64,000 nt of DNA from NCBI GenBank assembly GCA_043812935.1, contig JBDRLO010000024.1, forward strand, positions 9,295-73,294, in the 5' to 3' direction. Numbering within the stretch: position 1 is the first letter of the stretch; every line of letters starts with the position of its first letter. Below, piece after piece: positions 1-64,000 of the stretch. The position numbers and the translations under genes are program-made. Origin of the DNA: Candidatus Omnitrophota bacterium. Its GTDB lineage: Bacteria > Omnitrophota > Gorgyraeia > Tantalellales > Tantalellaceae. The notes beneath the pieces were generated by a model that did no database searches, was not told the origin of the DNA, and worked only from the letters and a program-made list of their open reading frames with translations.

Positions 1-108
1 AAATGCGCAAGATGTGAATATGATTCAATTTGCTGGGTACAGGCAGATGTTTTGTAATTAAACACCGGATGTTTATTTAATGTAAGATAGTTTAACCGGG
101 AGGGTTAA

Positions 109-1158
109 ATGGATAAAAAATTTATTTCGGATTTTAAAGTTAATGAACAGGTTACTTCAGTTTTTATGCTTCGAAAAAAGAATCTGAAACTGACGAAGTA
201 TGATAAACCCTATCTTGAAATGACGCTTTCGGATAAAACAGGAAAAATCGAAGGCCGTTTATGGGATGATGCTGAAAAGTATAATGAAGCGGCAGATACG
301 GGAGATTTTGTTCTAATAAAGGGGACGGTTGATAAATACAGGGAGGAAAAACAGTTAAAGGTGGATTATCTGGTAAAAGCGGATGAAAGAGCGTTTTGTT
401 ATGAGGATATGGTGCGTGTTGCAGCAAACAGGGAAAAGTATTACAACGACATTTTAACCTATTTGAAAAGCATAAAGAATGTCTGGGTTAAATCCCTCTC
501 GGAATTATTTGTTAAAGATGAAAAATTAATGGCTTCATTCAAAGATGGAATCGGGGGGAAAAGCTGGCACAATGCTTATATAGGCGGATTAATGGAACAT
601 ACTTTTGAAGTAATGTATATTTCGCAAGAGATGTGCCGTTTGTGCGGTGAAGCGGACAGAGATATAGCACTTTTTGGCGCGTTTATTCATGATATCGGAA
701 AAGTGCGTGAGCTGGACCCAAAGAAACTTGAATACACGGTTGAAGGCGGCCTTTTAGGCCATATAGCGATTGGATATAGAATTCTAACGGAAAAAATCAG
801 TGAAATTACGGATTTTCCGTATGATTTACGGTTACGGCTGGAACATATTATTCTCAGCCATCACGGTGAATACGAACAGCAATCGCCGGTTCTACCAAAA
901 ACTCTTGAAGCTACAATTATATATCATGCGGATGAGTTGGTTTCTCAGGCAAATGCTATAAAAGAAATTCAGGTTGGACAAAAGGAAGAGGGAAAAACCT
1001 GGAGTAATTACGTTACAATTAAGAACAGAAAATATTTTATAAAGTCTGCCGCAGAAGAAGGGTGGAGTCAGGAAAATAAGGAGAGTAAGCAATCCGGACA
1101 AGCTGGTAGTATCTCGGAAGAAGCGGATGGCTCTGACGAAATAGGAGATTTATTTTAG
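109..1158 (+). CDS. 3'-5' exoribonuclease YhaM-like (N-terminal OB-fold + HD phosphohydrolase domain)
   Basis: N-terminal OB-fold-like segment, HD motif (FIHDIGK), second His cluster LSHHGEYE; architecture typical of YhaM family. Confidence 0.65.
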   Translation: MDKKFISDFKVNEQVTSVFMLRKKNLKLTKYDKPYLEMTLSDKTGKIEGRLWDDAEKYNEAADTGDFVLIKGTVDKYREEKQLKVDYLVKADERAFCYEDMVRVAANREKYYNDILTYLKSIKNVWVKSLSELFVKDEKLMASFKDGIGGKSWHNAYIGGLMEHTFEVMYISQEMCRLCGEADRDIALFGAFIHDIGKVRELDPKKLEYTVEGGLLGHIAIGYRILTEKISEITDFPYDLRLRLEHIILSHHGEYEQQSPVLPKTLEATIIYHADELVSQANAIKEIQVGQKEEGKTWSNYVTIKNRKYFIKSAAEEGWSQENKESKQSGQAGSISEEADGSDEIGDLF

Positions 1159-1164
1159 TTGCGC

Positions 1165-1551
1165 ATGGCTGAACGGAGAAAAATGGACCGGAGAAAATTT
1201 GAAATACTTGTTATGGAAGCGCTTAAAACATTACCGGAAATCTTTAAAAACAGTTTAAAAAATGTTGATGTTATTATTGAAGATGAACCGTCTGCTGATC
1301 AGGAAGAAAAAATTAACGCGTTGCATCGCAGGTTAGTATTGGGATTATATCAGGGCGTGCCGTTGTCCAGACGAAGCCAGTATTATGGTATGGTAATGCC
1401 CGATAAAGTTTCCATTTTCCAAAAAAATATAGAAAAAGTCTGTAGATCGGATGAAGAAATAGTGAGGTTGGTGAAACATACGGTTCAGCATGAACTTGCA
1501 CACCATTTTGGGATTTCTGACCAAAGGATGAGAGATCTTGATGTTTATTAG
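1165..1551 (+). CDS. zincin-like metallopeptidase-family protein (DUF1025-like)
   Basis: HExxH motif (HELAHHFG) near C-terminus; N-terminal EILVMEALKTLPEIF...IIEDEP pattern typical of this small family; ATG at 1165 more likely than TTG at 1159. Confidence 0.55.
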   Translation: MAERRKMDRRKFEILVMEALKTLPEIFKNSLKNVDVIIEDEPSADQEEKINALHRRLVLGLYQGVPLSRRSQYYGMVMPDKVSIFQKNIEKVCRSDEEIVRLVKHTVQHELAHHFGISDQRMRDLDVY

Positions 1552-1596
1552 CCGGCCTGTGTTGTTAACATATTGTTGTTTTGAATTTTTAAGAGT

Positions 1597-2607
1597 TTAG
1601 TTTTTATTGACGCGGATATTATCAATGCAAATATGACCGTTGTAAGCAGTGTTATATGATTCTATTCGCACCGCCAGCTTGCGGATGTCAGATCTGATTG
1701 TATCGTTAATTTGTATTGGATCCCAGTCTTTGCTTTTGTCAGTCAAGTCGGCGGTAATAGTAACCCATTTTCCGGGACACAATCTTACTGTATGGTTCAT
1801 CTCGATGAAATCCCAATTTTCGCAGGCAGTTAAGATGAGTTTTCCACGGATTTCCGTTTCAGGCGCAGTAGGAGGCAAGTATACGTCAGCGGATATAGAA
1901 TCATAATTTGTAAGGTTAAGATATTGTTGGATTTCAATCAAAGCAGCTGTCCATGTTCTTCCTGGGAATTCCACAAAAAGTTCAAGAGAACCTTTGTCCT
2001 GACTCGCAATATAATCAATTTTATCAATAAGCCGTGCTACATGATCTTGTTTATCGAGTTCCCATAAGGGTATCTCCCAGCCGTTTAAGTCATTTTCAAA
2101 ATTATAGAGAATCTTGTTTCTTGGAATTGAAAGATTTGTTTCGTCAGATGGGGCTGGAATTTTAGTATTAGTCGTCTCTAAAGGAGTGCCTGTGGAGGAC
2201 AAAGATGTAAGGCCTTTTTTGTCTGATGGTTCAGTGTCTATTAAAGAGGTAGTAATATCTTTTTCCCACGCTTCAGGTGAAATAGGACCTTTATGCACAG
2301 GTTCGATATGAATGTTTACGCTAAAAACAACGCGTTTTTGTTGAAAAAACCATACGAGAGGAATAATCAAGCCGGCAATAATTAGCAACGAGATGATCCA
2401 TTTGGCAAACCGCGAAGCGCGAACAGCATCTTTTTTTGCCGGCGCGGTTTTTATGCTGTTTCTTTTCGCTATTTTTTTAAAATGATTTTGTTGAAGCAGT
2501 TTACGGATGTCGTCCGGCTGTTCTTTTTTTTCGTTCAGCGTGTTATTCCGAAAATATGTCTTTGATAATTCAAAATCAATTTTGTCTGGTGTTTTTGTTC
2601 CCTGCAT
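1597..2607 (-). CDS. hypothetical membrane-anchored protein (basic N-terminus, single TM, extracytoplasmic domain)
   Basis: long ORF, N-terminal TM segment IISLLIIAGLIIPLVWFF; no recognisable catalytic motif. Confidence 0.4.
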   Translation of the reverse strand: MQGTKTPDKIDFELSKTYFRNNTLNEKKEQPDDIRKLLQQNHFKKIAKRNSIKTAPAKKDAVRASRFAKWIISLLIIAGLIIPLVWFFQQKRVVFSVNIHIEPVHKGPISPEAWEKDITTSLIDTEPSDKKGLTSLSSTGTPLETTNTKIPAPSDETNLSIPRNKILYNFENDLNGWEIPLWELDKQDHVARLIDKIDYIASQDKGSLELFVEFPGRTWTAALIEIQQYLNLTNYDSISADVYLPPTAPETEIRGKLILTACENWDFIEMNHTVRLCPGKWVTITADLTDKSKDWDPIQINDTIRSDIRKLAVRIESYNTAYNGHICIDNIRVNKN

Positions 2608-2774
2608 AATTGTTTGGCTAATAAGTTTAGTTTGAAAAAATATAAAAAATACAGACTAAATTATATACTATAAAATCAGAAAATGCACGTCAAAAAAATA
2701 AAAAAGAAAAAATTTTTCTATAAATAATCTGGACAAAAAATAAAAGTTTGTTTATTTACAACCTGATATCAATA

Positions 2775-2803
2775 TGATATACTTTCACCGGAATACAGTA
2801 TTG
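2775..2803 (+). promoter_or_regulatory. sigma70-like promoter with extended -10 (TTTACA-17-TGaTATACT)
   Basis: -35 TTTACA, 17-nt spacer, TG-extended -10 TATACT about 45 nt upstream of ParA-like start. Confidence 0.35.
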
Positions 2804-2846
2804 AAAGTTTTTGATACGGATCTTTAAACCATTGTCAGGAGGAAAT

Positions 2847-3890
2847 ATGAAAGTTATTTCAATCGCAAACCAAAAAGGCGGTTGTGGAAAAACGACGCTG
2901 GCAGTGAATATTGCGGCGACACTTTCCAGTTTAGGCAATGAAACTCTTCTCATGGATCTTGATCCGCAAGCTCACGCGACTTTTGCATTGGGCCTTTCTG
3001 AAAAATCTTCAGAGCATAAAACATCGTATGATATATTTCGGTCACGTTTTAACAAATCCGGTATTGATTTTGAGGAATTAGTGATACATGGCCGGGAGAA
3101 ACTTTCTTTTGTTCCCGCGAATATGATGCTTAGCGCGGCTGAAATTAATCTTGGGAGTATTGATGGTGCCGCGGCAATATTGTCACAGACTCTATCGCAT
3201 CCATATTTTGAAAAATATGAATATATTGTAATTGATTCTCCTCCGAGTTTTGGTTTTTTGACTTTAAATTCCATGTACGCGGCTGATGTTATACTTGTTC
3301 CGATAGATTTGAGTTATTTTGCTTTTAACGGGATTAATAGTGTTTATCGTGTTGCTAGTTTGTTGAATAGAGAAACAGGACGCAGTCCTTCGATTTTTTT
3401 TGCAATGAATTTATTTGATAACCGGTCAAATTTTGCAAGAAAAATAGAAAATGAAGCGCGGGCAAAGCTAGGAGAATATCTTTTATCAACTAAGATCCGT
3501 TCCAGTGTCCGCTTAAGAGAAGCGGCGAGTGAGGGTAAAACTATATTTGAATATGCGGAGGAATCGCCGTCCGCGTCGGATTTTATTAATCTCACTTGTG
3601 AGATTTTGGTTGCTGAGAGCAAAAAAGCGAATACAGTTATGAAAGAATTTATGTTTCATGCTCCGGAAGCGGGTGCGGTTTATGTGCTTGGCGATTTCAA
3701 TAATTGGCAGAAAACAGAAGCCAGCAGGCTTACGAAACTTGAGAATGGACATTGGTCCGGCCATGTTACTTTGCGGCGCGGGAAATATCGGTATAAATTT
3801 TTGGTAGATGACGAATGGATTCATGATCCGGAAAACCGTAAAGTTAGGACAAATGAGTTTGGTACGCATGATTCGATTGTTAAAGTATAG
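2847..3890 (+). CDS. ParA/MinD-family P-loop ATPase fused to C-terminal AMPK-beta-type glycogen-binding domain (CBM48)
   Basis: deviant Walker A KGGCGKTT right after RBS-preceded ATG at 2847; C-terminal ~85 aa GDFNNWQ...GKYRYKFLVDDEWIHDP closely matches AMPK beta GBD signature (GSFNNWS...HQYKFFVDGQWTHDP). Confidence 0.8.
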   Translation: MKVISIANQKGGCGKTTLAVNIAATLSSLGNETLLMDLDPQAHATFALGLSEKSSEHKTSYDIFRSRFNKSGIDFEELVIHGREKLSFVPANMMLSAAEINLGSIDGAAAILSQTLSHPYFEKYEYIVIDSPPSFGFLTLNSMYAADVILVPIDLSYFAFNGINSVYRVASLLNRETGRSPSIFFAMNLFDNRSNFARKIENEARAKLGEYLLSTKIRSSVRLREAASEGKTIFEYAEESPSASDFINLTCEILVAESKKANTVMKEFMFHAPEAGAVYVLGDFNNWQKTEASRLTKLENGHWSGHVTLRRGKYRYKFLVDDEWIHDPENRKVRTNEFGTHDSIVKV

Positions 3891-3937
3891 GGTGTAAGTC
3901 AGTAGTGCTACCTATAATATAATAACTTAAATGAAAA

Positions 3938-3970
3938 AGGTTCCCCTAATTTAGTGGAACCTTTTTCTTT
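3938..3970 (+). terminator. rho-independent terminator
   Basis: stem aggttcc/ggaacct with 11-nt loop followed by a T-tract. Confidence 0.5.
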
Positions 3971-4127
3971 GCGATAGCCGTATCGAGTGTTTTTATTTCA
4001 ATATTAATTTAAAAATAACTTGAATTATGTCATAAAATATTGTTTAATACAGATCATTAGTGTTGCATAATATACAATAATATTAATATGAATATACAAA
4101 TTCACAAATTACAGAAAGGGAAATGTT

Positions 4128-5075
4128 ATGTCACAACCAATTGTTTATTCAAAAAGCAAAGAAAATATCGTTGTCCGGTATGAAGGCAATCCAATTTTAA
4201 CAAAAGACGATGTTCCTGCAGCGGCAAAAGGAGTTTATAATTCCGGATGTATCAAAACTACGGAAGGCAAGTATGTTATGCTTTGCAGAGTTGAAACTCC
4301 GTCTATGAAACAATTAATTTGGCCGGCGGATTCTGTTGATGGAATAAAATTTAAACTGAGGCCGGAACCTATAAAAATGCCGGATACAGAAGAATTTAAA
4401 GAATATACGACAGGGATGTATTACGATCCGCGTGTTGCTCAAATTGAAGGTGTCTATTATGTGGTATTTGCTTGTCACAGTGGGCATTCTTGCCGATTGG
4501 GGCTTCTAGAATCGCCTGACATGATACAATTCAAGTGGAGAGGGTTTATTTCTGAAACGGATAATCGCAATGGAGTTCTTTTTCCTGAAAAGATAAATGG
4601 GTTATATTGCCGTTTGGATAGGCCTAATACCGGCGACGGGAAAGGATATATGTGGCTTTCGTATTCGCCGGATCTTATTCATTGGGGACAGTCAAAAGCA
4701 GTGGCTTTTTCTCAGGATGAATGGGGCTGGAAGAAGAATGGTCCGGGTGCGGTCCCGATAAGGACAGAAAAAGGCTGGTTGGTTATTTATCATGCAGTTA
4801 ATGTCCAGTGCGCGGCGCAATATGTTTACCATTTGGGAGTTATGCTGTTGGATCTTAACGATCCTTCAAAGATTGTTGCTCGTGCAAAAGCGCCGATACT
4901 TTCGCCGACTACCAACTATGAACTTAATGGCTTGACGTATGCGGTTGTATTTACTTGCGGTGCGGTAGCAGAACCTGACGGTGAAGTGAAAATATATTAC
5001 GGCGGCGCGGATACTGTACAATGTTTGGCAACCGCAAGGATTGAAGATCTTGTTGACGCGTGTTTTAATCGATGA
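4128..5075 (+). CDS. glycoside hydrolase family 130 protein (beta-mannoside phosphorylase-like)
   Basis: 315 aa, five-bladed beta-propeller-like GH130 pattern (GNPIL...NSGCIK...YYGGAD); good RBS. Confidence 0.65.
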   Translation: MSQPIVYSKSKENIVVRYEGNPILTKDDVPAAAKGVYNSGCIKTTEGKYVMLCRVETPSMKQLIWPADSVDGIKFKLRPEPIKMPDTEEFKEYTTGMYYDPRVAQIEGVYYVVFACHSGHSCRLGLLESPDMIQFKWRGFISETDNRNGVLFPEKINGLYCRLDRPNTGDGKGYMWLSYSPDLIHWGQSKAVAFSQDEWGWKKNGPGAVPIRTEKGWLVIYHAVNVQCAAQYVYHLGVMLLDLNDPSKIVARAKAPILSPTTNYELNGLTYAVVFTCGAVAEPDGEVKIYYGGADTVQCLATARIEDLVDACFNR

Positions 5076-5267
5076 ACAGGGTAACCAGCTTGTTAATGTA
5101 GATATAATGGAAAGTCGCACATCCATACATAGGTGAACAACTTGCATAAACAAGAAATCAGCGCTACACTTGGAAAAACCAAAACAGGAGGTGCGTTATG
5201 AAAAGTGTAGTATTGATGTCCATCAAGGAAATATATGTGCCCCCGTGCCTGTCCGTTAAATCAATGC

Positions 5268-5321
5268 TACGTGTAACCTGTAACCTGTAACGTGTTTCGT
5301 GCAACGTGAAGCGTGCAACGC
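5268..5321. repeat. ACGTG-rich degenerate 8-mer repeat block (copy 1 of dispersed family)
   Basis: tacgtgtaacctgtaacctgtaacgtgtttcgtgcaacgtgaagcgtgcaacgc; shares acgtgtaacctgtaacgtg and gtgcaacg with the block at 11281-11437. Confidence 0.7.
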
Positions 5322-5335
5322 ATAAGGATTTACCA

Positions 5336-5752
5336 ATGAAGTATGGCGTTTCTTTACGCAAGGAAACGGAGCTCAAGAAAAAAATGCGCCGTTTTGGCGT
5401 AAAAGAAAAAGATATTACGGAGAACTTTATACGATCCAGCGGCCGCGGCGGACAAAACGTTAATAAAGTCGCAACATGTGTTTATTTAAAACACAAACCG
5501 TCGGGTGTTGAAGTCAAATGTAAACAGGCCAGGACACAAGCGCTTAACCGTTTTATCGCGCGAAGGATACTTGTTGAAAAAATTGAAACTAAAACATTAG
5601 GAAAGCTTTCGGCAGAAAAACAACGAATAGAAAAAATCCGGCGTCAAAAACGAAAACGGTCCAAAAGGGCAAAAGAAAAAATACTTGCCGATAAAAAAAA
5701 ACAGGCACAAAAAAAGAATCTTAGAAAGTCAATAAGCGCGCAGGAAGACTAG
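5336..5752 (+). CDS. arfB: ArfB-like peptidyl-tRNA hydrolase (RF-1 GGQ domain with basic C-terminal tail)
   Basis: GGQ motif (SSGRGGQNVNKVATCV) followed by a Lys/Arg-rich tail; about 139 aa from the internal ATG. Confidence 0.65.
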   Translation: MKYGVSLRKETELKKKMRRFGVKEKDITENFIRSSGRGGQNVNKVATCVYLKHKPSGVEVKCKQARTQALNRFIARRILVEKIETKTLGKLSAEKQRIEKIRRQKRKRSKRAKEKILADKKKQAQKKNLRKSISAQED

Positions 5753-5781
5753 CGCGCTTTGTTTTTATTTAAGGAGGCCTT

Positions 5782-7344
5782 GTGTCGAAAAAAATACGAG
5801 ATTCCTGGGGGTCGCGGCTAGGTATTATCATGGCGGTTGCAGGATCTGCCGTTGGTTTGGGGAATTTTTTACGGTTTCCGGTGCAAGCGGCAAAAAATGG
5901 CGGCGGCGCTTTTATGATTCCCTACTTTATCGCGCTTTTGCTGGTAGGTATTCCGCTTATGTGGGTTGAGTGGTCAATAGGGCGTTATGGCGGCGGGTTT
6001 GAACATTCAACAGCGCCTGGCGTTTTCCATAGTTTGTGGCAAAAAAACCGTTTTATCAAATATTTTGGGGTAATAGGGATATTCGGTCCGCTTGTAATTA
6101 TGATTTATTATACTTATATTGAGTCGTGGACGCTTGCGTACAGTTTTTTCTCCCTGACGCAAAAATATGCAGGTATTACGGATCAAGTTTCAATGCAGTC
6201 TTTTCTTCGCGGGTTTCAAGGCCTTGAAAAAAATCAGTATTTTTCAAGTATCAGCACAGCTTATATATTTTTCCTTATTACTTTTATAGTTAACATTACG
6301 GTTTTGAATCATGGGATACGCGGCGGGATTGAACGTTTTTGTAAAATTGCGGTTCCTGTACTTTTTGTTTTCGGGTTGATTTTGCTTGTGAGGGTATTTT
6401 CGATGGGTGTGATAGATTTATCTAAACCGGATTGGAATGTTTTTAATGGATTAGGGTATCTTTGGAATCCTGATTTCTCACAGCTTAAAAGCGCGAAAGT
6501 TTGGCTGGCGGCTACTGGACAGATATTTTTTACGCTTAGTGTCGGAATAGGTGTAATTTTAACATACGCGAGTTATTTAAAAAAGGGTGATGACGTGGCG
6601 CTTTCCGGATTAACCGCTGTGAGTATGAATGAAATCGCGGAAGTAATTTTAGGCGCCAGTATAGTTATTCCCGCGGCATTTGTGTTTTTCGGACCAATGG
6701 CGATAGGGGATATTGCGAATTCTGGCGCTTTTAATTTAGGTTTTGTGACAATGCCGCTTGTTTTAGCCCAAATGCCGTTTTCTGAAATTTTTGGGTTTTT
6801 ATGGTTTGGATTATTGTTTCTGGCCGGCGTTACGTCATCGGTTTCTTTGGCGCAGCCTGCCATAGCATTTTTGGAAGATGAGTTTAATATCTCCCGCAAA
6901 CAGTCTGTATTGATATTTGGAATTGTGACTTTTACCTTATGTAATGCAGCAATATTTTTCTTAAGCAAAGGTGTTGTTGATGAACTGGATTTTTGGGGCG
7001 GGACATTTTGTTTAGTGCTTTTTGCTACAATAGAAGTGATATTGTTCGGATGGATATTCGGTATTAATAAAGCATGGGAAGAAGTTCATCATGGCGCTGA
7101 CATGCGACTGCCGAGAATTTATAAATATGTTATTAAATATATAACTCCGGCGTTTCTTTTGATTATACTGGGCGCTTGGTTTTTTAAGGAATGGCTGCCT
7201 ATAATCAGAATGGACAACGTTTCGTTAGCTAACCGCCCGTATGTTGTTGCGACACGATGCGGGCTTTTTTTAATATTTATTATTCTCGCTGTGCTGGTTA
7301 AAATAGCTTGGCGAAAAAGAAGAATAAAGGGAAGAGACATATGA
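5782..7344 (+). CDS. neurotransmitter:sodium symporter (NSS/SNF) family transporter
   Basis: N-terminal NSS signature AVGLGNFLRFP..GGGAFMIPY, 11-12 predicted TM segments, RBS aaggagg, GTG start. Confidence 0.85.
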   Translation: MSKKIRDSWGSRLGIIMAVAGSAVGLGNFLRFPVQAAKNGGGAFMIPYFIALLLVGIPLMWVEWSIGRYGGGFEHSTAPGVFHSLWQKNRFIKYFGVIGIFGPLVIMIYYTYIESWTLAYSFFSLTQKYAGITDQVSMQSFLRGFQGLEKNQYFSSISTAYIFFLITFIVNITVLNHGIRGGIERFCKIAVPVLFVFGLILLVRVFSMGVIDLSKPDWNVFNGLGYLWNPDFSQLKSAKVWLAATGQIFFTLSVGIGVILTYASYLKKGDDVALSGLTAVSMNEIAEVILGASIVIPAAFVFFGPMAIGDIANSGAFNLGFVTMPLVLAQMPFSEIFGFLWFGLLFLAGVTSSVSLAQPAIAFLEDEFNISRKQSVLIFGIVTFTLCNAAIFFLSKGVVDELDFWGGTFCLVLFATIEVILFGWIFGINKAWEEVHHGADMRLPRIYKYVIKYITPAFLLIILGAWFFKEWLPIIRMDNVSLANRPYVVATRCGLFLIFIILAVLVKIAWRKRRIKGRDI

Positions 7345-7445
7345 CGGTGCTTGGTTGGATATTTATGTTTTTTTCATGGGGAATGATTATTTTTTTGGCG
7401 GTCTTTTGTTTTAAAAGAATTTTCCGAAAAAAAAATGTTGACTAG
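7341..7445 (+). CDS. 34-aa single-TM peptide translationally coupled (ATGA overlap) to the NSS transporter; putative small accessory subunit
   Basis: ATG overlaps transporter TGA stop; MTVLGWIFMFFSWGMIIFLAVFCFKRIFRKKNVD has a hydrophobic core plus basic tail; not in ORF track (<60 aa). Confidence 0.45.
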   Translation: MTVLGWIFMFFSWGMIIFLAVFCFKRIFRKKNVD

Positions 7446-7588
7446 CCGGGATATTTAAATAGTTTTTGCATTCTGCCGGTATCTAATGATATACTATTAA
7501 TAATACTACTATATTTACAATTATACCTAATATATGATTTAGCTTGGTATGCTGGGTAAAGAGGCTAGAGAAAAAAGGAGGCGTCAAG

Positions 7589-7822
7589 ATGGAAAGAGAT
7601 GTTGCGGTTTTTGAAAAAAATAAGTATCAGGATGTGAAAATACGCATATCTGAATATCAGGGGAATGATGTTATAGATGTTAGAATATGGACACAGCCGC
7701 CGCAGGGAGATGAGAAAGTGCCTACGGGAAAAGGTATTAACATAAACGTAAAACTTTACTCAAAACTGAAAGAGGCTGTTGACGAATTGGGCAAAGTGCT
7801 GAAAGAAAATAATCTGGTTTAA
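7589..7822 (+). CDS. PC4/YdbC-like small ssDNA-binding protein
   Basis: about 77 aa; pattern FEKNKYQDVKIRISEYQGNDVIDVRIW...GKGININ typical of bacterial PC4-like (YdbC) proteins; RBS aaggagg before the ATG at 7589. Confidence 0.5.
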   Translation: MERDVAVFEKNKYQDVKIRISEYQGNDVIDVRIWTQPPQGDEKVPTGKGININVKLYSKLKEAVDELGKVLKENNLV

Positions 7823-7885
7823 GGTTTTGCCGTACGGAATTTTTTATTCGCGATGACTGTGAAATAGTTTTTTCAAACGGAGAGT

Positions 7886-8347
7886 ATGCTTATGTCTATT
7901 AATGAGGGGAATGCGCACAAAGAAAAACGTCGTTTTATCAGGCATTTGCTTGTTAATCCGCTTGAATTTCAAATTTTTGAAAATGATAATTTTCAAAAAT
8001 CCGAGACAATTGACGTGAGTGAAGGCGGTCTCATGTTTACTTCCAGAAAAGGTGTGGCTGCGAATGCGATAATAAACCTGCAGGTTCCTTTGTATGAGAA
8101 AATTTTCAAAATTAGAGCAAAAGTAATTCATTCCAAAAAAGATCAAAGTACCGGGCTGTACAGGATAGGTGTTGCGTTTATCAATTATTCCGATGCTTTT
8201 AAAATCAAAATAATTGAACAGATTTATTTGATTGAAGAGTACCGAGTATTACGTTCACTTCAAACGGGAAAAGATCTAAGCCTGCCGGAAGCTTCACGAG
8301 AGTGGATAAAAAGGTATTCTGCCAGATTTGAGAAATTGTATTGGTAA
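7886..8347 (+). CDS. stand-alone PilZ domain protein (c-di-GMP binding)
   Basis: RxxxR (RRFIRH) and DxSxxG (DVSEGGLMF) PilZ motifs. Confidence 0.65.
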   Translation: MLMSINEGNAHKEKRRFIRHLLVNPLEFQIFENDNFQKSETIDVSEGGLMFTSRKGVAANAIINLQVPLYEKIFKIRAKVIHSKKDQSTGLYRIGVAFINYSDAFKIKIIEQIYLIEEYRVLRSLQTGKDLSLPEASREWIKRYSARFEKLYW

Positions 8348-8409
8348 CGAAATAGCCTGTCTGTTTAATCTCTTTTTAGTTTACAAAATGAAGGTATTTA
8401 GGAGGAATC

Positions 8410-8928
8410 ATGGAACGCAAAAATGCGGTAACAATGACTGGAATTCCTTTAACCCTAATGGGAAACGAAATAAAAACCGGGCAGCATGCTCCGGGGGTTA
8501 TTGTCCTGGATGCTGATTTGTCTGAAAAAAATCTTGGAAATTTCAAAAATAAAATAAAATTAATCGCGTCAGTCCCTTCTTTGGATACTCCTGTATGCGA
8601 TCTTCAGATAAAACGGTTTAATGATGAAGCTGTAAGCATGTCTAAAGATATTCAAATTATATTTATAAGCATGGACTTACCATTTGCGCAAAAACGGTTT
8701 TGCCAGGCATATAACATAAAAAATGTGAAAGTTTTTTCTGATCATAGAGACGCAAGTTTTGGAACTAATTACGGTGTTCTTATAAAAGAATTACGTCTTT
8801 TATCAAGAGCGGTTTTTATTGTTGATAAGAATGATGCTGTGCGGTATGTGCAATATGTAAAAGAAATGAGTTTGCCTCCTGATTATGATGATGTCCTGAA
8901 AGCTTTGAAAAATATTATCGTAGAATAA
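8410..8928 (+). CDS. tpx: thiol peroxidase (atypical 2-Cys peroxiredoxin, Tpx family)
   Basis: Tpx-type N-terminus, SVPSLDTPVC peroxidatic Cys context, 172 aa; RBS aggagg. Confidence 0.8.
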   Translation: MERKNAVTMTGIPLTLMGNEIKTGQHAPGVIVLDADLSEKNLGNFKNKIKLIASVPSLDTPVCDLQIKRFNDEAVSMSKDIQIIFISMDLPFAQKRFCQAYNIKNVKVFSDHRDASFGTNYGVLIKELRLLSRAVFIVDKNDAVRYVQYVKEMSLPPDYDDVLKALKNIIVE

Positions 8929-8992
8929 TTTAGAAACACGGGCTTGTTTGAATAACATATAAGTCTATTCAATGTAGCTCAATGTTGAGTAT

Positions 8993-11302
8993 ATGAATTT
9001 ACGAAAGACAATAACATGTTCCATGATACTAACCGGCGCTGCCGCGATGGCATCGCAGATAGTATTTTTACGCGAATTTTTAATTGTTTTTTATGGTAAC
9101 GAAATTTCAATAGGTATTATTCTTGCCTGCTGGTTGTTGTGGGGAGCTTTCGGAAGCTGGTTTTTTGGAAGGTTTTCAGACAGGATAAAAGAAAAAATAT
9201 ATGTGTTTGCCATGTGCCAGATTGCTTTGGCACTTATTCTTCCGGCAACACTTCTTGCTATAAGACTAATAAAACCGGTGATGGGAATTGCGACAGGTGA
9301 AATAATCGGGTACGCTCCGATGTTTGTGTCGGCAGTTCTTATCCTGAGTTTTTCGTGCGCTACAATGGGGTTTATGTTCAGTCTTGCATGCCGTATGTAC
9401 CGGGACAACAGCAATGCTCCTGAAACCGCGCTTGCTCATGTTTATATAATGGAGGCGATTGGCGCATTATTGGGCGGGTTTATTGTCAGCGGTTTTATAA
9501 TTAGGTTCATGACGCCTTTAAGTATTTTGTTTTTATTTTCAGTTCTTAATGTATCCGCGTCAATTGTCTTGCGTAATTCCGCGGGAATTGTTTCACATAG
9601 AAAAATTTTAGATTACACGATAACGGTTGTTTTCTTAATAACGGTTGTGGTAATGGCTTTAGGGGGATTGCGTTTATTGCGGGAATTTTCTTTGGCGCAA
9701 TTGTGGAAAGGGTTTGATGTCCTTGAATCCAGGAATTCGATTTATGGGAACATTACAGTTACAAAAAGAGGGAGGGAAACTTCTTTTTATGAAAATGGCT
9801 TGCATTTATATACGGTTCCGGATGATTTTTCTGCTGAACAGGCTGTTCATTTTGCTCTTCTCGAAAATACCGATATCTCAAGGGTGCTTTTAATCGGCGG
9901 CGGTGTCGGAGGGTTACTAAAAGAGATTTTAAAATATCCGGTTGATAGAGTAGATTACGTGGAATTGGATTCTACTATTATTGATGAAGCCGAAAAATAT
10001 CTTGATATCGCGGATGCTTCGTTTCTGAAAGACGCAAGAGTAGCCATTATAAACGAGGACGGACGTTTTTTTGTAAAAAGGACGGATGAAAAATATGATG
10101 CCGTAATAATTAATCTGGGCGATCCGTACACAATACAGCTTAACAGGTTTTATACGGTCGGTTTTTTTAGAGAATTAAATCGTATACTTTCGGATGATGG
10201 AATAGTGTCATTTTCATTAACGTCGTCCGATAATTATATCGGGGATGAATTAAAAGATTATTTGAGTTCAATATATATCAGTGCGTCAAAAGTTTTTCCC
10301 GATGTTTTGCTTATTCCGGGTGATACGGTTTATTTTTTGCTTTCAAACAAACTGAATATTTTGACCGGAGATCCGGAAATTCTTATGACGCGAATGCGGA
10401 ATTTAGGAATTGAAGCTAAATATGTCAGAGAATATTATTTGTTTGATAAACTATCAAAAGAACGCATGCAATATGTTAAAAATGCGGTCGGACAAGATAC
10501 TGACGCAAAATTGAATGAAGATTTCAGGCCTGTTGCGTATTATTACGCAACTTTATTTTGGGGAACGCATTTTGATTCTCCGTTTTTCAGAAAATTTTTA
10601 AGAGGGGTAAAAGTTAAAAATATATGGGTGGTTACGGCAGTTGTATGTTTTTTGATTATAGTATTTAGCGTTGTTGACAGAAAAAAACATGGAAAACGTA
10701 CGGTTTTATTGTCGGTAATGACGACCGGGTTTGCGGAAATAGTTTTTCAGATTGCGGTGCTTCTGTCTTTTCAGGTGATATATGGGTATGTGTTTTATAA
10801 GTTAGGTATAATTTTAACATTTTTTATGGTTGGCCTGGCTTTTGGGGGATGGATAATTTCGAGACATATGAAACATATACAGAATTACATGAAAGTTTTT
10901 AAGTGGACGCAGGTGTGTATTTGTTTTTATCCATTAATTCTTCCACCCGCCTTTTTGTTGCTTGCCAGGTCGCAGTCAGGGGGTGTTTCTTGGATCGGAG
11001 CAAATATTGTTTTTCCGCTGCTTCCGATTATTGCCGGAACAATAGGCGGCATACAGTTTCCGCTTGCGAATAGGATTTATCTTGAAAACTCGGAAGATAT
11101 AGGAAAAGTAGCTGGATTGAGTTATGGATTAGATCTCATGGGGGCATGTTTCGGGTCGCTTTTGGCTGCCGCGTTTTTAATTCCAATATTAGGTGTTTTT
11201 CAGACTTGTTTGTTAACAGCTATTATAAATGTTTCAGTTCTTACAGCGCTTATGTTAGGCCGAAAGCCGGTTTTTGCGTTGCACGTAACACGCAACACGT
11301 AG
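8993..11302 (+). CDS. polytopic membrane protein with embedded spermidine-synthase-like aminopropyltransferase domain
   Basis: many TM segments at both ends; central SpeE-like methyltransferase-fold motifs (VLLIGGGVGG, VDYVELD, INLGDP); C-terminal 8 aa are encoded by the ACGTG repeat block. Confidence 0.65.
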   Translation: MNLRKTITCSMILTGAAAMASQIVFLREFLIVFYGNEISIGIILACWLLWGAFGSWFFGRFSDRIKEKIYVFAMCQIALALILPATLLAIRLIKPVMGIATGEIIGYAPMFVSAVLILSFSCATMGFMFSLACRMYRDNSNAPETALAHVYIMEAIGALLGGFIVSGFIIRFMTPLSILFLFSVLNVSASIVLRNSAGIVSHRKILDYTITVVFLITVVVMALGGLRLLREFSLAQLWKGFDVLESRNSIYGNITVTKRGRETSFYENGLHLYTVPDDFSAEQAVHFALLENTDISRVLLIGGGVGGLLKEILKYPVDRVDYVELDSTIIDEAEKYLDIADASFLKDARVAIINEDGRFFVKRTDEKYDAVIINLGDPYTIQLNRFYTVGFFRELNRILSDDGIVSFSLTSSDNYIGDELKDYLSSIYISASKVFPDVLLIPGDTVYFLLSNKLNILTGDPEILMTRMRNLGIEAKYVREYYLFDKLSKERMQYVKNAVGQDTDAKLNEDFRPVAYYYATLFWGTHFDSPFFRKFLRGVKVKNIWVVTAVVCFLIIVFSVVDRKKHGKRTVLLSVMTTGFAEIVFQIAVLLSFQVIYGYVFYKLGIILTFFMVGLAFGGWIISRHMKHIQNYMKVFKWTQVCICFYPLILPPAFLLLARSQSGGVSWIGANIVFPLLPIIAGTIGGIQFPLANRIYLENSEDIGKVAGLSYGLDLMGACFGSLLAAAFLIPILGVFQTCLLTAIINVSVLTALMLGRKPVFALHVTRNT

Positions 11303-11437
11303 CACGTTAACTGGGGGGGGGCTCGTTGGCCGGTTACTTGCAACGTATTACGTGTAACCTGTAACGTGAGGCGTGCAGCGTGTTACGTGAAACATGCAAC
11401 GTGTAACGTGTAGCCTGAAACGTGCAACGCAACGCAG
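11281..11437. repeat. ACGTG-rich degenerate 8-mer repeat block with imperfect palindromic symmetry and a G9 homopolymer (copy 2 of dispersed family)
   Basis: cacgtaacacgcaacacgtagcacgttaac-tggggggggg-...-cgtgtaacctgtaacgtgaggcgtgcagcgtgttacgtgaaacatgcaacgtgtaacgtgtagcctgaaacgtgcaacgcaacgc; left arm is roughly the reverse complement of right-arm units. Confidence 0.7.
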
Positions 11438-11451
11438 AATAACCCTGTAAC

Positions 11452-12926
11452 ACCAAAGTGATAATGTCCTATTCTACCAAAATAAGAATGTCCTATTTAG
11501 GAGATGCTATAATCGAACTCGAAAGAGGGAGGTATTATGGCGGAGGAGGACATTATCGTGATGAGACAGAAAGAATTGAATCGGTTACACGTGATACAAA
11601 AAGTGATTGAAAGAGAGCTAAAACAAGTTGAAGCGGTGGATATTTTAGGATTGAGTGGTCGGCAGGTACGAAGGATAGTAAAAAGGGTGAGAGAGGAAGG
11701 AGAAAAAGGAATAGTACATAAGTTACGAGGGAAGAAGTCAAAACGAGCAATAGCAGAGAGTCTTCGGAACAATATCATTAGAGTTTATCGTAAAAAGTAT
11801 GAAGATTTTGGACCGACATTGGCCAGTGAAAAGTTATTAGAAAGAGATAAGCTCAAAGTTAGTGATGAGACGTTGAGAAAACTGCTGATAAGAAGTGGAG
11901 ATTGGCAGAAGAAACGAAAGAGAAAGAAACACCGTAAATGGAGACCGAGAAAGCGACATTTTGGAGTTATGGTACAGATGGACGGATCGCATCATGAATG
12001 GTTTGAGGGAAGAGGATCCAAAAGTGTGCTTATGGGATATATTGATGATGCGACAAGTGAAGTATTTGCAAGGTTTTATGAGTATGAGGGCACGATGCCG
12101 GCGATGGAAAGTTTTAAGAGATATGTGAAGAAATACGGTATACCCGGAATGCTATATTTGGACAAGCATCCGACGTATAAGTCGCTAAAGAAGCCAACGG
12201 TGGAAGAACAGTTAAAAAACGAGAAGATGTTAAGTCAGTTTGAGAGAGCGTTGAAAGAGCTGGGAGTAGAAGTAAAACACGCGCATTCGCCGCAGGCAAA
12301 AGGACGAATAGAACGGTTATTTAGGACGTTTCAGGATAGAGTGATAAAGGAGATGAGATTAGCGGGAGTGGGTACGATAGAAGGAGGGAATAAATTCCTC
12401 AGAGGATATTTGCCGAAATACAACAAGCGATTTAAGGTGGACGCTGCGGAAAAAGGAGATATGCACAGGGAAGTACCTGAGTGTGTAGATTTAGAGAGGA
12501 TACTATGTAAAAAGACGGTACGTACGGTACGAAACGACAATACAGTAGCAAACAATAAAAGGCTGTATCAAATAGAAGAATATGTGGGAACAAAGAAAAA
12601 GGTGGTAGTTGAAGAGAGAACAAATGGGAAGATAGTGATAGCCAATAGCGAGAAGAAGTTGAGATACAGGGAGATAAAAGAAAGACCCGAGAGAACAGTT
12701 AAGAAACCAGCAAAACAGGACAAATTGAAAAGAAAAGTAGCATATAAGCCGGAGGAAGACCACCCCTGGAAAAAATGGATAGAAAGAGGTTATCCACAGA
12801 ATCCAAGTTATCAACAAAGAAAGAAAAAAGAAGCAAAAAAGAAAGAAAAGCTACTGCTGCTGGTGCATTAATAAAAACAAAACCGGACACTCTTACTTTG
12901 GTAAAAACCGGACATTCTTACTTTGG
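11452..12926 (+). mobile_element. insertion sequence (~1.47 kb), ISNCY/IS1202-like, with tandemly duplicated terminal inverted repeats
   Basis: left end CCAAAGTGATAATGTCC + CCAAAATAAGAATGTCC; right end (reverse complement) CCAAAGTAAGAATGTCC + CCAAAGTAAGAGTGTCC; single transposase ORF between. Confidence 0.75.
11537..12871 (+). CDS. IS transposase (N-terminal HTH + DDE-type core; ISNCY-family-like)
   Basis: N-terminus ELNRLHVIQKVIERELKQVEAVDILGLSGRQVRRIVKRVREEG typical of ISNCY/IS1202-group transposases; 444 aa; RBS gggagg. Confidence 0.7.
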   Translation: MAEEDIIVMRQKELNRLHVIQKVIERELKQVEAVDILGLSGRQVRRIVKRVREEGEKGIVHKLRGKKSKRAIAESLRNNIIRVYRKKYEDFGPTLASEKLLERDKLKVSDETLRKLLIRSGDWQKKRKRKKHRKWRPRKRHFGVMVQMDGSHHEWFEGRGSKSVLMGYIDDATSEVFARFYEYEGTMPAMESFKRYVKKYGIPGMLYLDKHPTYKSLKKPTVEEQLKNEKMLSQFERALKELGVEVKHAHSPQAKGRIERLFRTFQDRVIKEMRLAGVGTIEGGNKFLRGYLPKYNKRFKVDAAEKGDMHREVPECVDLERILCKKTVRTVRNDNTVANNKRLYQIEEYVGTKKKVVVEERTNGKIVIANSEKKLRYREIKERPERTVKKPAKQDKLKRKVAYKPEEDHPWKKWIERGYPQNPSYQQRKKKEAKKKEKLLLLVH

Positions 12927-13044
12927 CTTGACACAGCCGGTTATATCAGTTGGATTTTGTCCGGGATTACGTATAATGTGGCATTTTGGACACTTTTTAT
13001 TATGATTATTGTTATATAATTCGTCTTGTGTTAAAATTAGCCTT

Positions 13045-15837
13045 ATGAGTAAGTCATATATTATTGTAAAAGGAGCCAGAGAACATAATCTCAAGGGAAT
13101 AGATGTTGCGATTCCGCGCGATGCCATGTGTGTTATTACCGGGCTTTCAGGGTCAGGTAAATCATCGCTTGCGTTTGATACCATATATGCGGAAGGCCAG
13201 CGCAGGTATGTGGAATCTCTTTCCAGTTATGCGAGGCAGTTTATTGAACAATTGCAGAAACCTCATATAGATTTTGTTGAAGGGTTGTCGCCGACTATCA
13301 GTATTGAACAGAGGTCCGGAGGACGAAATCCTAGGTCAACTGTTGGAACTCAAACAGAAATTTATGATTATTTAAGAGTTCTTTTTGCGAAAATCGGTGT
13401 GCAGTGTTGTCCAAAATGCGGAAAAGAAATATCAGGACAAAGTTCGCAGGAAATTGTTGATGGGATAATAGCGTTGGGTGAAGATAAAGAATTAATGATA
13501 CTTGCTCCGTTAGTCAGGGGAAGAAAAGGAGAACACGTTGAAATTATGAAAGGGGCAAGGAAAGACGGGCTTGTTCGAATACGCCTGGACGGAAAAATAG
13601 TTGAAATTGGAGACAGAATTCCGAGTTTAAACAAAAAGGTAAAACATACCATTGAAGCGGTAGTTGACAGGATTGTTCTTAAAAAAGGTATCCGGTCGCG
13701 TTTGTCGGATTCTGTTGAAGTGGCGTTAAAACTTGGTGATGGTGTTATTATTGTGAGTTTGGCGGACAAAAACAAGGATTTTAACCGGGATATTTTATTT
13801 AGCGAGAAAAATGCCTGCGTTAAATGCGGGTTAAGTTTTGAAAAGTTGTCTCCTCGTAATTTTTCGTTTAACAGCCCTTATGGCGCGTGTCCGTTGTGCA
13901 ATGGTTTAGGTAATAAAATGCATATAGATCCGGAACTGATAGTTCCAGATAAAAAAGAACCGTTATTAAGAGCGGTTCTTCCGTGGCGGCGCGGAGGTAG
14001 AGGAATTATTTTGCATTACAGACGTCAGCTCCGCCGGTTAGCGCGGTATCATGGGTTTGATTATGATTTTCCGTTTGAAAGCCTTACAGCCAAACAAAAG
14101 CGGATGGTACTCTATGGTGACCCGGAGTCCGGGTTTGAAGGTGTTATCCCGAATCTTGAACGGAGGTTTCATCATTCGGAAAGTGATTTTATCAAAGAGC
14201 TGATAAGCTCGTTTATGTCTGTGCAGAAGTGTCCTGAGTGTAACGGACAAAGGCTGCGTTCTGAATCGCGCAATGTGTTCATTGACGGAAAAAATATCTC
14301 GGAAGTTTGTGAGATGTCTATAAAAAGCGCGGCTGAATATTTTAAAGCGTTAAACCTGGACAAAATGAGTAAAGAAATTGCGGAAGAGGCACTCAAAGAA
14401 ATTGAGTTGCGTCTTGATTTTATGAAAAATGTGGGTTTAGAATATTTAACTTTGGATAGAAAAAGTAACACGCTTTCAGGCGGAGAAGATCAGAGGATTC
14501 GGCTTGCTACGCAAATTGGCGCAGGGTTAGTCGGTGTTTTATATGTTTTGGATGAACCTAGTATCGGTCTTCACCAGAAGGATAACAGTAAACTTCTGGA
14601 TACTCTCATGGCACTCAGGGATTTAGGCAATACTCTAATTGTGGTTGAACATGATGAATTGACGATACGTAAAGCCGATTATGTTATCGATTTGGGACCC
14701 GGCGCCGGTGAACATGGCGGTGAAATTGTGGCGCAGGGCGCGGTTGAAGATATCCTGAAAAATGAAAGGTCTCTTACCGGAAAATATTTACGCGGAGATT
14801 TAAAAATTAGTGTGCCTGAAACGCGCCGGGAACGCAATAAAAAAAAACAGCTTGAAATTATTGGAGCGGCCGAGCATAATCTAAAGAATGTCGATATAAC
14901 GATTCCGTTGGGGCTTTTTAATTGTGTAACAGGTGTTTCAGGCTCGGGAAAAAGCACGCTTGTTGATGAAATTTTGTATCGTGCGTTAGCGAGAAAATTG
15001 TATAGGTCAAAACTTAAACCGGGAAAACACAAAACCATCAAAGGAATTGCGAATATTGATAAAGTTATAGTAATTGACCAGTCTCCGATCGGCAGGACTC
15101 CAAGGTCGAATCCTACCACATATACCGGGGCGTTTGATCCGATACGTAAATTGTTCAGTTCTTTGCCCGAGTCACGTATGAGAGGGTATAAGCCGGGCAG
15201 GTTTAGTTTTAACGTAAAAGGCGGGCGGTGTGAAGCGTGTCAGGGGGACGGGCTTAAGAAAATTGAAATGCATTTTTTGCCTGATGTTTATGTTGAGTGT
15301 CAAATTTGCGGAGGAAAAAGGTTTAATGACCAGACACTCGAAATAAAATATAAAGGATATACGATTTCAGATATACTTGCGCTTAGTGTTGAAGATGCTT
15401 TGAAAGTTTTTGAGAACATTCCTCCGATAAAAAATAAATTGCAGACTTTAAATGATGTTGGGTTGGGGTATATTCGATTAGGACAACAGGCAACAACATT
15501 GTCAGGAGGTGAAGCGCAGCGTATAAAACTGGCAACAGAATTGTCTAAGACCGCGACAGGTAAAACTTTGTATATACTTGACGAACCAACTACAGGGCTG
15601 CATTTCGCGGATATTCATAAACTGTTGGATGTCTTGCACAAATTGGTTTCAGCAGGGAATACGGTGCTGGTAATCGAGCATAATCTGGATGTGATTAAAT
15701 CTTCGGATTATGTGATAGATCTAGGCCCTGAGGGCGGGGATAAAGGCGGCGAATTAGTTGCTTGCGGTACTCCTGAAAAAATTGCTTCAGATAAACGGTC
15801 ATATACCGGTATGTATTTAAAAGAAATGTTAGTTTAA
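13045..15837 (+). CDS. uvrA: excinuclease ABC subunit A
   Basis: two ABC ATPase modules ([18 protein letters not shown]), zinc-finger Cys clusters, about 930 aa; true start likely ATG at 13045 ([17 protein letters not shown]). Confidence 0.95.
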
Positions 15838-15868
15838 CGGGTTTACGCGGTAATCGTATAGAACAATA

Positions 15869-18328
15869 ATGATGAATAAAATATTTTTTAACATAGTGTT
15901 TACTGTTTTTTTGTTTGTGGCCGGTTCAGCTGTTTTGCAGGCGGAAGAAGTTTCGGTAAGGTCGGAACTTGATTTTGTCAAAAGAGCGGTTAAAGACGGG
16001 TTTTGTGATATAGCGGAAAACAAACTAAATATGCTTTTAGGCCTTAATATCTCTAAGGCAACACAGGCGGAAGCTCATTTTCTTCGAGGAAGAGTCTATT
16101 ATGAAAGAGCTTTGCCGGCAAACGCAATAGCTGAGTTTAACATTGTGATGGAAAGGTTTAATGAGAGTGAATTTACGGAACACGCTGTTTACTGGACTGC
16201 AGAGGTATATTTTAAAGAAAAAAATTATGAGCAGGCGTTGGTGTTTTATAATCTACTCGTAACAAATTATCCTGCCAGTGAATATGTCCCGTATTCTGTT
16301 TATTCGGAGGCATGGTGTTATGAAAAACTGGGCGAATATGTCATGGCAGTTGAAATGTTTGATGAAGTCTGCCGAAAATATAGCCGAACGGATTTAGCTA
16401 TAAAAGCGTTATATCAATCTGCTGAGGTGTTATACCATACAAATAAATACAAAAAGGCGCTTTTAAGACTGGAAGATTTTTTAAGCAAATACCCCGTAAA
16501 TGAACGGGTTTTTGACGCTTATTATCTTTTGGGAGATTGTTTTTATAAATTGGGAGATTTTAATAAAGCGGTTGAAAACTTTGCAAACGCGCTTAGTAGT
16601 ACTTCTAATAATCCATGGAAGGCGTTAGCGGAATATAAAACTGCCAAGGCGTATCTTTATCAGGGAAAAAGTGATTTAAGCGAAAAATGTTTTGAAAAAG
16701 CGGCTTCGGAAAGCGATGATTCTGTGATAGAAAGCGCGGCATTAATGGGCGCGGCGCAGATAAGTTTTGAAAAAGGCGATTGGGACAAAGCTTTGTCAAA
16801 GTATCGCCGGATAGTTGACGATATTCCGGATAATGAATGGACGGATGATGCGTATTATTGGATAGGAGAAGTATTGTATAAAAAAAATGAGGCTTTGGAA
16901 GCGATAAAAATTTATAACAAAGCTTTAGAGAAATTTCCAAACGGTGAGTTGTCTGAGCAAATACATTATAATCTTGCGTGGTTATATTTAGCGGTGGATG
17001 AAGAACAAAAAGCGCTGGAGCAATATGAAATTACCGTGGATGTGGCAGAGAAGGAAGATTTGGTTGTGAACGCTTTATGCAGTATGGGCGCTATTTTTTT
17101 AAGCCGGGGAAATTATGAAAAAGCGTTTAATACATATGATAAAGTACTTCGGGATTTCCCCAGGAGCATATTGGCGGATCACGCGCAGTATGAAATTGGA
17201 GTTGTTTTGGAAAAAATGGGCAGGAAAGATGCCGCGATATTGTCGTTTCAGTCGTTGATTGTGAATTTTCCAAGGTCCGCGTTACGGGATAAAGTTCATT
17301 ATCAATTGGGTCTTTTGTATGGGCAGAAAGGTGATTATGCCACAGCTGCGTTACAATTTGATCTGGTAACCCAAAAAGCGTCAAATGCCAATTTCAGGCT
17401 TGATGCGTTTTTGCAAAAAGCCAATTCTTTTTATAACGGCGGTAATTATGCTGACGCAATAAGGATTTATGAAGATATTATGAAAAGCTCAAAAGACAAA
17501 AAATCTCTTTTGAAAGCAAGGTATCATGCCGGATGGACATATTATAAAATGGGTAATCCCAAAAAAGCGTTAGAAATTTTCAAGCAGCTTATGAAAGAAA
17601 CTGACGATAAAGTTTTGGCCGCCGGCATAAAATTATGGTTCGGTGAATATTTTTACAATAGCGGGAATTTTAATAACGCGAAAAAATATTTTCAGGAAGT
17701 AATAGATGAGTTTTCACAAACATCTTTCGCCGATGACGCTGCATATTGGCTTGGCTGGGTTTTTTATGATACGGGCATGGAAGATAATGCATTAGAGCAG
17801 TTTGAGGCCATAGTTAACGAAAGGCCGGACAGCCGATGGGCGCCTCAGGCAATACTTGCGTTGGGTGATATTTATAAGAAGAAAAGCGTGTACAGTAAAG
17901 CTATCCCTCAGTATGAAAAGCTTATACAGCGGTATCCCGGCAACAGGGTAACCATAATAGCAAATACGCGGATTGGAACAATATTAAAAGATCAAAATAA
18001 CTATACTCTTGCGATTGAATATTTTAAAGTGGCGCGTACCGAAGAAAACTCCGAAATGAACGCGCAGATTCAGTTTGATCTTGCCGAATGTTATCGTAAT
18101 TCCGGAATGGAAAACAAGGCTGTTGAAGAATATCTGAAAGTAGAATATAAATACCCCGCGGGAAAATTTTGGGTGATGAGGGCTCTTTTTAAATGTGTTG
18201 AATTGTTGGAAAAACATGGGAAAGACGAAAGAGCATTTAAATTGTATCAAAAATTGTCGGAAGGTACAGGCCCTGAGGCAGAATATGCCAAAAACAGGAT
18301 TAGCCTGTATAGTTTACGGGAAAAATAA
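15869..18328 (+). CDS. secreted tetratricopeptide (TPR) repeat protein, YbgF/CpoB- or BamD-like repeats
   Basis: N-terminal signal peptide; more than 15 TPR-like repeats with recurring A..Y..G..Y..A spacing. Confidence 0.7.
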   Translation: MMNKIFFNIVFTVFLFVAGSAVLQAEEVSVRSELDFVKRAVKDGFCDIAENKLNMLLGLNISKATQAEAHFLRGRVYYERALPANAIAEFNIVMERFNESEFTEHAVYWTAEVYFKEKNYEQALVFYNLLVTNYPASEYVPYSVYSEAWCYEKLGEYVMAVEMFDEVCRKYSRTDLAIKALYQSAEVLYHTNKYKKALLRLEDFLSKYPVNERVFDAYYLLGDCFYKLGDFNKAVENFANALSSTSNNPWKALAEYKTAKAYLYQGKSDLSEKCFEKAASESDDSVIESAALMGAAQISFEKGDWDKALSKYRRIVDDIPDNEWTDDAYYWIGEVLYKKNEALEAIKIYNKALEKFPNGELSEQIHYNLAWLYLAVDEEQKALEQYEITVDVAEKEDLVVNALCSMGAIFLSRGNYEKAFNTYDKVLRDFPRSILADHAQYEIGVVLEKMGRKDAAILSFQSLIVNFPRSALRDKVHYQLGLLYGQKGDYATAALQFDLVTQKASNANFRLDAFLQKANSFYNGGNYADAIRIYEDIMKSSKDKKSLLKARYHAGWTYYKMGNPKKALEIFKQLMKETDDKVLAAGIKLWFGEYFYNSGNFNNAKKYFQEVIDEFSQTSFADDAAYWLGWVFYDTGMEDNALEQFEAIVNERPDSRWAPQAILALGDIYKKKSVYSKAIPQYEKLIQRYPGNRVTIIANTRIGTILKDQNNYTLAIEYFKVARTEENSEMNAQIQFDLAECYRNSGMENKAVEEYLKVEYKYPAGKFWVMRALFKCVELLEKHGKDERAFKLYQKLSEGTGPEAEYAKNRISLYSLREK

Positions 18329-18342
18329 AAGGAGGAAAAAAT

Positions 18343-18975
18343 ATGTGGCAGCTTATGGTCAAAGGCGGTCCGCTGATGTTTCTGATAGTGCTGTGTTCAG
18401 TTATTGCTTTCGCAGTGGTTTTGGAAAGATTATGGCATTTATGGCGTGCAAGAATTAATACCGAAGGGTTCATGGAAGATATTGCCGAAACTTTGAAAAG
18501 AAATAAAATTATGACGGCAATTGATAAATGTAATGTTATGCCGGGTCCGATTGCGCAGATACTGAAAGCCGGGATATTGAAACATGACCGTCCGAGGCCG
18601 GAAATTAAAGAAGCAATAGAAGACGCGGGGTTACATGAAGTGCCTCGTCTGGAAAAGAATTTAGGTGTGTTGGCGACAATTGCGCACGTTGCGCCTCTTT
18701 TGGGGCTTTTAGGGACAGTTACCGGTATGGTACGGGCTTTTCAGGTTATAGAACAAAAAGCGGGGGTTATGACTCCCGTTAATCCCGGAGACCTGGCCGG
18801 GGGTATTTGGGAAGCGTTGATTACTACTGTAGCCGGACTTGCTGTGGCTATCCCAACGTATGTTGCTTATAATTTTTTAGTAACAAAAGTTGATGGTTTT
18901 GTTTTAGAAATGGAAAAAAGCGCGACAGATCTTGTTAACATATTAGGCGCGAAAAGAGACGAAGATGAAATTTAA
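18343..18975 (+). CDS. MotA/TolQ/ExbB proton-channel family protein
   Basis: 3 TM segments, conserved GLLGTVTGM and C-terminal TM; 210 aa. Confidence 0.85.
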   Translation: MWQLMVKGGPLMFLIVLCSVIAFAVVLERLWHLWRARINTEGFMEDIAETLKRNKIMTAIDKCNVMPGPIAQILKAGILKHDRPRPEIKEAIEDAGLHEVPRLEKNLGVLATIAHVAPLLGLLGTVTGMVRAFQVIEQKAGVMTPVNPGDLAGGIWEALITTVAGLAVAIPTYVAYNFLVTKVDGFVLEMEKSATDLVNILGAKRDEDEI

Positions 18976-19357
18976 AAGAAAAGTATTTTTGGAAAAAGGC
19001 CGGTTGGATATAGCACCTTTAATTGATGTTGTTTTCCTGCTTTTAATATTTTTTATGCTGACGTCAAGTTTTGTTTTTCAGCCTGGTATTAGAGTGAATC
19101 TGCCGAAGGCGGTTACAAGTGAAGTTTTGCATAAAGAACTGTTGGTGGTAACTATTACGGGTGAAAACAAAGTTTTTATAAATGAACGTCCGGTTAAATC
19201 GGATGAGCTTGTTTCCCGCATAACGGTAGCGGCGCGTGAAGATCAGCCGCTGTTGATAAAAGCTGATAAAGAGTCAAATTTAGGTAAAGCCATAGAAGTT
19301 TGGGATATCTGCCGTCAGATGAATGTTAAACAAATAAACATAGCTACTACACAATAG
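18965..19357 (+). CDS. ExbD/TolR biopolymer transport protein
   Basis: 130 aa, single N-terminal TM (IAPLIDVVFLLLIFFML) plus periplasmic domain; overlaps upstream gene. Confidence 0.85.
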   Translation: MKFKRKVFLEKGRLDIAPLIDVVFLLLIFFMLTSSFVFQPGIRVNLPKAVTSEVLHKELLVVTITGENKVFINERPVKSDELVSRITVAAREDQPLLIKADKESNLGKAIEVWDICRQMNVKQINIATTQ

Positions 19358-19380
19358 CGGTAATTATATAACAGCCAATT

Positions 19381-20073
19381 ATGAAAATAACTGTAAATAA
19401 AAGCTTATTAATAATGCTTCTGGTGTCTTTGACGGTTCATGTTTTGGGTATGAGCATGGTGACTATTATTATGCCGCAAGACATGGACAGGTTAAAAGCC
19501 TATACGCGAGTGGATTTTTTAGGAGCGGTTTTTCAGAAAACTGCTTTTGACATTATGTTGGAAAGTACGGATGCGTTTTATAAAGGCGATGTCTGCAGCC
19601 AGATAATTCAACCCCAGTATATGGAGTATTTAAGGACGCATATCCGGAAACAAAAGCCGGAGAGTAAAGAGCTGCCTGCCAATTTGGAAGATAAAATGGA
19701 CGGTACCGTAGAAAATTTTTTGAAAGGTGATAAAATTGTCCCGAAAATCTTTACAAATATTGAAACTTCAACGTTTGTAGATAGAGACGCGTTGCTTCGG
19801 GGGAAAATGCGGACAATTGTATATTCGCCTGAAAAATATTTTATCAGGTACGGGTTGTATGGAAACAAAAAATCTTTCAAAGTAAAATTCAAGGCTCTGT
19901 TAGGGGAAGACGGTGATATAAAAACAACGGAATTAATTACTACTACGGGATACCCTCAGGTGGACATGACCGCGTCAAAACTTCTACGGGAAAGCATGTT
20001 TAAATCGTCAGAAAGTATTATAGGAAAAAATGAATGGTGTGAAATTGAAGTTATACTGAAGACAGGGAGATAA
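19381..20073 (+). CDS. membrane-anchored protein, possible TonB/TolA-like energy-transducer partner
   Basis: N-terminal TM; position directly after exbB-exbD-like genes; C-terminal region only loosely TonB-C-like; no Pro-rich linker. Confidence 0.3.
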   Translation: MKITVNKSLLIMLLVSLTVHVLGMSMVTIIMPQDMDRLKAYTRVDFLGAVFQKTAFDIMLESTDAFYKGDVCSQIIQPQYMEYLRTHIRKQKPESKELPANLEDKMDGTVENFLKGDKIVPKIFTNIETSTFVDRDALLRGKMRTIVYSPEKYFIRYGLYGNKKSFKVKFKALLGEDGDIKTTELITTTGYPQVDMTASKLLRESMFKSSESIIGKNEWCEIEVILKTGR

Positions 20074-20076
20074 GAT

Positions 20077-20337
20077 ATGATAAAAGTTGATATTGCAACG
20101 GCGCTTTTTTTATATCTATTTATTACCGCAATAGGCCTTCTGATCCTATGGTCATTTTTTAGTTTTGGTACCAAATTAAAAACTTTTAGCTTTGATGAAC
20201 AGCATATTTGGCGTTGTTCGATTTGCGCGCTTACCTACATAGATTCCCGGAATGAGTTGGTCTCAAGATGCCCGAGATGTAAAAGTTTTAACCAGCGCGT
20301 TAGTGATGAAAATAAATTTGTTTTAAAAAGTACCTAG
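20077..20337 (+). CDS. small membrane protein with C-terminal CxxC...CxxC zinc ribbon
   Basis: N-terminal TM, CSIC...CPRC motif. Confidence 0.4.
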   Translation: MIKVDIATALFLYLFITAIGLLILWSFFSFGTKLKTFSFDEQHIWRCSICALTYIDSRNELVSRCPRCKSFNQRVSDENKFVLKST

Positions 20338-20401
20338 TATCATGTATAATTATTGAATTAAATACAGGCGGGATAAGACCAGAAGCGAGGAGAGGAGAAA
20401 A

Positions 20402-20602
20402 ATGATTACAAAAATAGGTATTGTTGCCGGTGAGATTTGGAACTATCTTGATAATCATAATAGATCTGCAACGATAACGGAATTTGAAAATGATCTTCAA
20501 AAACCTCACGATTTAATTTTGATGAGTGTTGGCTGGCTTGCGCGTGAAGGTCATGTTGTTGTAGATGGCGATTTTCCAAATTATGTAATAAAGTTAAAAT
20601 AA
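20402..20602 (+). CDS. winged-helix protein (DUF2582-like)
   Basis: 66 aa; pattern GEIWNYL...ATITEFE...LMSVGWLAREGHV typical of small wHTH DUF2582 proteins; RBS gaggaga. Confidence 0.55.
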   Translation: MITKIGIVAGEIWNYLDNHNRSATITEFENDLQKPHDLILMSVGWLAREGHVVVDGDFPNYVIKLK

Positions 20603-20609
20603 TATTTGT

Positions 20610-20685
20610 GGGGCAGTAGCTCAGTTGGGAGAGCATCACGTTCGCAACGTGGGGGTCGTGGGTTCGAATCCCATCTGCTCCACCA
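20610..20685 (+). tRNA. tRNA-Ala (anticodon CGC)
   Basis: cloverleaf with G3:U70 alanine identity pair, anticodon loop ttCGCaa, T-loop GGTTCGAATCC, encoded CCA. Confidence 0.85.
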
Positions 20686-20722
20686 TTTTTTCTTTTCGAA
20701 AGAAAAGAAAAAATGTCTCGCC
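20686..20722 (+). terminator. hairpin/T-tract terminator after tRNA-Ala
   Basis: tttttcttttc-gaaa-gaaaagaaaaa palindrome immediately 3' of the tRNA. Confidence 0.4.
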
Positions 20723-20772
20723 GAAGCCAGATAGTGTTAAAGTAAGTTGGCGAAGGCGGACGTGCTTGGTTT

Positions 20773-20836
20773 GCCGGTTAGCCGGTTAGCCGGTTATCCA
20801 GTTATCCGGTTAGCCGGTTATCCAGTTTACCGGTAT
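20773..20836. repeat. 8-bp tandem repeat array (GCCGGTTA-like x8)
   Basis: gccggtta gccggtta gccggtta tccagtta tccggtta gccggtta tccagttt accggtat, intergenic and downstream of tRNA-Ala. Confidence 0.8.
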
Positions 20837-20881
20837 AGGTAATGAAAAAAGAAAAGGTAATAAACGTTACAAACAATAATT

Positions 20882-21076
20882 ATGGCGGAATATATTTGTC
20901 CACACTGTAAGAAACCTGTTTATGATGACGAAGCGCTTTTGTGTCTTTATTGCGGGGAAAATCTTGAAAGAGGCGTTGGGACTCTTGGTAAAATGAAATA
21001 TTCTTCACATTGGATGATATTTGCCGGGATTGTTTTATTTGTGATACTTGCGTTTGTTTTGCTAATGTGTTTTTAA
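20882..21076 (+). CDS. small zinc-ribbon protein with C-terminal TM helix
   Basis: CPHC...CLYC motif then hydrophobic segment IFAGIVLFVILAFVLLMCF. Confidence 0.4.
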   Translation: MAEYICPHCKKPVYDDEALLCLYCGENLERGVGTLGKMKYSSHWMIFAGIVLFVILAFVLLMCF

Positions 21077-21086
21077 AAGATAGAAA

Positions 21087-21494
21087 ATGAGGAATTGTAG
21101 TATGATTAAAAAAACGTTTATTATTGTAACTGCCGTGATAGTTTTTGCTGCATTGGTTATAGGTGGTTTAAAAGTTTATGAAGCTAAAGAAATAATGAAC
21201 ATGCAGATTGATGAAATAGATCTTTCAAATGTGCCGGACGGTGTTTATGCGGGTGAAGAAAAATATATGACTTTTGTGTGCAAAGTTAAAGTGACTGTTA
21301 AGAAAAACCAAATAGTTGATATAGAGGCTTATGAAGGGCGAGAGAGTGAATATGTTGAAAGAGCGAAAGAAGTTGCGGACAGGGTGATCGCGAATCAGTC
21401 ACTTGAAGTTGATACGGTTACAGGCGCTACTGTTACAAGTAAAGCTATCCTTAAAGCAATAGAAAACGCGTTAAAATCTTCACGCATTGACTAA
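21087..21494 (+). CDS. FMN-binding domain protein (membrane-anchored)
   Basis: N-terminal TM; C-terminal VDTVTGATVTSKAI motif of FMN_bind domain. Confidence 0.6.
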   Translation: MRNCSMIKKTFIIVTAVIVFAALVIGGLKVYEAKEIMNMQIDEIDLSNVPDGVYAGEEKYMTFVCKVKVTVKKNQIVDIEAYEGRESEYVERAKEVADRVIANQSLEVDTVTGATVTSKAILKAIENALKSSRID

Positions 21495-21581
21495 ATGCAG
21501 ATGATCTTTACATCCAGATAGCTGTCGTAAAATTTTTAAATTTTTTAGTTTTCAAATGTATATGTTATAATATGCTGTAAA

Positions 21582-23165
21582 TTGAAAATGCGGGAGCATC
21601 TTATGAAAAAAATTGTTCTGATCGCAAGTATGATATTAATGCTGAATACGGGTGTTGAGGATGCCGTAAGTAAACAGGCTGATTTAGCGGGTATTTGGTA
21701 TCCTGGTTCTCCGGAAAAACTGAAAGCGGAAGTCGCGACGTATTTAAATAATGCTCAGGTTGGACATATTAACGGAAACATTATCGGCGCAATAGCGCCT
21801 CATGCGGGTATCAGGTTTTCCGGACCGATTGCGGCATATACTTACAGGGCTTTAGCCGGGCAAAATTTAACAAAACTGGTTATAGTTGGGTTTTCGCATA
21901 AGTACTATTTTCCTAATACCGTATCAGTTTTTTCTGACGATAGTTTTATCACACCGCTTGGAAGCATAAAAATAGATATGCCGCTTTCCGAAAAAATTAT
22001 GGCAAGTAACCCTAGTATTAAAAACTTTCCGGAAGCGTTTGCCTCAGAGAATTCAATCGAACTTCAGCTCCCGTTTATTCAAACCGTTTTTGGCGATAAT
22101 ATCCAGGTTGTACTTATATCTCTTTGCGATCAAAGCAAAGAAAATGCAGAAATGTTGGCAGACACGCTTTATAAAGTTTTAAAAGATGAAAAAAATTTTG
22201 CTGTGGTTGCGTCGACTGATATGTGCCATTATTTGTCGTATTTTGAAGCGGAAAGAAGGGATAGGAATACGATCAAAGAGATACAGGCGTTTGAACCTGA
22301 ACTTTTTTATTTAGCAAGCGCTAAAGAAGACCATAAACTTATGTGCGGCTACGGCGCAGTATACGCGGTTATGGAAACAAGCAAAAAACTTGGAGCGGAT
22401 AAGTCAATTGTTTTAAAATATGGCAATTCCGGAGATTTTGCGCCGCAGACAAAAAACAGTGTGGTTGGTTATTTGAGCGCTTTATTTATTAAAACTGCCG
22501 AAGAAGATAATACAAATGTTGTTGGAGACGAAAAAAATACAGAGATCAATTTTCCAGAAACCTCGGAAACAGAAGATGCTGTTCAGGGTAAAAAGGAGGA
22601 AATCGGCATGTTAAATGAAGCCCAAAGAAAAGAACTTTTGAAAATTGCCAGAGATTCAATAAAGCTTTATCTTGAAAAGGGTAAGCGGTTAAACGTGCAG
22701 ACGGATGATGCCCTGCTTAAAGAGAATATGGGCGCTTTTGTAACTTTGCATGAAACCGGTAGATTGCGGGGATGTATCGGAAGGATAATTGCGGCAGGCC
22801 CGCTTTATCTTGCTGTGCGGGATATGGCAATAGCCGCGGCAGTAGAGGATCCAAGATTTAGGCCGTTGAGTTTGGATGAACTGGGTAAGGTGGATATTGA
22901 AATATCTGTTTTATCACCTATGAAAAAAATAAATGATTCTGACGAAATTGTTATGGGCAAACATGGGGTAATGATAAAGGACGGGTTAAGAAGCGGAGTT
23001 TATTTGCCGCAGGTTGCCGATGAAACGGGTTGGGACAGGGAAACTTTTATGAATAGTTTGTGTGTCAATAAGGCCGGCCTGTCTCAAGATGCTTGGAAAA
23101 CAGGTTCTTGCGAAATTTATGTTTTTACGGCGGAAGTTTTTGGCGAACATAATAAACCAGAATAA
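21582..23165 (+). CDS. AmmeMemoRadiSam system fusion protein (Memo-like AmrB domain + AMMECR1 AmrA domain) with N-terminal signal-peptide-like segment
   Basis: Memo-type AGIWYPGS...IAPHAGIRFSGP motifs; C-terminal AMMECR1 GAFVTLHETGRLRGCIGRI; N-terminus MKKIVLIASMILMLNTG resembles a Sec signal peptide. Confidence 0.75.
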   Translation: MKMREHLMKKIVLIASMILMLNTGVEDAVSKQADLAGIWYPGSPEKLKAEVATYLNNAQVGHINGNIIGAIAPHAGIRFSGPIAAYTYRALAGQNLTKLVIVGFSHKYYFPNTVSVFSDDSFITPLGSIKIDMPLSEKIMASNPSIKNFPEAFASENSIELQLPFIQTVFGDNIQVVLISLCDQSKENAEMLADTLYKVLKDEKNFAVVASTDMCHYLSYFEAERRDRNTIKEIQAFEPELFYLASAKEDHKLMCGYGAVYAVMETSKKLGADKSIVLKYGNSGDFAPQTKNSVVGYLSALFIKTAEEDNTNVVGDEKNTEINFPETSETEDAVQGKKEEIGMLNEAQRKELLKIARDSIKLYLEKGKRLNVQTDDALLKENMGAFVTLHETGRLRGCIGRIIAAGPLYLAVRDMAIAAAVEDPRFRPLSLDELGKVDIEISVLSPMKKINDSDEIVMGKHGVMIKDGLRSGVYLPQVADETGWDRETFMNSLCVNKAGLSQDAWKTGSCEIYVFTAEVFGEHNKPE

Positions 23166-23196
23166 AGTTGCAGTATAAATAAAAACAGGAAAAAAC

Positions 23197-23934
23197 GTGA
23201 GCCGATTTTATGTTCCGAAAGAAAATGTCCGGGGAAGAGAAATTGTAATTGAGGGCAGGGAAGCGCATCATGTTGCGGATGTGATGAGGCTTCAACCTGA
23301 CGATAAGATTGTTGTTTTTGATGGTACCGGAAATGAATATACCGGTTTCATTAAAAAGGTTAACAAGAAAACAAAGAGAATCATAATTGAAATAGTGTCA
23401 ACTAAACATCCTTTGGCAGAGAAAAGTCCGGAAATAGTTTTGGCGCAGGCGCTTCCTAAAAAAGATAAAATGGACTATATTGTTGAAAAATCTGTGGAAT
23501 TAGGAGTTTCTCGGATAGTTCCGCTAATAACCAAAAGAACGATTGTACGGCCTGGTGAGGCCGGAGGTAGAAAGAAAGTTGAAAGATGGGGCAAGATCGC
23601 GGTTGAAGCTTCTAAACAATGCGGCAGGTTAAACGTGCCGCGTATAGACGATATTGCGTTATATAGTAATATGGTTCAGGAACTGGAAGAATATGATCTT
23701 GTTGTGTTTGCCTGTTTGATGCAGAGGACGGTTTCTATAAAAAAGGTGTTATCAGATTTTAAAACCGGAAAAATCCTTGTTTTTGTAGGACCGGAAGGTG
23801 ATTTTACTCCGGAAGAAGTATTTTTGGCGGATAGAGGTAATACCCGTTTTGTGTCATTAGGAAGAAGAGTATTAAAAAGTGATACTGCCGGCCTTTTTAT
23901 CCTGTCTGTGCTTAGCTATGAGTTTTCAATGTAG
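23197..23934 (+). CDS. rsmE: 16S rRNA (uracil1498-N3)-methyltransferase RsmE
   Basis: PUA-like N-terminus plus SPOUT domain with VFVGPEGDFTPEE motif; 245 aa. Confidence 0.8.
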   Translation: MSRFYVPKENVRGREIVIEGREAHHVADVMRLQPDDKIVVFDGTGNEYTGFIKKVNKKTKRIIIEIVSTKHPLAEKSPEIVLAQALPKKDKMDYIVEKSVELGVSRIVPLITKRTIVRPGEAGGRKKVERWGKIAVEASKQCGRLNVPRIDDIALYSNMVQELEEYDLVVFACLMQRTVSIKKVLSDFKTGKILVFVGPEGDFTPEEVFLADRGNTRFVSLGRRVLKSDTAGLFILSVLSYEFSM

Positions 23935-23972
23935 TCCTTGCGGTATAATCCATAAATAATAATTAAGGCTAA

Positions 23973-25208
23973 ATGATGAAGTTTTGCATAAAAACATTAG
24001 GTTGTAAAGTTAATCAGTATGAGGAACAGGTTCTCCGTGAAAATTTATCCCGGATAGGATTTGACGAAACTTCCGCGGAAAATGCTGACGTAGCAGTTGT
24101 TAATTCCTGTACGGTAACCGGACAGGCCGATAGTAAAACACGAAACCTGATTCGTAAATTAAAACGTGAAAATGAAAAACTGAAGATATTTGTTACGGGT
24201 TGTTACGCGATTTTTGATGAGGATATTAAAAACTTAAAAGCGCTGCCGGAAGTCTATAAAGTAATTTCTGGTAAAGACAAGATGAAACTTCCGGAAATTT
24301 TCAGCGCGTTGTTTTATGAAGGCAAAACTGCCGTAAATATGGAAGAAGGGATTTCAAGTTTTGGTTCACATTCAAGAGCATTTTTAAAAATACAGGACGG
24401 ATGCGGACATAAATGTTCTTATTGTAAAGTTGGATTAGTCCGCGGACCGTCCCGCAGCCGCGATGAACGTGCGATTATTGATGAACTGGTTCTTTTACAC
24501 AAAAAAGGATATAACGAAATTGTACTGACGGGTATTTGTTTAGGCGCGTGGACAGGATCTGACGACCTGACTTTTCCGGAGCTTTTGCGGAAAATTGATA
24601 ATCTGCAAGGGAGTTTTCGTGTTAGGTTGAGTTCTATTGAACCGGATTATGTAAATGACGCGTTAATTGAAACTTTTTTTTCTTCGCGCAGAATCTGTCA
24701 GCATTTGCATATCCCTTTGCAGAGCGGTTCGGATAAAATATTAAAACTTATGAGAAGACGATATTGCACTAAAGACTTTGAACTTTTGGTATATAAACTC
24801 CGGAGTAAAATGCCTTTAATAGGAATAACAATGGATGTTATTGCCGGGTTTCCGGGGGAAACCGAAACGGATTTTAATGAAACAATAAACTTTATTGACC
24901 GGATAAAACCGTCACGGTTGCATGTGTTTAGATATAGTGACCGGAAGGGAACGGCTTCTTTTTTGTTGAAAGATAAAGTACCTGTTGAAACTACTAAAAG
25001 GAGAGTGGAGGAATTAATCGGCAGAGCAAAACTATGGGAAAAAGAGTTTTCAGAAAAATTTATCGGAAAAGAAGTGAAAGTTTTAGTTGAACGACAGTCA
25101 AATTCTGATTACATGGAAGGTTATACCGGAGAATATGTCAAGATGACGCTGAGCGGAGTAACGGCACGGGAAGGGGAACTTGTAAGTGTTGTATATAAGA
25201 AACCGTGA
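23973..25208 (+). CDS. mtaB: radical SAM methylthiotransferase, MtaB-like (tRNA ms2t6A37)
   Basis: N-terminus TLGCKVNQYE (MTTase domain), radical SAM Cys cluster CGHKCSYC, TRAM-like C-terminus; rsmE-mtaB synteny as in Bacillus yqeU-yqeV. Confidence 0.7.
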   Translation: MMKFCIKTLGCKVNQYEEQVLRENLSRIGFDETSAENADVAVVNSCTVTGQADSKTRNLIRKLKRENEKLKIFVTGCYAIFDEDIKNLKALPEVYKVISGKDKMKLPEIFSALFYEGKTAVNMEEGISSFGSHSRAFLKIQDGCGHKCSYCKVGLVRGPSRSRDERAIIDELVLLHKKGYNEIVLTGICLGAWTGSDDLTFPELLRKIDNLQGSFRVRLSSIEPDYVNDALIETFFSSRRICQHLHIPLQSGSDKILKLMRRRYCTKDFELLVYKLRSKMPLIGITMDVIAGFPGETETDFNETINFIDRIKPSRLHVFRYSDRKGTASFLLKDKVPVETTKRRVEELIGRAKLWEKEFSEKFIGKEVKVLVERQSNSDYMEGYTGEYVKMTLSGVTAREGELVSVVYKKP

Positions 25209-25237
25209 ATTAACAGTGAAATCTTAAAATTTGGTTT

Positions 25238-26542
25238 ATGGAGTTATCCGGGGGGATAATGAAATTTATTTGTGATTTTCATGTGCATTCGCATTTTTCC
25301 AGGGCAACAAGCAAACAGCTTGTTCCGGAATATTTGGATTATTGGGCAAGGGTGAAAGGGATAAAAGTAGTTGGAACCGGGGATTTTACCCATCCGGAAT
25401 GGGTCTCGGAACTAAAAGAAAAACTTGAGTTTGCTGAACCGGGACTTTTTAAGTTAAAAAAGAAATACAAAAACACAATTCCGGCGTTGTGTCCTGAAAA
25501 ATTTGATGATATAAGGTTTTTACTCAGCGCGGAAATAAGCAATATATACAAGAAGGGCGGAACAGTAAGAAAAATTCATAGCCTTATTCTTGCTCCGGGT
25601 TTTGAGGCTGTGGAAAAAGTGCAGCATAAACTTGCGCAAAGAGGGGCAAACATTGTTTCTGATGGAAGGCCAATATTAGGTATGGATGTAAAAGACCTTT
25701 TAAGTTTATTCTTGGATGTTTCCGGAGATTTTGTTTTTATTCCGGCGCATATCTGGACTCCCTGGTTTTCCGTTCTAGGGTCAAAATCCGGATTTAATTC
25801 GGTTAGAGAATGTTTTGAAGAGTTGTCAGACTATATTTGTGCGGTTGAAACCGGGCTTTCCACGGATCCTTCTATGCATTGGTTATGCAGTTTTCTTGAT
25901 GAGTATACGCTTATTTCGAATTCGGACGCGCATTCACCTGAAAAACTGGGCAGAAATGCTAATATTTTTAACACAGAATTGACTTATGGCGCGATAGTTA
26001 ACGCGTTGAAAAACACAGGGCAAAACAGGAACGCATTTGTCGGGACAATTGATCTTTTTCCTCAAGAGGGAAAATATTATTATGATGGGCATCGTAAATG
26101 CCGCGTGTGTTTGAATCCAAAAGATACTATTCTAAATAACGGTGTTTGCCCTGTTTGCGGCAGCAATGTTACAATAGGTGTAAAAAACAGGGTTTTACAA
26201 TTAGCAGATAGAGAAGACGGGTTAAAAAGAAACAATAAGAAACCTTTTTATTCAATTATTCCGTTAAAAGAGATACTTTCTGAGATTTCAGGAACTTTAC
26301 CGGCTTCAAAAAAAGTAAATAAACTTTATTGGGAAATAATAAAAAAGACCGGATCTGAATTAGAACTTTTACTGGAGATGAGTATCAGCGAAATTGAAAA
26401 AAATAGTAATGAAGTATTAGCAGAAGCTGTACAGAGAATGAGAAATAAAAAAGTTTTTCTTAACCCGGGTTTTGATGGCGAATATGGTAGAATTACGCTT
26501 TTCAAAACTGCGGAAAACCAGAAAAATTCTCCAATTCATTAA
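25238..26542 (+). CDS. PHP-domain endonuclease Q-like protein (TIGR00375 family)
   Basis: PHP motifs DFHVHSHFS, GTGDFTHP, PAHIWTPW, SNSDAHSP followed by zinc ribbon CRVC...CPVCG; architecture matches EndoQ. Confidence 0.65.
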   Translation: MELSGGIMKFICDFHVHSHFSRATSKQLVPEYLDYWARVKGIKVVGTGDFTHPEWVSELKEKLEFAEPGLFKLKKKYKNTIPALCPEKFDDIRFLLSAEISNIYKKGGTVRKIHSLILAPGFEAVEKVQHKLAQRGANIVSDGRPILGMDVKDLLSLFLDVSGDFVFIPAHIWTPWFSVLGSKSGFNSVRECFEELSDYICAVETGLSTDPSMHWLCSFLDEYTLISNSDAHSPEKLGRNANIFNTELTYGAIVNALKNTGQNRNAFVGTIDLFPQEGKYYYDGHRKCRVCLNPKDTILNNGVCPVCGSNVTIGVKNRVLQLADREDGLKRNNKKPFYSIIPLKEILSEISGTLPASKKVNKLYWEIIKKTGSELELLLEMSISEIEKNSNEVLAEAVQRMRNKKVFLNPGFDGEYGRITLFKTAENQKNSPIH

Positions 26543-26589
26543 GTTAATAAACAGCAAGAACATGTTTTGCGGTTTTCTTTTCCCCTGGT

Positions 26590-26618
26590 TTGACAAGCTT
26601 ATTTTTATATGATATACT
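26590..26618 (+). promoter_or_regulatory. sigma70-like promoter with extended -10 (TTGACA-17-TGaTATACT)
   Basis: consensus -35 TTGACA, 17-nt spacer, TG-extended TATACT, about 25 nt upstream of cvpA-like start. Confidence 0.45.
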
Positions 26619-26642
26619 TTCAATTCCATTAGAGGGGAAGCC

Positions 26643-27200
26643 TTGCCTGAAATATTAAATGAAATTAACTGGGTGGACATACTTTTTGTAATTCTTTTGT
26701 TGGGAATGGTTTATAAAGGATTGCGAACTGGTGTGGGCGGACAAATACCTTCTTTAATAGGAGGATTTGTTCTCTTATATATTTCTATCGAGTATTACAG
26801 TTTTATGTCTGAAGCTATTTTTGGGTTTATGCTTCAGAAATGGACAAAACCAGCCTCATTTGTTATACTTGCGGCTGGTATTTTTGTTACGGTTAAAATT
26901 TTGGAAAGAGTGCTTAGTGTAATCGGTTCTGAGGAATTTTCCACGATAGAAAGGATAGGCGGCGCGGTTATAGGCGGGTTTCGCGCGTTTATGCTGTTTG
27001 GTGTTTTTGGAATAGTGTTTTTGCTTTTGCCGGTTGAGAATATACGCACATCGGTTGTAAATGGGTCAAAAACATGTAATGCGTTTATTAATATGGATTT
27101 GGAAATATATACATGGATGACTAAAATAATTAAGCCCAATGAAAAGAACAAAAAAGATGTTAAAGCATTGGAAAAAGAGTTATGTAACGATGGAGATTAA
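26643..27200 (+). CDS. CvpA-family membrane protein
   Basis: 4 TM segments, CvpA-like N-terminus (INWVDILFVILLLGMVYKGLRTG). Confidence 0.6.
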   Translation: MPEILNEINWVDILFVILLLGMVYKGLRTGVGGQIPSLIGGFVLLYISIEYYSFMSEAIFGFMLQKWTKPASFVILAAGIFVTVKILERVLSVIGSEEFSTIERIGGAVIGGFRAFMLFGVFGIVFLLLPVENIRTSVVNGSKTCNAFINMDLEIYTWMTKIIKPNEKNKKDVKALEKELCNDGD

Positions 27201-27239
27201 ATACTTCATTGTTACAAAGAAAGAACATGGGGGAGAAAG

Positions 27240-28196
27240 ATGAAATTAAAAACAATTTATGATCTTGCGGTAAAAAAAGGGTTAAAAGAGGATCAAAGAT
27301 CCAAAAGCACTATTAAGGAAGCAATCTTGGCTTCTAAAAAAGCTTATAAAAAAAGCAAAGGAATTGACAGAGAAGCTTTTGATATGGAAACTCTTAAACA
27401 TCCTTATAATGACACGCGCATATTAAATGGAACGGGCAGTGAGGAGATTAAGAATGTTTTAGTCGGCATAGATATTGAAGTGTCAGAGGTTTTGCTGGCA
27501 GACAGGTTAAGGGAGAAAGGAAATAAGGTTGACCTGATAATTTCGCATCATCCTTCAGGAAAAGCTTATGCACAGCTGCATAAGGTTATGGATATCCAGC
27601 CGTCTTTATGGGAGAAGTATGGGCTTACGAATGAAGTTGCGCAGGGGATTATGAAAGACAGGATCGAAGAGGTTGCGAGGGGGGTTGCTCCGGCAAATCA
27701 CGCTCGCGCAGTTGACGCGGCAAGACTTCTTGGTATTCCGTTTATGTGTATACATACTGCGGCGGACAATTGTGTAGCTCATTTTCTACAGAAGATTTTT
27801 GATCAAAAAAAACCTAAAAAACTGAATAATGTCCTGACGATATTAAAAAATATTCCCGAGTATAGACAGGCAATGAAAATGTCCGCAGGGCCTTTTTTGC
27901 TTATTGGAGAAGAAAATTCCGATGCTGGAAAAATATTTGTTGATATGACAGGCGGAACTTCCGGTCCGAATAAAATGTTCGCGAGGTTATCTCAAGCCGG
28001 TATAAAAACTATAATCGGAATGCATTGTAAGGAATCCGGATATAAAATTGCGAAATCTGAATTTTTGAACTATGTAATTGCCGGCCATATCGCAAGTGAC
28101 AATTTAGGGCTTAATTTATTATTAGACGAAGTTGACAGTAAAAAACAGTTAAAATATATAGAATGTTCGGGGTTTAAACGTATTAGGCATAGTTAA
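27240..28196 (+). CDS. Nif3-family dinuclear metal centre protein
   Basis: GIDI..S..LL......G..VDLIISHHP motif and second AGH.ASD half-site; 318 aa. Confidence 0.6.
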   Translation: MKLKTIYDLAVKKGLKEDQRSKSTIKEAILASKKAYKKSKGIDREAFDMETLKHPYNDTRILNGTGSEEIKNVLVGIDIEVSEVLLADRLREKGNKVDLIISHHPSGKAYAQLHKVMDIQPSLWEKYGLTNEVAQGIMKDRIEEVARGVAPANHARAVDAARLLGIPFMCIHTAADNCVAHFLQKIFDQKKPKKLNNVLTILKNIPEYRQAMKMSAGPFLLIGEENSDAGKIFVDMTGGTSGPNKMFARLSQAGIKTIIGMHCKESGYKIAKSEFLNYVIAGHIASDNLGLNLLLDEVDSKKQLKYIECSGFKRIRHS

Positions 28197-28249
28197 AACA
28201 ACGTTAAGAATTATTGATTAGCTGCAAGGTAGAAGTGGTGATGTAATTT

Positions 28250-30004
28250 ATGGGAAGATATTCGCAGGAACTTATTGACCAGATACTTGATCGGTTGGAT
28301 ATAGTTGAAATAATAGCAGGTTATATAGGGCTTAAACGGGCGGGTAGAAATTTTAAATCGAATTGTCCGTTTCATAATGAAAAGACACCTTCTTTTGTTG
28401 TAAGCCCTGAAAAACAGATTTATCATTGTTTTGGATGCGGTGCCGGCGGTAATGCAATCGGGTTTGTGATGAAGTACGAAAATTTGACTTTCCCCGAAAC
28501 AATTATCGTCTTGGCAAATAAGGCAGGAGTTGAGCTTCCCCAATTGGAAAAGTTTAGTTCACAGGAAGACTCAATAACAGCGAAACTTTATGAAGTAAAC
28601 AAATTAGCGGCAGCATTTTTTCAGACATCTTTAAAAAGTGATGAGGGCAAAAAGGCGCAGGTTTATCTTAAAGCGAGAGATATTAGTTTTGAATCGGTAA
28701 AAAGATTTAAAATCGGATACGCGCTTTCAGGATGGGATAATTTCAGGAAGTATTGTGAAAAAAAGAAAATATCCGTAGAAGTTTTAAGAAAAGCAGGATT
28801 GGTTATTCCCGGGAAAAAAGGTGATTATGACAGGTTTCGTAAACGTATAATGTTTCCGATTTATAATGAACGGGGGCATATTGCAGCTTTCGGCGGACGG
28901 GTAATGGATGATTCTTTGCCGAAGTATATTAATTCGCCGGAAACGCCCGTTTACGTCAAAAGCAATGTGTTATATGGCCTGAATTTCAGTAAAAAAGGAA
29001 TTAGGGAAAACGGTTGTGTAATAATAGTAGAGGGATATCTGGATGTTATTGTGCCGTTTCAGTTTGGAATAACAAATGTTGTCGCAGCGTCCGGAACAGC
29101 TTTGACTTCGCGACAGGCCAGTATGCTTAAAAAGTATACTGATACCGCTGTAATGGTTTTTGATTCGGATCAAGCCGGAGAAGCGGCAAGCCTGCGAGGT
29201 TTGGATATTTTAATTGAGAATGAAATGAAGGTAAGGATAGCCAGACTGCCGGAAGGTGCTGACCCGGATAGTTATGTGCGTAAAAACGGAAAAGAAAAGT
29301 TTGAACTTTTAATCAAAAACGCGAAAGAATTATTTGACTATAAATTAGAGCTATTAGTAAAAAAATTTGGGATCAATAACGTTGGCGATATTGCTGCGGA
29401 GATGCTCCCGACAATATCCAAAGTTGTTAATGCGGTAGTAAAAGCTGATTATATCAGGAAACTTGCGGGATATTTAAGAGTCCCAGAAAACTCATTGCGC
29501 CAGGAATTAAAAAAAGTTAAGCCGGAGTATTCCTATAAATCTTTGTTGCAGGCGGAAACAAAGAAAAAAAAGCGTACGCATATAAAAAGTGAACTGCATC
29601 TTTTAGGGCTTGCGGTTGTGGATGTAACGGTGTTTCGTTTGATCCAGGAAGAATTGGGGTTGGATAAATTCAGGGATGAAACTGTAATAAAGATATTAAA
29701 TATTATCAGTGATTTTTTTGAAAACGGCGCGATGAATATACCGCCCAGCAAAATTTTAGCGCGAATACAGGATGATGAGGACGCGAATGGAGTATTATTT
29801 GAAGCCTTAAATAAGGCCGAAATAACGGAAGAACCCTTAAAGGCAGCTCGTGAATGTATAACGTATATATTAAAAGAAAACAAGAAAACCGCGTTAAGTG
29901 AGCTTACATATCAATTAAAAAAAGCTCAGGAAGTAAACGATAATAGCGCTGTAAACGATTTGATATTAAAAATAAACAAGCTTCATAAAGAGAAAGTTAT
30001 ATGA
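28250..30004 (+). CDS. dnaG: DNA primase
   Basis: CHC4 zinc ribbon [11 protein letters not shown]...YHCFGCG, TOPRIM domain (IVEGYLDVI), 584 aa. Confidence 0.95.
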
Positions 30005-31665
30005 TTATGCCTAAACGACGAAAGCAAATAAAACGGGCAGTAAAAAAAGTTTCAGACGCGCGAAAAAATAAAAAAAGCAGTGTTGAGCCACAAGACACTG
30101 AAACAGCGCCGGAACTTAAATCGTCCAAAAAGTCAGCTATGGTACGGGAACTTATCCGGGTGGGAAAAGATAAAGGGTATCTTAGTTATGATGAAGTAAA
30201 TGATATTCTTCCTGAAGAGGTTGTGTCTTCTGATGAAATTGATGAAGTAATCGCGACGTTGCAGGACGAAGATATCCGTTTAGTTGAGTCAGAGGATGAA
30301 GAAGAAAGAATTCCGCTTGCGGTGAAAAGAGGCCAGAAAAAAGTAAAAGTACGAAAATTTGTTCAGATTGATGATCCTGTTAAAATGTATCTGAAACAAA
30401 TGGGACAAATACCTTTGTTAAGCCGCAGTGAAGAATTAGATCTTGCAAAAAGAATAAAGAGTAAAGAAAAAGAATTTAAAGAGATAGTTTTCACTATAAG
30501 ATTCGCCCGCGACTTGGCTTTGGAAGAGATTGAAGATGCGTTGGATAACGATTATAACCTGGATGAAGTTTTAGACGTTGATCCGGGATATGACCCTGAA
30601 AAACTGGAAAAACAAAAACGTCAACTCATTAAACGTATACGTATTTCAAAAAAACCTGATACAATTCAAGAGCTTATCTCTAAACTCAAAATAGCGGTTA
30701 TTCTTGCTGAAAAAGTCGCAGAAGATATAATGCATCCGCTTGAAGAAGCCAGAAGAGCTAAAAATAAAATTGATAAACTAAAAGAGGAAAAGAAAAAATC
30801 AAAAAAATGTAAAGCGGAACTTAAAAAACAACAAAGTATTTTGCGGCCGCTTGTCAGGAAACTCGGAAGAACAAGTGAAGAAGTAAAAGAAGATGTTTCT
30901 GTGTTAAAACAAATTGAAATGGAATATACGAAGTCGAAAAAAGAACTTGTTGCCGCGAATTTACGTTTAGTTGTCAGTATCGCCAAAAAGTATACAAACC
31001 GCGGGCTTTCTTTTCTGGATCTGATACAAGAAGGAAATATGGGGTTAATGAAAGCGGTTGATAAGTTTGAATATGAAAGGGGATATAAATTCAGCACCTA
31101 TGCTACATGGTGGATACGCCAGGCAATAACTAGGTCAATAGCTGATCAGTCTCGAACTATCCGGATTCCGGTACATATGACGGAAACAATAAATAAATTG
31201 GTGCGTGTTTCCCGTAGTCTTGTTCAGGAGAACGGACGGGAACCAAGTCCTGAAGAAGTCGCGTCCGCGATGAAAATACCGGTTGAAAAAGTCAGAGGCA
31301 TAATAAAAATTGCACAGCATCCGATATCCCTAGAAACACCTATCGGAGATGAAGGGGATACGAGTTTTGGCGATTTCATTGAAGATAAATCCGCGATTTC
31401 CCCGGCAAATGCTACGGCCTACGCAATGTTGAAAGAACAGATGGACGAGGTTTTAGAAACGTTGACGGATAGGGAACGCCGGGTATTAACTCTGCGTTTT
31501 GGTATCGGAGACGGTTATCCGCGTACGCTTGAAGAAGTTGGTAAAATATTCAGCGTAACGCGAGAACGGGTCCGGCAAATTGAAGCAAAAGCGTTAAAAA
31601 AATTAAGGCATCCTATTCGCGCGAAAAAATTGAAAAATTTTCTTGATATGGGTTTTTCAGAGTAG
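30001..31665 (+). CDS. rpoD: RNA polymerase primary sigma factor (sigma-70)
   Basis: regions 1.1, 2 ([12 protein letters not shown]) and 4.2 ([18 protein letters not shown]); overlaps dnaG stop (dnaG-rpoD operon). Confidence 0.95.
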
Positions 31666-31706
31666 ATATAATGACAACATAAATTAACTAAACTAAGGAG
31701 AAAACA

Positions 31707-31934
31707 ATGGGAGATAAGAAAATAGAGCTTTTTATCCCAGGAGAACTGAAAGAAGAACCGATTCTTTATTATATGATAAAGAATTTTGATGTGAGTATTA
31801 AAATTATTGAAGCGTCTTTTTCAACGGAAAGCGGATGGGCTTACCTTATTATTAATGGTAAAGATCCTGAAATTAATAAATTGTTTAGTTTTCTTAAAGA
31901 AAAACATATAAGTGTGGAAGTAAAGGAAAAGTGA
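31707..31934 (+). CDS. NIL-domain small protein
   Basis: 75 aa; NIL-like pattern (IKIIEASFSTESGWAYLIINGKDPEINK). Confidence 0.45.
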   Translation: MGDKKIELFIPGELKEEPILYYMIKNFDVSIKIIEASFSTESGWAYLIINGKDPEINKLFSFLKEKHISVEVKEK

Positions 31935-32677
31935 AAATAGTAAGGTGTTTTTATGCTGATACGCTGTATAAGGGCGTGTTAGAAGAAGATGATATAATAG
32001 TACAGGAAAAAAGTGGAAGAGAACGCCGCATTAAGCGGGATGATGTGTTATTATTAGCGCCTGTGACTCCATCAAAGATTGTTTCTGTGGGATTAAACTA
32101 TCGTTCGCATGCCGAGGAATTGGGTATGTCCATTCCTGAAAACCCGATTATATTTATCAAACCGGCAACTGCAGTTATTGGCCCGGGAGATGCGATAATA
32201 TATCCTAAAACTGCTCAAAGAGTTGATTATGAAGCTGAACTTGCTGTGGTTATTAAAAAAGAGGCAAAAAATGTCAGTGCTGCTGACGCGCAAAAATATA
32301 TAGAAGGATACACTTGTTTTAATGATGTTACGGCTAGAGATTTACAAAAAAAAGATGTGCAATGGACTCGGGCGAAATCTTTTGATACTTTTGCGCCTAT
32401 TGGGCCGTGGATCGAAACGGAGATTGAGCCGAGTGCCTTGCAAGTGCGAGCGTATGTTAACGGGAACTTGAAACAAAATTCGAATACAAGGGAATTTATA
32501 TTCAAAATCCCCCAACTGATGGAATTTATTTCAGGCATAATGACTCTGCTTCCTGGGGATGTTATTGCTACCGGAACGCCGTCAAATATTGGACCTATTG
32601 TTCCGGGAGATAAAGTTATTATCGAAATTGAGGGTATTGGTAGATTGGAAAACCATGTTCAGTCAGAGTCAGCATAG
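31931..32677 (+). CDS. fumarylacetoacetate hydrolase (FAH) family protein
   Basis: FAH-fold motifs (NYRSHAEE, YEAELAVVI, GTPSNIGPI). Confidence 0.8.
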   Translation: MKIVRCFYADTLYKGVLEEDDIIVQEKSGRERRIKRDDVLLLAPVTPSKIVSVGLNYRSHAEELGMSIPENPIIFIKPATAVIGPGDAIIYPKTAQRVDYEAELAVVIKKEAKNVSAADAQKYIEGYTCFNDVTARDLQKKDVQWTRAKSFDTFAPIGPWIETEIEPSALQVRAYVNGNLKQNSNTREFIFKIPQLMEFISGIMTLLPGDVIATGTPSNIGPIVPGDKVIIEIEGIGRLENHVQSESA

Positions 32678-32683
32678 GTACAT

Positions 32684-33124
32684 ATGAAAATAGTTTTGCA
32701 AAGAGTAAAAAGCGCGGAAGTAAAAGTTGGGGCTGAGCTTGTGGCATCAATCGGTAAAGGGTTTTTATTACTGGTAGGGATACGAAAAGGTGATACAGTT
32801 CAAACTTGCGCGCAAATGGCACGCAAGATCAGCACTTTGCGTATTTTTGAAGATACTGCCGGGAAAATGAACCTCGATATTAAACAAGTCTTTGGAGAGA
32901 TATTGAGCGTTCCTCAATTTACACTTTTAGCAAATGTTGACAAAGGCAATAGGCCTGGATTTGATAATGCGGCTGATCCCGAAAACGCCAAAGATTTGTG
33001 GCATAAGTTTAACCAGAAACTGATAGAAAATGGGATTAAAGTTTTTGAAGGAGTGTTTGCCAGTCATATGCATATAAGCTTAGTGAATGACGGGCCGGTT
33101 ACATTTGTGATTGATTCTCCGTAA
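32684..33124 (+). CDS. dtd: D-aminoacyl-tRNA deacylase
   Basis: N-terminus MKIVLQRV, C-terminal NDGPVTFVID (SQFGA/NxGPVT-type motif), 146 aa. Confidence 0.85.
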   Translation: MKIVLQRVKSAEVKVGAELVASIGKGFLLLVGIRKGDTVQTCAQMARKISTLRIFEDTAGKMNLDIKQVFGEILSVPQFTLLANVDKGNRPGFDNAADPENAKDLWHKFNQKLIENGIKVFEGVFASHMHISLVNDGPVTFVIDSP

Positions 33125-33212
33125 GTTTTAATTTAATATAAACTAAACAAGTTGGCGGAACGTCCTACGCTAAACTAATATTTATTTATGATGAAGGCAG
33201 AAAGGAAGCAGG

Positions 33213-33707
33213 ATGCTTTTACATAAACATATTCGAAATATTATAATAGCCTTAGTATTCTTAATGACGTGTCTTTTATTTATGGGCAGATCCTATGCAG
33301 ATATATCCATGGATAGTGATGGTATGGCAATTAGTTTGCCATTAGGGGCGAACTTAGAGGAATCGATGCAGGATTTATGTCCTGAAGGTATAAATGTTAT
33401 CGGGATGTTTATGGCGCTATGGAGCCAGTCTAATTATGCCGGCATGTATGAGCTTATCGATGATAAAAGCAAGGAGAACTATTCGTTTGAACAGGCAAAA
33501 TTAGATTTTCAATTTATGGAATTTAAGTTCTACACAATTAGCGCTATAAAAAAGCAGGGTGAAAATTTTGAATTTTTTTTAACTCATGGGGATTGGAAGA
33601 GCGGGGATAAAGATTTAAGAAAAATACTGCTTAACGGTAGAACTTTTAAAATTATTATGTTGAATAGGGGTGAACTTTTAAAAAAATCAGTAGACTGTTA
33701 TTTCTGA
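33213..33707 (+). CDS. hypothetical secreted protein
   Basis: N-terminal signal-like hydrophobic segment; no known motif. Confidence 0.35.
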   Translation: MLLHKHIRNIIIALVFLMTCLLFMGRSYADISMDSDGMAISLPLGANLEESMQDLCPEGINVIGMFMALWSQSNYAGMYELIDDKSKENYSFEQAKLDFQFMEFKFYTISAIKKQGENFEFFLTHGDWKSGDKDLRKILLNGRTFKIIMLNRGELLKKSVDCYF

Positions 33708-33730
33708 TAAAATAGGGAGGAGATGTAAAA

Positions 33731-34945
33731 ATGGAAAAAATAAGAAATATTGGCGTTATTACTTCAGGCGGAGATTGCGGCGGGCTAAACGCGGTTGTTA
33801 AAGGCGCGGCGGCAATGGCGAACAGCATAGGAGTAAAGTGTTTTGTTATTCCAAATGGATATGCAGGGCTTTATAATCTGATTGATTTTGAAGAGTTAAC
33901 GGAACTTACTCTGGAACGTATAGATCTGATCAACGTGAATAGGTCAGGCTCTGAAGCCGGGCATTCCAGAGTCAAGATTAAGAAAATAGAAGATGCGAAT
34001 AAATATGAGAGGATTAAAGAAGGGCTGAAGAAGTTTAATATTGACGCGCTTGTGATTAGCGGTGGCGATGATTCAGGCAGTGTAATGGTGGATTTATATA
34101 AAAACGGAATAAAATGTATACACGTTCCGAAAACAATGGATCTAGATTTACAAACATATTCAGTTGGCGGGGATTCTACAATTAATAAAATTGCGGTGTA
34201 TTTGGATGAATTAAAAACTACGGGGCGCACTCATAACCGTGTAATTGTATTGGAAGTTTTTGGCAGATACGCCGGGCATACGGCTTTTCGTAGCGGTATT
34301 GCCGCGGACGCGGACGCGATTCTTATTCCGGAAATTCCCGTAAATTTTGATGAGCTGTACGTGCATGTTAAACAAAAACTGACAGATCGTATTATTCGCA
34401 GCGACGTTCATGCCGGCACATATTTGATTGTTGTTGCGGAAGGATTACGAGATGCCAGCGGCGCGGAAATTGTTGATGAAAGTGCCGGGGTCGATTCGTT
34501 CGGTCATAAAAAATTGGCAGGCGCGGGAAAATATGTGTGCCAAGAAATCAAGAAGCGTTTTAAAGCGGATAAAGATATAATTGATTTTATGAAAAAGACT
34601 CATCTTTATGTTGAAAAAATTTATGAAATTCCGGAAGTACGCGCAGTAACCCCCGGACACCTGGTTCGATGCGGGCGAAGTTCCGCGTATGATGTAAATT
34701 TTGGCAAAGAAGTCGGCGCAGCGGCTGTTTCTCTTTTAGCGGGAAACATTGCCGGAGTTACGATGGTTGATGTTAAAGGGAGTGAAGTACGTTATATTTC
34801 CGCGGAAAAAGCAATTGAACAGAGATTTGTAGATTTAGATCAGGTAAGTTTGCATGAACAGCTGGGGATATGTTTCGGGCGAAAACAGAAAACATATAAA
34901 CCCTCGTTTAAAGAACTTAAGGATTCGCCTGAGAGATATATGTAA
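33731..34945 (+). CDS. pfk: 6-phosphofructokinase, pyrophosphate-dependent-type signature
   Basis: GVITSGGDCGGLNAV, GGDDSGS (Asp rather than Gly at the ATP/PPi-discriminating position) and PKTMDLD (Lys at the second discriminating position). Confidence 0.8.
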   Translation: MEKIRNIGVITSGGDCGGLNAVVKGAAAMANSIGVKCFVIPNGYAGLYNLIDFEELTELTLERIDLINVNRSGSEAGHSRVKIKKIEDANKYERIKEGLKKFNIDALVISGGDDSGSVMVDLYKNGIKCIHVPKTMDLDLQTYSVGGDSTINKIAVYLDELKTTGRTHNRVIVLEVFGRYAGHTAFRSGIAADADAILIPEIPVNFDELYVHVKQKLTDRIIRSDVHAGTYLIVVAEGLRDASGAEIVDESAGVDSFGHKKLAGAGKYVCQEIKKRFKADKDIIDFMKKTHLYVEKIYEIPEVRAVTPGHLVRCGRSSAYDVNFGKEVGAAAVSLLAGNIAGVTMVDVKGSEVRYISAEKAIEQRFVDLDQVSLHEQLGICFGRKQKTYKPSFKELKDSPERYM

Positions 34946-35031
34946 TATTGTGCAGGGTAAAGTGCGGGTTTTATTCTATGCTGTTTGCGGAGTGTGTGAA
35001 AATTATTGCCTAAAAATGAGTATGCTGCCTT

Positions 35032-35388
35032 ATGATTACTGACGATAAACGCGCGTTTAAAAGGGTTCCATGTAAAATGACCGTAAAGGTTATCCGTATT
35101 GAAAAGAAAGGTTTTCCTGAAAGCCTTTCAGTGACGGAGAATATCAGCTTGGGCGGTTTGTATTTTGCGAGTTTACAAAAACTTGAGATTGGTGAAAAAA
35201 TCGAATGCCGCATAAAACTGCCCAATGCGCCGGATGAAAACAAATGGACAGGTAGAGTTGTCCGTTGCGAGAAAAATGAAGACGGGATAATTGATACATT
35301 TGGTGTTGCAATTGAATTTTTAAAGTCATTCAAATCTTCAGATTCTTTTTTAAAACAAATATTAACTGTTTTAAAAAAACACGCTTAA
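35032..35388 (+). CDS. stand-alone PilZ domain protein
   Basis: RxxxR (KRAFKRV) and ENISLGGLYF (D/NxSxxG) motifs. Confidence 0.6.
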   Translation: MITDDKRAFKRVPCKMTVKVIRIEKKGFPESLSVTENISLGGLYFASLQKLEIGEKIECRIKLPNAPDENKWTGRVVRCEKNEDGIIDTFGVAIEFLKSFKSSDSFLKQILTVLKKHA

Positions 35389-35679
35389 ACAAAAAAATTT
35401 CAAAAAAATAATTATTAAAATTTTTTTTATTCATTTTTATTTTAGCAAGGGGGAATAAAGGTTTTTTTATTTATGCGCTCTAATGCCTGTGGTTTAAGGC
35501 GTATAGCAAGATGTCTATATTTCTAAAATTCAAATGTTAATGTGAGTTCGCCGCGGCAAGTATATGATGAAAAAAAATTATCTTAAGCCTTGCAAAACAA
35601 AAAAAATAATGTATATTTAAAACAAAAGAGTCGCATATAAATAGTTTTTTGATTTAGAGTTTTAACGAAGGGAGGCGAG

Positions 35680-35799
35680 ATGGTTGTAAAGAAAAAGAAA
35701 AAGGTTGCGAAGAAAAAAGTTGCGAAGAAAAAGGTTGCGAAGAAAAAAGTTGCGAAGAAAAAGGTTGCGAAGAAAAAAGTTGCGAAGAAAAAGAAATAA
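35680..35799 (+). CDS. 39-aa lysine-rich (KKKVA)x6 repeat protein, histone-H1/Hc1-like composition
   Basis: strong RBS gggagg 7 nt upstream of ATG, six 15-nt repeats encoding VAKKK, immediately followed by a perfect rho-independent terminator; ORF track only shows the antisense artefact. Confidence 0.55.
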   Translation: MVVKKKKKVAKKKVAKKKVAKKKVAKKKVAKKKVAKKKK

Positions 35800-35825
35800 G
35801 CAACAACCTTGAGATTTTTAAAAAG

Positions 35826-35856
35826 GGACGGTGGATTCACCGTCCCTTTTTATTTG
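35826..35856 (+). terminator. rho-independent terminator
   Basis: gggacggtg-gatt-caccgtccc followed by tttttattt. Confidence 0.75.
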
Positions 35857-35860
35857 TATG

Positions 35861-35910
35861 ATAAATAGGACATCTACCTATTAATTCAACCGGGAGCTGT
35901 CCTATTTACT
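35861..35910. repeat. inverted pair of IS-terminus-like motifs (ATGTCCTATTTA)
   Basis: aaataggacat (reverse-complement orientation) and tgtcctattta about 25 bp apart; same 11-12 nt core as the inner terminal repeat of the IS at 11452-12926. Confidence 0.45.
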
Positions 35911-36143
35911 GGCTAATGCTGGCTGAGTTATTTCAAAATAAACCAAACCCCAGCTATGATAGGTGGCATAAATGACCAGTTTTTTTGGTTTATTATAGCA
36001 GAAATGGGTTAGGTAGAAAAAAGTTTGCTCACTTCCTTTTTCTTCGCTTAATATTATGCTATACTTTAGGTAGATGAAGAACAATGAAAGTAGCCTTAAG
36101 TTTAGTGTTTTTAGGCATTAAGAGCTTAAAGTAGGGGCAAAGT

Positions 36144-36347
36144 ATGAAAAAGTTGCTGCTCGTCTTATGCTTGTGTTTGACAATGTGCACAGTGCAATTG
36201 AGTTATTTGGAAATTGCGGATGCTGCAACATTGCGGTCAGATTCTAAGTTTGTTTCTCGCATTGGAAACAAGCGTAAGGGGCTTTTAACTATGTCTCAGA
36301 AAAAAAGAAACTTTCCTAAAAAGGCAAAAAGTTCTTCAAAACGATAA
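36144..36347 (+). CDS. small secreted basic protein (hypothetical)
   Basis: signal peptide MKKLLLVLCLCLTMCTV, Lys/Arg-rich C-terminus. Confidence 0.25.
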   Translation: MKKLLLVLCLCLTMCTVQLSYLEIADAATLRSDSKFVSRIGNKRKGLLTMSQKKRNFPKKAKSSSKR

Positions 36348-36361
36348 CATTTTAATTGAGT

Positions 36362-36868
36362 TTATTCGGTAGTTTGGTTTACCAACTTAGAATTTTCATT
36401 TATAGCGTTACTTGTAAGTGTTAACAGGGATTCCGCGTGTTTTTTTGCCTGGATAATTTCATCAATAACTTGAGGGTCATTTGCTTCTTTTAATGTAGCA
36501 TCTAAGTATTCTATGTCGTAAACACACTGATTTTTGGTGAACGTGAGCCATTCATTTAAGATTTTAATTGCTTCTGAATTTGTTTCATTTCCAGTTGCGA
36601 TTGTGATCATTAGAATACGAAAATATGCTTCAATGGTTGTTAGAGTTGAAGTATTAAGTTCAAATATTCTTTCCAGAGTTCTTCTGTCATTTCCTGATGT
36701 TTTTTCAATTTTTTCGGGGAGAAGATTTCCTTGTTCTGTAATAGCGTCACGCAGGCTAAATAATTCCCCGACATGCATAAGTTCTTCAGAATAAAGCGGG
36801 GAACAGAAAGCTAGAGATATAATAAAACACGTTAACAAAATAATTTTTGTTGGTTTTAATCTCTTCAT
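36362..36868 (-). CDS. hypothetical secreted protein
   Basis: N-terminal signal peptide MKRLKPTKIILLTCFIISLAFCSPLYS; no motif. Confidence 0.4.
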   Translation of the reverse strand: MKRLKPTKIILLTCFIISLAFCSPLYSEELMHVGELFSLRDAITEQGNLLPEKIEKTSGNDRRTLERIFELNTSTLTTIEAYFRILMITIATGNETNSEAIKILNEWLTFTKNQCVYDIEYLDATLKEANDPQVIDEIIQAKKHAESLLTLTSNAINENSKLVNQTTE

Positions 36869-37090
36869 AAATTAAGACATTATTTAGATATTAATTTAAG
36901 TGTAATAATTACATTATTGTTCTATTCAATATATCATATTTTTCAAAAATTACAATACCAGAAGCATTAAAGACTGTTGCCGAAGCCGGATATTTCGTAA
37001 GGGCTTTTTCCTGTCGGGAGAGACTTAAAACAGCGGCCGTAATTTTTATCAGAATTTATTATTATTTTTACAATTATTATGACAATTATT

Positions 37091-37120
37091 ATGAAATCAC
37101 TTGTAAAAAATTTTAAAATT
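37091..37120 (+). promoter_or_regulatory. sigma70-like promoter for the tRNA operon (TTGTAA-18-TATAAT)
   Basis: near-consensus hexamers about 35 nt upstream of tRNA-Met. Confidence 0.5.
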
Positions 37121-37153
37121 ATGTTATAATGCGTAATCAAATTTTGACATGGC

Positions 37154-37230
37154 GGGGGCATAGCTCAAGTGGTTAGAGCAACTGACTCATAATCAGTAGG
37201 TTCATGGTTCGAGTCCATGTGCCCCCACCA
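37154..37230 (+). tRNA. tRNA-Met (anticodon CAT; elongator type, could alternatively be lysidine tRNA-Ile2)
   Basis: cloverleaf with G1:C72 pair, anticodon loop ctCATaa, no three consecutive G-C pairs in anticodon stem; T-loop GGTTCGAGTCC, CCA encoded. Confidence 0.8.
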
Positions 37231-37292
37231 GTACTTGTTTTGCGAATATATTATTATCCCGAAAAAGCAAATTGGAGCATTGGAGTATTGTT

Positions 37293-37369
37293 GGGCGCAT
37301 AGCTCAGCTGGTTAGAGCGCATGCCTCACATGCATGAGGTCGGAGGTTCGAGTCCCCCTGCGCCCACCA
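37293..37369 (+). tRNA. tRNA-Val (anticodon CAC)
   Basis: cloverleaf, anticodon stem catgc/gcatg with loop ctCACat, discriminator A, CCA encoded; one A-C mismatch in T-stem. Confidence 0.75.
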
Positions 37370-37537
37370 TGTGATATGTTGGTTAGCGGTTAGTTCGTAT
37401 AGAGTATATTGCACATTGTATATCATTTTTACGATGTAAATTGACATACCCTGTACGACATTCTATATATGATCTCGATTTATCAATATAATAAAAAATG
37501 GGATAAGGTAAAAATTTAAAGCATTGGACTAATTAAA

Positions 37538-38260
37538 ATGGAAAATAAAAATACTATTAAAGAACAAATAGGAAAATTGATTGAGGTTCAAGAACTGGAT
37601 TCTGAAAAGTTTGATTTAGAATCTCAAATTGAAATGTACCCTTCAAAAATCGAAGAATTAGATCAACTCTTGCAGTCAAAGAAAACACATATGTTAGAAT
37701 CAGAAGAAGAACTTAAAAAAATTCAGGTTTTAAAGGGAGATAAAGAAACCGAAATGATGGCAAAAGAGGAAAAAATTGCCAAACATAAAACAGACTTATA
37801 TCAGATAAAAAGTAATAAAGAATATTCGGCGCTTCAGCAGGAGATTAAAAGCATAGAAGCCGATGTGTCGTTGCTTGAGGAAGAAATAATAAATTGTTTT
37901 GATAAAATTGAGGACGTGCAGAAAATAAAAGACGAAGCAAAAGCTGTGTTTGAAACTGAAGCAAAAAAAATTGAGGAAGAAAAAAATAGTATTAAAGAGA
38001 AAGAAAAACAGCTTGCAGTAAAAATTTCTGAATTAGAAGCTAAAAGAAAAGAATTGATTTCCAGGGTGGATCCTTCAATATTAGAGCGATATGAGAGGAT
38101 TTTAAATAGTAAAGGTAAGTTAGCGATTGCTAAACTTAGCGGAGGTTTTTGCGGAGGGTGTAATATGCAGTTAAGGCCGCAGGTTATTAATGATGTGAAA
38201 CTTCAGAAAGACCTTGTCTTTTGTGAAAATTGCTCCAGGATACTTTATGTCGAAGAATGA
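37538..38260 (+). CDS. coiled-coil C4 zinc-ribbon protein (COG1579-like)
   Basis: long coiled-coil region then CGGCNMQL...CENCSRIL zinc ribbon; this family is commonly adjacent to rnhA. Confidence 0.6.
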   Translation: MENKNTIKEQIGKLIEVQELDSEKFDLESQIEMYPSKIEELDQLLQSKKTHMLESEEELKKIQVLKGDKETEMMAKEEKIAKHKTDLYQIKSNKEYSALQQEIKSIEADVSLLEEEIINCFDKIEDVQKIKDEAKAVFETEAKKIEEEKNSIKEKEKQLAVKISELEAKRKELISRVDPSILERYERILNSKGKLAIAKLSGGFCGGCNMQLRPQVINDVKLQKDLVFCENCSRILYVEE

Positions 38261-38669
38261 GACGGAGAGTTTAACAATATATACCGATGGCGGAGCAAGA
38301 GGTAACCCAGGGCCTGCCGGGATTGGTGCGGTTTTGTTTTCCGGGAAAACGAAAAAAGCGGAAATATCCAAATATATTGGACATGCTACAAATAATGTGG
38401 CAGAATATTTAGCAGTGGTATATGCTTTGCAGGAAGCGCTTTATATAGGAATTAAAAACATTGTATTAAAAGTCGACAGTCAGTTAGTTGCGAGGCAGCT
38501 CAGAGGGGAATATAAAGTAAGAGACATCAATATCCGCAAATTTTTTGATATAGTTGTTAGTTTACTGAGCAAGTTTGAGAATGTTGAAATTATCGAGATT
38601 CCAAGAGAAAAGAATAAGGAAGCCGATAAATTGGTTAATGATGCTATTGACTGTCATGTTATTATTTGA
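38247..38669 (+). CDS. rnhA: ribonuclease HI
   Basis: TDGGARGNPGPAGIG motif and RNase H fold residues; start more likely ATG at 38247 than at 38214. Confidence 0.85.
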   Translation: MSKNETESLTIYTDGGARGNPGPAGIGAVLFSGKTKKAEISKYIGHATNNVAEYLAVVYALQEALYIGIKNIVLKVDSQLVARQLRGEYKVRDINIRKFFDIVVSLLSKFENVEIIEIPREKNKEADKLVNDAIDCHVII

Positions 38670-38673
38670 TTTG

Positions 38674-39039
38674 GCTCATTGAAGTAAATTGGGTGATTGC
38701 TTTTTGATTTTTTTGTCAAAAAGAGGAAAGTCCGGGCTCCAAATAGCGGCGTAGCGGGTAATGCCCGTCCATTGAAAAATGAGGATTAGAGCCACAGAGA
38801 CGAGACTTTGCTTTAGGGCAAAGGGTGAAACGCGGTAATCTCTACGCGGAGCAAGGTCAAATAGGGAAGGAATCAGGAAAATCCGGTACATGCGGATAGA
38901 CTGGTGCGAAATGGCTAGTTTCGCCATAACTTCCGGGTAGACCGCAAAAGGTTTTACAGTAATGTAAACCGTAGATGGATAATCACCAGGCAGATTTATC
39001 TGTTAACAGAACCCGGCTTATAGATTTGCTTCAATGAGT
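38674..39039 (+). ncRNA. rnpB: RNase P RNA (bacterial type A)
   Basis: hallmark GAGGAAAGTCCGGGCTCC near the 5' end and ACAGAACCCGGCTTA near the 3' end; P1 pairing gctcattgaag / cttcaatgag; about 366 nt. Confidence 0.85.
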
Positions 39040-39058
39040 TGCTTAAAATCATATATAT

Positions 39059-39796
39059 ATGAACCAAATACTTTCCATAAAAAATTTGAATTATACTTAT
39101 AAAACCGGCCGAACTTCTGTTCCTGCCTTGACTGATTTAACGTTTGATGTATCAGATGGAGAAATCTTCGGGTTTATTGGACCCAATGGCGCGGGAAAAA
39201 CAACTACTATAAAACTTCTGTTAAATATTCTTGCCGTTCAGAAAGGCAAAGTTCTTTTATTCGGCAAGTCGCCCTCACGTCCGGACAGCCGGAAGCAAAT
39301 AGGATATATGCCGGAAATTGCCAATTACTATTGGTACCTTACTCCGCGTGAGCTTTTAAACATGTACGGCAGGATTTTTGGAATAGACAGAATTACACTT
39401 AAAACAAAAGTTCCTGTACTTCTTAATATTGTGGGTTTGGAGGAAGACGGGGACAGGCTTATGGGGACTTTTTCAAAGGGTATGATGCAGAAAATAAGTT
39501 TTGCGCAGGCATTGATTAACGATCCAAAGCTTTTAATACTTGATGAACCAATGGGCGGGCTGGATCCAGTTTCACGAAAGAAAATGCGGGATGTTATACA
39601 TGAGCTTCGCAGCCAGGGGAAAACCATTTTTTTCTCTTCACATGAACTTTCGGAAGTGGAGCTTATTAGTGACAGGATTGGGATTTTAAGTAAAGGGTGT
39701 TTATTGGCATCCGCGTCAACAAAGAACCTTTTGACAAATAAGGGCGAGGCTCAATCTTTGGAAAGTTACTTTTTAGACATAATTACGAATAAATAA
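39059..39796 (+). CDS. ABC transporter ATP-binding protein
   Basis: Walker A GPNGAGKTT, signature and Walker B LILDEP motifs. Confidence 0.9.
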   Translation: MNQILSIKNLNYTYKTGRTSVPALTDLTFDVSDGEIFGFIGPNGAGKTTTIKLLLNILAVQKGKVLLFGKSPSRPDSRKQIGYMPEIANYYWYLTPRELLNMYGRIFGIDRITLKTKVPVLLNIVGLEEDGDRLMGTFSKGMMQKISFAQALINDPKLLILDEPMGGLDPVSRKKMRDVIHELRSQGKTIFFSSHELSEVELISDRIGILSKGCLLASASTKNLLTNKGEAQSLESYFLDIITNK

Positions 39797-39859
39797 ACTA
39801 ATATTTTTAATAGCCGCGCAAAATGTTTCAAAGCAAAATAGTGAGAGAGAGGTTATAAA

Positions 39860-40630
39860 ATGGGTGCTGTTTTTGCAATTACCCGCGCGATGATAAAAGA
39901 ATTAATCCGAAAAAAAGATTTTTATGTTTTATCTCTTTTGCTGATTTGTTTTCTTGTCTTTTTATCAACTCAGAATTTTTTTCAAGTTGACGGTATTTCC
40001 CGATATATTAAAGATTTAGGCTATTCCTTAATGACGTTTTTCGCGTTTATTATTGCGGTCATATTTACCGCGAAGCAGCTTCCTTCTGAAATTGAAAGCC
40101 GAACAATATATCCGCTGTTAGCAAAGCCGTTGAGCCGTCATATGCTTATTCTGTCAAAATTTTTCGGGAGCCTGATTATTTCAATAAGCTCATATTCAAT
40201 ATTTTTTTGCGTTTTTGTTTTGTTTTGCTTTTTAAAAAACACGGGTATTAATAATGTTTTGTTATTGCAGGCTTTTATTTTCGGTATTCTTTTTCTTTGC
40301 CTGACATCTTCGGTTGTAATTTTTTTGTCTACATTTTTAACAATGGCGGCAAACGTGACAATATCATTTTTGATATATTTTCTTATAACCGGGTTTGCGG
40401 ATGTTTTATACACTGCGGCGGTTTACTCCAAAGGGTTAAAGGAGGCGGGGCTGGGCGTTTTGTACTATATTATTCCGCATATGGATTTTTATGATTTACG
40501 TTTGCGTATTACACACGCGTGGGATCCTTTGAAATTTTGGGACGTTGCGGTTGTTATCGGCTATACGCTGGTGTATTGTTCTTTTCTTTTGTATTTTGCG
40601 GGGAATATTTTTAAAGGGAAACGGCTTTGA
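39860..40630 (+). CDS. ABC-2-type transporter permease
   Basis: six TM segments, immediately downstream of ABC ATPase. Confidence 0.7.
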   Translation: MGAVFAITRAMIKELIRKKDFYVLSLLLICFLVFLSTQNFFQVDGISRYIKDLGYSLMTFFAFIIAVIFTAKQLPSEIESRTIYPLLAKPLSRHMLILSKFFGSLIISISSYSIFFCVFVLFCFLKNTGINNVLLLQAFIFGILFLCLTSSVVIFLSTFLTMAANVTISFLIYFLITGFADVLYTAAVYSKGLKEAGLGVLYYIIPHMDFYDLRLRITHAWDPLKFWDVAVVIGYTLVYCSFLLYFAGNIFKGKRL

Positions 40631-41397
40631 ATATTAAAAATATTGCAATAATTCTCATATGGTTCTTATCGGTTATTTTATGCGTTTCAACAATAATGTC
40701 TGCCGATTCTGTCCAGGCGGTATCTTATCCATTCGATTCTGCCCCATTTTTTATCCAGTTATTAGGAGAAGGAAAATCAGTTGTTTCTGCGTGGTCATTC
40801 CTGCAGGCGGATCTTTATTACCATGGGGGAGTGGGGCATTTATGCGAGGACGAAGCTGATCATGATGAGCATGATAAACAGCCCGTCATAAGCGAATGGA
40901 ATGTTTTGTTCCGGTTGAAAGATGATCTGAATATTACGGAGCATATACATCTGAAAGGTAATGATTTAAAGGAAATACTGCCATGGCTGTATTATTCCGC
41001 GGAAATTGACCCGCATAACGTGCAGGCCATAACAACGACTGCGTTTTATGTCGCGGATATGTTTGGTAAGCCTGAAGAAGCAATAAGTTATTTGCGAAAA
41101 GGGCTAAGGAATAATATTAATTCCTGGGAGATTTACGCGGAAATGGGAATAATCTATTTCAGATTTATAAATAATTCTGCTAAAGCCGTTAATTTTCTAG
41201 TGCGCGCGGAACAATTAATGTTAAAAAGTGAACATAACAAATATCAGGAAAGATCTGTCCTTACCTTTCTTGCTGCAAGTTACGTTAAGTTGGGTCAAAA
41301 TGAAGACGCGTTTCGTGTTTATTCACGTTTGGCAGAACTTTTCCCCGAAGAAGAAGCCTTTAAAAAGAAATTGGATAAGTTAGAAAAGAATATGTAA
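40627..41397 (+). CDS. secreted TPR-like repeat protein
   Basis: N-terminal signal/TM; C-terminal TPR-like helical repeats; overlaps permease stop. Confidence 0.45.
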   Translation: MNIKNIAIILIWFLSVILCVSTIMSADSVQAVSYPFDSAPFFIQLLGEGKSVVSAWSFLQADLYYHGGVGHLCEDEADHDEHDKQPVISEWNVLFRLKDDLNITEHIHLKGNDLKEILPWLYYSAEIDPHNVQAITTTAFYVADMFGKPEEAISYLRKGLRNNINSWEIYAEMGIIYFRFINNSAKAVNFLVRAEQLMLKSEHNKYQERSVLTFLAASYVKLGQNEDAFRVYSRLAELFPEEEAFKKKLDKLEKNM

Positions 41398-41501
41398 CAT
41401 GCGGCATTATATCCACTTAAATTGAGAATGGACTTGACTTTGCGAAATTTATATGTTATCATGTGAACAATTGTTCATATGATAACATTGGGGGAAGTAA
41501 A

Positions 41502-41828
41502 ATGCGGGCAAAGATTTTGGCTGATATAAAGAAAAGGATGAAGGGTAGAATAGTAATTGATAAATTATCCAGGACTTTTAGTGTTTTAGGAGATTCGACT
41601 AGAATAAGGATTATTTTCGCGTTATTGAGAGAAGAGCTTTGTGTCGCGGAACTCTCTCTTCTTTTGCAAATAAGCCATTCGGCGATATCGCATCAATTGA
41701 GGGCATTAAAGGATCTTGATTTGGTAAAAAACCGAAAAGAGGGGAAAAAGGTTTATTATTCTCTTAGCGATAAACACATTAAAAACCTTTTTGATGAAGG
41801 GTTGAAACATGTTCTGGAAAAAGTATAG
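41502..41828 (+). CDS. ArsR/SmtB-family metalloregulatory transcriptional regulator
   Basis: HTH pattern RIRIIFALLREELCVAELS...ISHSAISHQLRALKD; directly upstream of feoAB. Confidence 0.7.
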   Translation: MRAKILADIKKRMKGRIVIDKLSRTFSVLGDSTRIRIIFALLREELCVAELSLLLQISHSAISHQLRALKDLDLVKNRKEGKKVYYSLSDKHIKNLFDEGLKHVLEKV

Positions 41829-42050
41829 TGTTTATAAATACGAAAATGTTATTAAAATATGTTAAGGTTATGCAAAACATTATGGTTGGTTTTTTCGGCT
41901 TGCTTGTATTGAACAAAGCTGAAGATATTTGGAATCTATAATTCGTTTATAGAGATTTCGGGACTAAGCATTAGTGTTCGTTTGGGATGATAACCAGCGG
42001 GATTTATCCTCTTGCAGAACTTTTTAAATATAATAGAAATGGAGAAGGCA

Positions 42051-42284
42051 ATGGGTTCATTAAATTTAACACAGCTTAAGGTAAAGCAGCAGGCTGAAGT
42101 TTTGGAAATAGACGGCGGGCAGGTTCTTGTTCAGAGGCTTGAGTCTTTAGGCATACGAGCTGGTATTCAAATAACAAAAATTAGTTCGCATTTTTGGAGA
42201 GGTCCGGTTACGGTATTAGTCGGAAAAACAAAAATCGCTATTGGTTATGGAATGGCTAAAAAAATAAAAGTTATGGTAAAATAA
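42051..42284 (+). CDS. feoA: FeoA-family protein
   Basis: about 77 aa SH3-like FeoA pattern (LTQLKVKQQAEVLEI...GIRAG); RBS ggagaagg before the ATG at 42051. Confidence 0.7.
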   Translation: MGSLNLTQLKVKQQAEVLEIDGGQVLVQRLESLGIRAGIQITKISSHFWRGPVTVLVGKTKIAIGYGMAKKIKVMVK

Positions 42285-42285
42285 T

Positions 42286-44010
42286 ATGTCTTCGAGGGAA
42301 TCAAAAATTCTTCTTATGGGTAATCCCAATGTTGGGAAGAGCGCTATATTTTCACGCTTAACCGGCGCTAAAGTTACTATTTCAAATTATCCCGGAACAA
42401 CGGTTGGCTTAAGTCAGGGCTATATGAAGTTTCGCCCGGATGAGATGGGTCTTGTTATAGATGTTCCGGGTATCTACGGGTTAGAACCGTTGTCAAAGGC
42501 CGACGAAGTTGCCGTTGATATGTTAACGAAAGGCGACGTAATAATCAATGTTGTTGATGCAACCAATCTTGAGAGAAATCTTTTCTTAACACTTGAACTT
42601 AAAGAAAAAAATCCATTTATTATAGTTGCCCTTAATATGTGGGATGAAACCCGGCATAAGGGCATAGAAATAAATGTTGAAAAACTCGAAAAAGAATTGG
42701 GGATTTCTGTTGTTCCTGTGTGCGGTATTACCGGATTTGGGATTAAAGAACTTAGGGAAAGGCTTGCGAATCTGGAAAAAACCGAAAAAAATTTTTTAAC
42801 AAAAGATCAGAAATGGGAAGAGATAGGGCGTGTATTGGAAATTTCTCAGGTTTTGCATCACCATCATCATACTCTTCTTGAAAGATTTGAGGATATAAGC
42901 ACACGTCCGGGAACAGGGCTTCCCATAGCCGTTTTGGTCGTGTATTGTTCTTTTATGCTTATTCGGTTTATAGGGGAGGCTCTTATTCAAAATGTTTTTG
43001 AGCCGCTGTTTACAAAGATCTGGATGCCTTTTTTAGAAAGAATCAGCGTTTTAATGGGCAATGAAGGTTTTTTTCATGATGTACTCATTGGCAGACTGAT
43101 AGATGGAAACATTGATTATGGCCAGTCTTTCGGGCTTTTAAGTACCGGGTTGTATGTTCCTGTTGCAGCAGTTTTACCATATATCTTGAGTTTTTATCTA
43201 ATATTAGGCATACTTGAAGACTTGGGGTATTTGCCTCGGTTAGCAACACAGGTTGATAACCTTATGCACCGAATAGGGCTTCATGGGTACGCGATAGTTC
43301 CTATGATATTGGGGCTGGGTTGTAATGTTCCTGGAGCCATGGCTTTACGGCTTCTGGAAAACAGACGTGAAAAATTTATAGCAGCGACGCTTATGGCCGT
43401 TGCAGTACCTTGTATGGCGCAAATAGCTATGATAGTCGGATTAGTAGGCCAGCGCGGAGGACGTTATGTGGCATTAATTTTTGGAATACTTTTTTCAATT
43501 GTTGTAATTAAAGGTGTTTTAATGAACGCAATAATGCCGGGAAAAAGTCCTGAAATTTTATGGGAAATCCCGCCGTATAGGATGCCTCATCCAAAAGCTG
43601 TGATAAAGAAACTTTGGATGAGGGTCGGGGAATTTTTAAAAGAAGCTGTGCCGTATGTGCTTTTGGGCGTTTTTATTGTAAATATGCTTTATGCGTTAAA
43701 AATTTTTGATGTATTATCACGGATATTTGCGCCGATATTGACAGGAATGTGGGGGTTGCCGAAAGAAACAATATCAGCTCTTATGATGGGGTTTTTACGA
43801 AAAGATGTTGCAGTGGGTATGTTAGCTCCCCTTTCATTGACAACTAAACAACTTGTAATTACATGCACAATTTTAGCGGTTTATTTTCCGTGCATGGCGA
43901 CCTTTATAGTTATGCTTCGTGAGTTGGGGATTAAAGATATGTTAAAGTCCGCGTTTTTAATGATATTAACCGCGTTAATTGTTGGAGTATTGCTGAATAT
44001 TTTTCTCTGA
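42286..44010 (+). CDS. feoB: ferrous iron transporter FeoB (short form, 574 aa)
   Basis: N-terminal G-domain GNPNVGKS, DVPG switch, NMWD; polytopic membrane domain with gate motifs. Confidence 0.85.
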   Translation: MSSRESKILLMGNPNVGKSAIFSRLTGAKVTISNYPGTTVGLSQGYMKFRPDEMGLVIDVPGIYGLEPLSKADEVAVDMLTKGDVIINVVDATNLERNLFLTLELKEKNPFIIVALNMWDETRHKGIEINVEKLEKELGISVVPVCGITGFGIKELRERLANLEKTEKNFLTKDQKWEEIGRVLEISQVLHHHHHTLLERFEDISTRPGTGLPIAVLVVYCSFMLIRFIGEALIQNVFEPLFTKIWMPFLERISVLMGNEGFFHDVLIGRLIDGNIDYGQSFGLLSTGLYVPVAAVLPYILSFYLILGILEDLGYLPRLATQVDNLMHRIGLHGYAIVPMILGLGCNVPGAMALRLLENRREKFIAATLMAVAVPCMAQIAMIVGLVGQRGGRYVALIFGILFSIVVIKGVLMNAIMPGKSPEILWEIPPYRMPHPKAVIKKLWMRVGEFLKEAVPYVLLGVFIVNMLYALKIFDVLSRIFAPILTGMWGLPKETISALMMGFLRKDVAVGMLAPLSLTTKQLVITCTILAVYFPCMATFIVMLRELGIKDMLKSAFLMILTALIVGVLLNIFL

Positions 44011-44043
44011 TTGTCCGTAACAGTACTTTGACGGGAGCAGATT

Positions 44044-45225
44044 GTGAAAGAAAAATATATAGAAAAGCTAAATGGTTTGTGGCATAAAAAAATGTCACGC
44101 AGGGATTTTATAAAAAAAACCATTGCCGCAGGCATAACAGCAGGGACTTCTATGTATCTTTTGGATGTCGGTGCAAGGTACAAAACATATGCTGCAATTG
44201 GTGAAAAAAGAGGAATGCATGAAGCCCTTTTTTATGAGAAAATGGGGGAGGGAAGTGTTCGCTGTCTATTATGCCCCAATGAATGTATGCTCTCGAATGG
44301 TGCCAGAGGTTTTTGTCGTGTGCGCGAACCTATAAACGGAAAATTATATACATTGGTTTATGAACTTATTTGTTCCGCGCATGTTGATCCGATTGAAAAA
44401 AAACCATTATTTCATGTTTTGCCGGGCAGTAAATCTTTTTCAATTGCTACAGCCGGATGTAATTCACGATGTAAATTCTGTCAAAACTGGACAATTTCAC
44501 AACGTCCTCCCGAAGAAACAGTTAACCAGGTGTTGACTAACATGAACCTGACTTTAACCGCTAAACAAAATGACTGCGCTTCTATCGCGTATACTTATAC
44601 GGAACCCATTGTTTTTTATGAATATGTACTTGACGCCGGCAGGATCGCGAAAGAGAACGGGCTTCTTAATATTCTTGTAACGGGAGGTAAAATTAACGCG
44701 GAACCGCTAAAAAAATTATGCCAAGTAGCTTCTGCCGCTAATGTTGACTTAAAATCGTTTAATAACAAGTATATGAAAGAGGTATGCGCGCAGGATCTTG
44801 ATAATATTCTACAAACACTTACAATATTGCGGCAGCGGGGGGTTTGGGTTGAAATAACCAATTTGATAGTGCCAACGCTTAATGACAATATGGATGATAT
44901 AAGGCGCATGGTAAAATGGATTAAATCTAATCTTGGACCGGATGTTCCAATGCATTTTTCAAGGTTTTGGCCGCAGTATAAACTGCGTTCGTTATATCCG
45001 ACACCAGTTGAAACTTTGAAACAAGCCAGAGAAATGGCCATGGCAGAAGGTTTGAATTACGTTTATGTCGGGAACGTTCCGGAAGAAGATACGGAAAGCA
45101 CGATATGTCCGAATTGTAAAAATAAAGTAATAAAAAGAATAGGTTATAAGATAATTCAGAACAATGTATCTTCTAACGGCAAATGCAAATTTTGCGGACA
45201 TGAAATTGCAGGGATATGGAGTTAG
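44044..45225 (+). CDS. AmmeMemoRadiSam system radical SAM enzyme (AmrS-like) with N-terminal twin-arginine signal peptide
   Basis: CLLCPNECMLSNGARGFCRVR and radical-SAM CNSRCKFCQNW cluster; N-terminal SRRDFIKKTIAAGITAGTSMYLL matches Tat consensus S/T-R-R-x-F-L-K plus h-region. Confidence 0.75.
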   Translation: MKEKYIEKLNGLWHKKMSRRDFIKKTIAAGITAGTSMYLLDVGARYKTYAAIGEKRGMHEALFYEKMGEGSVRCLLCPNECMLSNGARGFCRVREPINGKLYTLVYELICSAHVDPIEKKPLFHVLPGSKSFSIATAGCNSRCKFCQNWTISQRPPEETVNQVLTNMNLTLTAKQNDCASIAYTYTEPIVFYEYVLDAGRIAKENGLLNILVTGGKINAEPLKKLCQVASAANVDLKSFNNKYMKEVCAQDLDNILQTLTILRQRGVWVEITNLIVPTLNDNMDDIRRMVKWIKSNLGPDVPMHFSRFWPQYKLRSLYPTPVETLKQAREMAMAEGLNYVYVGNVPEEDTESTICPNCKNKVIKRIGYKIIQNNVSSNGKCKFCGHEIAGIWS

Positions 45226-45339
45226 ATACATCATAGAGAAACTTGTGTTTTAAAATATAAAAAAGAATAAAGTAACAGTTGTGTTGAATTTCGGGAGGGT
45301 ATCCGGTTTAGTTAAAGGAAAACAAACAAGGAGGGGATT

Positions 45340-45801
45340 ATGGTAAGGAAGGTGTTTTTATCAGTTATGGTACTATGTGTTTTTGCTCTGGCATTTGTTC
45401 CTGTTCAGCAGGCGTTTGCGTTCGGGCACAAAGGGGGAGAGGATTACGGCAAAGATAAATCATGTTATGGCGAAGCGGGATGCGGGTTTTATAAAACCAT
45501 ACACCATGTGTTATACAAAAAGAAAGAATTGGATCTTTCTGCGGATCAGGTAAATCAGATAAAGTTGCTTGTGAAACAAATAAAAAAAGATAACATTAAT
45601 ATGGATGCCCAAATAAAAACGTTAAAAGTTGAAATTGATACCATGATGTGGGAATTTCCCTTTGAAACTGAAGGCGTAAATGATCTTGTTGCGCAGAAGT
45701 ATGACCTTAAAAAACAAAAGGCCCAACGTTTGGTAGCGGCGAACGACAAATTAAAAGCGATTTTAACAAGTGAGCAGTTAGAAAAACTTAAGACACTGTA
45801 A
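45340..45801 (+). CDS. Spy/CpxP-family periplasmic protein (LTxxQ motif)
   Basis: signal peptide, helical protein with LSADQ and LTSEQ (LTxxQ) motifs. Confidence 0.5.
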   Translation: MVRKVFLSVMVLCVFALAFVPVQQAFAFGHKGGEDYGKDKSCYGEAGCGFYKTIHHVLYKKKELDLSADQVNQIKLLVKQIKKDNINMDAQIKTLKVEIDTMMWEFPFETEGVNDLVAQKYDLKKQKAQRLVAANDKLKAILTSEQLEKLKTL

Positions 45802-45818
45802 ACATTCAAAAGTTTAAT

Positions 45819-46988
45819 ATGTCAAAAAGAGCGTTTTGGATATTGCTAATAGCCGCATTCTCATCAATGTTGGGTTTAGGTATTATATCTCCATTTTTGC
45901 CGGAATTTGCTGAGGAACACGGCGCGAACGGTTTTTGGCTCGGTATGATATTCGCCGGCTTTGGTTTTTCGCGCAGCTTTATTATGCCAATTGTTGGAAA
46001 ACTGTTTGATAAAGCGCGCGGAAAAACCATAGTAACAAGCGGATTATTGTTATATGCCGTTGTTTCGCTTTTTTACCCGGCAGCAGGTTCAATTTTTTCG
46101 TTAATTACAATACGCGTTATTCATGGGTTTGCAGCGGGCATGATTACGCCTATTGTTATGGCGTATGTTGGTGTTTTTTCAGAAAAAGGCAGGGAGTCCG
46201 TTACAACAGGCGCTCTGAATATGATGTTTTATCTTGGGCTGGCCGCAGGCCCCTTTTTAGGCGGAATACTTAACTTTTTCTTCGGGTTTAATTCCATATT
46301 TTATGTAATGGCCGGGCTGGGGTTGATTACATTTTTTATGGTATTGTTTTTTATTCCCGGAAAAATTGAGCAGAAGTTAGTTGTGGATACGGATGATAAA
46401 GGGAAAATAAAATCATTTAAGAGTCTTATTCAGAGTAATTTTATAAAGGCAGTACTTATAATTACCGCTATTATTACGTTTATGATAGTTTTGTTTTTAG
46501 CTTTAGTCCCGTCTCTTGCTGTAATCAAACATATAGATGCAATCCACATAGGAATTATCATATCTCTTGGGATATTTTTGGGAGGTATTTTGCAAATTCC
46601 TTTTGGAAAAATTGCCGATCATTTTGATAATTTTGGTAAACTGCTTATGATTGGTATAGGAACGGCTATCGGGATGTTATCACTTTTAGCAATGCCGTTA
46701 TGTCCTGATTTTACGGCAATGCTTATTGCCGGGGTTTTTATAGGGATTGGGGCCGGAGTATCAGCCCCTGCTTTGAGCGGTATTGCGGTTATCATAGGAC
46801 AAACAGCCGGTATGGGCAGCTGGATGGGGATATTTTTTTGTGTTAAAAGCCTGTCGTTTGTGATTACACCGATTATTGCAGGAATCATAATGGATTTTTT
46901 TGGAATTGATGCCGCGTTTTACACATTAGCAATCCTGGGTTTTTTCGGCGCATGGATGTTTGTGCATTATTTACGGAAAAAGAACTAA
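45819..46988 (+). CDS. MFS transporter
   Basis: 12 TM segments, MFS-type loop motif between TM2 and TM3 (FDKARGK). Confidence 0.8.
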   Translation: MSKRAFWILLIAAFSSMLGLGIISPFLPEFAEEHGANGFWLGMIFAGFGFSRSFIMPIVGKLFDKARGKTIVTSGLLLYAVVSLFYPAAGSIFSLITIRVIHGFAAGMITPIVMAYVGVFSEKGRESVTTGALNMMFYLGLAAGPFLGGILNFFFGFNSIFYVMAGLGLITFFMVLFFIPGKIEQKLVVDTDDKGKIKSFKSLIQSNFIKAVLIITAIITFMIVLFLALVPSLAVIKHIDAIHIGIIISLGIFLGGILQIPFGKIADHFDNFGKLLMIGIGTAIGMLSLLAMPLCPDFTAMLIAGVFIGIGAGVSAPALSGIAVIIGQTAGMGSWMGIFFCVKSLSFVITPIIAGIIMDFFGIDAAFYTLAILGFFGAWMFVHYLRKKN

Positions 46989-47023
46989 CGCGTTCAAACA
47001 GAAATTAAAACGCTGAGAAAAAT

Positions 47024-47056
47024 GGGGACGATTTACAATTGTCCCCATTTTTTTTA
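47024..47056 (+). terminator. rho-independent terminator
   Basis: ggggacgatttacaattgtcccc hairpin followed by a T9 tract. Confidence 0.75.
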
Positions 47057-47322
47057 TGAATGTAATATTAACAAAACTACATTTTGAATATCTTATTTTA
47101 AAAAAATACAAAAAAAATTGAAAGAAAATACCTCTTTTTGTTGTCTCTATAAGTAGGGGGAAAAGTGTTTTCGCTGAAACTTTTTCTTCGCTTTCGGAAT
47201 TCCGGGGTTCAAAAGGGAATTTGGATAAGAATTTCGCAAGTGGGGGCTGTCTCGTTTTAGTGAAAACAACAGGGAAAACTTCCGGGTGCAAGCCCGTGAA
47301 ATTTCAGCAAAAGGAGGAACAT

Positions 47323-47688
47323 ATGAACGAGCAGGAATTTTGGAACTTTATAAAAAAGTCCTGGAAACAAGGCCGTAGAATAAAAACTTCGGTAACAAGA
47401 AATTTTATAGATCCGGAGTTACAAGTTATAGGAAAATATTTTGAAGCGCATGTATATCTTCCAAAGAATTATGAAGAACTATCAGAAGAGTTATTAATTG
47501 AAATAACGAAGCTCTTATACAGCAAAAAAATTCAATTAAAAACAAAAGAAGCAATTTTGATAATCTTGGCGCATCAAAAATCACGGGATATTCTGAAGCC
47601 CCTTGAAACATATTGCAAAAATGCCGATAAAGAAATTAAAGCTTTTGCAATGCTAGCACTTGACGAATATCGAACATGGAATAATTAG
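47323..47688 (+). CDS. hypothetical protein
   Basis: RBS aaggagg 5 nt upstream of ATG 47323; ORF track start at 47221 is probably too early; no recognisable domain. Confidence 0.45.
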   Translation: MNEQEFWNFIKKSWKQGRRIKTSVTRNFIDPELQVIGKYFEAHVYLPKNYEELSEELLIEITKLLYSKKIQLKTKEAILIILAHQKSRDILKPLETYCKNADKEIKAFAMLALDEYRTWNN

Positions 47689-48310
47689 CGGAATATGGTT
47701 GCTGATTCTTCATGAAATCAACAAAATATAGATATTAGTAGGGGGGAGGTAAAATCACGAAAATCAGTTATAAATCCGTTATTTAAGTGGTTATGTAGGG
47801 AAATTATGACAAAAATTTAAAAATATACGCTATATGCGCAAAAAAGCATCAATTCAGGCAGGATATGTCAATAAAGCCCTGAACACGTCTTATATGGCTA
47901 ATAAAGGCTATTTAAAGCTGATATATGAGTAAATTTGTGGGAATAAATGGTAGTTTGCATGAAAAAATGAATAGGTTGAATGTTTGGATATAGGTAAACA
48001 CCAATATTACATAAGACGTTATAATTAAAAGAGTTAGAATTATGAGTAGATACTAACAATAAAATGTTTAGATAAGTAGGTTGCTTTTAATGTATCTTGA
48101 GACAATGTGAGTGTATTCCGTGAATATTGGCCCAAAAGAATAAAAATGACCCACCCAGTACGAAGTTAACATAAGATACATTATCGGACGTTCAGTTGTT
48201 CTGATTTGAGGGGTTTTGGATAGATTTGTTTTGAAATCTCTGATTGTTTCTATGTTTTTTGGCTTAGTCTTGTGAATTTTGACGTGTTAGTGCTTATTAT
48301 TTACAATGAC

Positions 48311-49219
48311 TCATAGACATATATGTGATATGAGTTGATATCCCTTTAAAATGCTCTCAGAGACCATCTGTGACATCATTTGGATGTTCCCCATATCACC
48401 CTTAGAAAGTGCTAAATAGTAATTATATTGGTCCTCAATACGGATTAAAGCCGGCGGAAAACCGTTTAAAAGAAGCTGTGTGTTCATTAAAAGCCGTCCA
48501 ATACGGCCATTTCCGTCAAAAAATGGATGAATTGTTTCAAATTCATAGTGATCCGCGGCAATCTTTTTTATAGGATTTGTGCCGTAATTATTAATGTTAT
48601 TCAAAAGTTTTTTCATTTTTATTGGAACCATTTGTGCTGATGGTAATTTTACTTCAGTATTAGTCAAATTTACGTAACCTGTACGGTATTTTCCCGGAAG
48701 TTTGTGGTTAAAATTATATAATACTATTTTATGCAATTCTAAAATGTAATTTTCAGTAATTTTAAATCCAGGTTTAATCATATCCAGCATAAAAACTAAT
48801 GCGTTTCTGAGATTAACAGCTTCAAGTATTTCCAAAAAGTGCCGTCCCTTTACTTCCCCATTTTCAAGAGCTTGTTCGGTTTCTTTAAGCGTCATTCTGC
48901 TGCCCTCAATTGCATTTGAATTATATGTGGTTTCGAGAAAAAATTTTTCCCGAAGCTCCCTATTGGTGTGCAGTTTTTGTATTGGATTGGGCATATTTTT
49001 AGCGATTTGTATAACGTGCGGCGTTAAGTCAATGGTTTCTTTGAAAAGCGTGTCCAAGTGCCTGGATTGTGCCGGGTGCGGTTTTATTCCCTGAGTTAAC
49101 CATCTATGGATTGTGTTGTATGATACTTCAAGCACTCTGGCAATTTCTGTTTGTGTAAGCCCCGCTGAATTGATTAGCTTTTCAAGTTTTTCTTTGTCTG
49201 TTAATGTGACATTTTTCAT
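48311..49219 (-). CDS. Fic-family protein with N-terminal HTH
   Basis: Fic motif HPFFDGNGRIGRLLMN; N-terminal HTH LTQTEIARVLEVSYNTIHRWL. Confidence 0.85.
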   Translation of the reverse strand: MKNVTLTDKEKLEKLINSAGLTQTEIARVLEVSYNTIHRWLTQGIKPHPAQSRHLDTLFKETIDLTPHVIQIAKNMPNPIQKLHTNRELREKFFLETTYNSNAIEGSRMTLKETEQALENGEVKGRHFLEILEAVNLRNALVFMLDMIKPGFKITENYILELHKIVLYNFNHKLPGKYRTGYVNLTNTEVKLPSAQMVPIKMKKLLNNINNYGTNPIKKIAADHYEFETIHPFFDGNGRIGRLLMNTQLLLNGFPPALIRIEDQYNYYLALSKGDMGNIQMMSQMVSESILKGYQLISHICL

Positions 49220-49400
49220 AGATAACTTTCAAATGCTATGTGACATATGTTATAAAATGTTATACATATTATATATAAAATGTTGTAGTGTGTCAAATAG
49301 TTTTTTGTTTTTATTGTTTTATTTGGCTTGGTGTGAGTATTTGCTACTTACCTGTTGCAAATGTAATTCTCGTAACGTTCTGTCGTATAAGAAACTTATT

Positions 49401-50066
49401 TTACGACAAAGACTTAAGAATTGTTTTCTCTAGGTATTCAAATTTGTTTTCAATATAGTAATGCCGCATTTGTGTGTCCAACAACGAGCCCAGAGCAACT
49501 TTAAAATCATTAGCACTGAACGAAGTAGCTTTTTTAAGGAGTTTTTTTAAATTATCAGTTTTTGTGTTAAGAGTGATTCCTTGTCGTAATAAAAATTCAA
49601 GGTCAAAAAAATCACGTATTGCTTTTCTTTCTAATGCGGCTTCAATTTTATTTTTCATGGCCTGTTCAAGTGTGTGTACGCGCATAATTACCTGTTTTGT
49701 GCTGTATTGTGAAAAAGCGATTCTTTCCTGAAAATCACATTTCATCAAAGCTTTGCGTATTTCAATTTTAAGCCGTCTGGGGTAATTTTTTGAACGGATT
49801 TCAAATAAAAGCGTATAAAATTTTATTTGGGCGTCAGTTATATCATAGTCTGTATTTTTTAAATATTGATGTAATTTTTTAAAATAATCTTTAACAGGCA
49901 TTTTTCGAATAAACCAAAAATCCAAATCGACAGAATACCTGTTTAAATCGTAACATAGGCGCAACATGGTTCCCCCACCGAAGACCAAAGGCTCTAAGAA
50001 CTTAGCGCTTTTCAATTGATTTAAAACTTCAATTTCAAATATTTCGTGTTTTTGCAGAACATTCAT
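49401..50066 (-). CDS. nucleotidyltransferase AbiEii-family toxin (DUF1814)
   Basis: N-terminal GGTMLRLCYDLNRYSVDLDF pattern typical of AbiEii/AbiGii; overlaps the upstream antitoxin-like gene. Confidence 0.7.
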   Translation of the reverse strand: MNVLQKHEIFEIEVLNQLKSAKFLEPLVFGGGTMLRLCYDLNRYSVDLDFWFIRKMPVKDYFKKLHQYLKNTDYDITDAQIKFYTLLFEIRSKNYPRRLKIEIRKALMKCDFQERIAFSQYSTKQVIMRVHTLEQAMKNKIEAALERKAIRDFFDLEFLLRQGITLNTKTDNLKKLLKKATSFSANDFKVALGSLLDTQMRHYYIENKFEYLEKTILKSLS

Positions 50067-50634
50067 TTTTGAAAAGCTCCTGGGTTTTTTTTGGAAAATT
50101 TTTTAATAAAAATTTTAATTTAGTTTGGTTTAATTTATTGAAATCGATAGAAGATATGTCGAAAAAATATCTATTCAACGACATTAAATATAATGCGTCT
50201 AAAAAAGCCTTTTCAGGGGTTGCTATGAAAAAAACCTTATTTTTAATAAAATCAGCATACAGAGCGTGTTGTATTTTAGTATAAGTTAAAACAGTGTTTT
50301 TTATTTCCAGGCGTTTTGTCCTTTTTATTGCGATTGATTCTATAAAGCCCTGCTGGATGAGGCTGGTTATTTCATAAAAAGAAAGTGCAGTCATCAGGGA
50401 TATATATGATGGCACTTGTACAACATTTGCCAGGAGAAATTTCTCCTCAATTTCTAATGTGACCCAACGGTTGTTTAAAATATATAAATTACGTTTTATT
50501 CTAACCAACAAGCCTTGTTTAACGTAGCGATTTGCTTCTACTCGGGCAGATTTTAATTTTGTGCCGAGAGTTTTTGCTATCTCCTCATAGCCGAAATACA
50601 GTTTAGTAATGTGATTTAATTTTGCGTAATTCAT
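50035..50634 (-). CDS. AbiEi-family antitoxin-like transcriptional regulator
   Basis: 199 aa, N-terminal wHTH-like segment, 32-nt overlap with AbiEii gene (typical type IV TA arrangement). Confidence 0.5.
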   Translation of the reverse strand: MNYAKLNHITKLYFGYEEIAKTLGTKLKSARVEANRYVKQGLLVRIKRNLYILNNRWVTLEIEEKFLLANVVQVPSYISLMTALSFYEITSLIQQGFIESIAIKRTKRLEIKNTVLTYTKIQHALYADFIKNKVFFIATPEKAFLDALYLMSLNRYFFDISSIDFNKLNQTKLKFLLKNFPKKTQELFKNECSAKTRNI

Positions 50635-50904
50635 AAGTACACCTAATTAACATATTTGTTAACTAAGTATACTTTACTAAATTTTAAAAGTCAAGGCATA
50701 AGCACAAAAAATTTACTGCAATAAATTGTGAGATGTGTTTATAAAGCATGTTTGTATTTGCAAATAAAGCAAATTATGGCATAATATAACAATTCGGCTA
50801 GTCTTAGCCTTGTTGAGCCTAAACAATAATATAAAGACATCTGCACAACCTCCTAGAAATATGATAAAATAGAAAAAAACAGGAGGATAAATAGGCTACT
50901 ACAA

Positions 50905-51123
50905 TTGGTAAAAACGGTTAAAAGAATTGGTACGTTAAAATGCGTGGCAATATCATTTGTTGTTTTAATTGTATATTATAGTGCGTTTATGTTGCCTTTA
51001 ACACCAATTGGCGCTAGTATCCATAAAAATATTCCGGAGAAAACAGTAATTTTAGATTTACAGCGGCACTACTCTGTCGAAGAGGCGTATAGTTTAATGA
51101 CGCGGGAAGAAGCGATTATTTAA
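50905..51123 (+). CDS. small membrane protein (hypothetical)
   Basis: single TM. Confidence 0.3.
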   Translation: MVKTVKRIGTLKCVAISFVVLIVYYSAFMLPLTPIGASIHKNIPEKTVILDLQRHYSVEEAYSLMTREEAII

Positions 51124-51131
51124 GAAATTTA

Positions 51132-51458
51132 ATGACAATTGATGTGCTCTTCCCTATTCTATATGCTTTCTTTTTTGCTGCAGTAATGTCATATTTGTTT
51201 TCCAGGATCGAGTCGAAAAGCGAATGGGTTAAATTTGTGTATATGATCCCGCTTTTAGCTGCTTTTTCTGATTTTCTGGAAAATATCTTTATTGTGGTAA
51301 TGCTTTTCAATTATCCGAAAGAGGTTTCTCTTGCCGCTGTTTTTGGTGTTTTTTTTACCCGCTTTAAATGGATGTTGTTTGATGCATGTATAGTGGGTAT
51401 AATATTGGAAATCTTTTGGTTAATGTGTGTAAAAATTAAAAGGAGAAAAAATGAATGA
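51132..51458 (+). CDS. small polytopic membrane protein (hypothetical)
   Basis: 3 TM segments. Confidence 0.35.
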   Translation: MTIDVLFPILYAFFFAAVMSYLFSRIESKSEWVKFVYMIPLLAAFSDFLENIFIVVMLFNYPKEVSLAAVFGVFFTRFKWMLFDACIVGIILEIFWLMCVKIKRRKNE

Positions 51459-51966
51459 AAGATTGTATGAGGAAGGTAAAAATGAGTTTTCAAAATTATA
51501 TGTTTTAGTTGAAAATGTTTTATTCATAATTCAATTTATACTTGCTTATTTGGGGATGAAAGTATTCAAAATAAGCAATATTCCCCTTCTTTCTTTGATA
51601 TATATCATTTTTGCGATGGTAATGCTTGTTTTTATCCTGAGAAAGCATTTATGTGCAGGATGCTATTATTACGGTAAATGGTGCCATTGCGGGTGGGGAA
51701 AGCTTTCCTCTCTGATGTATAAGAAGGATACAGGCAATATTGAGCTTGGTGGAAAACTTGCGGGAATGACATGGGGCGTACTTATGGGCGTACCGTTATT
51801 AGTTATGATACTGGCTATAATAATCCGGAAAGTAACTTTTTTTGAAATTGCGCCTATTTTAATTCCATTTATTATTGTTGTAATGATTAATGGTGCTATG
51901 CATGCGGCTGACTGTAAAAAATGTAAGATGAGGTTTGTTTGTCCCGGCAGTGCGGCTAAAAAATAA
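51451..51966 (+). CDS. Cys-rich membrane protein (hypothetical)
   Basis: TM helices plus CAGCYYYGKWCHCGWG and CKKCKMRFVCPG clusters. Confidence 0.4.
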   Translation: MNERLYEEGKNEFSKLYVLVENVLFIIQFILAYLGMKVFKISNIPLLSLIYIIFAMVMLVFILRKHLCAGCYYYGKWCHCGWGKLSSLMYKKDTGNIELGGKLAGMTWGVLMGVPLLVMILAIIIRKVTFFEIAPILIPFIIVVMINGAMHAADCKKCKMRFVCPGSAAKK

Positions 51967-51995
51967 ATGTATATAACAGATCCCTCCCCCGCTGT

Positions 51996-52101
51996 TTAAT
52001 AGGGACAGCTACCATTTATTAGGTGTATAAATATTTTGAATGAAAGAGATACTAACATTTTGATTTTTGTTTGCCTAATAAATGGTAGCTGTCCCTATTA
52101 A
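51996..52101. repeat. 28-bp perfect inverted repeat with about 50-bp spacer between convergent genes
   Basis: ttaatagggacagctaccatttattagg ... cctaataaatggtagctgtccctattaa. Confidence 0.8.
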
Positions 52102-52111
52102 ATAAACAGGA

Positions 52112-55100
52112 TTAGAGTGATGTAAATGCCTGGGCTTCTGCTTTATATTCAACTCGCAATTTGTCATATTCAAAGAAATCAGCATCAGGGAGCAGGAATA
52201 CTATTCGTGATTCCTCATCATAGTTTGCTATGATCGGAGGACGCTTAGTAGGCTGTAGCCCTATTGCCAGTTCTATTGTTAGGGAGAGCATTTTGACCAG
52301 CATAACCTTTTGAATTAATTGCTGGTTCCCGTCCTTACAGAATTTTATTTTTGAAGTGTTAATACTTGCAATAAACGCCCTTTTTTCTTTCGGAGTACTT
52401 TTTAAACCGCTAAACGTAGCCGCATTAATTGTTGTGTCAGAGCCCATGGCAATAATGTCTGACAGTTCTGTCGAGGTTTTTTTTGCCTTTTCCATGATTT
52501 CCGCTGCCAGATTTTCGCTGGTGCTATGTACGAAAAATACGTTATCAAGCCCCATATCCTTTAGCCGCTTTTCAAGGCGGCACATTTCCTTAGGTTTGTT
52601 TTCAGGAGGCAGAAGCTCTTTAAAAAGCGGAAAAAGCAGGTTGTGCTGAAGCTGGTCGTCTTTATTTGGTATCCAGTCTGTTTCAAACGCGACAATGAGG
52701 TTTTTATTTTGTTGTTGCTTAAGCCGAGCAAGTGCTATAAGCGAATTTATAATGCTGGCCGGTTCAAGTTCGTGCAAGTGTTTTGTAATATATTCCATAT
52801 CTTGGTCGATCTTTGCCGGAACTTTTGCAAGGTTTGCCAACTCAGCGAAATGCTCCTTTTTTTCAAGGTCTTTTATGAAGCCCATTGTTTGTAAAGTTTT
52901 TCCGATTTCCTGGCGGATTTCCTCGGAAAGGTCTTTTTTAGTAAGCGGCTGAGGGCGCAAGTCTTGAGTAAAACCGTCAATGCTTTTAAGGAAATTCCGG
53001 ATCGCGTTTGTTTTTTTTACAAGGTTTACGCGGATATTATTTGCCTCAGCTTTTGCTATGTGCAATAGCCGGATAGTTTTATCGTGTGTTTTTTTCGGAT
53101 GAGGTGCCGCGGTTTCAGGCGTTTCTGTAATTTGTAATTGTGTTGACGCGTTTTGCGCATTGTCGCCTAATTTATCTTTTTGAATGGCGGCAATAGCGCC
53201 TTTTGGGATTGGAGGATCAGTTTTTACTGGCAATTTTGTTTCTGGCGTTTCAACCATTCTTGTTTCCGGATCTTCTTCCAAGCTTGTCGTTAAAATATGT
53301 TTGAAAAAACATTTCATTGCAAAGTATAAAGCAGCTAATACCGCAATGATTAATGTTAATTTTAACGTAAAAATGCCCGGGTTATGTTCGGTTTTGAGAC
53401 ATATTTCAAAAAGATTTTGTGCCGACGCCGGGTTTTGAAAGAAATTTATTATTAATGGAACAGTTGGGATTGCCAATAGAAAAGGCAAAAGTGCCCGGAT
53501 ATTCTTTTTATCCGACGATTTATTGCCGGAGATTTTGTTTATTATTGATTTTACGAAAAATTGTATAATGTAAAACGCGATTAAAAGGAAAAATACGTAA
53601 TTAAGATAACTTATAACCGGGGAAATACGTTTTACTGTTGTAAGAAAACCGGAATAGTTTAATAATCCGGCATGTGATTGCCCTTCCCAGAAAGATACTA
53701 TTGAGAAAACAATAGCTGAAATCGTAACTAATAAAGGTAACATTGCTTTCATTGCGTTTAAGAAAGAGTTTTTCTTTCCGTTTGTTTTTAATGTTTCAGT
53801 ATCAGTTATTTTAATAACTTTTGAGTCCGCTACTGTAGAAAAGTTCTCCATTAACGAAACAGTTGTCCCGTTTTGGATTTGTTCCTTGCTCATTTTTTGA
53901 GGGTCCACCAGAAAAATCACGGTGGATTTAATAATAGGCGACATTTTGAAAACGGGCATATTCTTAAGCGCATGCGCGTTCATAATAACCATTTTTATTT
54001 TTCCGGATTGAATTGATTCAAGAAGCTTTGATTCCTGTTTTTTGTAAAGAGAACCGTCAACAAACAAAATATCTTCGTTAAATATATTTTTTTTAATTTG
54101 TGTAGCAAAGGTCATAAAACTTTTTGCAGTTGTAACATCCGGGGTTAAAACAAATTGAAGTGTTTGATTAACGCTGGTTTGGTGTTGTTTTTCTTTTTGC
54201 ATTTCGGGGACAGCGTTGAGTATGGCACTAAACTTGTCTTCAGTGTTTTTTGGAATTGAAGCTGCTCTTGTAAATATCCATATTTTACTATCTGTTTTAT
54301 AAGTGTGTTGTTTGTGTTTAGATTTATTTGACAAAACAAAGTTTTTGGCCAATAAAATAAAAGTCAGGGCTACAAGAAAAGTTGTTGCCAAGAGCCCCCA
54401 AATGGAAGGGCCTTTATTCCCTATTTTTTGGTTGGTTTCTAATATAAAATTAGCCGTTCCATTGCCCCGTAAATAGAAAACAGAAAACATTATGGGGATT
54501 ATATATTTAAGTGATGTCCAGAACGTGAAATCCTGAGTTTTTTTAGCTTCCGTGTTTGTTCTTGAGATGTTTGTATGTAGCTCCTTGAGTTTGGTCAAGG
54601 CGGAAGCTCGCCTGATAAGTATTGCACGTACGAGAATTACAAATACAGCTATGGAAAATACAATTTCGAATCCCACGATTAATTTGTTGAAAAAGGCTAC
54701 TTGGCAAGCTTTTTTTAATTCCTCTGTTAGCATTATTTGGGCAACTGGCTGTGATAATGCCCGGCTGCTTAACATAAAGATTGTTGTAGGTATAAGAAAA
54801 ACAAAAGGAACTATGCTTTTGAGGATATTTATAAGAGCGTTTTTCTTTTTCTGTGCACTGTTGAGAGTTTTTTCATCGGTCATATCCGCTATTGTAAAAT
54901 TGTTTATGTTGGAAAAACTTTTATGAGAATGAAGTGTTGCGGCTTTTTTAAGCTGGCTCCGGGTCATTGTAGGCCCGTCAACAATAAAAACGGCCAAAGA
55001 TTTAATATTAGACGATATTTTACGTTGAGGCATATCGCTGACATGGTCAGCGGCCATAATAACCCATTTTATTTCACCGGATAGAATGGATTGTAGTTTT

Positions 55101-58100
55101 TTTCGGATTTTTTCTTTGGAGGTTTTTGAGTCAATTAATAAAATATGTTTATCGGGCAGCGAGTCTCCATTCGATGTTGCCCTTAATGAGTGGTAAAAAC
55201 GTTTTGCGGTTTCAGAATCAGGGGTTAAAACAAATTGTATAGTTTGCTCAAGAGGAATTTCATATGAGCCTTCGTTTATTAAGCCACTGATAAATGTTTT
55301 AATGCGGGCATATTTATCTTTCGGCCTGTGCAGTACGGGAATTTTTTTCGATGTTTCGATGCTGTATTTTGGTGCGGCAGTAGAAATTTTTTGCGGCAGC
55401 ACCCGTTCTATGGGGGTAGTAATATGTTTTAAATGGGTAACGGTAGCCGGGTCTTTCCCCCCTCTGGTTCGAGGAATTACAGCTTTTGGTTCTTTTCTAT
55501 GCTGCAAATGAATGACTTTATCATTTTGGTCATTCGCGGGAGCAATGCGGATCGTGTTTTGGAGTTTTTTTGCCCTTTGGCAGATTCTCGTGCTAAATAC
55601 TCCTTCTTCTTTAGTTAAGATGGAATCAAATAAAGTTGCGCAATTATAAAACTTTTCAGATTTTATTTTTTGAAGGGTTTCCGCGGCTAATAACCTGGTT
55701 TCAATGTCGTTGGTTGAAACCAGAGCTGCTATTTCCAGCACGAATTCCGCTTTTTCATATTGGGTATAATAAAGATCAGGATATTTTATCCTTCCAAGAG
55801 CTGCTATGCCCAAATTTTTTATTGTGTGATTAGAAGCATTAACATCTGCCAATGCTTTTGTAAACATATCTTCTTCTGTATATTCTCCCAGTGTTTCCAA
55901 AATTTGTTCCGCGTCAGACCTGACATTAAAATTATTTTCCACTAACAACTTGCGTATATGCGGGACAAGCTCTGTTACTTTTTTTTCAAAAAGAAGTTGA
56001 TCGTCCTGAGCGATTATTTTTAAATATGTTTTCAAGGCATATTTGCGCGCGTATTCATTTGTGTTTTTATGGAATAGCGCTTTCTCTAAAATAGTAATTT
56101 TTTCAGAGGAATCGATTTCCAGAAAATCCAATGCTGTTATTGCGCCGTATTGCGAAAATTCAGGCTTTTTTGTAAATAACGTTCTTTTAATTTTAGGGAT
56201 TGCCAATTCGCCGAATTTTGCGAGTTCCCTGCTTGCGGGAAAATTATATTTAAGAGGATCGGATGGCGTTATAGTTATAGAGTGTAATAACTGTCCCAGG
56301 GCAGAAACAGCTTTTTTTCTAATATTCTTGTTGGAAGACGCGGAAAAATTACCCAATTGCTGCCAGGCATATAGTTGTTCTTCAGGAGAAGTATCTTTAT
56401 AGGTTAAATCAGCAAGATATTTTTTTATCTGTAATTGTGCTGAAAATTTCCCCTTTTTTTCCAATTTTATGGTTGTTTTGTTACGTATTTCGATATTTGA
56501 GCTTGATAGTTTTTTTCTGGTAGAGACAATAATGTAAATATATATCACGAATTCTATAAAACAAAAAATGAGAGTTAGTTCTATGAAATTTTTCAGGGTA
56601 AAGTTGTTCCGGTAAAGTCTGATACATTTTGTTAAAAATGGTATTTTTGTTTGATTAATATTTAAAGATTTATCTGCTGCATTTAGTACTACCGGAACAG
56701 CTAAAAGAAAATACAGCAAGCAGGTAATGATTTTTGATTTTTTTAAAGGTGATAATATGTCTTTTAAACTTTCAGGTTTCTTTTGTTTTTCCGCGGCTGC
56801 TGTTGTGTCTTTTTCGGCTTTTATGTTTTGCCGGGGTGTAGAATGGATAATTTTCTTTAATAATGTTTGAGCTTTTAAACAAAGCGTTTCATCAAAAATA
56901 GGGGGTTCGATGCCTATGATATCGCGCAAAAAACCGGCACAATCGAAAAATTCCGCGGCTCCAATATTTAGAAGCGCTTCTACGGCCGATAAGCGGGTTG
57001 CAGGATCATCCTTTGGATGAAGAGCGATTGTTTTTAAAATAGTACATGCTTCGTTATGAAACGTTTCAGAAAGTGGAGTATAGTTTATTTGTCCAAGTGC
57101 AGTAATTCCGGCACTTCGTGTTTCCTGGTCAGGATCTTTTATGTCTGCCAAAGCTTTATCAAAGCTATCTATGGCAGTAAGTATTTTCCAGTTATTCAAA
57201 ATTTGTTTGGCATAATGGCGTACAGGTTTATAACTATTTTTTAACTGTGAACGTATAAACGGCGTCCAATTAGTTATATTTATTTCAGAGGTCGGGGTAC
57301 GTGACATTTGCCAAATCATCCCCAAGGCATAATGCTGAACTTTTTCTTCGAGTTTTACATTACCAGTCAAAAGTATTTTTTCTAAAAATTTGAGTTTCTT
57401 GTTTTCTTCAATTTGCAAAAAGCCCAAAGCAATTATTCCGCTGTATTGCAACAGTTCGTTATTTTTTGTTAACAGTGATCGTGCAATTTCAGGAATTGCT
57501 AAATCACCGAATTTTGATATTTCCCAGGCAACAGGAAAAATGTCCTTAACATTAGAAGATGCTACATTGGTTTTGTATGCTAATATCCGTCCCAGCGCTT
57601 TTACGGCGTATTTTTTTATATCAAGGTCATCAGTTTCACTTAAGTTCGACATGTTACCAAGAGTTTTCCACGCAATTTCTTGTTTTTCTTCAGAAGTATC
57701 CCGAAACTTTAAATCTGAAAGGTATTTTTGTATTTGTAAGATTTTATTTGCGTTTTCTTCGTATAATTTTAATTTTTTTGCGGCTTTTTCGCGTCTTGCG
57801 CTGAGACTGCTTGTAAGGTTAAACACACAAATCACATGTTTCCAAATGAGCCGTGTAACTCCAATAAAAATGCTGACACTTATTAAACCGATTAAAAAAT
57901 GCTTAAGACTAAAATTGAAACGAAGGTTTCTTATAAGAGTAGTAAGGTGCCTTATCTCATTTTGGCTTATTTCAGGATATTTTTTTAGGAATTCGTCAAG
58001 GTTAGGTAGAATTAATACTGCCGTCAGTCCGGATGTCATGATTTCAGAATTCTTTATATATTTTAATAATTCCTTAAATTTACCCCAGCGTTTATTCTTA

Positions 58101-58771
58101 AAGGCTGTTTTTGTATCAGAAATAATGTTTTTTTCAGGGTTTTGAATTAATAATTTTTCTTTAGGTGGTACTGCCGTTTTAGTTAAACTTTTCGGTGCTT
58201 TATCGGCCACTGGTGCGTCTGTAAAAAGTTTTATGACGTATTTATTGGATTCAAAAAGTGTTTCGCCCTGCAATTCTTGCGCGGAAGGAGATGCTTTTTT
58301 CGCAACCAATAGTAAGGATTCAATATTATTCGGGTTATATGGAAGGGCAAGTATGTCATTCTTTTGTATATATTTTGGGGCTTTTCTTGTGCTGTTTGGA
58401 TTCTTTAGTTTTTGTAGTAAGTATTCCAGTGTAAAAATATATTCTAACGTTACATTTGCCTGTTTTTCATATGCGCACGTAAGGCTTGTGTCCAGAGCCG
58501 AAATTGGAAGCTGGTTATCATATAGGTATTTTGCGATATCCAGGATTATGTTTTGTAACACAGCATCCGCGGCAATTGACTCACGGAATGTTTCCCCGTT
58601 TTGAGTGAGCATTTTTTCCTGGAAAATGCCTTGACCGGAAATTGTAGGTGCGGTAACAGGTTTTAAAAAAGTTAAAGAAGGATTACTCCATGAAATATCC
58701 GAAGAAAGAAGAGTACATATTAAAAAAAGTGAAATGATTTTAAAGGTAAAATAACTTTTTATTTCATTCAT
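52112..58771 (-). CDS. giant (2219 aa) polytopic membrane protein with two HEAT/PBS-lyase-like repeat blocks and three copies of an unassigned alpha/beta domain
   Basis: uninterrupted 6.66-kb ORF with RBS; signal/TM at N-terminus, several TM clusters, HEAT-like units (KALGRIL, IIALGFL, ITALGQI, AVEALLNIG), internal tandem duplication, domain paralogous to the C-termini of the proteins at 60514 and 61864. Confidence 0.7.
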   Translation of the reverse strand: MNEIKSYFTFKIISLFLICTLLSSDISWSNPSLTFLKPVTAPTISGQGIFQEKMLTQNGETFRESIAADAVLQNIILDIAKYLYDNQLPISALDTSLTCAYEKQANVTLEYIFTLEYLLQKLKNPNSTRKAPKYIQKNDILALPYNPNNIESLLLVAKKASPSAQELQGETLFESNKYVIKLFTDAPVADKAPKSLTKTAVPPKEKLLIQNPEKNIISDTKTAFKNKRWGKFKELLKYIKNSEIMTSGLTAVLILPNLDEFLKKYPEISQNEIRHLTTLIRNLRFNFSLKHFLIGLISVSIFIGVTRLIWKHVICVFNLTSSLSARREKAAKKLKLYEENANKILQIQKYLSDLKFRDTSEEKQEIAWKTLGNMSNLSETDDLDIKKYAVKALGRILAYKTNVASSNVKDIFPVAWEISKFGDLAIPEIARSLLTKNNELLQYSGIIALGFLQIEENKKLKFLEKILLTGNVKLEEKVQHYALGMIWQMSRTPTSEINITNWTPFIRSQLKNSYKPVRHYAKQILNNWKILTAIDSFDKALADIKDPDQETRSAGITALGQINYTPLSETFHNEACTILKTIALHPKDDPATRLSAVEALLNIGAAEFFDCAGFLRDIIGIEPPIFDETLCLKAQTLLKKIIHSTPRQNIKAEKDTTAAAEKQKKPESLKDILSPLKKSKIITCLLYFLLAVPVVLNAADKSLNINQTKIPFLTKCIRLYRNNFTLKNFIELTLIFCFIEFVIYIYIIVSTRKKLSSSNIEIRNKTTIKLEKKGKFSAQLQIKKYLADLTYKDTSPEEQLYAWQQLGNFSASSNKNIRKKAVSALGQLLHSITITPSDPLKYNFPASRELAKFGELAIPKIKRTLFTKKPEFSQYGAITALDFLEIDSSEKITILEKALFHKNTNEYARKYALKTYLKIIAQDDQLLFEKKVTELVPHIRKLLVENNFNVRSDAEQILETLGEYTEEDMFTKALADVNASNHTIKNLGIAALGRIKYPDLYYTQYEKAEFVLEIAALVSTNDIETRLLAAETLQKIKSEKFYNCATLFDSILTKEEGVFSTRICQRAKKLQNTIRIAPANDQNDKVIHLQHRKEPKAVIPRTRGGKDPATVTHLKHITTPIERVLPQKISTAAPKYSIETSKKIPVLHRPKDKYARIKTFISGLINEGSYEIPLEQTIQFVLTPDSETAKRFYHSLRATSNGDSLPDKHILLIDSKTSKEKIRKKLQSILSGEIKWVIMAADHVSDMPQRKISSNIKSLAVFIVDGPTMTRSQLKKAATLHSHKSFSNINNFTIADMTDEKTLNSAQKKKNALINILKSIVPFVFLIPTTIFMLSSRALSQPVAQIMLTEELKKACQVAFFNKLIVGFEIVFSIAVFVILVRAILIRRASALTKLKELHTNISRTNTEAKKTQDFTFWTSLKYIIPIMFSVFYLRGNGTANFILETNQKIGNKGPSIWGLLATTFLVALTFILLAKNFVLSNKSKHKQHTYKTDSKIWIFTRAASIPKNTEDKFSAILNAVPEMQKEKQHQTSVNQTLQFVLTPDVTTAKSFMTFATQIKKNIFNEDILFVDGSLYKKQESKLLESIQSGKIKMVIMNAHALKNMPVFKMSPIIKSTVIFLVDPQKMSKEQIQNGTTVSLMENFSTVADSKVIKITDTETLKTNGKKNSFLNAMKAMLPLLVTISAIVFSIVSFWEGQSHAGLLNYSGFLTTVKRISPVISYLNYVFFLLIAFYIIQFFVKSIINKISGNKSSDKKNIRALLPFLLAIPTVPLIINFFQNPASAQNLFEICLKTEHNPGIFTLKLTLIIAVLAALYFAMKCFFKHILTTSLEEDPETRMVETPETKLPVKTDPPIPKGAIAAIQKDKLGDNAQNASTQLQITETPETAAPHPKKTHDKTIRLLHIAKAEANNIRVNLVKKTNAIRNFLKSIDGFTQDLRPQPLTKKDLSEEIRQEIGKTLQTMGFIKDLEKKEHFAELANLAKVPAKIDQDMEYITKHLHELEPASIINSLIALARLKQQQNKNLIVAFETDWIPNKDDQLQHNLLFPLFKELLPPENKPKEMCRLEKRLKDMGLDNVFFVHSTSENLAAEIMEKAKKTSTELSDIIAMGSDTTINAATFSGLKSTPKEKRAFIASINTSKIKFCKDGNQQLIQKVMLVKMLSLTIELAIGLQPTKRPPIIANYDEESRIVFLLPDADFFEYDKLRVEYKAEAQAFTSL

Positions 58772-59071
58772 CGATGTCGTACCTTCCCTTAAATACGGTT
58801 AACAACTGGGCTAGATATGTGACGTTTCTATTGATTTTAATAAATTTGTATTATAATACCATGAGGAAAAAGAAAAAACCAGAAAAAAACAAACTTTTTT
58901 AAGGTTAATGCATATTGTTGTTATTTTTCGTTAACGCCTGCAACACAATGAGAATGGCAGGTTTTAATCGGAGACTGGCACTGTAAAGAAGTTCAGCATA
59001 GCTTTTGGTAATTTTTTTCCTTGGACACTATTGGTCCCCTACGACCTACATAATAGTTTAGTAGTTAATAA

Positions 59072-59575
59072 TTAATATCGTTTAGGGGGTTTATAAGTTT
59101 TTGGAACCTTTGGCGGTGTATAGGTTTTTGGTATTTTAGGTAATCTTGGAGTGCTTTGAGTTTGCTGGCGAAGCATTCTTTGGGTTCTGTTGAAGTTTTC
59201 AACTTGTTTTAGTGCCTTGAGTTGACGTTGGGTTCGTTGAAAATTTTTCCAGGAAACTTGGCTGTTAACGGATTTAAGTAAAGTAAAAAGAGTGTCCCGG
59301 TCAACTGAATCTATCGGTAGGCCATTATATTCAAAAGTTGTTATTCCCTCTTCATTTGTTATGCTTTTTATGCCCGGTGTTGTGGCAAGAATGTCAGGAT
59401 TGTATTTGAATATGCCTTTTAATCGTGAAACGATTTCCTCTTTTTTAAGTTCAGGTGTTTCTGTTTCTGAAGAATCGGCAGTATTATCAGTTGTTTCTTC
59501 CGAAAAAGATAAATTTATATTGAATGAAGAAACTATATAAAACACGATAATTACCGTGAGCATGAATTTTTTCAT
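59072..59575 (-). CDS. secreted protein with Pro/Lys-rich C-terminal repeats (hypothetical)
   Basis: signal peptide; C-terminal PKIPKTYTPPKVPKTYKPPKRY. Confidence 0.45.
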   Translation of the reverse strand: MKKFMLTVIIVFYIVSSFNINLSFSEETTDNTADSSETETPELKKEEIVSRLKGIFKYNPDILATTPGIKSITNEEGITTFEYNGLPIDSVDRDTLFTLLKSVNSQVSWKNFQRTQRQLKALKQVENFNRTQRMLRQQTQSTPRLPKIPKTYTPPKVPKTYKPPKRY

Positions 59576-59594
59576 AGAACTCCTATTTTTTAAT

Positions 59595-60374
59595 TTACGA
59601 TATATTTTTATTTTTACGACGAAGTAGTAATACTGAGAGCAGGCATAATAAACTTACAATACAAATACTGAGCATGGTTATTTGCGATAATGTCAGCCAA
59701 TGCCATATTGTAATACTGTCAATTCGCAAAAGCTCAACAAAAAAACGAAAAAAACCATACATGCAGAATGTGCCGAAAAAAATGGCGCCGGGAACATGAT
59801 TTTTTTTGTAAAAATGGCGCATAAGAAAAAATATAATTGCCAGAAAAATGATTGAATATGCCTGTGTCGGATGGCTTGGAACGATCGGCGGAGGCATGGT
59901 TTTAAAAGCAACTGCCCATGGTAGTGTTGAAGGTTTGCCATAGCAGCAGCCGTAAGACAGGCACCCTATCCTGACAAATAACATTTGAATGATAATAAAC
60001 GGTGCCGCATAGTCAGCTGTAATGAGAAAGCTTATACGTTTTTTTCGGAATTTTGTAAATATCACGAGTGCCAGGACTTCAAACGCAAACGCTCCAAGAG
60101 AAGCATACCCCACACGGCGGAACATATATTTAAAAGAAGGGTATCCTGCTTCCTGTATAGCCTGCCAATGCAAAAATGAGAATAAAACCTTTGATCCTAA
60201 AAGCCCCATGTAACCCATTAAAATACCGCATAGAAAAATACCGATGCGGCTTATGGGAAACATTTTCGGCCGGTTAAGAACCGCAAGGGCTATTGCGATT
60301 ATAGCACCCGCAAGGAGACAAACATCCCATGTAGGGACATGAAAGCTTGTCCCCTCAAATAGTGTTGGAAACAT
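59595..60374 (-). CDS. lgt: prolipoprotein diacylglyceryl transferase-like
   Basis: 7 TM; Lgt-like motifs PTQAYSIIF (compare HPTQLYE) and FRFFVELLR (compare RFxVEFFR). Confidence 0.55.
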   Translation of the reverse strand: MFPTLFEGTSFHVPTWDVCLLAGAIIAIALAVLNRPKMFPISRIGIFLCGILMGYMGLLGSKVLFSFLHWQAIQEAGYPSFKYMFRRVGYASLGAFAFEVLALVIFTKFRKKRISFLITADYAAPFIIIQMLFVRIGCLSYGCCYGKPSTLPWAVAFKTMPPPIVPSHPTQAYSIIFLAIIFFLMRHFYKKNHVPGAIFFGTFCMYGFFRFFVELLRIDSITIWHWLTLSQITMLSICIVSLLCLLSVLLLRRKNKNIS

Positions 60375-60513
60375 AGGAAACCTTTCTTTTCTTTGTAGCT
60401 AGTATATACGATGTTCTTGTATTTGTCGAGTTTAGCCAAAGAAATTTTTATTATATATTGAAAATCAAGCCTATTTTTCAAAATATAGTTATTTTTAGTT
60501 TTTTTGGTTAATT

Positions 60514-61686
60514 TTATGCGCTTATATCCACATGGAACAGGTTATCAATGAATTCGCGTATGGTTTCTGAAATGCGCAGGCGTGAGATGTTTTCAAGCGC
60601 GGTGAATACCTGTTTCAAACGGCTCAATGTGTTTTCGGAACATTCAATTGCTATGATATGCGGAGATTTTCCGGAATCTGTATAACGTTTTAAAAGGTTT
60701 GCGGCGGCTATCATTGGTATAATACGGTTAAGCCTTTTCCCTTCCTCGTCTTTTGTCAGGATATTTTTACCAATTATGACATAACTGGGGGTGCCTGGTT
60801 CCCCGTTGATTTGTAAAGATTTAATCAGCTGATTTGTTCCGGTATCGGATTCAGGCGAAACAATGGAAACTGCAAATGGTAAAATTTCCGGGATTTTTTC
60901 TTCTTTCTTTTTGATTTTTAAAGCTGTATTTATTGCGCCGACAATATCTTCTGTGCCGTCCGGAATTGTAATATCTTTTGGATCCAATATAATGACGTTT
61001 TCAAGCAGAATAAGTTTTGATGCTGTATTTAACGGAAGAGGCGCGTTTGGATTATTAATAATCGAAACATAAAAATCGTTATGCGCAAATTTTTCTATTT
61101 CCGGAAGCATGGTATTTATATCAATGCAGGGGAGTCGACTGTCTATAACAATTGCTTTCGGAATTTTGGGCATTAAGGTAAGAACTCTGTTTATTGTTTG
61201 ACCCGTCCTAATATCCTCTTGTTCTGCCGCAATTTTCCTGTGTTTAAGAGCAATATTCGCGAATGATACATTGGGATTGTTTCTTAAATAATTGATGAAT
61301 CGTGTGTGAAAGGCAAGAAATGTGTCAATACCTTTGTCTTTTTTGTGCATTGTGCCGGCTGTATGAGCATCAATGGAAACGCCGATAGCCTCATTGTAAC
61401 TTTCAAGCCAAGGTTCCGTATCATTCGGGTTAACGGAGGGTTGTTCTTTGGGTAACTCCGGCTGTGTATTTGAAAAAACATCGGAATTATATGTATCAAA
61501 AATTGATTCGAGAATATCATGCCGCTTTTCGTCAGGAAGTGCTTTTTCAAGTATTTCCCGCATCTCACTACGGGTTCTATTTTTTAATTTTCCTAAGGTG
61601 TCTCTAGAAAAACCGCCCAGATATGGATTGACAAGGTAGGGATATATGTTCGCCAAAGCGACGAGATCGGAATGTTTATTTGTCAA
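60514..61686 (-). CDS. protein with C-terminal alpha/beta domain paralogous to giant-protein domain (unknown function)
   Basis: C-terminal ~240 aa align with C-terminus of 61864 protein (IIAIECSEN / VVAVECSEN, LLKRY / ILKRY) and with the three giant-protein copies. Confidence 0.55.
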   Translation of the reverse strand: MTNKHSDLVALANIYPYLVNPYLGGFSRDTLGKLKNRTRSEMREILEKALPDEKRHDILESIFDTYNSDVFSNTQPELPKEQPSVNPNDTEPWLESYNEAIGVSIDAHTAGTMHKKDKGIDTFLAFHTRFINYLRNNPNVSFANIALKHRKIAAEQEDIRTGQTINRVLTLMPKIPKAIVIDSRLPCIDINTMLPEIEKFAHNDFYVSIINNPNAPLPLNTASKLILLENVIILDPKDITIPDGTEDIVGAINTALKIKKKEEKIPEILPFAVSIVSPESDTGTNQLIKSLQINGEPGTPSYVIIGKNILTKDEEGKRLNRIIPMIAAANLLKRYTDSGKSPHIIAIECSENTLSRLKQVFTALENISRLRISETIREFIDNLFHVDISA

Positions 61687-61863
61687 GTCCTGTATCTGGG
61701 CGGTTTTTCTGCCGTTTCCAGCATGTTCTCTGTTGTTTTACCTCCCTGCATATTAAAAAATATATGCGGTCGTTTATCGGAAACTTTATGTTCAAAATCT
61801 TCTTTATTTCTAACAACAATTTACTTACAATAAAAAAAACCATCAAACTAAAAAACTAAACGA

Positions 61864-64000
61864 TTATAATGATCTGGTGGTTTGAATGATGGCGCTGATC
61901 TTTTCCGTGATTTCGTCGTTGATGTTTAGGCGTGTGATCACGGTTAAAATGATATCCATAAGGTTGCGAATCTTTTGCAGTATGTTTTCTGAGCACTCCA
62001 CTGCTACCACATTTGTCTGTTTTTCTTTGGATAGGTATCTTTTTAGGATACTTGTAAGCGCCATAACCGGAAGCATATTCAAGATGTGTTCGGTTTCAGC
62101 GTCTTTTTTGTCCACAACACTCCTGCCGGCAATAATAAAATTGGCTTTTTCTGCCGCAGGGCCCTCAAGGTGTGACAGAAATCCTTCCGCCATGGATTCG
62201 GTCGTGACGACCGACATTGCCGCAAACGGTAAATCATCGATCCTGAGTTTCGCAAGCAGAAAGTCTCTTGCCTGGCGGACAATGGGTCGCGCGGGGTCAA
62301 TACCCGTTAAGTGTGTAATATTGTCCGGCAATATGAATTCACCTATCGCTTTTTGCATACGGTTTTCCTGATCGATCAGGCACATATATACAGTTGGGTT
62401 TGCTTCTGCCAATCGTTCAACCGCAGGCAGTATACGGGTAAGGACATCTTCTGGTACGTCTCTCAAGTCATATACAATTGCCTGATTCTTCGGTATAAAG
62501 TCTTTGGTCAGCAGTATGGATAGGTTCTTGGCGAGTTCTTCCTCTACTGTTTCCGCCATCGCGGTATTTTCAGTATTATTCAGAAGTTGTTTTCGTATTA
62601 TATTCTTCAGTTCATACGGAAGTAATCCTATGCTTTCGAAAAAGTCTATATCTTTATTTAAAAGCTTTAATTGAAATGTTTTCTCTTCTGTCTCTGCCAT
62701 TTCTTTACCGTTGTATTCCTGCTTTCCCTCTAATGCCATTTGTAGATAATAACTTAAACCCTCTGTTCCAAAGATATCCTTATTATTTTTGTAAAGCGGA
62801 GTCTCAAATAAATCATTTAATTCAGGATGATTAACACTGAAGTAATTTTTTATTTGCTCTATTTTTTGAGGACCCAAATCATTATGTATCGAATGAATAA
62901 ATTCGTGGATAAATGGTCCAACATCTGTACTGATATAAGCACGTTGGTATATTGAATCTATGTCACAAAACGCTCCGCCCTCTTGACTATATATAACATA
63001 TTGTTGCGATATGTTGGCATCAAAACCCTTTTCAAGCATAAATAAAAGAAATTTCTTAATAACAGGCTGGGCAGTAAGACTTTTTTTAAATTCTTTCCAA
63101 TCTGTTTCGTTTTCTATCCATGAACTACAAATAGTAGGCTGAAAGTCAGCTTGCGCAGGAACCATTTCAGAAGTTTTGGATTCTATAAAAGTTGCAATTT
63201 TATCAGAATACTCATTCGGTAATTGATAATATGGTGTGCGAATACCATTAAGTGCAGTTTCTCCGAAGACAACCTCTTCCTCTACTTTCATTGCAATGTT
63301 CTTAATCTCATCATTTGAGTAGAAAACCATAAAATATACCTCTCCTCCATCAGCAAGATTACCACTATACACGAGTATACGGCTATACGCACTATGTCGG
63401 TATTCATCTAAATATTCAGCTTTAAAGAAGTTAACATGGTTAAAAAACTTTTCAATAGATTGAATGCTTAATTCACCATCTGGTATTCCTGTTATCCATT
63501 TTCGTAAAATAGTTGCAGCGGATTCGTTGTAACGCAATTTATTTAAAAGCTTTTCTTCACGGCTATCGTCAATGTCTGTGTCTTTTTCTTCTGTTTCAAT
63601 CAAAAGATCAGGATCATAATTATTCGCGAACGCTCCTATCCGCGCATCTATTGTGTTGTTGACGGGAGTTTCTCTTACAAGTTCTGTTGTAAGCGTTATC
63701 ATAGCATTTTTAAGGCGGTCTTGCCTCATTCTGCTTATTGAGACAGAGTCCAGTTGCGCTAAATACGGGTATTTTTTCACAAAAGCTGTTCGCCTTACGT
63801 ATTTTACAATATCATTTATGTTGTTTGCTAAATCCTGCGGAGACATGTCAATTAGAAATGTGGAGATTCCTGCTTTCGCAGGAATAACAGGTACTGGTTT
63901 CTTAACAATCGTAAATTCTATATCCGGATAATCCGAAGACAGTTGTTTCAGTGCATCTTTGTTAATTTCGACAATACCGACGATTGGTCGAGACGGTTTT
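61864..64000 (-). CDS. HExxH-motif protein with C-terminal paralogous alpha/beta domain; reading frame remains open to the window edge (5'-partial)
   Basis: HEFIHSIH motif in N-terminal region; in-frame sense codons continue upstream of the annotated Met at 63846 with no stop to position 64000 and no RBS before that Met. Confidence 0.55.
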   Translation of the reverse strand, partial: KPSRPIVGIVEINKDALKQLSSDYPDIEFTIVKKPVPVIPAKAGISTFLIDMSPQDLANNINDIVKYVRRTAFVKKYPYLAQLDSVSISRMRQDRLKNAMITLTTELVRETPVNNTIDARIGAFANNYDPDLLIETEEKDTDIDDSREEKLLNKLRYNESAATILRKWITGIPDGELSIQSIEKFFNHVNFFKAEYLDEYRHSAYSRILVYSGNLADGGEVYFMVFYSNDEIKNIAMKVEEEVVFGETALNGIRTPYYQLPNEYSDKIATFIESKTSEMVPAQADFQPTICSSWIENETDWKEFKKSLTAQPVIKKFLLFMLEKGFDANISQQYVIYSQEGGAFCDIDSIYQRAYISTDVGPFIHEFIHSIHNDLGPQKIEQIKNYFSVNHPELNDLFETPLYKNNKDIFGTEGLSYYLQMALEGKQEYNGKEMAETEEKTFQLKLLNKDIDFFESIGLLPYELKNIIRKQLLNNTENTAMAETVEEELAKNLSILLTKDFIPKNQAIVYDLRDVPEDVLTRILPAVERLAEANPTVYMCLIDQENRMQKAIGEFILPDNITHLTGIDPARPIVRQARDFLLAKLRIDDLPFAAMSVVTTESMAEGFLSHLEGPAAEKANFIIAGRSVVDKKDAETEHILNMLPVMALTSILKRYLSKEKQTNVVAVECSENILQKIRNLMDIILTVITRLNINDEITEKISAIIQTTRSL

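What the first reader, a model, noticed from the sequence alone, without database searches (positions are those of the whole stretch)
2847..3890. ParA/MinD-type ATPase fused to a glycogen-binding CBM48 (AMPK-beta GBD) domain
The N-terminal about 260 aa are a deviant-Walker-A ParA/MinD ATPase (KGGCGKTT). The C-terminal about 85 aa match the AMPK beta-subunit glycogen-binding domain signature almost motif-for-motif (GDFNNWQ, GKYRYKFLVDDEWIHDPEN, FGTHDSIVKV). ParA-like ATPases position cytoplasmic cargo such as carboxysomes, PHB granules and chemoreceptor arrays through adaptor proteins. A direct fusion to a glycogen-binding module suggests a dedicated system for positioning or segregating glycogen or polyglucan granules. 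The next gene encodes a GH130 glycoside phosphorylase, which adds carbohydrate context.
Basis: partly seen in the sequence, partly recalled or inferred. Interest (0 to 1): 0.75.

Follow-up and report, generated by a model that had tools for sequence, protein, structure and literature searches.

The report
Orphan ParA ATPase fused to glycogen-binding module
A bacterial "cargo-positioning" ATPase carries its own glycogen-binding domain; it belongs to a large, unstudied family found in several phyla, and it may be the first clue to how bacteria organise their glycogen stores, though its function is still inferred.

Summary
Window 2847..3890 (+) is one uninterrupted 347-aa gene. Residues 1-256 are a Soj/ParA-type deviant-Walker-A ATPase. 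Residues 263-347 are an AMPK-beta-type CBM48 that keeps the glycogen-contacting residues.

It is not a one-off. More than 100 Omnitrophota orthologs share 59-92% identity. 131 of the 150 best 50%-identity cluster representatives have the same architecture, with linkers of 8-302 aa. Full-length copies occur in Planctomycetota, Myxococcota, Gemmatimonadota and Gammaproteobacteria MAGs.

It is an orphan ParA. No fusion locus has parB, whereas 38 of 46 ordinary ParA loci do. Its Walker A motif is a family-specific KGGCGKT.

It remains untested, and no glg gene lies near the fusion in the loci examined.

New here:
- In Omnitrophota the gene is paired with a divergently transcribed single-pass membrane protein. 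That protein has a highly conserved cytoplasmic N-terminal peptide (D.ID.ELS[KR]TYF) and an exported mannan-CBM-like domain, so it is a candidate partner.
- GH130 follows the fusion in 10 of 12 close loci, but GH130 is a beta-mannoside family, not an alpha-glucan one.

No paper on this fusion was found. Verdict: real, uncharacterised, a new variant of ParA/MinD systems.

The parts
2847..3890 (+). ParA-CBM48 fusion gene (347 aa plus stop)
   Evidence: Single ORF. Pfam AAA_31/CbiA plus AMPK1_CBM/CBM_48. More than 100 orthologs of the same length. AF2 model has pLDDT 89.2 and pTM 0.85.
2847..3614 (+). Soj/ParA-type ATPase domain (residues 1-256)
   Evidence: phmmer against PDB: 8ray 7e-37, Thermus Soj 1wcv 3e-35. 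Foldseek: Soj TMt 0.92, with only about 257 of 347 residues aligned. K10, K15, D37, D39 and D130 are invariant in 127 diverse family members.
2874..2897 (+). Deviant Walker A KGGCGKTT (residues 10-17) with the family-specific Cys13
   Evidence: Cys13 is present in 108/108 orthologs and 117/127 diverse fusions. It is present in 0/46 ordinary ParA loci (38 of them ParB-linked), which all have KGGVGK[TS].
3423..3425 (+). R193, equivalent to B. subtilis Soj R189 (non-specific DNA binding)
   Evidence: Alignment to Thermus Soj 'YDGRT'. Numbering checked on Bsu Soj. R in 107/108 orthologs and 106/127 diverse members.
3510..3512 (+). R222, equivalent to Bsu Soj R218 (non-specific DNA binding)
   Evidence: 'SSVRLREA' aligns with Soj 'RNVRLSEA'. 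R or K in 105/108 orthologs and 96/127 diverse members.
3615..3632 (+). Short interdomain linker (residues 257-262)
   Evidence: DSSP of the AF2 model places helix 241-256 before strand 263-271. The linker is 8-302 aa across the family.
3633..3887 (+). CBM48 / AMPK-beta-type glycogen-binding domain (residues 263-347)
   Evidence: Pfam AMPK1_CBM E 1.6e-13. PDB 1z0m/4yef E about 1.5e-10. W287 (3705..3707), K317 (3795..3797) and W324 (3816..3818) correspond to W100, K126 and W133 and are conserved.
2755..2783 (+). Promoter-like site for the fusion gene (TTTACA-17-TG-TATACT), followed by SD AGGAGG at 2838..2843
   Evidence: Best consensus match in 1500..5400 (10 of 12, extended -10); sequence read. 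This is a consensus match only.
1597..2607 (-). Divergently transcribed candidate partner: a single-pass membrane 'glycan-binding surface protein' (336 aa)
   Evidence: 100% identical to P0268 (NCBI, Omnitrophota MAG). Adjacent to the fusion in WIN, L003/4, L085, L087, L089 and L090. AF2 predicts an N-terminal helix at 9-19, a TM helix at 62-89 and a beta-sandwich at 164-334.
2548..2583 (-). Conserved cytoplasmic N-terminal peptide of the partner (residues 9-20, KIDFELSKTYFR)
   Evidence: A regex version of the motif D.ID.ELS[KR]TYF matches 30 of the 33 full-length homologs, and the other 3 carry close variants. It is the only conserved block in the first 160 residues. Similar peptides occur on neighbours of distant fusions.
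1606..2118 (-). Exported beta-sandwich CBM-like domain of the partner (residues 164-334)
   Evidence: Pfam CBM27 and SGBP_B_XBD, weak. Foldseek best hits are mannanase CBM 1wky (5.9e-10), CBM27, CBM28 and CBM11. Short paralogs are lipoproteins or carry signal peptides, so the domain is extracytoplasmic.
4128..5075 (+). GH130 glycoside phosphorylase/hydrolase, a conserved downstream neighbour
   Evidence: Pfam Glyco_hydro_130 E 6.2e-50. NCBIfam beta-mannobiose phosphorylase models hit below their cutoffs. Directly downstream at 80-90% identity in 10 of 12 distinct close-ortholog loci.

Best explanation
The gene encodes an orphan (ParB-less) Soj/ParA-type ATPase that is permanently tethered, through its C-terminal CBM48, to cytoplasmic alpha-glucan (glycogen).

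Proposed cycle:
1. ATP binding closes the deviant-Walker-A sandwich dimer (inferred from invariant K10, K15, D37, D39 and D130).
2. The dimer presents a non-specific DNA-binding surface (R193, R222) and two CBM48 modules. A weak monovalent sugar contact thus becomes a bivalent one, much as MinD's two membrane helices act together.
3. Glycogen particles coated with the protein are thereby coupled to the nucleoid. They are spaced or inherited with it, as ParA-type systems do for carboxysomes and PhaM does for PHB granules.
4. ATP hydrolysis releases the contact.

In Omnitrophota, hydrolysis or recruitment is probably controlled by the conserved N-terminal cytoplasmic peptide of the neighbouring membrane protein. 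That peptide has a conserved K/R at position 16.

Shown here: the gene structure, both domains, conservation of the functional residues, orphan status, family size, and the conserved neighbours. Inferred: glycogen binding, DNA binding, dimer avidity, the role of the partner peptide, and the cellular function.
For: - Both domains lie well above family thresholds and align to solved Soj and AMPK-GBD structures.
- The sugar-stacking Trp residues are present in 127/127 and 126/127 diverse members. The K126 equivalent is K/R in 123/127, and the N150 equivalent is N/D in 115/127. Their role in glycogen binding is experimentally established for AMPK (PMC2642990).
- The nearest CBM relatives include a pullulanase with 8 CBM48 repeats (P0178), which fits alpha-glucan specificity.
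- The catalytic residues are invariant, and the Soj DNA-binding arginines are largely conserved.
- 0 of 18 fusion loci have parB, against 38 of 46 ordinary ParA loci. The fusion ATPases cluster apart from Soj.
- The linker varies from 8 to 302 aa, as expected for a tethered binding module.
- There is no signal peptide, so the CBM is cytoplasmic (sequence).
- Omnitrophota MAGs encode GlgABC (PMC8542988).
- The family is strongly conserved in two phyla: more than 100 clusters each in Omnitrophota and Sedimentisphaerales, at 59-92% and 62-100% identity to the respective query.
Against: - There is no experimental datum.
- No glg, malQ or glgP gene was seen near the fusion. The 9 loci with full Pfam gene lists have none. 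The neighbours checked at the other loci are non-glycogen genes.
- The conserved neighbours in Omnitrophota have a beta-mannan flavour (GH130; a CBM27-like ectodomain). In several distant loci the neighbours are envelope-polysaccharide genes: Wza, Wzz, Wzy, GT4, Alginate_exp and a PEP-CTERM protein.
- Ca. Aadella gelida has the ortholog (P0030), but its published Table 2 entry shows trehalose synthesis and no glycogen synthesis.
- A ParA that binds its cargo directly has no obvious cargo-borne ATPase activator, which diffusion-ratchet positioning needs.
- From background knowledge, many Omnitrophota are described as very small cells, in which active positioning seems less needed.
Confidence: 0.4

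Rival explanations
1. The protein is a spatial organiser or regulator of a cell-envelope glycan module, working like BcsQ, TadZ or PpfA. The real cargo or client is the neighbouring membrane-anchored, exported beta-sandwich protein, or in other lineages a polysaccharide export machine. The ATPase binds the client's cytoplasmic N-terminal peptide. The CBM48 serves as an anchor or as an input reporting carbon-store status, not as the handle on the cargo.
For: - A conserved divergent or upstream membrane partner carries an invariant N-terminal peptide.
- The partner's domain is extracytoplasmic and mannan-CBM-like.
- GH130 is adjacent in 10 of 12 close loci.
- Distant loci lie next to envelope-polysaccharide genes: Alginate_exp (L006); Poly_export plus Wzz/GNVR (L007); Wzy_C plus GT4 (L013); PMT_2 GT-C (L010, L169); and a PEP-CTERM beta-sandwich protein (L028, L170, L171).
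- Full-length Pfam CBP_BcsQ hit (E 1.4e-7) and BcsQ fold matches.
Against: - It does not explain why sugar-binding residues of an alpha-glucan module are nearly invariant in a cytoplasmic protein.
- The envelope context is not universal (L088, L095, L170).
- Sequence and fold are much closer to Soj than to BcsQ: TIGR03371 scores 76 bits against a cutoff of 158, and identity to BcsQ structures is 16-17%.
- The peptide similarity between lineages is weak statistically (hhalign probability 3-6%).
Confidence: 0.22
2. The protein is an AMPK-like glycogen sensor. The CBM48 docks on the ATPase, and glycogen or branched oligosaccharide binding allosterically changes ATP turnover or dimerisation. This would couple a ParA-controlled process to the state of the carbon store.
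For: - In AMPK the same domain is a regulatory glycogen sensor and not only a tether (PMC2642990).
- The AF2 model of the short-linker Omnitrophota protein gives pTM 0.85 for the two-domain chain, which suggests a defined interdomain packing.
Against: - Most family members have long, poorly conserved linkers of up to 302 aa. That argues against a fixed allosteric interface as the ancestral mechanism.
- The controlled process is not identified.
Confidence: 0.12
3. The C-terminal beta-sandwich is a protein-protein interaction (E-set) domain that no longer binds sugar. The protein would then be an ordinary orphan ParA with an unknown protein cargo.
For: - CBM48/E-set folds are reused for protein contacts; for example, the AMPK CBM packs on the kinase lobe (background knowledge).
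- No glycogen genes lie in the neighbourhood.
Against: The surface aromatic platform and the polar sugar-contact residues are conserved across members with 50% identity or less (W287 in 127/127, W324 in 126/127). This is hard to explain without a carbohydrate ligand.
Confidence: 0.1
4. It is simply the chromosome-partitioning ParA (Soj) of the organism with an accessory domain, as database names such as 'chromosome partitioning protein' imply.
For: - The best solved-structure matches are chromosomal Soj/ParA.
- The DNA-binding arginines are kept.
Against: - No ParB motif occurs anywhere in 18 fusion loci, including the whole 64-kb window, whereas 38 of 46 ParA-only loci have parB directly downstream.
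- Canonical Soj sequences form their own cluster (31 of 31) that excludes the fusions.
- The Walker A motif is KGGCGKT, not KGGVGKT.
- NCBIfam ParA_partition scores 104.7 bits against a cutoff of 180.
Confidence: 0.04

Closest known systems
Chromosomal Soj/ParA (T. thermophilus 1wcv/2bek, H. pylori 6iub, 8ray)
   Same: Same fold (TMt 0.85-0.92), 29-34% identity, deviant Walker A with signature lysine, Walker A' and B aspartates, and the two DNA-binding arginines.
   Different: It has no parB partner and carries Cys in Walker A. It has an extra C-terminal CBM48 that no solved ParA/MinD structure has; only about 257 of 347 residues align. It clusters apart from Soj.
McdA-McdB carboxysome positioning, and other orphan ParA cargo systems (PpfA-TlpT, PomZ-PomXY, ParC-ParP)
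   Same: All are orphan ParA-type ATPases proposed to distribute a non-DNA cytoplasmic cargo on the nucleoid. Partners in those systems act through N-terminal basic peptides (background knowledge). Here a neighbouring protein has a conserved N-terminal peptide with a conserved K/R.
   Different: Here the cargo-binding module is fused to the ATPase itself. The putative partner is a membrane protein with an exported domain, not a cargo-bound adaptor. Similarity to McdA is weaker (E about 1e-13; 23-24% identity).
AMPK beta-subunit glycogen-binding domain (CBM48; 1z0m, 1z0n, 4yef)
   Same: Sequence match at E about 1.5e-10 over the whole domain. W100, K126, W133, L146, T148 and N150 are conserved or conservatively replaced.
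   Different: It is attached to a P-loop ATPase in a bacterium rather than to a kinase scaffold. Whether it acts as a tether or as a sensor is unknown.
PhaM of Ralstonia eutropha (PHB granule-nucleoid tether)
   Same: Functional analogy: one protein that binds both a storage granule and DNA, so that granules are inherited with the nucleoid (background knowledge).
   Different: PhaM is not an ATPase and shares no homology. The present protein would add an ATP switch.
Plant PTST2/PTST3-MFP1 starch-granule initiation system
   Same: A CBM48-containing non-enzymatic protein works with a membrane-anchored partner to decide where alpha-glucan granules form (background knowledge).
   Different: It is eukaryotic and plastidial, uses coiled coils in place of an ATPase, and shares no homology outside the CBM48.
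BcsQ (ParA/MinD-family organiser of cellulose secretion)
   Same: Same superfamily. Full-length Pfam CBP_BcsQ hit (E 1.4e-7) and fold matches 6yar/6ybb. Both are associated with polysaccharide biology.
   Different: TIGR03371 scores 76 bits against a cutoff of 158. Identity is 16-17%. No bcs genes are nearby. BcsQ has no CBM.

Membership tests
ParA/MinD (deviant Walker A, SIMIBI) ATPases | Deviant Walker A KGGxGK[ST] with the N-terminal signature lysine | tested here: met
   KGGCGKTT at residues 10-17. K10 and K15 are invariant in 108 orthologs and 127 diverse members.
ParA/MinD (deviant Walker A, SIMIBI) ATPases | Walker A' (switch I) aspartates and Walker B aspartate | tested here: met
   D37 and D39 (DLDPQ) and D130 (VIDSPP) are invariant in 127/127.
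ParA/MinD (deviant Walker A, SIMIBI) ATPases | Soj/MinD-like alpha/beta fold | tested here: met
   AF2 pLDDT 89. Foldseek gives Soj TMt 0.92, McdA 0.84 and MinD about 0.78.
ParA/MinD (deviant Walker A, SIMIBI) ATPases | ATP-dependent sandwich dimerisation and ATP hydrolysis | not testable with these tools
   Needs biochemistry.
Chromosomal ParABS partition ATPase (Soj) | Encoded next to parB (spo0J) | tested here: not met
   The ParB GERRxRA motif occurs in 0 of 18 fusion loci, against 38 of 46 ParA-only loci. No ParB domain was found in the window ORFs scanned.
Chromosomal ParABS partition ATPase (Soj) | Reaches NCBIfam ParA_partition or groups with Soj sequences | tested here: not met
   NF041546 scores 104.7 bits against a cutoff of 180. 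In UPGMA clustering, 31 of 31 Soj sequences form a cluster without fusions.
Chromosomal ParABS partition ATPase (Soj) | Non-specific DNA-binding arginines (Bsu Soj R189, R218) | tested here: met
   R193 in 106/127 and R222 as R/K in 96/127. The binding itself was not tested.
CBM48 / AMPK-beta glycogen-binding domain | Profile match above the curated threshold | tested here: met
   AMPK1_CBM scores 51.1 bits (cutoff 26.8) and CBM_48 scores 30.8 bits (cutoff 22.4).
CBM48 / AMPK-beta glycogen-binding domain | Carbohydrate-contact residues W100, K126, W133, L146, T148 and N150 (rat beta1 numbering) | tested here: met
   The equivalents are W287, K317, W324, F338, T340 and D342. Family-wide: W 127/127, W 126/127, K/R 123/127, N/D 115/127. 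Residue roles are from PMC2642990.
CBM48 / AMPK-beta glycogen-binding domain | Binds glycogen or alpha-1,4/1,6-glucan | not testable with these tools
   Needs pull-down or ITC.
MinD | C-terminal amphipathic membrane-targeting helix; minC/minE neighbours | tested here: not met
   The C-terminus is the last beta-strand of the CBM. TIGR01968 scores 31 bits against a cutoff of 213. No min genes were found in the loci.
BcsQ (cellulose secretion organiser) | Reaches TIGR03371; sits in a bcs operon | tested here: not met
   76.2 bits against a cutoff of 157.85. No bcs genes are nearby.
Adaptor-dependent cargo-positioning ParA (McdAB-like) | Adjacent partner whose N-terminal peptide contacts or activates the ATPase | tested here: inconclusive
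   A candidate partner with a conserved N-terminal peptide is adjacent in 6 of 9 distinct close loci that have upstream sequence. Similar peptides occur on the neighbour of 8 distant loci. The interaction itself was not testable.
BY-kinase (Wzc/CapB-type) | C-terminal tyrosine cluster; full-length match to the eps_fam model | tested here: not met
   TIGR01007 matches only residues 1-40, at 28 bits against a cutoff of 108. The C-terminus is the CBM.

The most novel reading that the evidence does not exclude
The ParA-CBM48 ATPase and the neighbouring single-pass membrane protein form a previously unrecognised two-component, ATP-switched system. It would physically link intracellular glycogen particles to defined membrane sites, or to the nucleoid. 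The partner's conserved N-terminal peptide would act as the ATPase activator, and its exported mannan-CBM-like domain would report or bind external glycan. This would be a bacterial counterpart of the plant PTST2-MFP1 granule-siting system and the first dedicated glycogen-organising machinery in prokaryotes.
Probability: 0.15. Interest if true: 0.85.

Novelty: new variant of a known kind. Interest (0 to 1): 0.68.

Why it matters
To my knowledge, how bacteria place and inherit glycogen granules is not understood. ParA/MinD ATPases are known to position chromosomes, plasmids, carboxysomes, chemoreceptor arrays and the divisome. In each of those cases they work through a separate adaptor protein.

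This ParA has the cargo- or matrix-binding module built in, and that module is aimed at a polysaccharide. That would extend the ParA/MinD paradigm to carbon-storage granules, and it offers a simple, testable model: ATP-driven dimerisation turns a weak monovalent sugar contact into a bivalent one.

The family is large and strongly conserved in Omnitrophota and in Sedimentisphaerales (Planctomycetota). Both groups are poorly understood, so the protein is likely to matter for their cell biology. Databases currently label it only 'AAA family ATPase' or 'chromosome partitioning protein', and the second label is probably wrong.

The candidate partner peptide found here gives an immediate handle for biochemistry.

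Tried and rejected
- Exact look-up of the window protein in the contig index found nothing on record. Orthologs were used instead.
- The listing of cluster members on 10 distant representatives returned no taxon names. Taxonomy was taken from GTDB record titles and NCBI names.
The metagenome scan added only about 7 close and 4 distant fusion loci.
- The afdb50 fold library was unavailable. The PDB library was used.
- BLASTP of the window partner against the L007 neighbour was not significant. hhalign of the partner profile against the L095 and L007 neighbours found only the N-terminal peptide, at low probability. Homology of the ectodomains is therefore not claimed.
- No Pfam family was found for the soluble 'ISHYFLS'-type neighbours or the L006/L007/L009 neighbours.
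- Mapping of the H. pylori Soj DNA-contact lysines was abandoned because the alignment is gappy there. Only the two Bsu Soj arginines were used.
- Six literature searches for ParA or ParA-like proteins together with glycogen, CBM48, glycogen-binding domain or carbohydrate-binding module found nothing relevant.
- The chromosomal Soj reading was rejected. The MinD, BcsQ and BY-kinase membership readings were rejected.
- The window was searched for glycogen genes or parB and none was found.
Full report
OBSERVATION

The ORF list shows one uninterrupted reading frame, 2811..3890 (+). The in-frame ATG at 2847 gives a 347-aa protein starting MKVISIANQKGGCGKTT. That start is preceded by AGGAGG (2838..2843). 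It also follows the best sigma-70-like site in the 1500..5400 region scanned (2755..2783, TTTACA-17-TG-TATACT). Orthologs start at the same Met and are 347 aa long.

Pfam gives AAA_31 at residues 1-176 (E 7.6e-43), CbiA at 4-233, AMPK1_CBM at 274-347 (E 1.6e-13; 51 bits against a cutoff of 26.8) and CBM_48 at 267-327. The C-terminal 94 residues hit rat AMPK beta1 GBD structures (1z0m, 1z0n, 4yef) at E about 1.5e-10. The N-terminal 268 residues hit ParA/Soj structures (8ray 7e-37; Thermus Soj 1wcv 3e-35), with McdA much weaker at about 1e-13. The downstream gene 4128..5075 is a GH130 (E 6.2e-50).

A FAMILY, NOT AN ACCIDENT

A search of 5.8 billion proteins found more than 100 full-length 347-348-aa orthologs at 59-92% identity. 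Every one that carries a name is from Candidatus Omnitrophota, including Ca. Omnitrophus magneticus, Tantalella and Aadella. There are also fusions of about 360 aa at 37-43% identity.

An exhaustive HMMER search of 1.84 billion cluster representatives was followed by domain mapping with HMMs built from the two halves. 131 of the 150 best 50%-identity representatives have one ATPase domain plus one CBM, with linkers from 8 to 302 aa.

- Omnitrophota (L006, L007)
- a Myxococcales MAG (L008)
- Planctomycetia (L009), Sedimentisphaerales (L021) and Pirellulales (L028)
- a Thiogranum MAG (L011)
- a Gemmatimonadales MAG (L013)
- unclassified MAGs (L005, L010, L012)

A search with the Pirellulales protein revealed a second big and well-conserved subfamily. 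Its named members are mainly from Sedimentisphaerales, with more than 120 clusters at 62-100% identity and lengths of 404-514 aa.

Database names are only 'AAA family ATPase' or 'chromosome partitioning protein'. No NCBIfam model reaches its cutoff. Six literature searches found no paper on the fusion.

FUNCTIONAL RESIDUES

In 108 orthologs and in 127 diverse representatives, the ATPase catalytic set is invariant: K10, K15, D37, D39 and D130.

The Walker A motif reads KGGCGKT. The Cys is present in 108/108 orthologs and 117/127 diverse fusions. It is present in 0 of 46 ordinary ParA genes, which all read KGGVGK[TS]. It is therefore a family hallmark of unknown meaning.

Soj's two non-specific DNA-binding arginines are R189 and R218 in B. 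subtilis numbering; I checked this numbering on the sequence. They correspond to R193 (106/127) and R222 (R/K in 96/127).

On the CBM, HMMER's alignment to 1z0m maps the AMPK sugar contacts W100, K126, W133, L146, T148 and N150 onto W287, K317, W324, F338, T340 and D342. Mutation of W100, K126, W133, L146 or T148 markedly reduces glycogen binding (PMC2642990). N150 is placed among the contact residues from my own recollection; the search of that paper found no mention of it. Family-wide the two Trp are present in 127/127 and 126/127 members, the Lys is K/R in 123/127, and the Asn position is N/D in 115/127.

The closest non-fusion relatives of this CBM are secreted multi-CBM48 proteins. One of them is a pullulanase with eight copies (P0178), which fits alpha-glucan specificity. 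The protein has no signal peptide, so any ligand must be cytoplasmic.

STRUCTURE

AlphaFold2 with a 64-sequence alignment gives pLDDT 89.2 and pTM 0.85. The model has a Soj-like alpha/beta domain ending in helix 241-256, a six-residue linker, and a beta-sandwich at 263-346. Foldseek against the PDB finds Soj/ParA first (TMt up to 0.92, 29-34% identity), then McdA, BcsQ and MinD. No solved chain covers more than about 260-270 of the 347 residues, so the two-domain architecture has no solved precedent.

NOT THE CHROMOSOMAL ParA

The GTDB scan also returned ordinary ParA genes, which served as a control. 38 of 46 have a ParB (GERRxRA motif) directly downstream. None of 18 fusion loci, including the whole 64-kb window, has the motif anywhere. 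In a distance clustering, all 31 canonical Soj sequences form one cluster that excludes the fusions. Pfam scans of about 45 window ORFs found housekeeping genes only, with no ParB and no glycogen enzyme.

NEIGHBOURHOOD IN OMNITROPHOTA

Gene tables and a tblastn comparison of 29 loci show a recurring arrangement:

HD-OB protein, Zincin_1, <membrane protein on the opposite strand>, ParA-CBM48, GH130, RF-1 domain protein, SNF transporter, PC4, PilZ, and then (in L001, L003, L085 and L087) mraZ and the division/cell-wall cluster.

GH130 lies directly downstream in 10 of 12 distinct close-ortholog loci, at 80-90% identity. This includes Ca. O. magneticus (L086), where the rest of the synteny differs. 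It is absent in L003/4 and L085. However, the NCBIfam hits are to beta-mannobiose phosphorylase models, below their cutoffs, and GH130 is a beta-mannoside family, not an alpha-glucan one.

A CANDIDATE PARTNER

The divergent upstream gene is window 1597..2607 (-), 336 aa. It is 100% identical to an NCBI Omnitrophota MAG protein named 'glycan-binding surface protein' (P0268). It recurs upstream of the fusion in L003/4, L085, L087, L089 and L090.

At least nine further homologs have exactly the same longest-contig length as a ParA-CBM48 ortholog. The pairs are 4980, 6299, 13029, 13911, 18462, 24510, 28656, 91033 and 254974 bp. This implies the two genes sit on the same contig, and on the 5-6 kb contigs they must lie within a few kb of each other.

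Its 98 homologs are essentially all from Omnitrophota (one carries a Patescibacteria label). They fall into two classes:
- 33 full-length proteins have an N-terminal motif D.ID.ELS[KR]TYF at about residue 14. A regex version of the motif matches 30 of the 33, and the other three carry close variants. After the motif come a basic stretch, one TM helix at residues 40-95, and a C-terminal beta-sandwich.
- About 65 shorter paralogs are lipoproteins (GCG lipobox) or signal-peptide proteins that carry only the beta-sandwich. This shows that the domain is extracytoplasmic.

The N-terminal peptide is the only conserved block in the first 160 residues. AF2 predicts a short helix at 9-19, a TM helix at 62-89, a disordered spacer, and a confident beta-sandwich at 164-334. 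The best fold matches of that sandwich are a mannanase CBM (1wky, 5.9e-10), CBM27, CBM28 and CBM11.

Neighbours of distant fusions carry similar N-terminal peptides:
- L006, DEIYDHLAKVYL; L007, DEIYEHLAKVYL; L009 (Planctomycetia), EVSEHLARVFF; L095, ELIQEKLSDVYF. In all four the gene is upstream on the same strand and has the same TM-plus-sandwich layout.
- L005, DISHYFLS; L010, SIGHYFLS; L013 (Gemmatimonadales), SIAHHFLP; L011 (Thiogranum), KIGARFLS. These sit on soluble downstream proteins with no Pfam match.

A regex for the motif found it at the start of the neighbouring ORF in 11 of 18 loci, with only two spurious hits elsewhere. Profile comparison of the partner alignment with the L095 and L007 neighbours picked exactly this peptide as the only local match, but at low probability.

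I therefore treat the Omnitrophota partner as well supported by adjacency. The cross-phylum peptide similarity is only suggestive. By analogy with the N-terminal peptides of ParB, MinE, McdB, PomX and TlpT (background knowledge), the peptide is a plausible ATPase-contact or activation element. It has a conserved K/R at position 16.

NEIGHBOURHOOD ELSEWHERE

No locus shows glycogen genes. The recurring flavour is envelope glycan:
- Alginate_exp (L006)
- MerR, Poly_export and Wzz/GNVR (L007)
- Wzy_C and GT4 (L013)
- PMT_2-type GT-C (L010, L169)
- GT28 (L009)
- a secreted P_proprotein-like beta-sandwich with a PEP-CTERM-type anchor, directly downstream in three Planctomycetota loci (L028, L170, L171)

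Other loci show nothing of the kind (L088, L095).

INTERPRETATION

What is shown:
- There is a real, single, strongly conserved gene.
- It combines an active-looking Soj-type ATPase with an AMPK-type CBM48 whose sugar platform is under selection.
- It has orphan status.
- It belongs to a large multi-phylum family.
- In Omnitrophota it has a conserved membrane-protein neighbour and a conserved GH130 neighbour.

What is inferred:
- The best-supported mechanism (confidence about 0.4) is an ATP-switched tether between cytoplasmic alpha-glucan particles and the nucleoid. ATP-driven dimerisation would create both the DNA-binding surface and a bivalent CBM48 pair. The GBD binds beta-cyclodextrin with a KD of about 0.3 mM, so avidity would matter. 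Hydrolysis would release the contact. The neighbouring membrane protein's N-terminal peptide is a likely regulator.
- The main rival (about 0.22) makes the membrane or envelope-glycan module the client and the CBM48 an anchor or input.
- An AMPK-like sensor role (about 0.12) is disfavoured as a general mechanism by the long variable linkers.
- A sugar-blind protein-interaction domain (about 0.10) is disfavoured by the conserved Trp platform.
- A chromosomal Soj role (about 0.04) is disfavoured by the ParB control.

Caveats:
- Everything functional rests on homology and context.
- The taxonomic survey is a sample.
- I could not test whether the same genomes carry a separate soj-spo0J pair, or whether the fusion co-occurs with glg genes. 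Williams et al. list GlgABC for most Omnitrophota MAGs, but not for Ca. Aadella gelida, which does carry the ortholog.

NOVELTY AND SCORE

The architecture can be seen in precomputed domain tables, but I found no description or experiment. It is a new variant of the ParA/MinD positioning systems, with a fused polysaccharide-binding module and a possible membrane partner. It is not a categorically new system. I score interest at 0.68. A specialist would find a ParA with a built-in glycogen handle surprising, and it makes the open question of bacterial glycogen-granule organisation directly testable. The function is still unproven, and the gene context does not point cleanly to glycogen.

Noticed in passing
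window 1597..2607 (-): A single-pass membrane 'glycan-binding surface protein' with an almost invariant cytoplasmic N-terminal peptide (D.ID.ELS[KR]TYF) and an exported mannan-CBM-like beta-sandwich. It is transcribed divergently from the ParA-CBM48 gene. About 65 shorter paralogs in Omnitrophota are lipoproteins or secreted proteins that carry only the beta-sandwich.
   Followed up: yes
window 4128..5075 (+): A cytoplasmic GH130 that is more conserved (80-90% identity) than the fusion itself. It is directly downstream in 10 of 12 close Omnitrophota loci, even where the rest of the synteny differs (L086). Its substrate is unknown; hits to beta-mannobiose phosphorylase models are below their cutoffs.
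   Followed up: partly
window 2874..2897 (+), and family-wide: The Walker A motif is KGGCGKT, with a Cys where ordinary ParA proteins have Val. The Cys occurs in 117/127 diverse fusions and in 0/46 canonical ParA. Its role is unknown.
   Followed up: partly
L005 1851..2507; L010 9102..9845; L011 6816..7502; L013 9111..10016: In non-Omnitrophota loci the gene directly downstream of the fusion encodes a soluble 218-301-aa protein with no Pfam match. Its N-terminus carries an I-[SAG]-H-[YH]-F-L-type peptide, reminiscent of the Omnitrophota partner peptide.
   Followed up: partly
L028 3232..3930; L170 8376..8987; L171 8581..9225: In Planctomycetota loci (L028 is from a Pirellulales MAG) the gene downstream of the fusion encodes a secreted P_proprotein-like beta-sandwich with a PEP-CTERM-type C-terminal anchor. 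An E2 2-oxoacid dehydrogenase lies upstream in L028, L169 and L171.
   Followed up: partly
L028 protein residues ~250-300 (family P0366-P0485): The long linker of the Planctomycetota subfamily begins with a conserved, probably helical segment and then becomes a variable low-complexity stretch. It may be an extra interaction element.
   Followed up: no
L006 5009..6355; L007 4429..6529; L013 10750..13394; L010 6111..7376; L169 8482..9708: Envelope-polysaccharide genes lie within a few kb of distant ParA-CBM48 genes: Alginate_exp, Poly_export/SLBB, Wzz/GNVR, Wzy_C, GT4 and PMT_2.
   Followed up: partly
window 52112..58771 (-): A giant ORF of 2219 aa, not annotated here. Very large ORFs also flank the fusion in L001, L086 and L171.
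   Followed up: no
window 48311..50634 (-): A Fic/DOC protein with an HTH, an AbiEii toxin and a 198-aa ORF lie in a low-GC stretch (0.32-0.33), just past the point (about 47-48 kb) where gene orientation flips from + to -. This may be a mobile or defence island.
   Followed up: no
window 7544..8347 (+): A PC4-like ssDNA-binding protein and a PilZ-domain protein form a conserved pair. In L001, L003, L085 and L087 the pair sits immediately upstream of mraZ and the dcw cluster. In this window other genes follow instead (a 172-aa ORF not scanned, then a 769-aa membrane protein with a spermidine-synthase domain).
   Followed up: partly
window 21582..23165 (+): A Memo-like plus AMMECR1 two-domain fusion protein (527 aa).
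   Followed up: no
P0121 (1812 aa), P0178 (1436 aa): Proteins with many tandem copies of a CBM48 closely related to the one in the fusion. P0121 has 18 matched stretches. P0178 is a pullulanase with 8 copies.
   Followed up: partly

Follow-up and report, generated by a model that had tools for sequence, protein, structure and literature searches.

The amrS gene and its product

The window, i.e. the whole 64-kb stretch of DNA that was analysed, carries a gene for the radical SAM enzyme of the AmmeMemoRadiSam system, amrS. The following features were recognized in and around this gene.

44044..45225, + strand: amrS, AmmeMemoRadiSam system radical SAM enzyme, 393 aa including an N-terminal signal (TIGR04337, PF04055)
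44033..44037, + strand: Shine-Dalgarno-like GGGAG, with a 6-nt spacer to the GTG start of amrS (sequence reading)
44263..44316, + strand: N-terminal Cys motif C74-x2-C77-x3-C81...C91, probable auxiliary cluster site (alignments)
44458..44481, + strand: radical SAM cluster motif C139-x3-C143-x2-C146 (invariant in alignments A1 and A4)
45106..45195, + strand: C-terminal Cys pairs C355-x2-C358 ... C381-x2-C384, zinc-ribbon or cluster-like (alignments)

AmrS scored 369.8 bits against TIGR04337 (cutoff 220), which upholds its identification as an AmmeMemoRadiSam radical SAM enzyme in an earlier note on this DNA, and all the strings quoted there (KKMSRRDFIKKTIAAGITAGTSMYLLDVGARYKTYAA, CLLCPNEC...GFCRVR and CNSRCKFCQNW) are present in the ORF. 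It also matched PF04055 (Radical_SAM) with 66.6 bits, and a protein from an Omnitrophota MAG at NCBI is 100% identical to it. Because the TIGR04337 match spans residues 63-392, residues 1-62 form an extension relative to the family model.

The Cys motifs were found to be invariant alike in signal-bearing and signal-less AmrS. In alignment A1, which contains Tat-bearing and signal-less members, C74, C77, C91, C355, C358 and C381 are invariant, and C81 and C384 nearly so; in alignment A4, only C358 departs slightly from invariance, C74, C77, C81, C91, C355, C381 and C384 being strictly conserved. The AF2 model of AmrS has a mean pLDDT of 91.2. The FeoAB/ArsR genes upstream of amrS and the CpxP-like and MFS genes downstream were considered as functional partners, but none of them recurs among the neighbour families conserved across 80 loci, and their adjacency to amrS is therefore probably incidental.

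The N-terminal signal

The first 50 residues of the extension have the organization of a Tat signal peptide.

44044..44193, + strand: predicted Tat signal peptide of AmrS, residues 1-50 (TIGR01409, conservation, AF2)
44095-44118, + strand: S18-R-R-D-F-I-K-K25, which follows the n-region (residues 1-17)
44119-44163, + strand: h-region, T26-L40
44164-44193, + strand: c-region, D41-A50, with R45/K47 and the predicted cleavage site T-Y-A/A

At the n/h boundary, S18-R-R-D-F-I-K-K25 meets the twin-arginine consensus S/T-R-R-x-F-L-K, and the extension matched TIGR01409 (TAT_signal_seq, NCBIfam) with 18.3-19.6 bits, the curated cutoff being 16.7, but stayed below the threshold of Pfam PF10518, so that the profile evidence is divided. 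The h-region, TIAAGITAGTSMYLL, has a KD of 1.11, compared with 2.53 in the Sec signal of the AmrB-AmrA partner; it is very weakly hydrophobic, which was counted against export. The predicted site is T-Y-A/A in the AmrS of the window and A-Y-A/A in most homologues. In the AF2 model, residues 19-48 form a detached helix and pLDDT falls below 50 at residues 45-49, as for a linker at the predicted cleavage site. The Tat-type signal proposed in the earlier note is therefore supported by SRRDFIKK, the weak h-region, the basic c-region, TYA/A and TIGR01409, export itself being inferred.

Of the 120 closest homologues, about 105 retain the extension as protein, and an alignment of 57 sequences shows no exception at R19 and F22; the extension is therefore not a chance upstream reading. 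Translation could nevertheless start at M57 (ATG at 44212) and yield an ordinary cytoplasmic AmrS, the 56 upstream codons being untranslated or translated only sometimes. In alignments, M57 coincides exactly with Met1 of signal-less homologues, no residue is commoner than Met at this position (55 of 104 scored), and AGAGGA lies just upstream of the ATG. However, AGAGGA abuts the ATG without a spacer, a poor geometry, whereas the GTG start has its own GGGAG at a good spacing and is backed by n-region conservation among homologues. In addition, more than 100 independently called homologues share the protein sequence of the upstream region, with an invariant R and F, and more distant Tat-bearing members lack this Met. 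We consider a start at M57 very improbable.

It may also be asked whether the leader is still used for export. In the clade closest to AmrS (n = 61), the twin-arginine pair is RR in 31 sequences, RK in 27 and RG or RH in 3; Bacteroidota AmrS have KR instead of RR. This relaxed constraint on the second Arg, together with a Pfam TAT_signal score (PF10518) of 16.5, below the threshold of 22.7, would suit a vestigial or regulatory leader, which binds a chaperone or partner or is a mere relic while AmrS stays cytoplasmic. Against this, single R-to-K variants of Tat signals are known to stay Tat-competent, all but 2 of the 45 sequences in the next clade (43) keep RR, and the first Arg, the Phe, the length of the h-region, the AxA site and a basic c-region persist across phyla. 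Moreover, the partners of AmrS bear real Sec or lipoprotein signals, and no gene for a NarJ/TorD-type chaperone was seen nearby in an unsystematic look. A leader without export function thus appears unlikely, if less so than a start at M57.

Tat-like N-termini were found in 57 of 87 AmrS genes (80 species-genome loci, more than 10 phyla), and in 25 of 81 AmrS genes of a control sample seeded with a signal-less query. Contrary to what the earlier note had supposed, the extension is thus not lineage-specific; it is the mark of a large subfamily with members in many phyla. An extension common to cytoplasmic orthologues would have refuted the Tat reading; this was not the case, as signal-less orthologues lack it and begin exactly at the core, their first residue being the counterpart of M57. 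Some AmrS cores have in-frame stops at their start, which were considered as sites of selenocysteine read-through, an idea that was rejected. As the upstream frames are crowded with stops of all three kinds, the genes concerned are truly short.

Five short, signal-less AmrS genes have at their stop codon a gene for a protein of about 60 aa, with MTRRKF and an h-region. To judge by its sequence, this protein is a signal supplied in trans, its role in export being inferred. At one locus (L033), the AmrS signal lies on a split ORF. tatA-tatC lie directly upstream of AmrS and abut it at locus L092, and tatA-tatC are about 2 kb from AmrS in Omnitrophota L001 and in L008. Neither tatA nor tatC was found in the 64-kb window, which was counted against export. 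Other Tat substrates, as a proxy for a working Tat pathway, were not found in the window either, but with a filter strict enough to miss amrS itself, so that their absence carries no weight.

The signals of AmrS differ from those of its partner. TIGR01409 matched 17 of 67 AmrS N-termini versus none of 32 AmrB-AmrA N-termini, and the median KD of the h-region is 1.80 for AmrS and 2.80 for AmrB-AmrA signals (p = 1e-13). This split fits the predicted export of a cofactor protein via Tat and of its cofactor-free partner via Sec or the lipoprotein route. Not all AmrS conform: in 11 to 12 members the N-terminus lacks RR and is strongly hydrophobic, of Sec/TM type. The AmrS of the only Chlamydiae MAG locus sampled (L050) is also RR-less.

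Partners with export signals and electron-transfer modules

The window encodes four other proteins related to this system.

21603..23165, + strand: amrB-amrA fusion (Memo + AMMECR1), with the Sec-type signal MKKIVLIASMILMLNTGVEDAVS/KQADLAG (TIGR04336, TIGR04335, PF01875, PF01871)
21087..21494, + strand: membrane-anchored FMN_bind protein with the flavinylation-type motif DTVTGATVTS, 87 nt upstream of amrB-amrA (PF04205, 47.1 bits, cutoff 22)
20882..21076, + strand: small zinc-ribbon and TM protein, first of the FMN_bind/amrBA cluster (ORF listing)
8993..11302, + strand: polytopic membrane protein of about 7 + 7 TM helices around a spermidine-synthase-like domain with a (dc)SAM-binding fold (PF01564, 96.5 bits)

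The signal-bearing AmrAB fusion to which the earlier note referred is real: the ORF 21582/21603..23165 (21582 is the mechanical start; the NCBI call is 520 aa) encodes Memo and AMMECR1 domains behind a Sec-type N-terminus. The product scored 233 bits against TIGR04336 and 184 bits against TIGR04335, above the curated cutoffs. Sec signals are present on nearly all of 120 AmrB-AmrA homologues, and the signals of the Memo-AMMECR1 fusions paired with signal-bearing AmrS are of Sec or lipoprotein type. The co-occurrence that the note had proposed to check across genomes was found, a signal-bearing Memo-AMMECR1 accompanying a signal-bearing AmrS in 39 of 41 cases (Fisher p = 0.006). The AmrS and AmrB-AmrA genes lie side by side in 34 of 80 related loci; in the genome of the window the system is spread over 36 kb, with both genes in the window. 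Their co-localization is not obligatory, because a signal-less AmrS lies beside an exported AmrB-AmrA at three loci (L014, L041 and L062).

The protein encoded at 8993..11302 is 34-44% identical to a family that neighbours AmrS/AmrBA in 43 of 80 loci, and topology predicts that its central SpeE-like domain faces outward. An MFS-like arrangement of 6 + 6 helices, with the SpeE-like domain in the cytoplasm, was rejected, since it breaks the positive-inside rule in the C-terminal half. No literature was found linking 'fused MFS' proteins with spermidine synthase.

Among the close relatives of AmrS there are fusions with FMN_bind, NapH-like, DsbD_2, beta-propeller or CBM domains. FMN_bind is fused to the AmrS core in P0126, P0128, P0130, P0136 and P0148, and in the best-scoring core relatives a single N-terminal helix is followed by FMN_bind, a beta-propeller or CBM_11 and finally by the rSAM core, without any other TM helix. 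Other relatives are DsbD_2 fusions or FMN_bind-NapH-like fusions. In L163/L164, AmrB-AmrA carries at its N-terminus a fused homologue of the small protein encoded at 20882..21076 (E = 1.6e-30). FMN_bind beside amrBA is not a conserved Omnitrophota trait, as it is absent at the equivalent position in L161-L164 (three related contigs); the link between AmrS and FMN_bind therefore rests on the fusions and on other loci.

The earlier note had objected to export that the reductant and SAM are cytoplasmic. The outward-facing FMN_bind, NapH-like and DsbD_2 modules fused or adjacent to AmrS partly answer the objection for the reductant, but not for SAM, whose supply remains unaccounted for.

SAM and Fe-S biogenesis are cytoplasmic, and SAM is available with reductant at the cytoplasmic face of the membrane. 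The N-terminal segment may accordingly act as a tether that holds AmrS at this face, peripherally or as an uncleaved anchor; AmrS would modify a membrane-embedded substrate, and the exported Memo-AMMECR1 and SpeE-like domain would then process it on the other side. The presumably cytoplasmic, signal-less AmrS of L014, L041 and L062 and the existence of RR-less hydrophobic N-termini are consistent with a tether, as is P0125, in which the N-terminal helix has more K+R after than before it, suggesting N-out/C-in. However, with a KD of 1.1 the h-region in the window is too polar to serve as a stable anchor, an N-in/C-out orientation is predicted from the net positive charge of the n-region, and an anchor needs neither a conserved twin-arginine consensus nor an AxA site. 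In P0130, P0136, P0121 and P0122, a single N-in helix precedes the rSAM core, which is thereby placed together with FMN_bind, the propeller or the CBM on one side of the membrane. A tether also leaves unexplained the RR mini-protein encoded in trans and the adjacency of tatAC. We regard it as unlikely, yet as the most serious of the alternatives to export.

Export of a folded enzyme does not account for the RR-less members, nor for the DsbD_2 fusions, which have no RR motif before the last helix. Dual Sec/Tat insertion, as in actinobacterial Rieske proteins, was considered for the DsbD_2 and NapH fusions and rejected for want of a convincing RR before the last TM helix.

A predicted periplasmic system and its comparison with known systems

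Radical SAM enzymes require SAM, a low-potential reductant and Fe-S assembly. To our knowledge, every characterized member works, because of these needs, in the cytoplasm or an equivalent compartment. For AmrS, the family membership, the signal features, their conservation and the cross-genome associations are observed; export, cleavage, the electron route and SAM delivery are inferred. On balance, we think it probable, with considerable room for doubt, that AmrS belongs to a Tat-exported radical SAM system that faces the periplasm.

In such a system, AmrS would fold and be loaded with its [4Fe-4S] clusters while still in the cytoplasm. S-R-R-D-F-I-K-K would be recognized, TatABC would carry AmrS across the inner membrane, and the protein would probably be cut after T-Y-A, leaving AIGEKRGMHEALFYEK... 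as the new N-terminus. Its putative periplasmic partners are first, the Sec-exported Memo-AMMECR1 fusion (21603-23165); second, the membrane-anchored FMN_bind electron carrier (21087-21494); and third, the outward-facing spermidine-synthase-like domain of the 14-TM protein (8993-11302). The likely substrate would be a cell-envelope or membrane molecule, of unknown identity. We know of nothing in the periplasm that supplies SAM or repairs Fe-S clusters; SAM might be co-exported bound to AmrS and regenerated, or delivered via the 14-TM protein.

The occurrence of exported partners and outward-facing electron carriers across many phyla suggests radical SAM chemistry outside the cytoplasm, a location from which it is not known. 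A more tentative generalization, which we hold to be quite possible, is that a broad rSAM clade works there, with a Tat signal in cis or in trans, electrons from flavinylated FMN_bind, NapH-like or DsbD_2 modules, an exported Memo-AMMECR1 and a SpeE-like domain, and a substrate in the envelope. If true, a widespread exported subfamily would overturn the cytoplasm-only view of radical SAM enzymes, and would imply AdoMet-dependent radical chemistry in the periplasm with a route that supplies or retains AdoMet there. The cell envelope would then be the first localization clue for the enigmatic Memo/AMMECR1/radical SAM system; human MEMO1 and AMMECR1 are reportedly tied to disease.

The canonical cytoplasmic AmmeMemoRadiSam system comprises the same three families (TIGR04337, TIGR04336 and TIGR04335), all above their curated cutoffs here, and the biochemical function of both versions is unknown. 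In contrast with the canonical system, AmrS here has a Tat-type signal, AmrB-AmrA are fused behind a Sec signal, and a polytopic SpeE-like protein is added together with FMN_bind, NapH-like or DsbD_2 modules. A literature search on AmmeMemoRadiSam and on radical SAM enzymes with Tat or the periplasm returned nothing relevant, a mention of signal-bearing versions in the comparative study of Burroughs et al. (2019) not being excluded.

The closest solved fold is that of PFL-activating enzyme (PDB 3cb8, 8fo0; Foldseek E = 7e-14, TM-score 0.78 on the target), also the closest characterized sequence family, with only 18-19% identity. AmrS is not a member of the glycyl-radical activating enzymes, because it scored 57.6 bits against TIGR02493 (cutoff 231.75); it scored 32.8 against TIGR02494 (cutoff 174.35). 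AmrS has extra N- and C-terminal Cys motifs compared with PFL-activating enzyme, no glycyl-radical enzyme partner was identified for it, and PFL-activating enzyme is cytoplasmic, unlike the predicted AmrS.

Extracytosolic flavinylated systems, in which FMN_bind occurs with NapH-like or DsbD partners, have been proposed to supply reductases outside the membrane with electrons that cross it (Meheust et al., 2021; PMC8238504). The same modules (PF04205, PF12801 and DsbD-type) are fused or adjacent to AmrS, except that the DsbD-type domain is PF13386 (DsbD_2) with AmrS and PF02683 in the systems described there. Memo, AMMECR1 and radical SAM enzymes are not mentioned in the main text of that paper.

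Tat-exported Fe-S proteins (hydrogenase small/large subunits, DmsAB, NrfC, Rieske) resemble AmrS in being cofactor-loaded behind an S/T-R-R-x-F-L-K leader, and a signal-less AmrS with an adjacent small RR-bearing protein recalls 'hitchhiker' export. No radical SAM enzyme was found in the literature among known Tat substrates, and, compared with these, radical SAM chemistry requires SAM besides electrons. Finally, the remnant Tat motif of NarG is a precedent for a Tat-like N-terminus without export, and bears on the RK/RG/RH drift in the closest clade; however, the NarG remnant lacks the full signal architecture, whereas the n-, h- and c-regions and the AxA site of AmrS are intact.

The AmmeMemoRadiSam enzyme and its N-terminal extension

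44044-45225, + strand: amrS ORF, 393 aa, GTG start

The earlier note had taken this ORF to encode an AmmeMemoRadiSam radical SAM enzyme (AmrS), and this was confirmed: the product matches TIGR04337 over residues 63-392 (369.8 bits, cutoff 220), it also matches Pfam Radical_SAM, and every string quoted in the note was found in the sequence. GGGAG (44033-44037) lies 6 nt upstream of the GTG start. The window (GC content 37%) can be placed in Candidatus Omnitrophota, as a MAG of this phylum contains an annotated protein with exactly the same sequence. A search of solved structures found none for any TIGR04337 member, the closest being pyruvate formate-lyase activating enzyme (identity 18-19%, target-normalised TM-score 0.78). 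Upstream of amrS (41463-44010) lie an ArsR-type regulator gene, a gene called FeoA-like from its size and place alone, without a family match, and FeoB; the downstream genes (45340-46988) encode a periplasmic protein resembling CpxP/LTXXQ and an MFS transporter. None of these flanking genes is kept beside AmrS in other genomes.

The Tat-type signal that had been proposed for residues 1-50 was also upheld at the level of sequence. Its n-region is long and basic and leads into S18-R-R-D-F-I-K-K25; the h-region (TIAAGITAGTSMYLL) is only weakly hydrophobic (Kyte-Doolittle 1.11), the c-region is basic, with R45 and K47, and the predicted cleavage site is T-Y-A/A, which is A-Y-A/A in most homologues. 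Of two signal profiles, TIGR01409 accepted the segment (18.3-19.6 bits, curated cutoff 16.7) and Pfam PF10518 did not (16.5 bits, threshold 22.7). In an AlphaFold2 model the core is confident (mean pLDDT 91.2), residues 19-48 form a single long helix, and pLDDT is below 50 at residues 45-49, at the predicted cleavage site.

Of the 120 closest homologues in the databases (identity 53-100%), about 105 share the extension, and R19 and F22 are invariant in a 57-sequence alignment. At the second Arg, the closest clade has RR 31, RK 27, RG 2 and RH 1 (n=61), the next clade has RR in 43 of 45, and Bacteroidota relatives consistently have KR. This relaxation in the closest clade and the very polar h-region of the window protein both weaken the case for export, and the leader might be vestigial; we regard this as improbable and, judged by sequence comparison, the extension is real and under selection. 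In the alignment, homologues without a signal have their Met1 exactly at M57 (codon 44212); among signal-bearing relatives, Met is more frequent here than any other residue (55 of 104 scored). Translation begun internally, at M57, would give a canonical cytoplasmic AmrS, so that dual localisation is conceivable; a start-site artefact or a dual product from M57 is nevertheless the explanation to which we give the least credit, very little indeed.

Distribution of the extension and signals of the partner proteins

A protein search with the AmrS core alone, without the signal, against 1.84 billion 50%-identity representatives gave 7670 matches, 1400 of them with E < 1e-30. Among the best 150 of the 7670, most start right at the core ("MKEALFYEK..."), at least 30 carry an RRxFL-type leader, and several show a lipobox or a hydrophobic N-terminus of another kind. 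When species-representative genomes were scanned, 80 loci were obtained, from Omnitrophota, Acidobacteriota, Bacteroidota, Ignavibacteriota, Desulfobacterota, Planctomycetota, Verrucomicrobiota, Zixibacteria, KSB1, Eisenbacteria and others, in which our own ORF and HMM pipeline classed the AmrS N-termini as 57 Tat-like, 11 Sec/TM-like, 16 without signal and 3 unclear (n=87). In a control metagenome sample, seeded on purpose with signal-less AmrS, 25 N-termini were Tat-like, 6 were Sec/TM-like and 46 had no signal (n=81). As Tat-like AmrS is frequent in both samples, the extension marks a large subfamily and not a single lineage, and the earlier idea that it is lineage-specific has to be abandoned. 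A second, divergent AmrS-like paralogue was seen head-to-head with the first in Syntrophia and other deltaproteobacterial loci:

L007 34-1099, L021, L045, L108, - strand: AmrS-like paralogue with its own RR leader (…ITRRDFIKGS…GREWRPAYEKLEGEGKL…)

The partner protein is encoded elsewhere in the window:

21603-23165: AmrB-AmrA (Memo-AMMECR1) fusion, TIGR04336 233 bits, TIGR04335 184 bits

Its N-terminus reads MKKIVLIASMILMLNTGVEDAVS/KQADLAG. Classic Sec signals are present in nearly all of the 120 closest homologues of this fusion, the AxA-type site lying immediately in front of the conserved K-x-A-D-L-A-G; in Bacteroidota, the sequences suggest lipoprotein signals, from a Cys just past the hydrophobic region. 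The co-occurrence that the earlier note had offered as a check was observed: a signal on AmrS is matched by one on the paired Memo protein in 39 of 41 cases (pooled Fisher p = 0.006), and in both exceptions the Memo ORF is cut by the contig end. Median h-region hydrophobicity is 1.80 for AmrS versus 2.80 for AmrB-AmrA (Mann-Whitney p = 1e-13), and TIGR01409 matches 17/67 AmrS N-termini versus 0/32 AmrB-AmrA N-termini (p = 0.001). Such a contrast would be expected if the Fe-S protein had to be exported in the folded state, by Tat, and its cofactor-free partner left via Sec.

Some signal-less AmrS genes adjoin exported AmrB-AmrA. At one locus (L033) a 67-aa ORF (TM helix and "...REAKYYRVIEE") abuts a short AmrS gene, which implies that the signal-bearing gene is split there, and at another (L102) a Tat-signal DUF362 protein (5057-5965) abuts a signal-less AmrS. 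In five loci a protein of about 60 aa begins exactly at the AmrS stop codon, with MTRRKF, an h-region, then a conserved RRFVRA..YPG..PL..KWSG tail:

L051 10987-11145: ~60-aa MTRRKF protein
L056 5379-5558: the same
L092 4102-4287: the same
L103 2462-2641: the same
L126 6969-7163: the same

From its layout and position, this protein looks like a candidate Tat 'escort', the signal being supplied in trans as in hitchhiker export. Three loci with signal-less AmrS beside exported AmrB-AmrA (L014, L041, L062) were left unexplained. DUF362 proteins with their own Tat-like leader recur beside AmrS systems in seven loci, including L102 and L043, where the gene (362 aa) lies between amrBA and amrS.

With E. 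coli TatA and TatC as probes, no tatA or tatC was found in the window. The order tatA, tatC, amrS, RR mini-protein is contiguous in L092 (2086-4287), and tatA-tatC lies about 2 kb from AmrS in an Omnitrophota locus, L001 (13445-13959), and in L008 (11151-12148); three occurrences in 1.8 Mb of loci are only mildly above chance. A 259-aa membrane protein of the window (59595-60374, - strand) resembles, by eye, prolipoprotein diacylglyceryl transferase (Lgt); if this is correct, the organism has a lipoprotein pathway.

Electron-transfer modules and the SpeE-like protein

The highest-scoring AmrS-core relatives are fusions.

Fusions of the radical SAM (rSAM) core
P0123, P0132: DsbD_2 + rSAM
P0126, P0128: TM + FMN_bind + Fer4_5 (NapH/NosR-like) + rSAM
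P0148: DsbD_2 + FMN_bind + Fer4_5 + rSAM
P0130: TM + FMN_bind + rSAM
P0136: TM + FMN_bind + rSAM, an inference based on the N-terminal TM helix plus the motif VDTVSGATQTS, not on a Pfam scan
P0121: signal + beta-propeller + rSAM
P0122: signal + CBM_11 + rSAM
P0125: Memo + AMMECR1 + rSAM in one protein, single N-terminal helix in front
P0141: Memo + AMMECR1 + rSAM in one protein, hydrophobic N-terminus (MKNNKFIKILIFTFLTISF...) below the TM threshold used

P0121, P0122, P0130 and P0136 have a single TM helix each, and K+R is higher before than after the helix in three of them and equal in P0136. A single helix with a K+R excess before it puts the rSAM core on the same side as the typically extracytoplasmic domains, which does not favour a tether holding AmrS at the cytoplasmic face of the membrane; such a tether would avoid the question of a SAM source outside, and we keep it as an unlikely possibility.

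Two small genes precede amrB-amrA in the window:

20882-21076, + strand: small zinc-ribbon and TM protein, preceding the FMN_bind gene
21087-21494, + strand: membrane-anchored FMN_bind protein, PF04205 47.1 bits, flavinylation-type motif DTVTGATVTS

The FMN_bind gene is separated by 87 nt from amrB-amrA downstream of it; related Omnitrophota sequences (L161-L164) have no FMN_bind at the corresponding place, and in L163/L164 a homologue of the zinc-ribbon protein forms a fusion with AmrB-AmrA. A tRNA-Ala (20610-20685) sits just before this group. DsbD_2 genes, alone or fused to FMN_bind and NapH-like modules, adjoin only the RR-less, strongly hydrophobic AmrS class (8/12 versus 0/56, p = 7e-8; L009, L013, L015, L018, L024, L027, L050, L059). 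How an Fe-S enzyme with the Sec-type signal of this class acquires its cluster is unexplained. A survey of flavinylated extracytosolic electron transfer describes FMN_bind, NapH-like and DsbD-type modules (PMC8238504); its main text does not refer to Memo, AMMECR1 or radical SAM enzymes.

8993-11302, + strand: SpeE-like polytopic membrane protein

In 43/80 loci AmrS or AmrB-AmrA has as its neighbour a membrane protein of some 740 aa whose central domain is Spermine_synth (PF01564); the order is frequently amrBA, SpeE-like gene, amrS (family M740, for example L037 1-2150, L017 and L046). The window ORF belongs to this family, with 34-44% identity to its eight best matches and a match to 33/33 members tested. 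Hydropathy and charge analysis of the family alignment favoured 7 + 7 TM helices, with a mean K+R per sequence of about 16.7 in cytoplasmic loops versus about 1.3 on the other side; a 6 + 6 topology contradicts the positive-inside rule and was rejected. By this crude method the (dc)SAM-binding-fold domain is outside; if so, two SAM-type enzymes face the periplasm, and a dedicated SAM route becomes plausible, by inference only. The protein might deliver SAM/dcSAM, or transfer an aminopropyl or methyl group to a substrate in the envelope. A 444-aa ORF (11537-12871, + strand) lies between this gene and uvrA and is transposase/integrase-like by eye (helix-turn-helix N-terminus, basic C-terminus), and the window also contains a very large ORF of 2219 aa (52112-58771, - strand).

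Export of AmrS as a working interpretation

The most economical reading, which we hold to be fairly probable in the absence of any experimental evidence, is that AmrS would be assembled in the cytoplasm, exported by Tat, and would work on an envelope molecule as its substrate, on the outer side of the inner membrane and together with AmrB-AmrA, the FMN_bind carrier and the SpeE-like protein. It is weakened because Tat genes are unverified for the source genome and the SAM source is unknown, and because RR-less AmrS and the polytopic fusions would need Fe-S insertion outside the cell or an unrecognised route.

Annotation of the window protein as an AmmeMemoRadiSam enzyme is already known. In the searchable literature we found no description of the AmrS export signal and its breadth across phyla, of the matched Sec/lipoprotein signals on its partners, of the trans-encoded RR mini-protein, or of the association with the SpeE-like protein and with FMN_bind, NapH-like and DsbD_2 modules. 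Burroughs et al. 2019 reportedly linked Memo contexts to nucleotide-base and isoprenoid modification. If export of AmrS were confirmed, radical SAM chemistry would be placed in a new setting.

Follow-up and report, generated by a model that had tools for sequence, protein, structure and literature searches.

Undescribed C-terminal modules of large membrane-anchored proteins at an Omnitrophota locus

A proposed neighbourhood of modular scaffold proteins

Large membrane-anchored proteins of Omnitrophota are capped by two undescribed C-terminal modules, C1 and C2. Both are encoded in a run of five co-oriented minus-strand ORFs that extends from position 52112 to the edge of the window (the whole stretch analysed, 64,000 nucleotides) in a Candidatus Omnitrophota MAG. 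On sequence evidence, the alpha/beta regions of these ORFs comprise three domain types with no detectable relation, namely C1, C2 and the pair mid1/mid2. Our tentative reading is that this is a conserved neighbourhood encoding modular scaffold proteins anchored in the inner membrane, with tails that would act as cytoplasmic docking or assembly handles. The features discussed are listed below.

61864..64000, minus strand: 3' end of gene X (at least 711 codons; includes p660, previously described as a '660+-aa' protein), frame open to the window edge
62497..63579, minus strand: metallopeptidase-like domain in X, putatively gluzincin-like (p660 residues ~90-450), with an HExxH motif
61867..62511, minus strand: C1 tail of X, alpha/beta subdomain (p660 residues 446-660), from BLASTP to p390 and the C1 HMM
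60517..61815, minus strand: orphan C1 tail module, a 390-codon ORF plus ~43 upstream codons, from homology to L005/L004 genes
60514-61686, minus strand: p390, a 390-aa ORF with a TTG start
59595..60374, minus strand: lgt, prolipoprotein diacylglyceryl transferase (Pfam LGT)
59072..59575, minus strand: p167, a 167-aa secreted protein with a Pro/Lys tail (hydrophobic segment at residues 4-22)
52112..58771, minus strand: 2219-aa membrane-anchored HEAT-repeat protein (HEAT_2; hydrophobic segments)
57902..58771, minus strand: its N-terminal module, a signal/anchor segment and a ~150-250-aa domain common to homologues
56732..57814, minus strand: its HEAT array 1 (residues 320-680; Pfam HEAT_2)
55442..56494, minus strand: its HEAT array 2 (residues 760-1110), an internal duplicate (BLASTP to array 1)
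54812..55384, minus strand: its mid1 domain (residues 1130-1320; BLASTP to mid2)
53744..54364, minus strand: its mid2 domain (residues 1470-1676; BLASTP to mid1, weak Helicase_C)
52115..53092, minus strand: its C2 tail module (residues ~1894-2219), helical and alpha/beta subdomains, from profile matches

An earlier note, made from the sequence alone, had placed a run of co-oriented genes here, among them a very large HEAT-repeat membrane protein, lgt and a secreted Pro/Lys-rich protein, in a region without a pathway assignment, and this description holds. The lgt product scores above the cut-off for Pfam LGT (E 4.6e-32; 111.7 bits, cut-off 24.9) and is 78% identical to that of the syntenic gene in L005; lgt would be a housekeeping neighbour. 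The p167 product begins with a signal peptide, contains NFxRTQRxL repeats and has a basic tail rich in PKTY, with no significant Pfam match (best E 0.089). Further, the neighbourhood is conserved in a related genome, a matter that the note had raised: L005 is colinear with the locus (C1-tailed ORF, lgt, p167, a 1152-aa homologue of the HEAT protein, Fic, MFS, LTXXQ and rSAM), and all four related loci examined on genome contigs belong to Omnitrophota MAGs. C1-tailed genes are immediately followed by p167 homologues in L005 (71%), L012 (39%) and L006 (37%, opposite strand), and the p167 family stands beside C1-tailed genes in four loci; it may be an envelope-side partner of the C1-tailed proteins. 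None of the proteins of the region matched a PADLOC defence family.

The 2219-aa protein is a 100% match to P0001, annotated by NCBI as 'HEAT repeat domain-containing protein' of Candidatus Omnitrophota bacterium. It carries HEAT_2 repeats (E 3.4e-14) and ~11-12 hydrophobic segments, mostly hairpins, as judged by a hydropathy scan and not by a trained predictor. Lysines and arginines follow TM2, and the last membrane hairpin lies 419 aa before the C-terminus. The N-terminal module is common to P0002 (E 3e-16), the L005 1152-aa homologue (49%) and a 902-aa HEAT/ROK protein of L009 (25%). A stretch of 1,040 residues comprising HEAT array 2, mid1, mid2 and ~eight membrane segments is absent from the L005 homologue, and mid1 and mid2, which occur as a tandem pair only in the 2219-aa protein, had no homologues in any search made.

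Three types of alpha/beta domain

Sequence similarity detected by BLASTP joins three pairs of regions only: p390_C (residues 171-390) with p660_C (28% identity over 214 aa, E 3.4e-12), mid1 with mid2 (35% over 169 aa, E 1.7e-23), and HEAT array 1 with array 2 (38.5%, E 6.5e-56), a duplication absent from the earlier note. Every cross-class pair of alpha/beta regions gave E >=0.25. Comparison of the C1 and C2 profiles (32 and 16 sequences) with hhalign returned probabilities of 0.6% in local and 2.4% in global mode, which is chance level, and mid against either tail gave 0.08-0.4%. No Pfam or NCBIfam family covering the alpha/beta regions was found, in line with what had been proposed, and CheY, HAD and P-loop signatures are absent from them.

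The earlier note had instead seen one alpha/beta domain in five copies across three genes, defining a locus-specific, undescribed envelope or signalling system, an interpretation that now appears improbable. It draws on real likenesses: all five regions show an alternating strand/helix pattern, C1 and C2 both model as a helical plus an alpha/beta part and share the ending A-x-S/A-L/V/A, and sub-significant alignments recur on one strand-helix-strand unit (ISIxTGES...NFVIAGK, NVFFVHSTSEN...DIIAMGS, HILLIDSK...IKWVIMAAD). However, the copies, whose mutual alignability the note had itself named as decisive, could not be aligned by BLASTP or by hhalign, even with deep profiles. In the AlphaFold models strand and helix alternate through the second half of C1, whereas that of C2 consists of successive strands and hairpins; mid has no relatives and matches Helicase_C if anything. 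The shared motifs (KAIVIDSR, KHILLIDSK, NLIVAFETD, ECSEN versus STSEN) are strand-plus-acidic-residue patterns, and the last two do not correspond in position, ECSEN being part of a late strand in the p390 model while STSEN comes after the second strand of the C2 model. Nor is a paralogous family concentrated at one locus, as had been thought: the two tails occur at many loci, on a wide range of otherwise unrelated proteins from Omnitrophota MAGs and metagenome contigs. Of the Rossmann- or CheY-like fold loosely suggested in the note, the Rossmann-like part stands for C1 and C2. The two tails may also differ in function, since no sequence relation between them was found and the secondary structure of the second half is not the same in both.

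The C1 and C2 tail families

The AlphaFold models of C1 (~390 aa) and C2 (~325 aa) both start with a helical subdomain and continue in an alpha/beta one of a generic Rossmann-like type, which in C1 has seven strands. In the AF2 model of p390 (pLDDT 78.4, pTM 0.74) helices span residues 6-171 and the seven-strand alpha/beta part residues 177-390 (pLDDT 85-93 in the latter), while the C2 part is modelled at pLDDT 72-95.

The C1 HMM matched 34 retrieved proteins (83-7715 aa) as well as p390 and p660, where the match reaches the last residue. For C2, 21 retrieved proteins were matched besides the 2219-aa protein itself (P0002, E 5e-32, and 20 others), a lower bound given that the family came from a word-indexed, non-exhaustive search. 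All matches to either profile end at, or a few residues from, the last residue of the carrier; one C2 match, on a 940-nt contig, stops before the profile end. Wherever an organism is named, as it is for a minority of the hits, the carrier is from Omnitrophota; the others come from metagenome contigs. The upstream cargo is varied (TPR, HEAT, HAD, LigT, YdcF and ROK, with the metallopeptidase-like domain in X), and in 11 membrane-anchored C1 carriers ~400-660 aa separate the last membrane hairpin from the C-terminus. Examples of the termini are TAVSL, TARSV and VDISA for C1 and ALQAA, ALAAA and AFTSL for C2. Searches of Pfam, NCBIfam and PDB, profiles included, gave no relatives of either tail by sequence.

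Gene X and an orphaned tail

The '660+-aa' and 390-aa products had been taken for two paralog-domain proteins, but neither is a complete gene product. Upstream of the ATG at 63846 the X frame runs on (KPSRPIVGIVEINKDALKQLSSDYPDIEFTIVKK...TFLIDMSPQDL) with no stop to the window edge, and homologues of 708-7557 aa have the corresponding sequence in their interior, so p660 represents only the 3' portion of a longer gene. Its insert retains FIHEFIH (HExxH) in 10 of 11 aligned sequences and the glutamate of a downstream TEGLxYYLxMAL in all 11; regions homologous to it are internal to proteins of 368-1974 aa, and this metallopeptidase-like domain has no Pfam match.

Judged by its homologies, p390 is the leftover C1 tail of a truncated larger gene. 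Its 390 residues are 68% identical to the C-terminus of the L005 1749-aa ORF, and equally to that of the 1576-aa TPR protein P0024 (L004); the 5' ~1,300 codons of the parent gene, which related genomes possess, are absent here. A further ~43 homologous codons upstream are reached through a 1-nt frameshift at ~61704-61707, which could be an assembly error. DNA colinearity with L005 begins abruptly at 61815 (~codon 1316 of the L005 gene), 49 nt past the stop of X.

This abrupt start, just after the position equivalent to YSDINF/YPDIEF, could suggest that the tails are exchangeable cassettes: X would have gained a new C1 tail and the metallopeptidase insert by recombination near the YPDIEF...FLIDM junction, displacing the old tail downstream, as with the C-terminal cassettes of CdiA and Rhs. 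The orphan does resemble CdiA-CT/Rhs-CT orphan cassettes (Zhang et al. 2012, PMC3482391) in being a bodiless 3' module, here frameshifted, directly downstream of a gene that ends in a divergent module of the same kind (28% identical). We nevertheless regard cassette exchange as unlikely. It is a single case, a simple deletion or rearrangement accounts for the data equally well, and no immunity-like gene follows the orphan. Further, it is the very end of the protein that is conserved, whereas polymorphic toxins show the reverse pattern, and the tails form conserved families, not hypervariable toxins. The body of X lies beyond the window, and the visible 27 aa upstream of YPDIEF are closer to the P0025 type than to L005.

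Possible roles of the tails

The tails probably serve in docking or assembly, as argued from their position and distribution: they would be common handles through which polypeptides with different cargo reach one and the same membrane-associated complex, with the conserved free C-terminus forming part of the recognised element. They would lie in the cytoplasm, because the hydropathy scan finds no hydrophobic segments in p390 and visible X, the membrane segments come as hairpins with lysines and arginines after TM2, and ATP-dependent ROK and HAD enzymes are fused to C2.

A role in catalysis or ligand binding would fit equally well, since the invariant acidic residues stand where strand 1 ends, which is the ligand site in Rossmann-/HAD-like enzymes: D182 and R184 are invariant in 32/32 C1 sequences, and ETDWIP follows strand 1 in 16/16 C2 sequences. 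That one or both tails are Rossmann/HAD/PTA-type enzymes or ligand-binding regulatory domains, acting at the membrane as catalytic or sensor tails, is nonetheless rather doubtful, as DxDxT, P-loop and GxGxxG motifs are absent, many members have A, L, G, S or E in place of the 'ECSEN' cysteine that is frequent in C1, and even profiles find no database match. Quite improbable is a role as C-terminal export or sorting domains, resembling the T9SS-CTD, with dedicated machinery and with p167 and lgt as envelope components. Their strictly C-terminal position and conserved last residues would fit, as would the large membrane or surface-type carriers, the envelope neighbours and the secretion loci placed next to giant genes of Omnitrophota (West-Roberts et al. 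2023, bioRxiv 10.1101/2023.11.21.568195). However, the hairpins and the positive-inside rule put the tails in the cytoplasm, where the ROK kinase, HAD and LigT enzymes fused to C2 are normally found; no known sorting signal resembles a folded module of 325-390 aa, and an ORF and Pfam survey of 52-64 kb revealed no secretion genes.

Comparison with known systems

The mid domains look only faintly like Helicase_C (PF00271, RecA-like domain 2). Their pattern ...ILFVDG...SGKIKMVIMNAHA...VIFLVDP...EQIQNG resembles helicase motifs IV to VI, and the low-confidence AF2 model of mid2 shows beta-alpha-beta-alpha-beta at residues 1568-1621. However, mid2 scores below the gathering threshold (E 0.079, 13.7 bits against 23.5), mid1 has no match, and the arginines of motif VI and a partner DEAD domain are missing. 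The nearest structural neighbours of the tails are HAD-superfamily phosphatases and PTA/PlsX-type Rossmann-like domains, with which they share the three-layer alpha/beta/alpha sandwich and the conservation of an acidic residue where strand 1 ends; in contrast to these, the tails lack the DxDxT motif I and the other HAD motifs, show 8-16% identity and give no sequence-profile match.

The closest parallel is with the giant proteins of the same phylum, termed 'Archaeovorins' (West-Roberts et al. 2023) and catalogued by Nielsen & Lui 2026 (bioRxiv 10.64898/2026.06.07.730766). In these two texts, a search for 'C-terminal' and similar terms found no mention of C1/C2 tails or of the p167 partner. At 2,219 aa the window protein is far shorter, and SecA_DEAD stays below threshold. 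The likenesses include HEAT or TPR scaffolding, internal domain duplication, many membrane helices every few hundred residues and mixed enzyme cargo such as ROK, HAD and YdcF. Further, C1 tails occur on proteins of up to 7,715 aa, and the P0002 gene sits between genes of 15,934 and at least 2,305 aa. On the reading given here, the scaffold proteins of the window belong with the giant HEAT/TPR membrane proteins of the phylum as smaller relatives.

Composition of the minus-strand cluster

The five co-oriented minus-strand open reading frames (ORFs) described in the earlier note, running from 52.1 kb to the window edge, were found exactly as placed:

52112-58771, minus strand: 2219-aa protein with HEAT repeats and many hydrophobic segments
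59072-59575, minus strand: p167, a small protein with a signal peptide and a Pro/Lys-rich tail
59595-60374, minus strand: lgt, Pfam LGT at E 4.6e-32
60514-61686, minus strand: p390, a 390-aa ORF with a TTG start
61864 to the window edge, minus strand: 'p660', 660 or more aa

The 2219-aa protein has the same sequence as P0001, which appears at NCBI as 'MAG: HEAT repeat domain-containing protein [Candidatus Omnitrophota bacterium]', and its earlier description as a HEAT-repeat membrane protein holds, with a Pfam HEAT_2 match (E 3.4e-14) and approximately 11-12 hydrophobic segments. The lgt call was equally sound: Pfam LGT covers residues 3-245 of 259 and scores 111.7 bits against a gathering score of 24.9, the score lying under the NCBIfam equivalog cut-offs. 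No family in Pfam or NCBIfam covers the alpha/beta regions of the cluster. Further, none of the four proteins searched matched a PADLOC defence family at E up to 0.01, and a known anti-phage defence system was rejected for the tails.

With a G+C content of 37%, the window encodes RNase P RNA and three tRNAs. Its GC skew is strongly positive (0.15-0.31) across 1-46 kb, a part whose long ORFs are mostly plus-strand, and has dropped to -0.05 by 62-64 kb, among minus-strand genes; this shift is probably an effect of coding-strand composition. A promoter/terminator scan was uninformative, with 30 promoter-like sites where 38.7 would be expected.

Three classes of alpha/beta domain

The alpha/beta regions had been read as a single domain present in five copies in three genes. 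The genes and the unassigned regions are real; the five-copy interpretation is not upheld, as the copies are not mutually alignable and cross-class alignments stand at chance. Three classes are distinguished here, namely C1 (the tail module of p390 and p660), C2 (the tail module of the 2219-aa protein) and the paired internal domains of the latter, mid1 and mid2. An all-against-all BLASTP comparison of the dissected segments gave only three significant pairs.

Significant BLASTP pairs among the dissected segments
HEAT array 1 and HEAT array 2: 38.5% identity, E 6.5e-56
mid1 (1130-1320) and mid2 (1470-1676): 35% identity, E 1.7e-23
p390 171-390 and p660 446-660: 28% identity, E 3.4e-12

All pairs across the three classes had E values of at least 0.25. 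Using hhalign, first with thin two-sequence profiles and then with deeper ones, the cross-class link was absent each time: C1 (32-sequence profile) against C2 (16-sequence profile) reached a probability of 0.6% in local and 2.4% in global mode, which is chance, and the mid profile against C1 or C2 reached 0.08-0.4%. The motifs thought to be shared are strand-plus-acidic-residue patterns. For instance, ECSEN lies on a late strand in the p390 model and STSEN after the second strand in the C2 model, so that the two are not positional equivalents. Sub-significant alignments recurrently select one strand-helix-strand unit in C1, C2 and mid, which accounts for the earlier impression of a common domain and is no evidence of homology. 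Against BLASTP values of this kind and hhalign probabilities of 0.08-2.4%, a single five-copy family is improbable. If C1 and C2 are related at all, the relationship would be a very remote one.

The C1 tail family

As a word-indexed search with p660 returned no match, 1.84 billion representative proteins had to be searched exhaustively with HMMER. With an alignment of p660 and p390 as the query, this matched only 43 proteins; wherever the alpha/beta part is matched, in proteins of 83 to 7,715 aa, the match stops at, or a few residues from, the last residue of the protein. The seed C1 HMM retrieves p390 (E 3e-118), p660 (E 6e-114) and 34 more fetched proteins, all of them C-terminally. Membership was defined as a significant profile match ending at the C-terminus, a D-x-R after strand 1 and the RINRLIP...NLLKR helix. 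D182 and R184, directly after strand 1, and P324 are invariant, while R334 is kept in 31 of 32 sequences. The proteins end in TAVSL, TARSV or VDISA, and no member runs beyond these residues (including window 60517-60531 and 61867-61881).

Ahead of the tail, C1 carriers contain TPR or HEAT repeats, and in 11 carriers a distance of 400-660 residues separates the last membrane hairpin from the C-terminus. Among the organism-named matches checked, all are Candidatus Omnitrophota; similarly, a five-sequence alignment used as a query against the GTDB genome collection found four C1 loci, all in Omnitrophota MAGs. The 388-aa P0025 (locus L003, 5850-6100) was considered as a true stand-alone tail and rejected: read upstream, its frame joins that of the giant gene before it (at least 1,980 aa), including that gene's membrane hairpin and GKTTIHYGEI motif, and the two are one giant gene split by a frameshift. 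At another locus (L013), a 4,340-aa C1-tailed TPR protein (10001-23023) is encoded directly 3' of a Bat-like operon of MoxR AAA, DUF58, VWA, VWA and TPR genes (1-9447).

Gene X and the orphaned tail p390

The earlier note took p390 and p660 for two paralog-domain proteins. Instead, p660 is the 3' end of a larger gene, here called X, and p390 is an orphaned tail. The first assignment follows from the p660 frame, which is open to the window edge, together with the sequence upstream of its listed ATG (...IVGIVEINKDALKQLSSDYPDIEFTIVKK...TFLIDMSPQDL), whose counterparts lie inside homologues 708-7,557 aa long. Within the tail of X, an insert of ~350 aa (window 62497-63579) separates the helical from the alpha/beta part. 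The insert matches no Pfam family; of 11 aligned sequences, 10 have HExxH and all have a Glu downstream of it, and regions homologous to the insert lie inside Omnitrophota and metagenome proteins 368-1974 aa long. It is a putative gluzincin, which would represent an uncatalogued HExxH...E domain family without Pfam coverage.

Over its full length, p390 is 68% identical to the C-terminus of a 1,749-aa ORF at the related locus L005 and to P0024, a 1,576-aa TPR protein at L004. DNA colinearity between the window and L005 sets in abruptly at 61815, which corresponds to approximately codon 1316 of the L005 gene and lies 49 nt past the stop codon of X. It follows that p390 is an orphaned tail whose gene body is missing here. 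Approximately 39 more homologous codons precede its TTG start in another frame, and a 1-nt length difference relative to L005 at window 61704-61707, adjoining an A5 run, shifts the orphan frame just upstream of the TTG; this difference may be genuine or may have been introduced by the assembly. Apart from the frameshift, the comparison with L005 showed no sign of decay. Judged by amino-acid identity to L005 (p390 68%, lgt 78%, p167 71%, large protein 42-52%), the divergence of p390 is similar to that of its neighbours.

The orphan could have arisen by cassette displacement, an origin compatible with any reading of tail function. For a cassette of the polymorphic-toxin type, a conserved junction motif and a cognate immunity gene would be expected along with the orphan module; the window shows an orphan C-terminal module downstream of X and a junction, and no immunity-like gene follows p390, the next gene being lgt. 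On balance, we consider this origin unlikely.

The C2 tail family

P0002, a 2,583-aa ROK/DUF218/HEAT protein, ends in a region that matches the last 320 aa of the 2219-aa protein (E 5e-32), and the two also have their N-terminal 186 aa in common. A C2 profile search added 20 proteins beyond P0002, every match lying at the C-terminus, so that residues 1901-2219 of the window protein have counterparts in 21 other proteins, all C-terminal. Membership of C2 was taken to require a significant profile match that runs to the C-terminus and, behind strand 1, the motif ETDWIP, which is kept in 16 of 16 C2 sequences. The domains ahead of C2 are varied and include HAD (P0018), LigT-like (P0008), YdcF (P0016) and HEAT/ROK (L009). 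The layout of the 2219-aa protein is that of C1 carriers, its last hydrophobic segment (1800-1818) lying 419 aa before the end. C2 proteins end in ALQAA or ALAAA, the window protein in AFTSL (52115-52129), and no member runs beyond; C1 and C2 thus share a similar non-polar terminus. The ALQAA/ALAAA end resembles the LAA end of the ssrA tag.

The N-terminal module of the large protein (N-module, residues 1-186) recurs in P0002, the L005 homologue and L009, and N-module and C2 tail occur together in all four proteins. At L001/L002, P0002 is flanked on one strand by genes for proteins of 15,934-16,403 aa, 1,842 aa and 2,305 aa (CofD). At L010/L011, 1.6 kb downstream of the C2-tailed P0009, lies the gene (12799-17658) for a 1,619-aa protein that combines SecA_DEAD, SecA_PP_bind and Helicase_C.

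Neighbouring genes and growth of the large protein

The neighbourhood, whose recurrence in other genomes the earlier note suggested checking, is conserved at L005, where the order is as in the window: C1-tailed ORF, lgt, p167, a 1,152-aa homologue of the large protein and Fic, then MFS, LTXXQ and radical SAM. An lgt gene after a C1-tailed gene is found only in the close relatives L004 and L005. The secreted Pro/Lys-rich protein was correctly recognised in the earlier note: the p167 family combines a signal peptide and a conserved core with NFxRTQRxL repeats and a basic, PKTY-rich tail. Its homologues lie directly 3' of C1-tailed genes at L005 (71% identity), L012 (39%, after the 7,557-aa protein) and L006 (37%, opposite strand); none was found at C2-only loci. 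Between the large protein and the MFS/LTXXQ/radical SAM block, the window (48311-51966) carries Fic/HTH (48311-49219), an AbiEii/AbiEi pair (49401-50634) and two small ORFs (51132-51966). Since L005 has Fic alone there, the AbiE pair and the two small ORFs appear to have been inserted.

The 1,152-aa homologue aligns to residues 1-695 and 1736-2219 of the window protein. The missing residues 696-1735 hold HEAT array 2, mid1, mid2 and approximately eight membrane segments, so the window protein is longer by membrane-hairpin-plus-domain blocks. Such blocks fit the regular membrane-helix spacing reported for the long proteins of the phylum in section 9 of 10.64898/2026.06.07.730766. The protein also has signal-peptide-like internal segments at residues ~676-700, 1308-1340, 1665-1697 and 1755-1785, each made up of Lys-rich sequence, a run of hydrophobic residues and an AxA-like site (VVLNA/AD, RALS/QP, QSHA/GL, PASA/QN) and each followed by a second membrane helix; these could be hairpins or internal processing sites.

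For mid1 and mid2, neither the fetched proteins nor two metagenome scans yielded a relative, and the best PDB matches to the mid profile were only a VapD chain (E 0.36) and L30e (E 0.65). Pfam Helicase_C (PF00271) matches mid2 below threshold (E 0.079, 13.7 bits, cut-off 23.5) and does not match mid1, while the mid HMM meets a local DEAD-box helicase at E 0.1-0.5. Being under the Pfam gathering threshold, Helicase_C was rejected as an assignment; the match is a hint, the sole clue to what these domains may be. As MAFFT kept putting mid1 on the C2 region, mid2 was folded without an alignment, and the confidence of the model is low.

Predicted folds and possible roles of the tails

Modelled by AlphaFold2 with a 23-sequence alignment (pLDDT 78.4, pTM 0.74), p390 starts with a helical subdomain over residues 6-171; residues 177-390 (pLDDT 85-93) then form a domain of seven strands in alternating beta/alpha order that finishes in a long helix; all its fold matches are at 8-11% identity. 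The C2 model (residues 1894-2219, pLDDT 72-95) is likewise helical, then alpha/beta. The second halves differ, C2 forming a run of strands and hairpins and C1 alternating units. Taken together, the models suggest that C1 and C2 are unassigned Rossmann-like tail modules.

P-loop, DxDxT and GxGxxG motifs are absent from the tails. The HAD superfamily was rejected because motif I, DxDx(T/V), is missing (C1 has (V/I)IDxR and C2 LETDWIP) and no Pfam HAD match was obtained. The SRP/FtsY NG domain was discarded with a best Foldseek E of 8e-3, a probability of at most 0.51 and a TM of ~0.2, the glycine-rich P-loop GxxGxGK(T/S) of that type being absent after strand 1; a GTPase identity was also rejected. 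The CheY-like receiver loosely suggested in the earlier note has no Pfam signal on the tails and was set aside.

Several features point to a cytoplasmic location of the tails: the membrane segments occur as hairpins, positive charge follows TM2, hydrophobic segments are absent from p390 and from the tail of X, and the enzymes fused to C2 are of cytoplasmic type. The module is always last, on otherwise unrelated cargo, with its final residues kept. The simplest reading of this arrangement, which we favour tentatively at somewhat below even chances, is that the tails serve as a common docking, assembly or quality-control handle, which would recruit unrelated polypeptides to one membrane-associated complex. 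Its main rival, a ligand-binding or catalytic role, draws on the invariant acidic residue after strand 1 and strikes us as having perhaps one chance in a few; a role as export signal is less likely still, and we think it very doubtful. More ambitiously, the docking reading can be extended to two undescribed Omnitrophota-specific tail classes by which membrane-anchored, multi-domain proteins of large or giant size and small enzymes would assemble into one membrane complex, with p167 as the envelope-side partner of C1 and with tails that are exchangeable and can be orphaned as cassettes. This full picture is speculative and probably wrong in some part. If true, it would offer a handle on how the giant proteins of the phylum are built, organised and diversified. 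C1 and C2, closing proteins of whatever size or cargo, are testable candidates for an assembly, targeting or turnover handle, as is p167 as a conserved small secreted neighbour. Annotators should not treat p390 and p660 as a pair of small paralogues, and C1 and C2 merit family models.

Comparison with known Omnitrophota giants

To our knowledge, the largest predicted proteins are those of Omnitrophota, and they are membrane-anchored. C1, C2, the N-module and p167 have no Pfam or NCBIfam model, and a term search of 10.1101/2023.11.21.568195 and 10.64898/2026.06.07.730766 found no mention of the C1/C2 tails, the N-module or the p167 partner. With Archaeovorin-type giants, the 2219-aa protein shares Omnitrophota origin, HEAT repeats and numerous membrane helices. 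However, it lacks their SecA_DEAD or SecA preprotein-binding domain (no SecA family at E up to 1), the closest signal being the weak Helicase_C match of mid2, and it has 2219 aa where they have tens of thousands. Nor is their type II secretion-like locus or pilZ among the genes at 42-52 kb of the window, which are FeoB, rSAM, MFS, Fic and AbiE. The large protein belongs to an already described kind of HEAT/TPR membrane protein in Omnitrophota (10.1101/2023.11.21.568195; 10.64898/2026.06.07.730766), of which it is a small example, and its comparison with the related genome indicates how such proteins grow, here by ~1,040 extra residues made up of hairpin-plus-domain units and a duplicated HEAT array.
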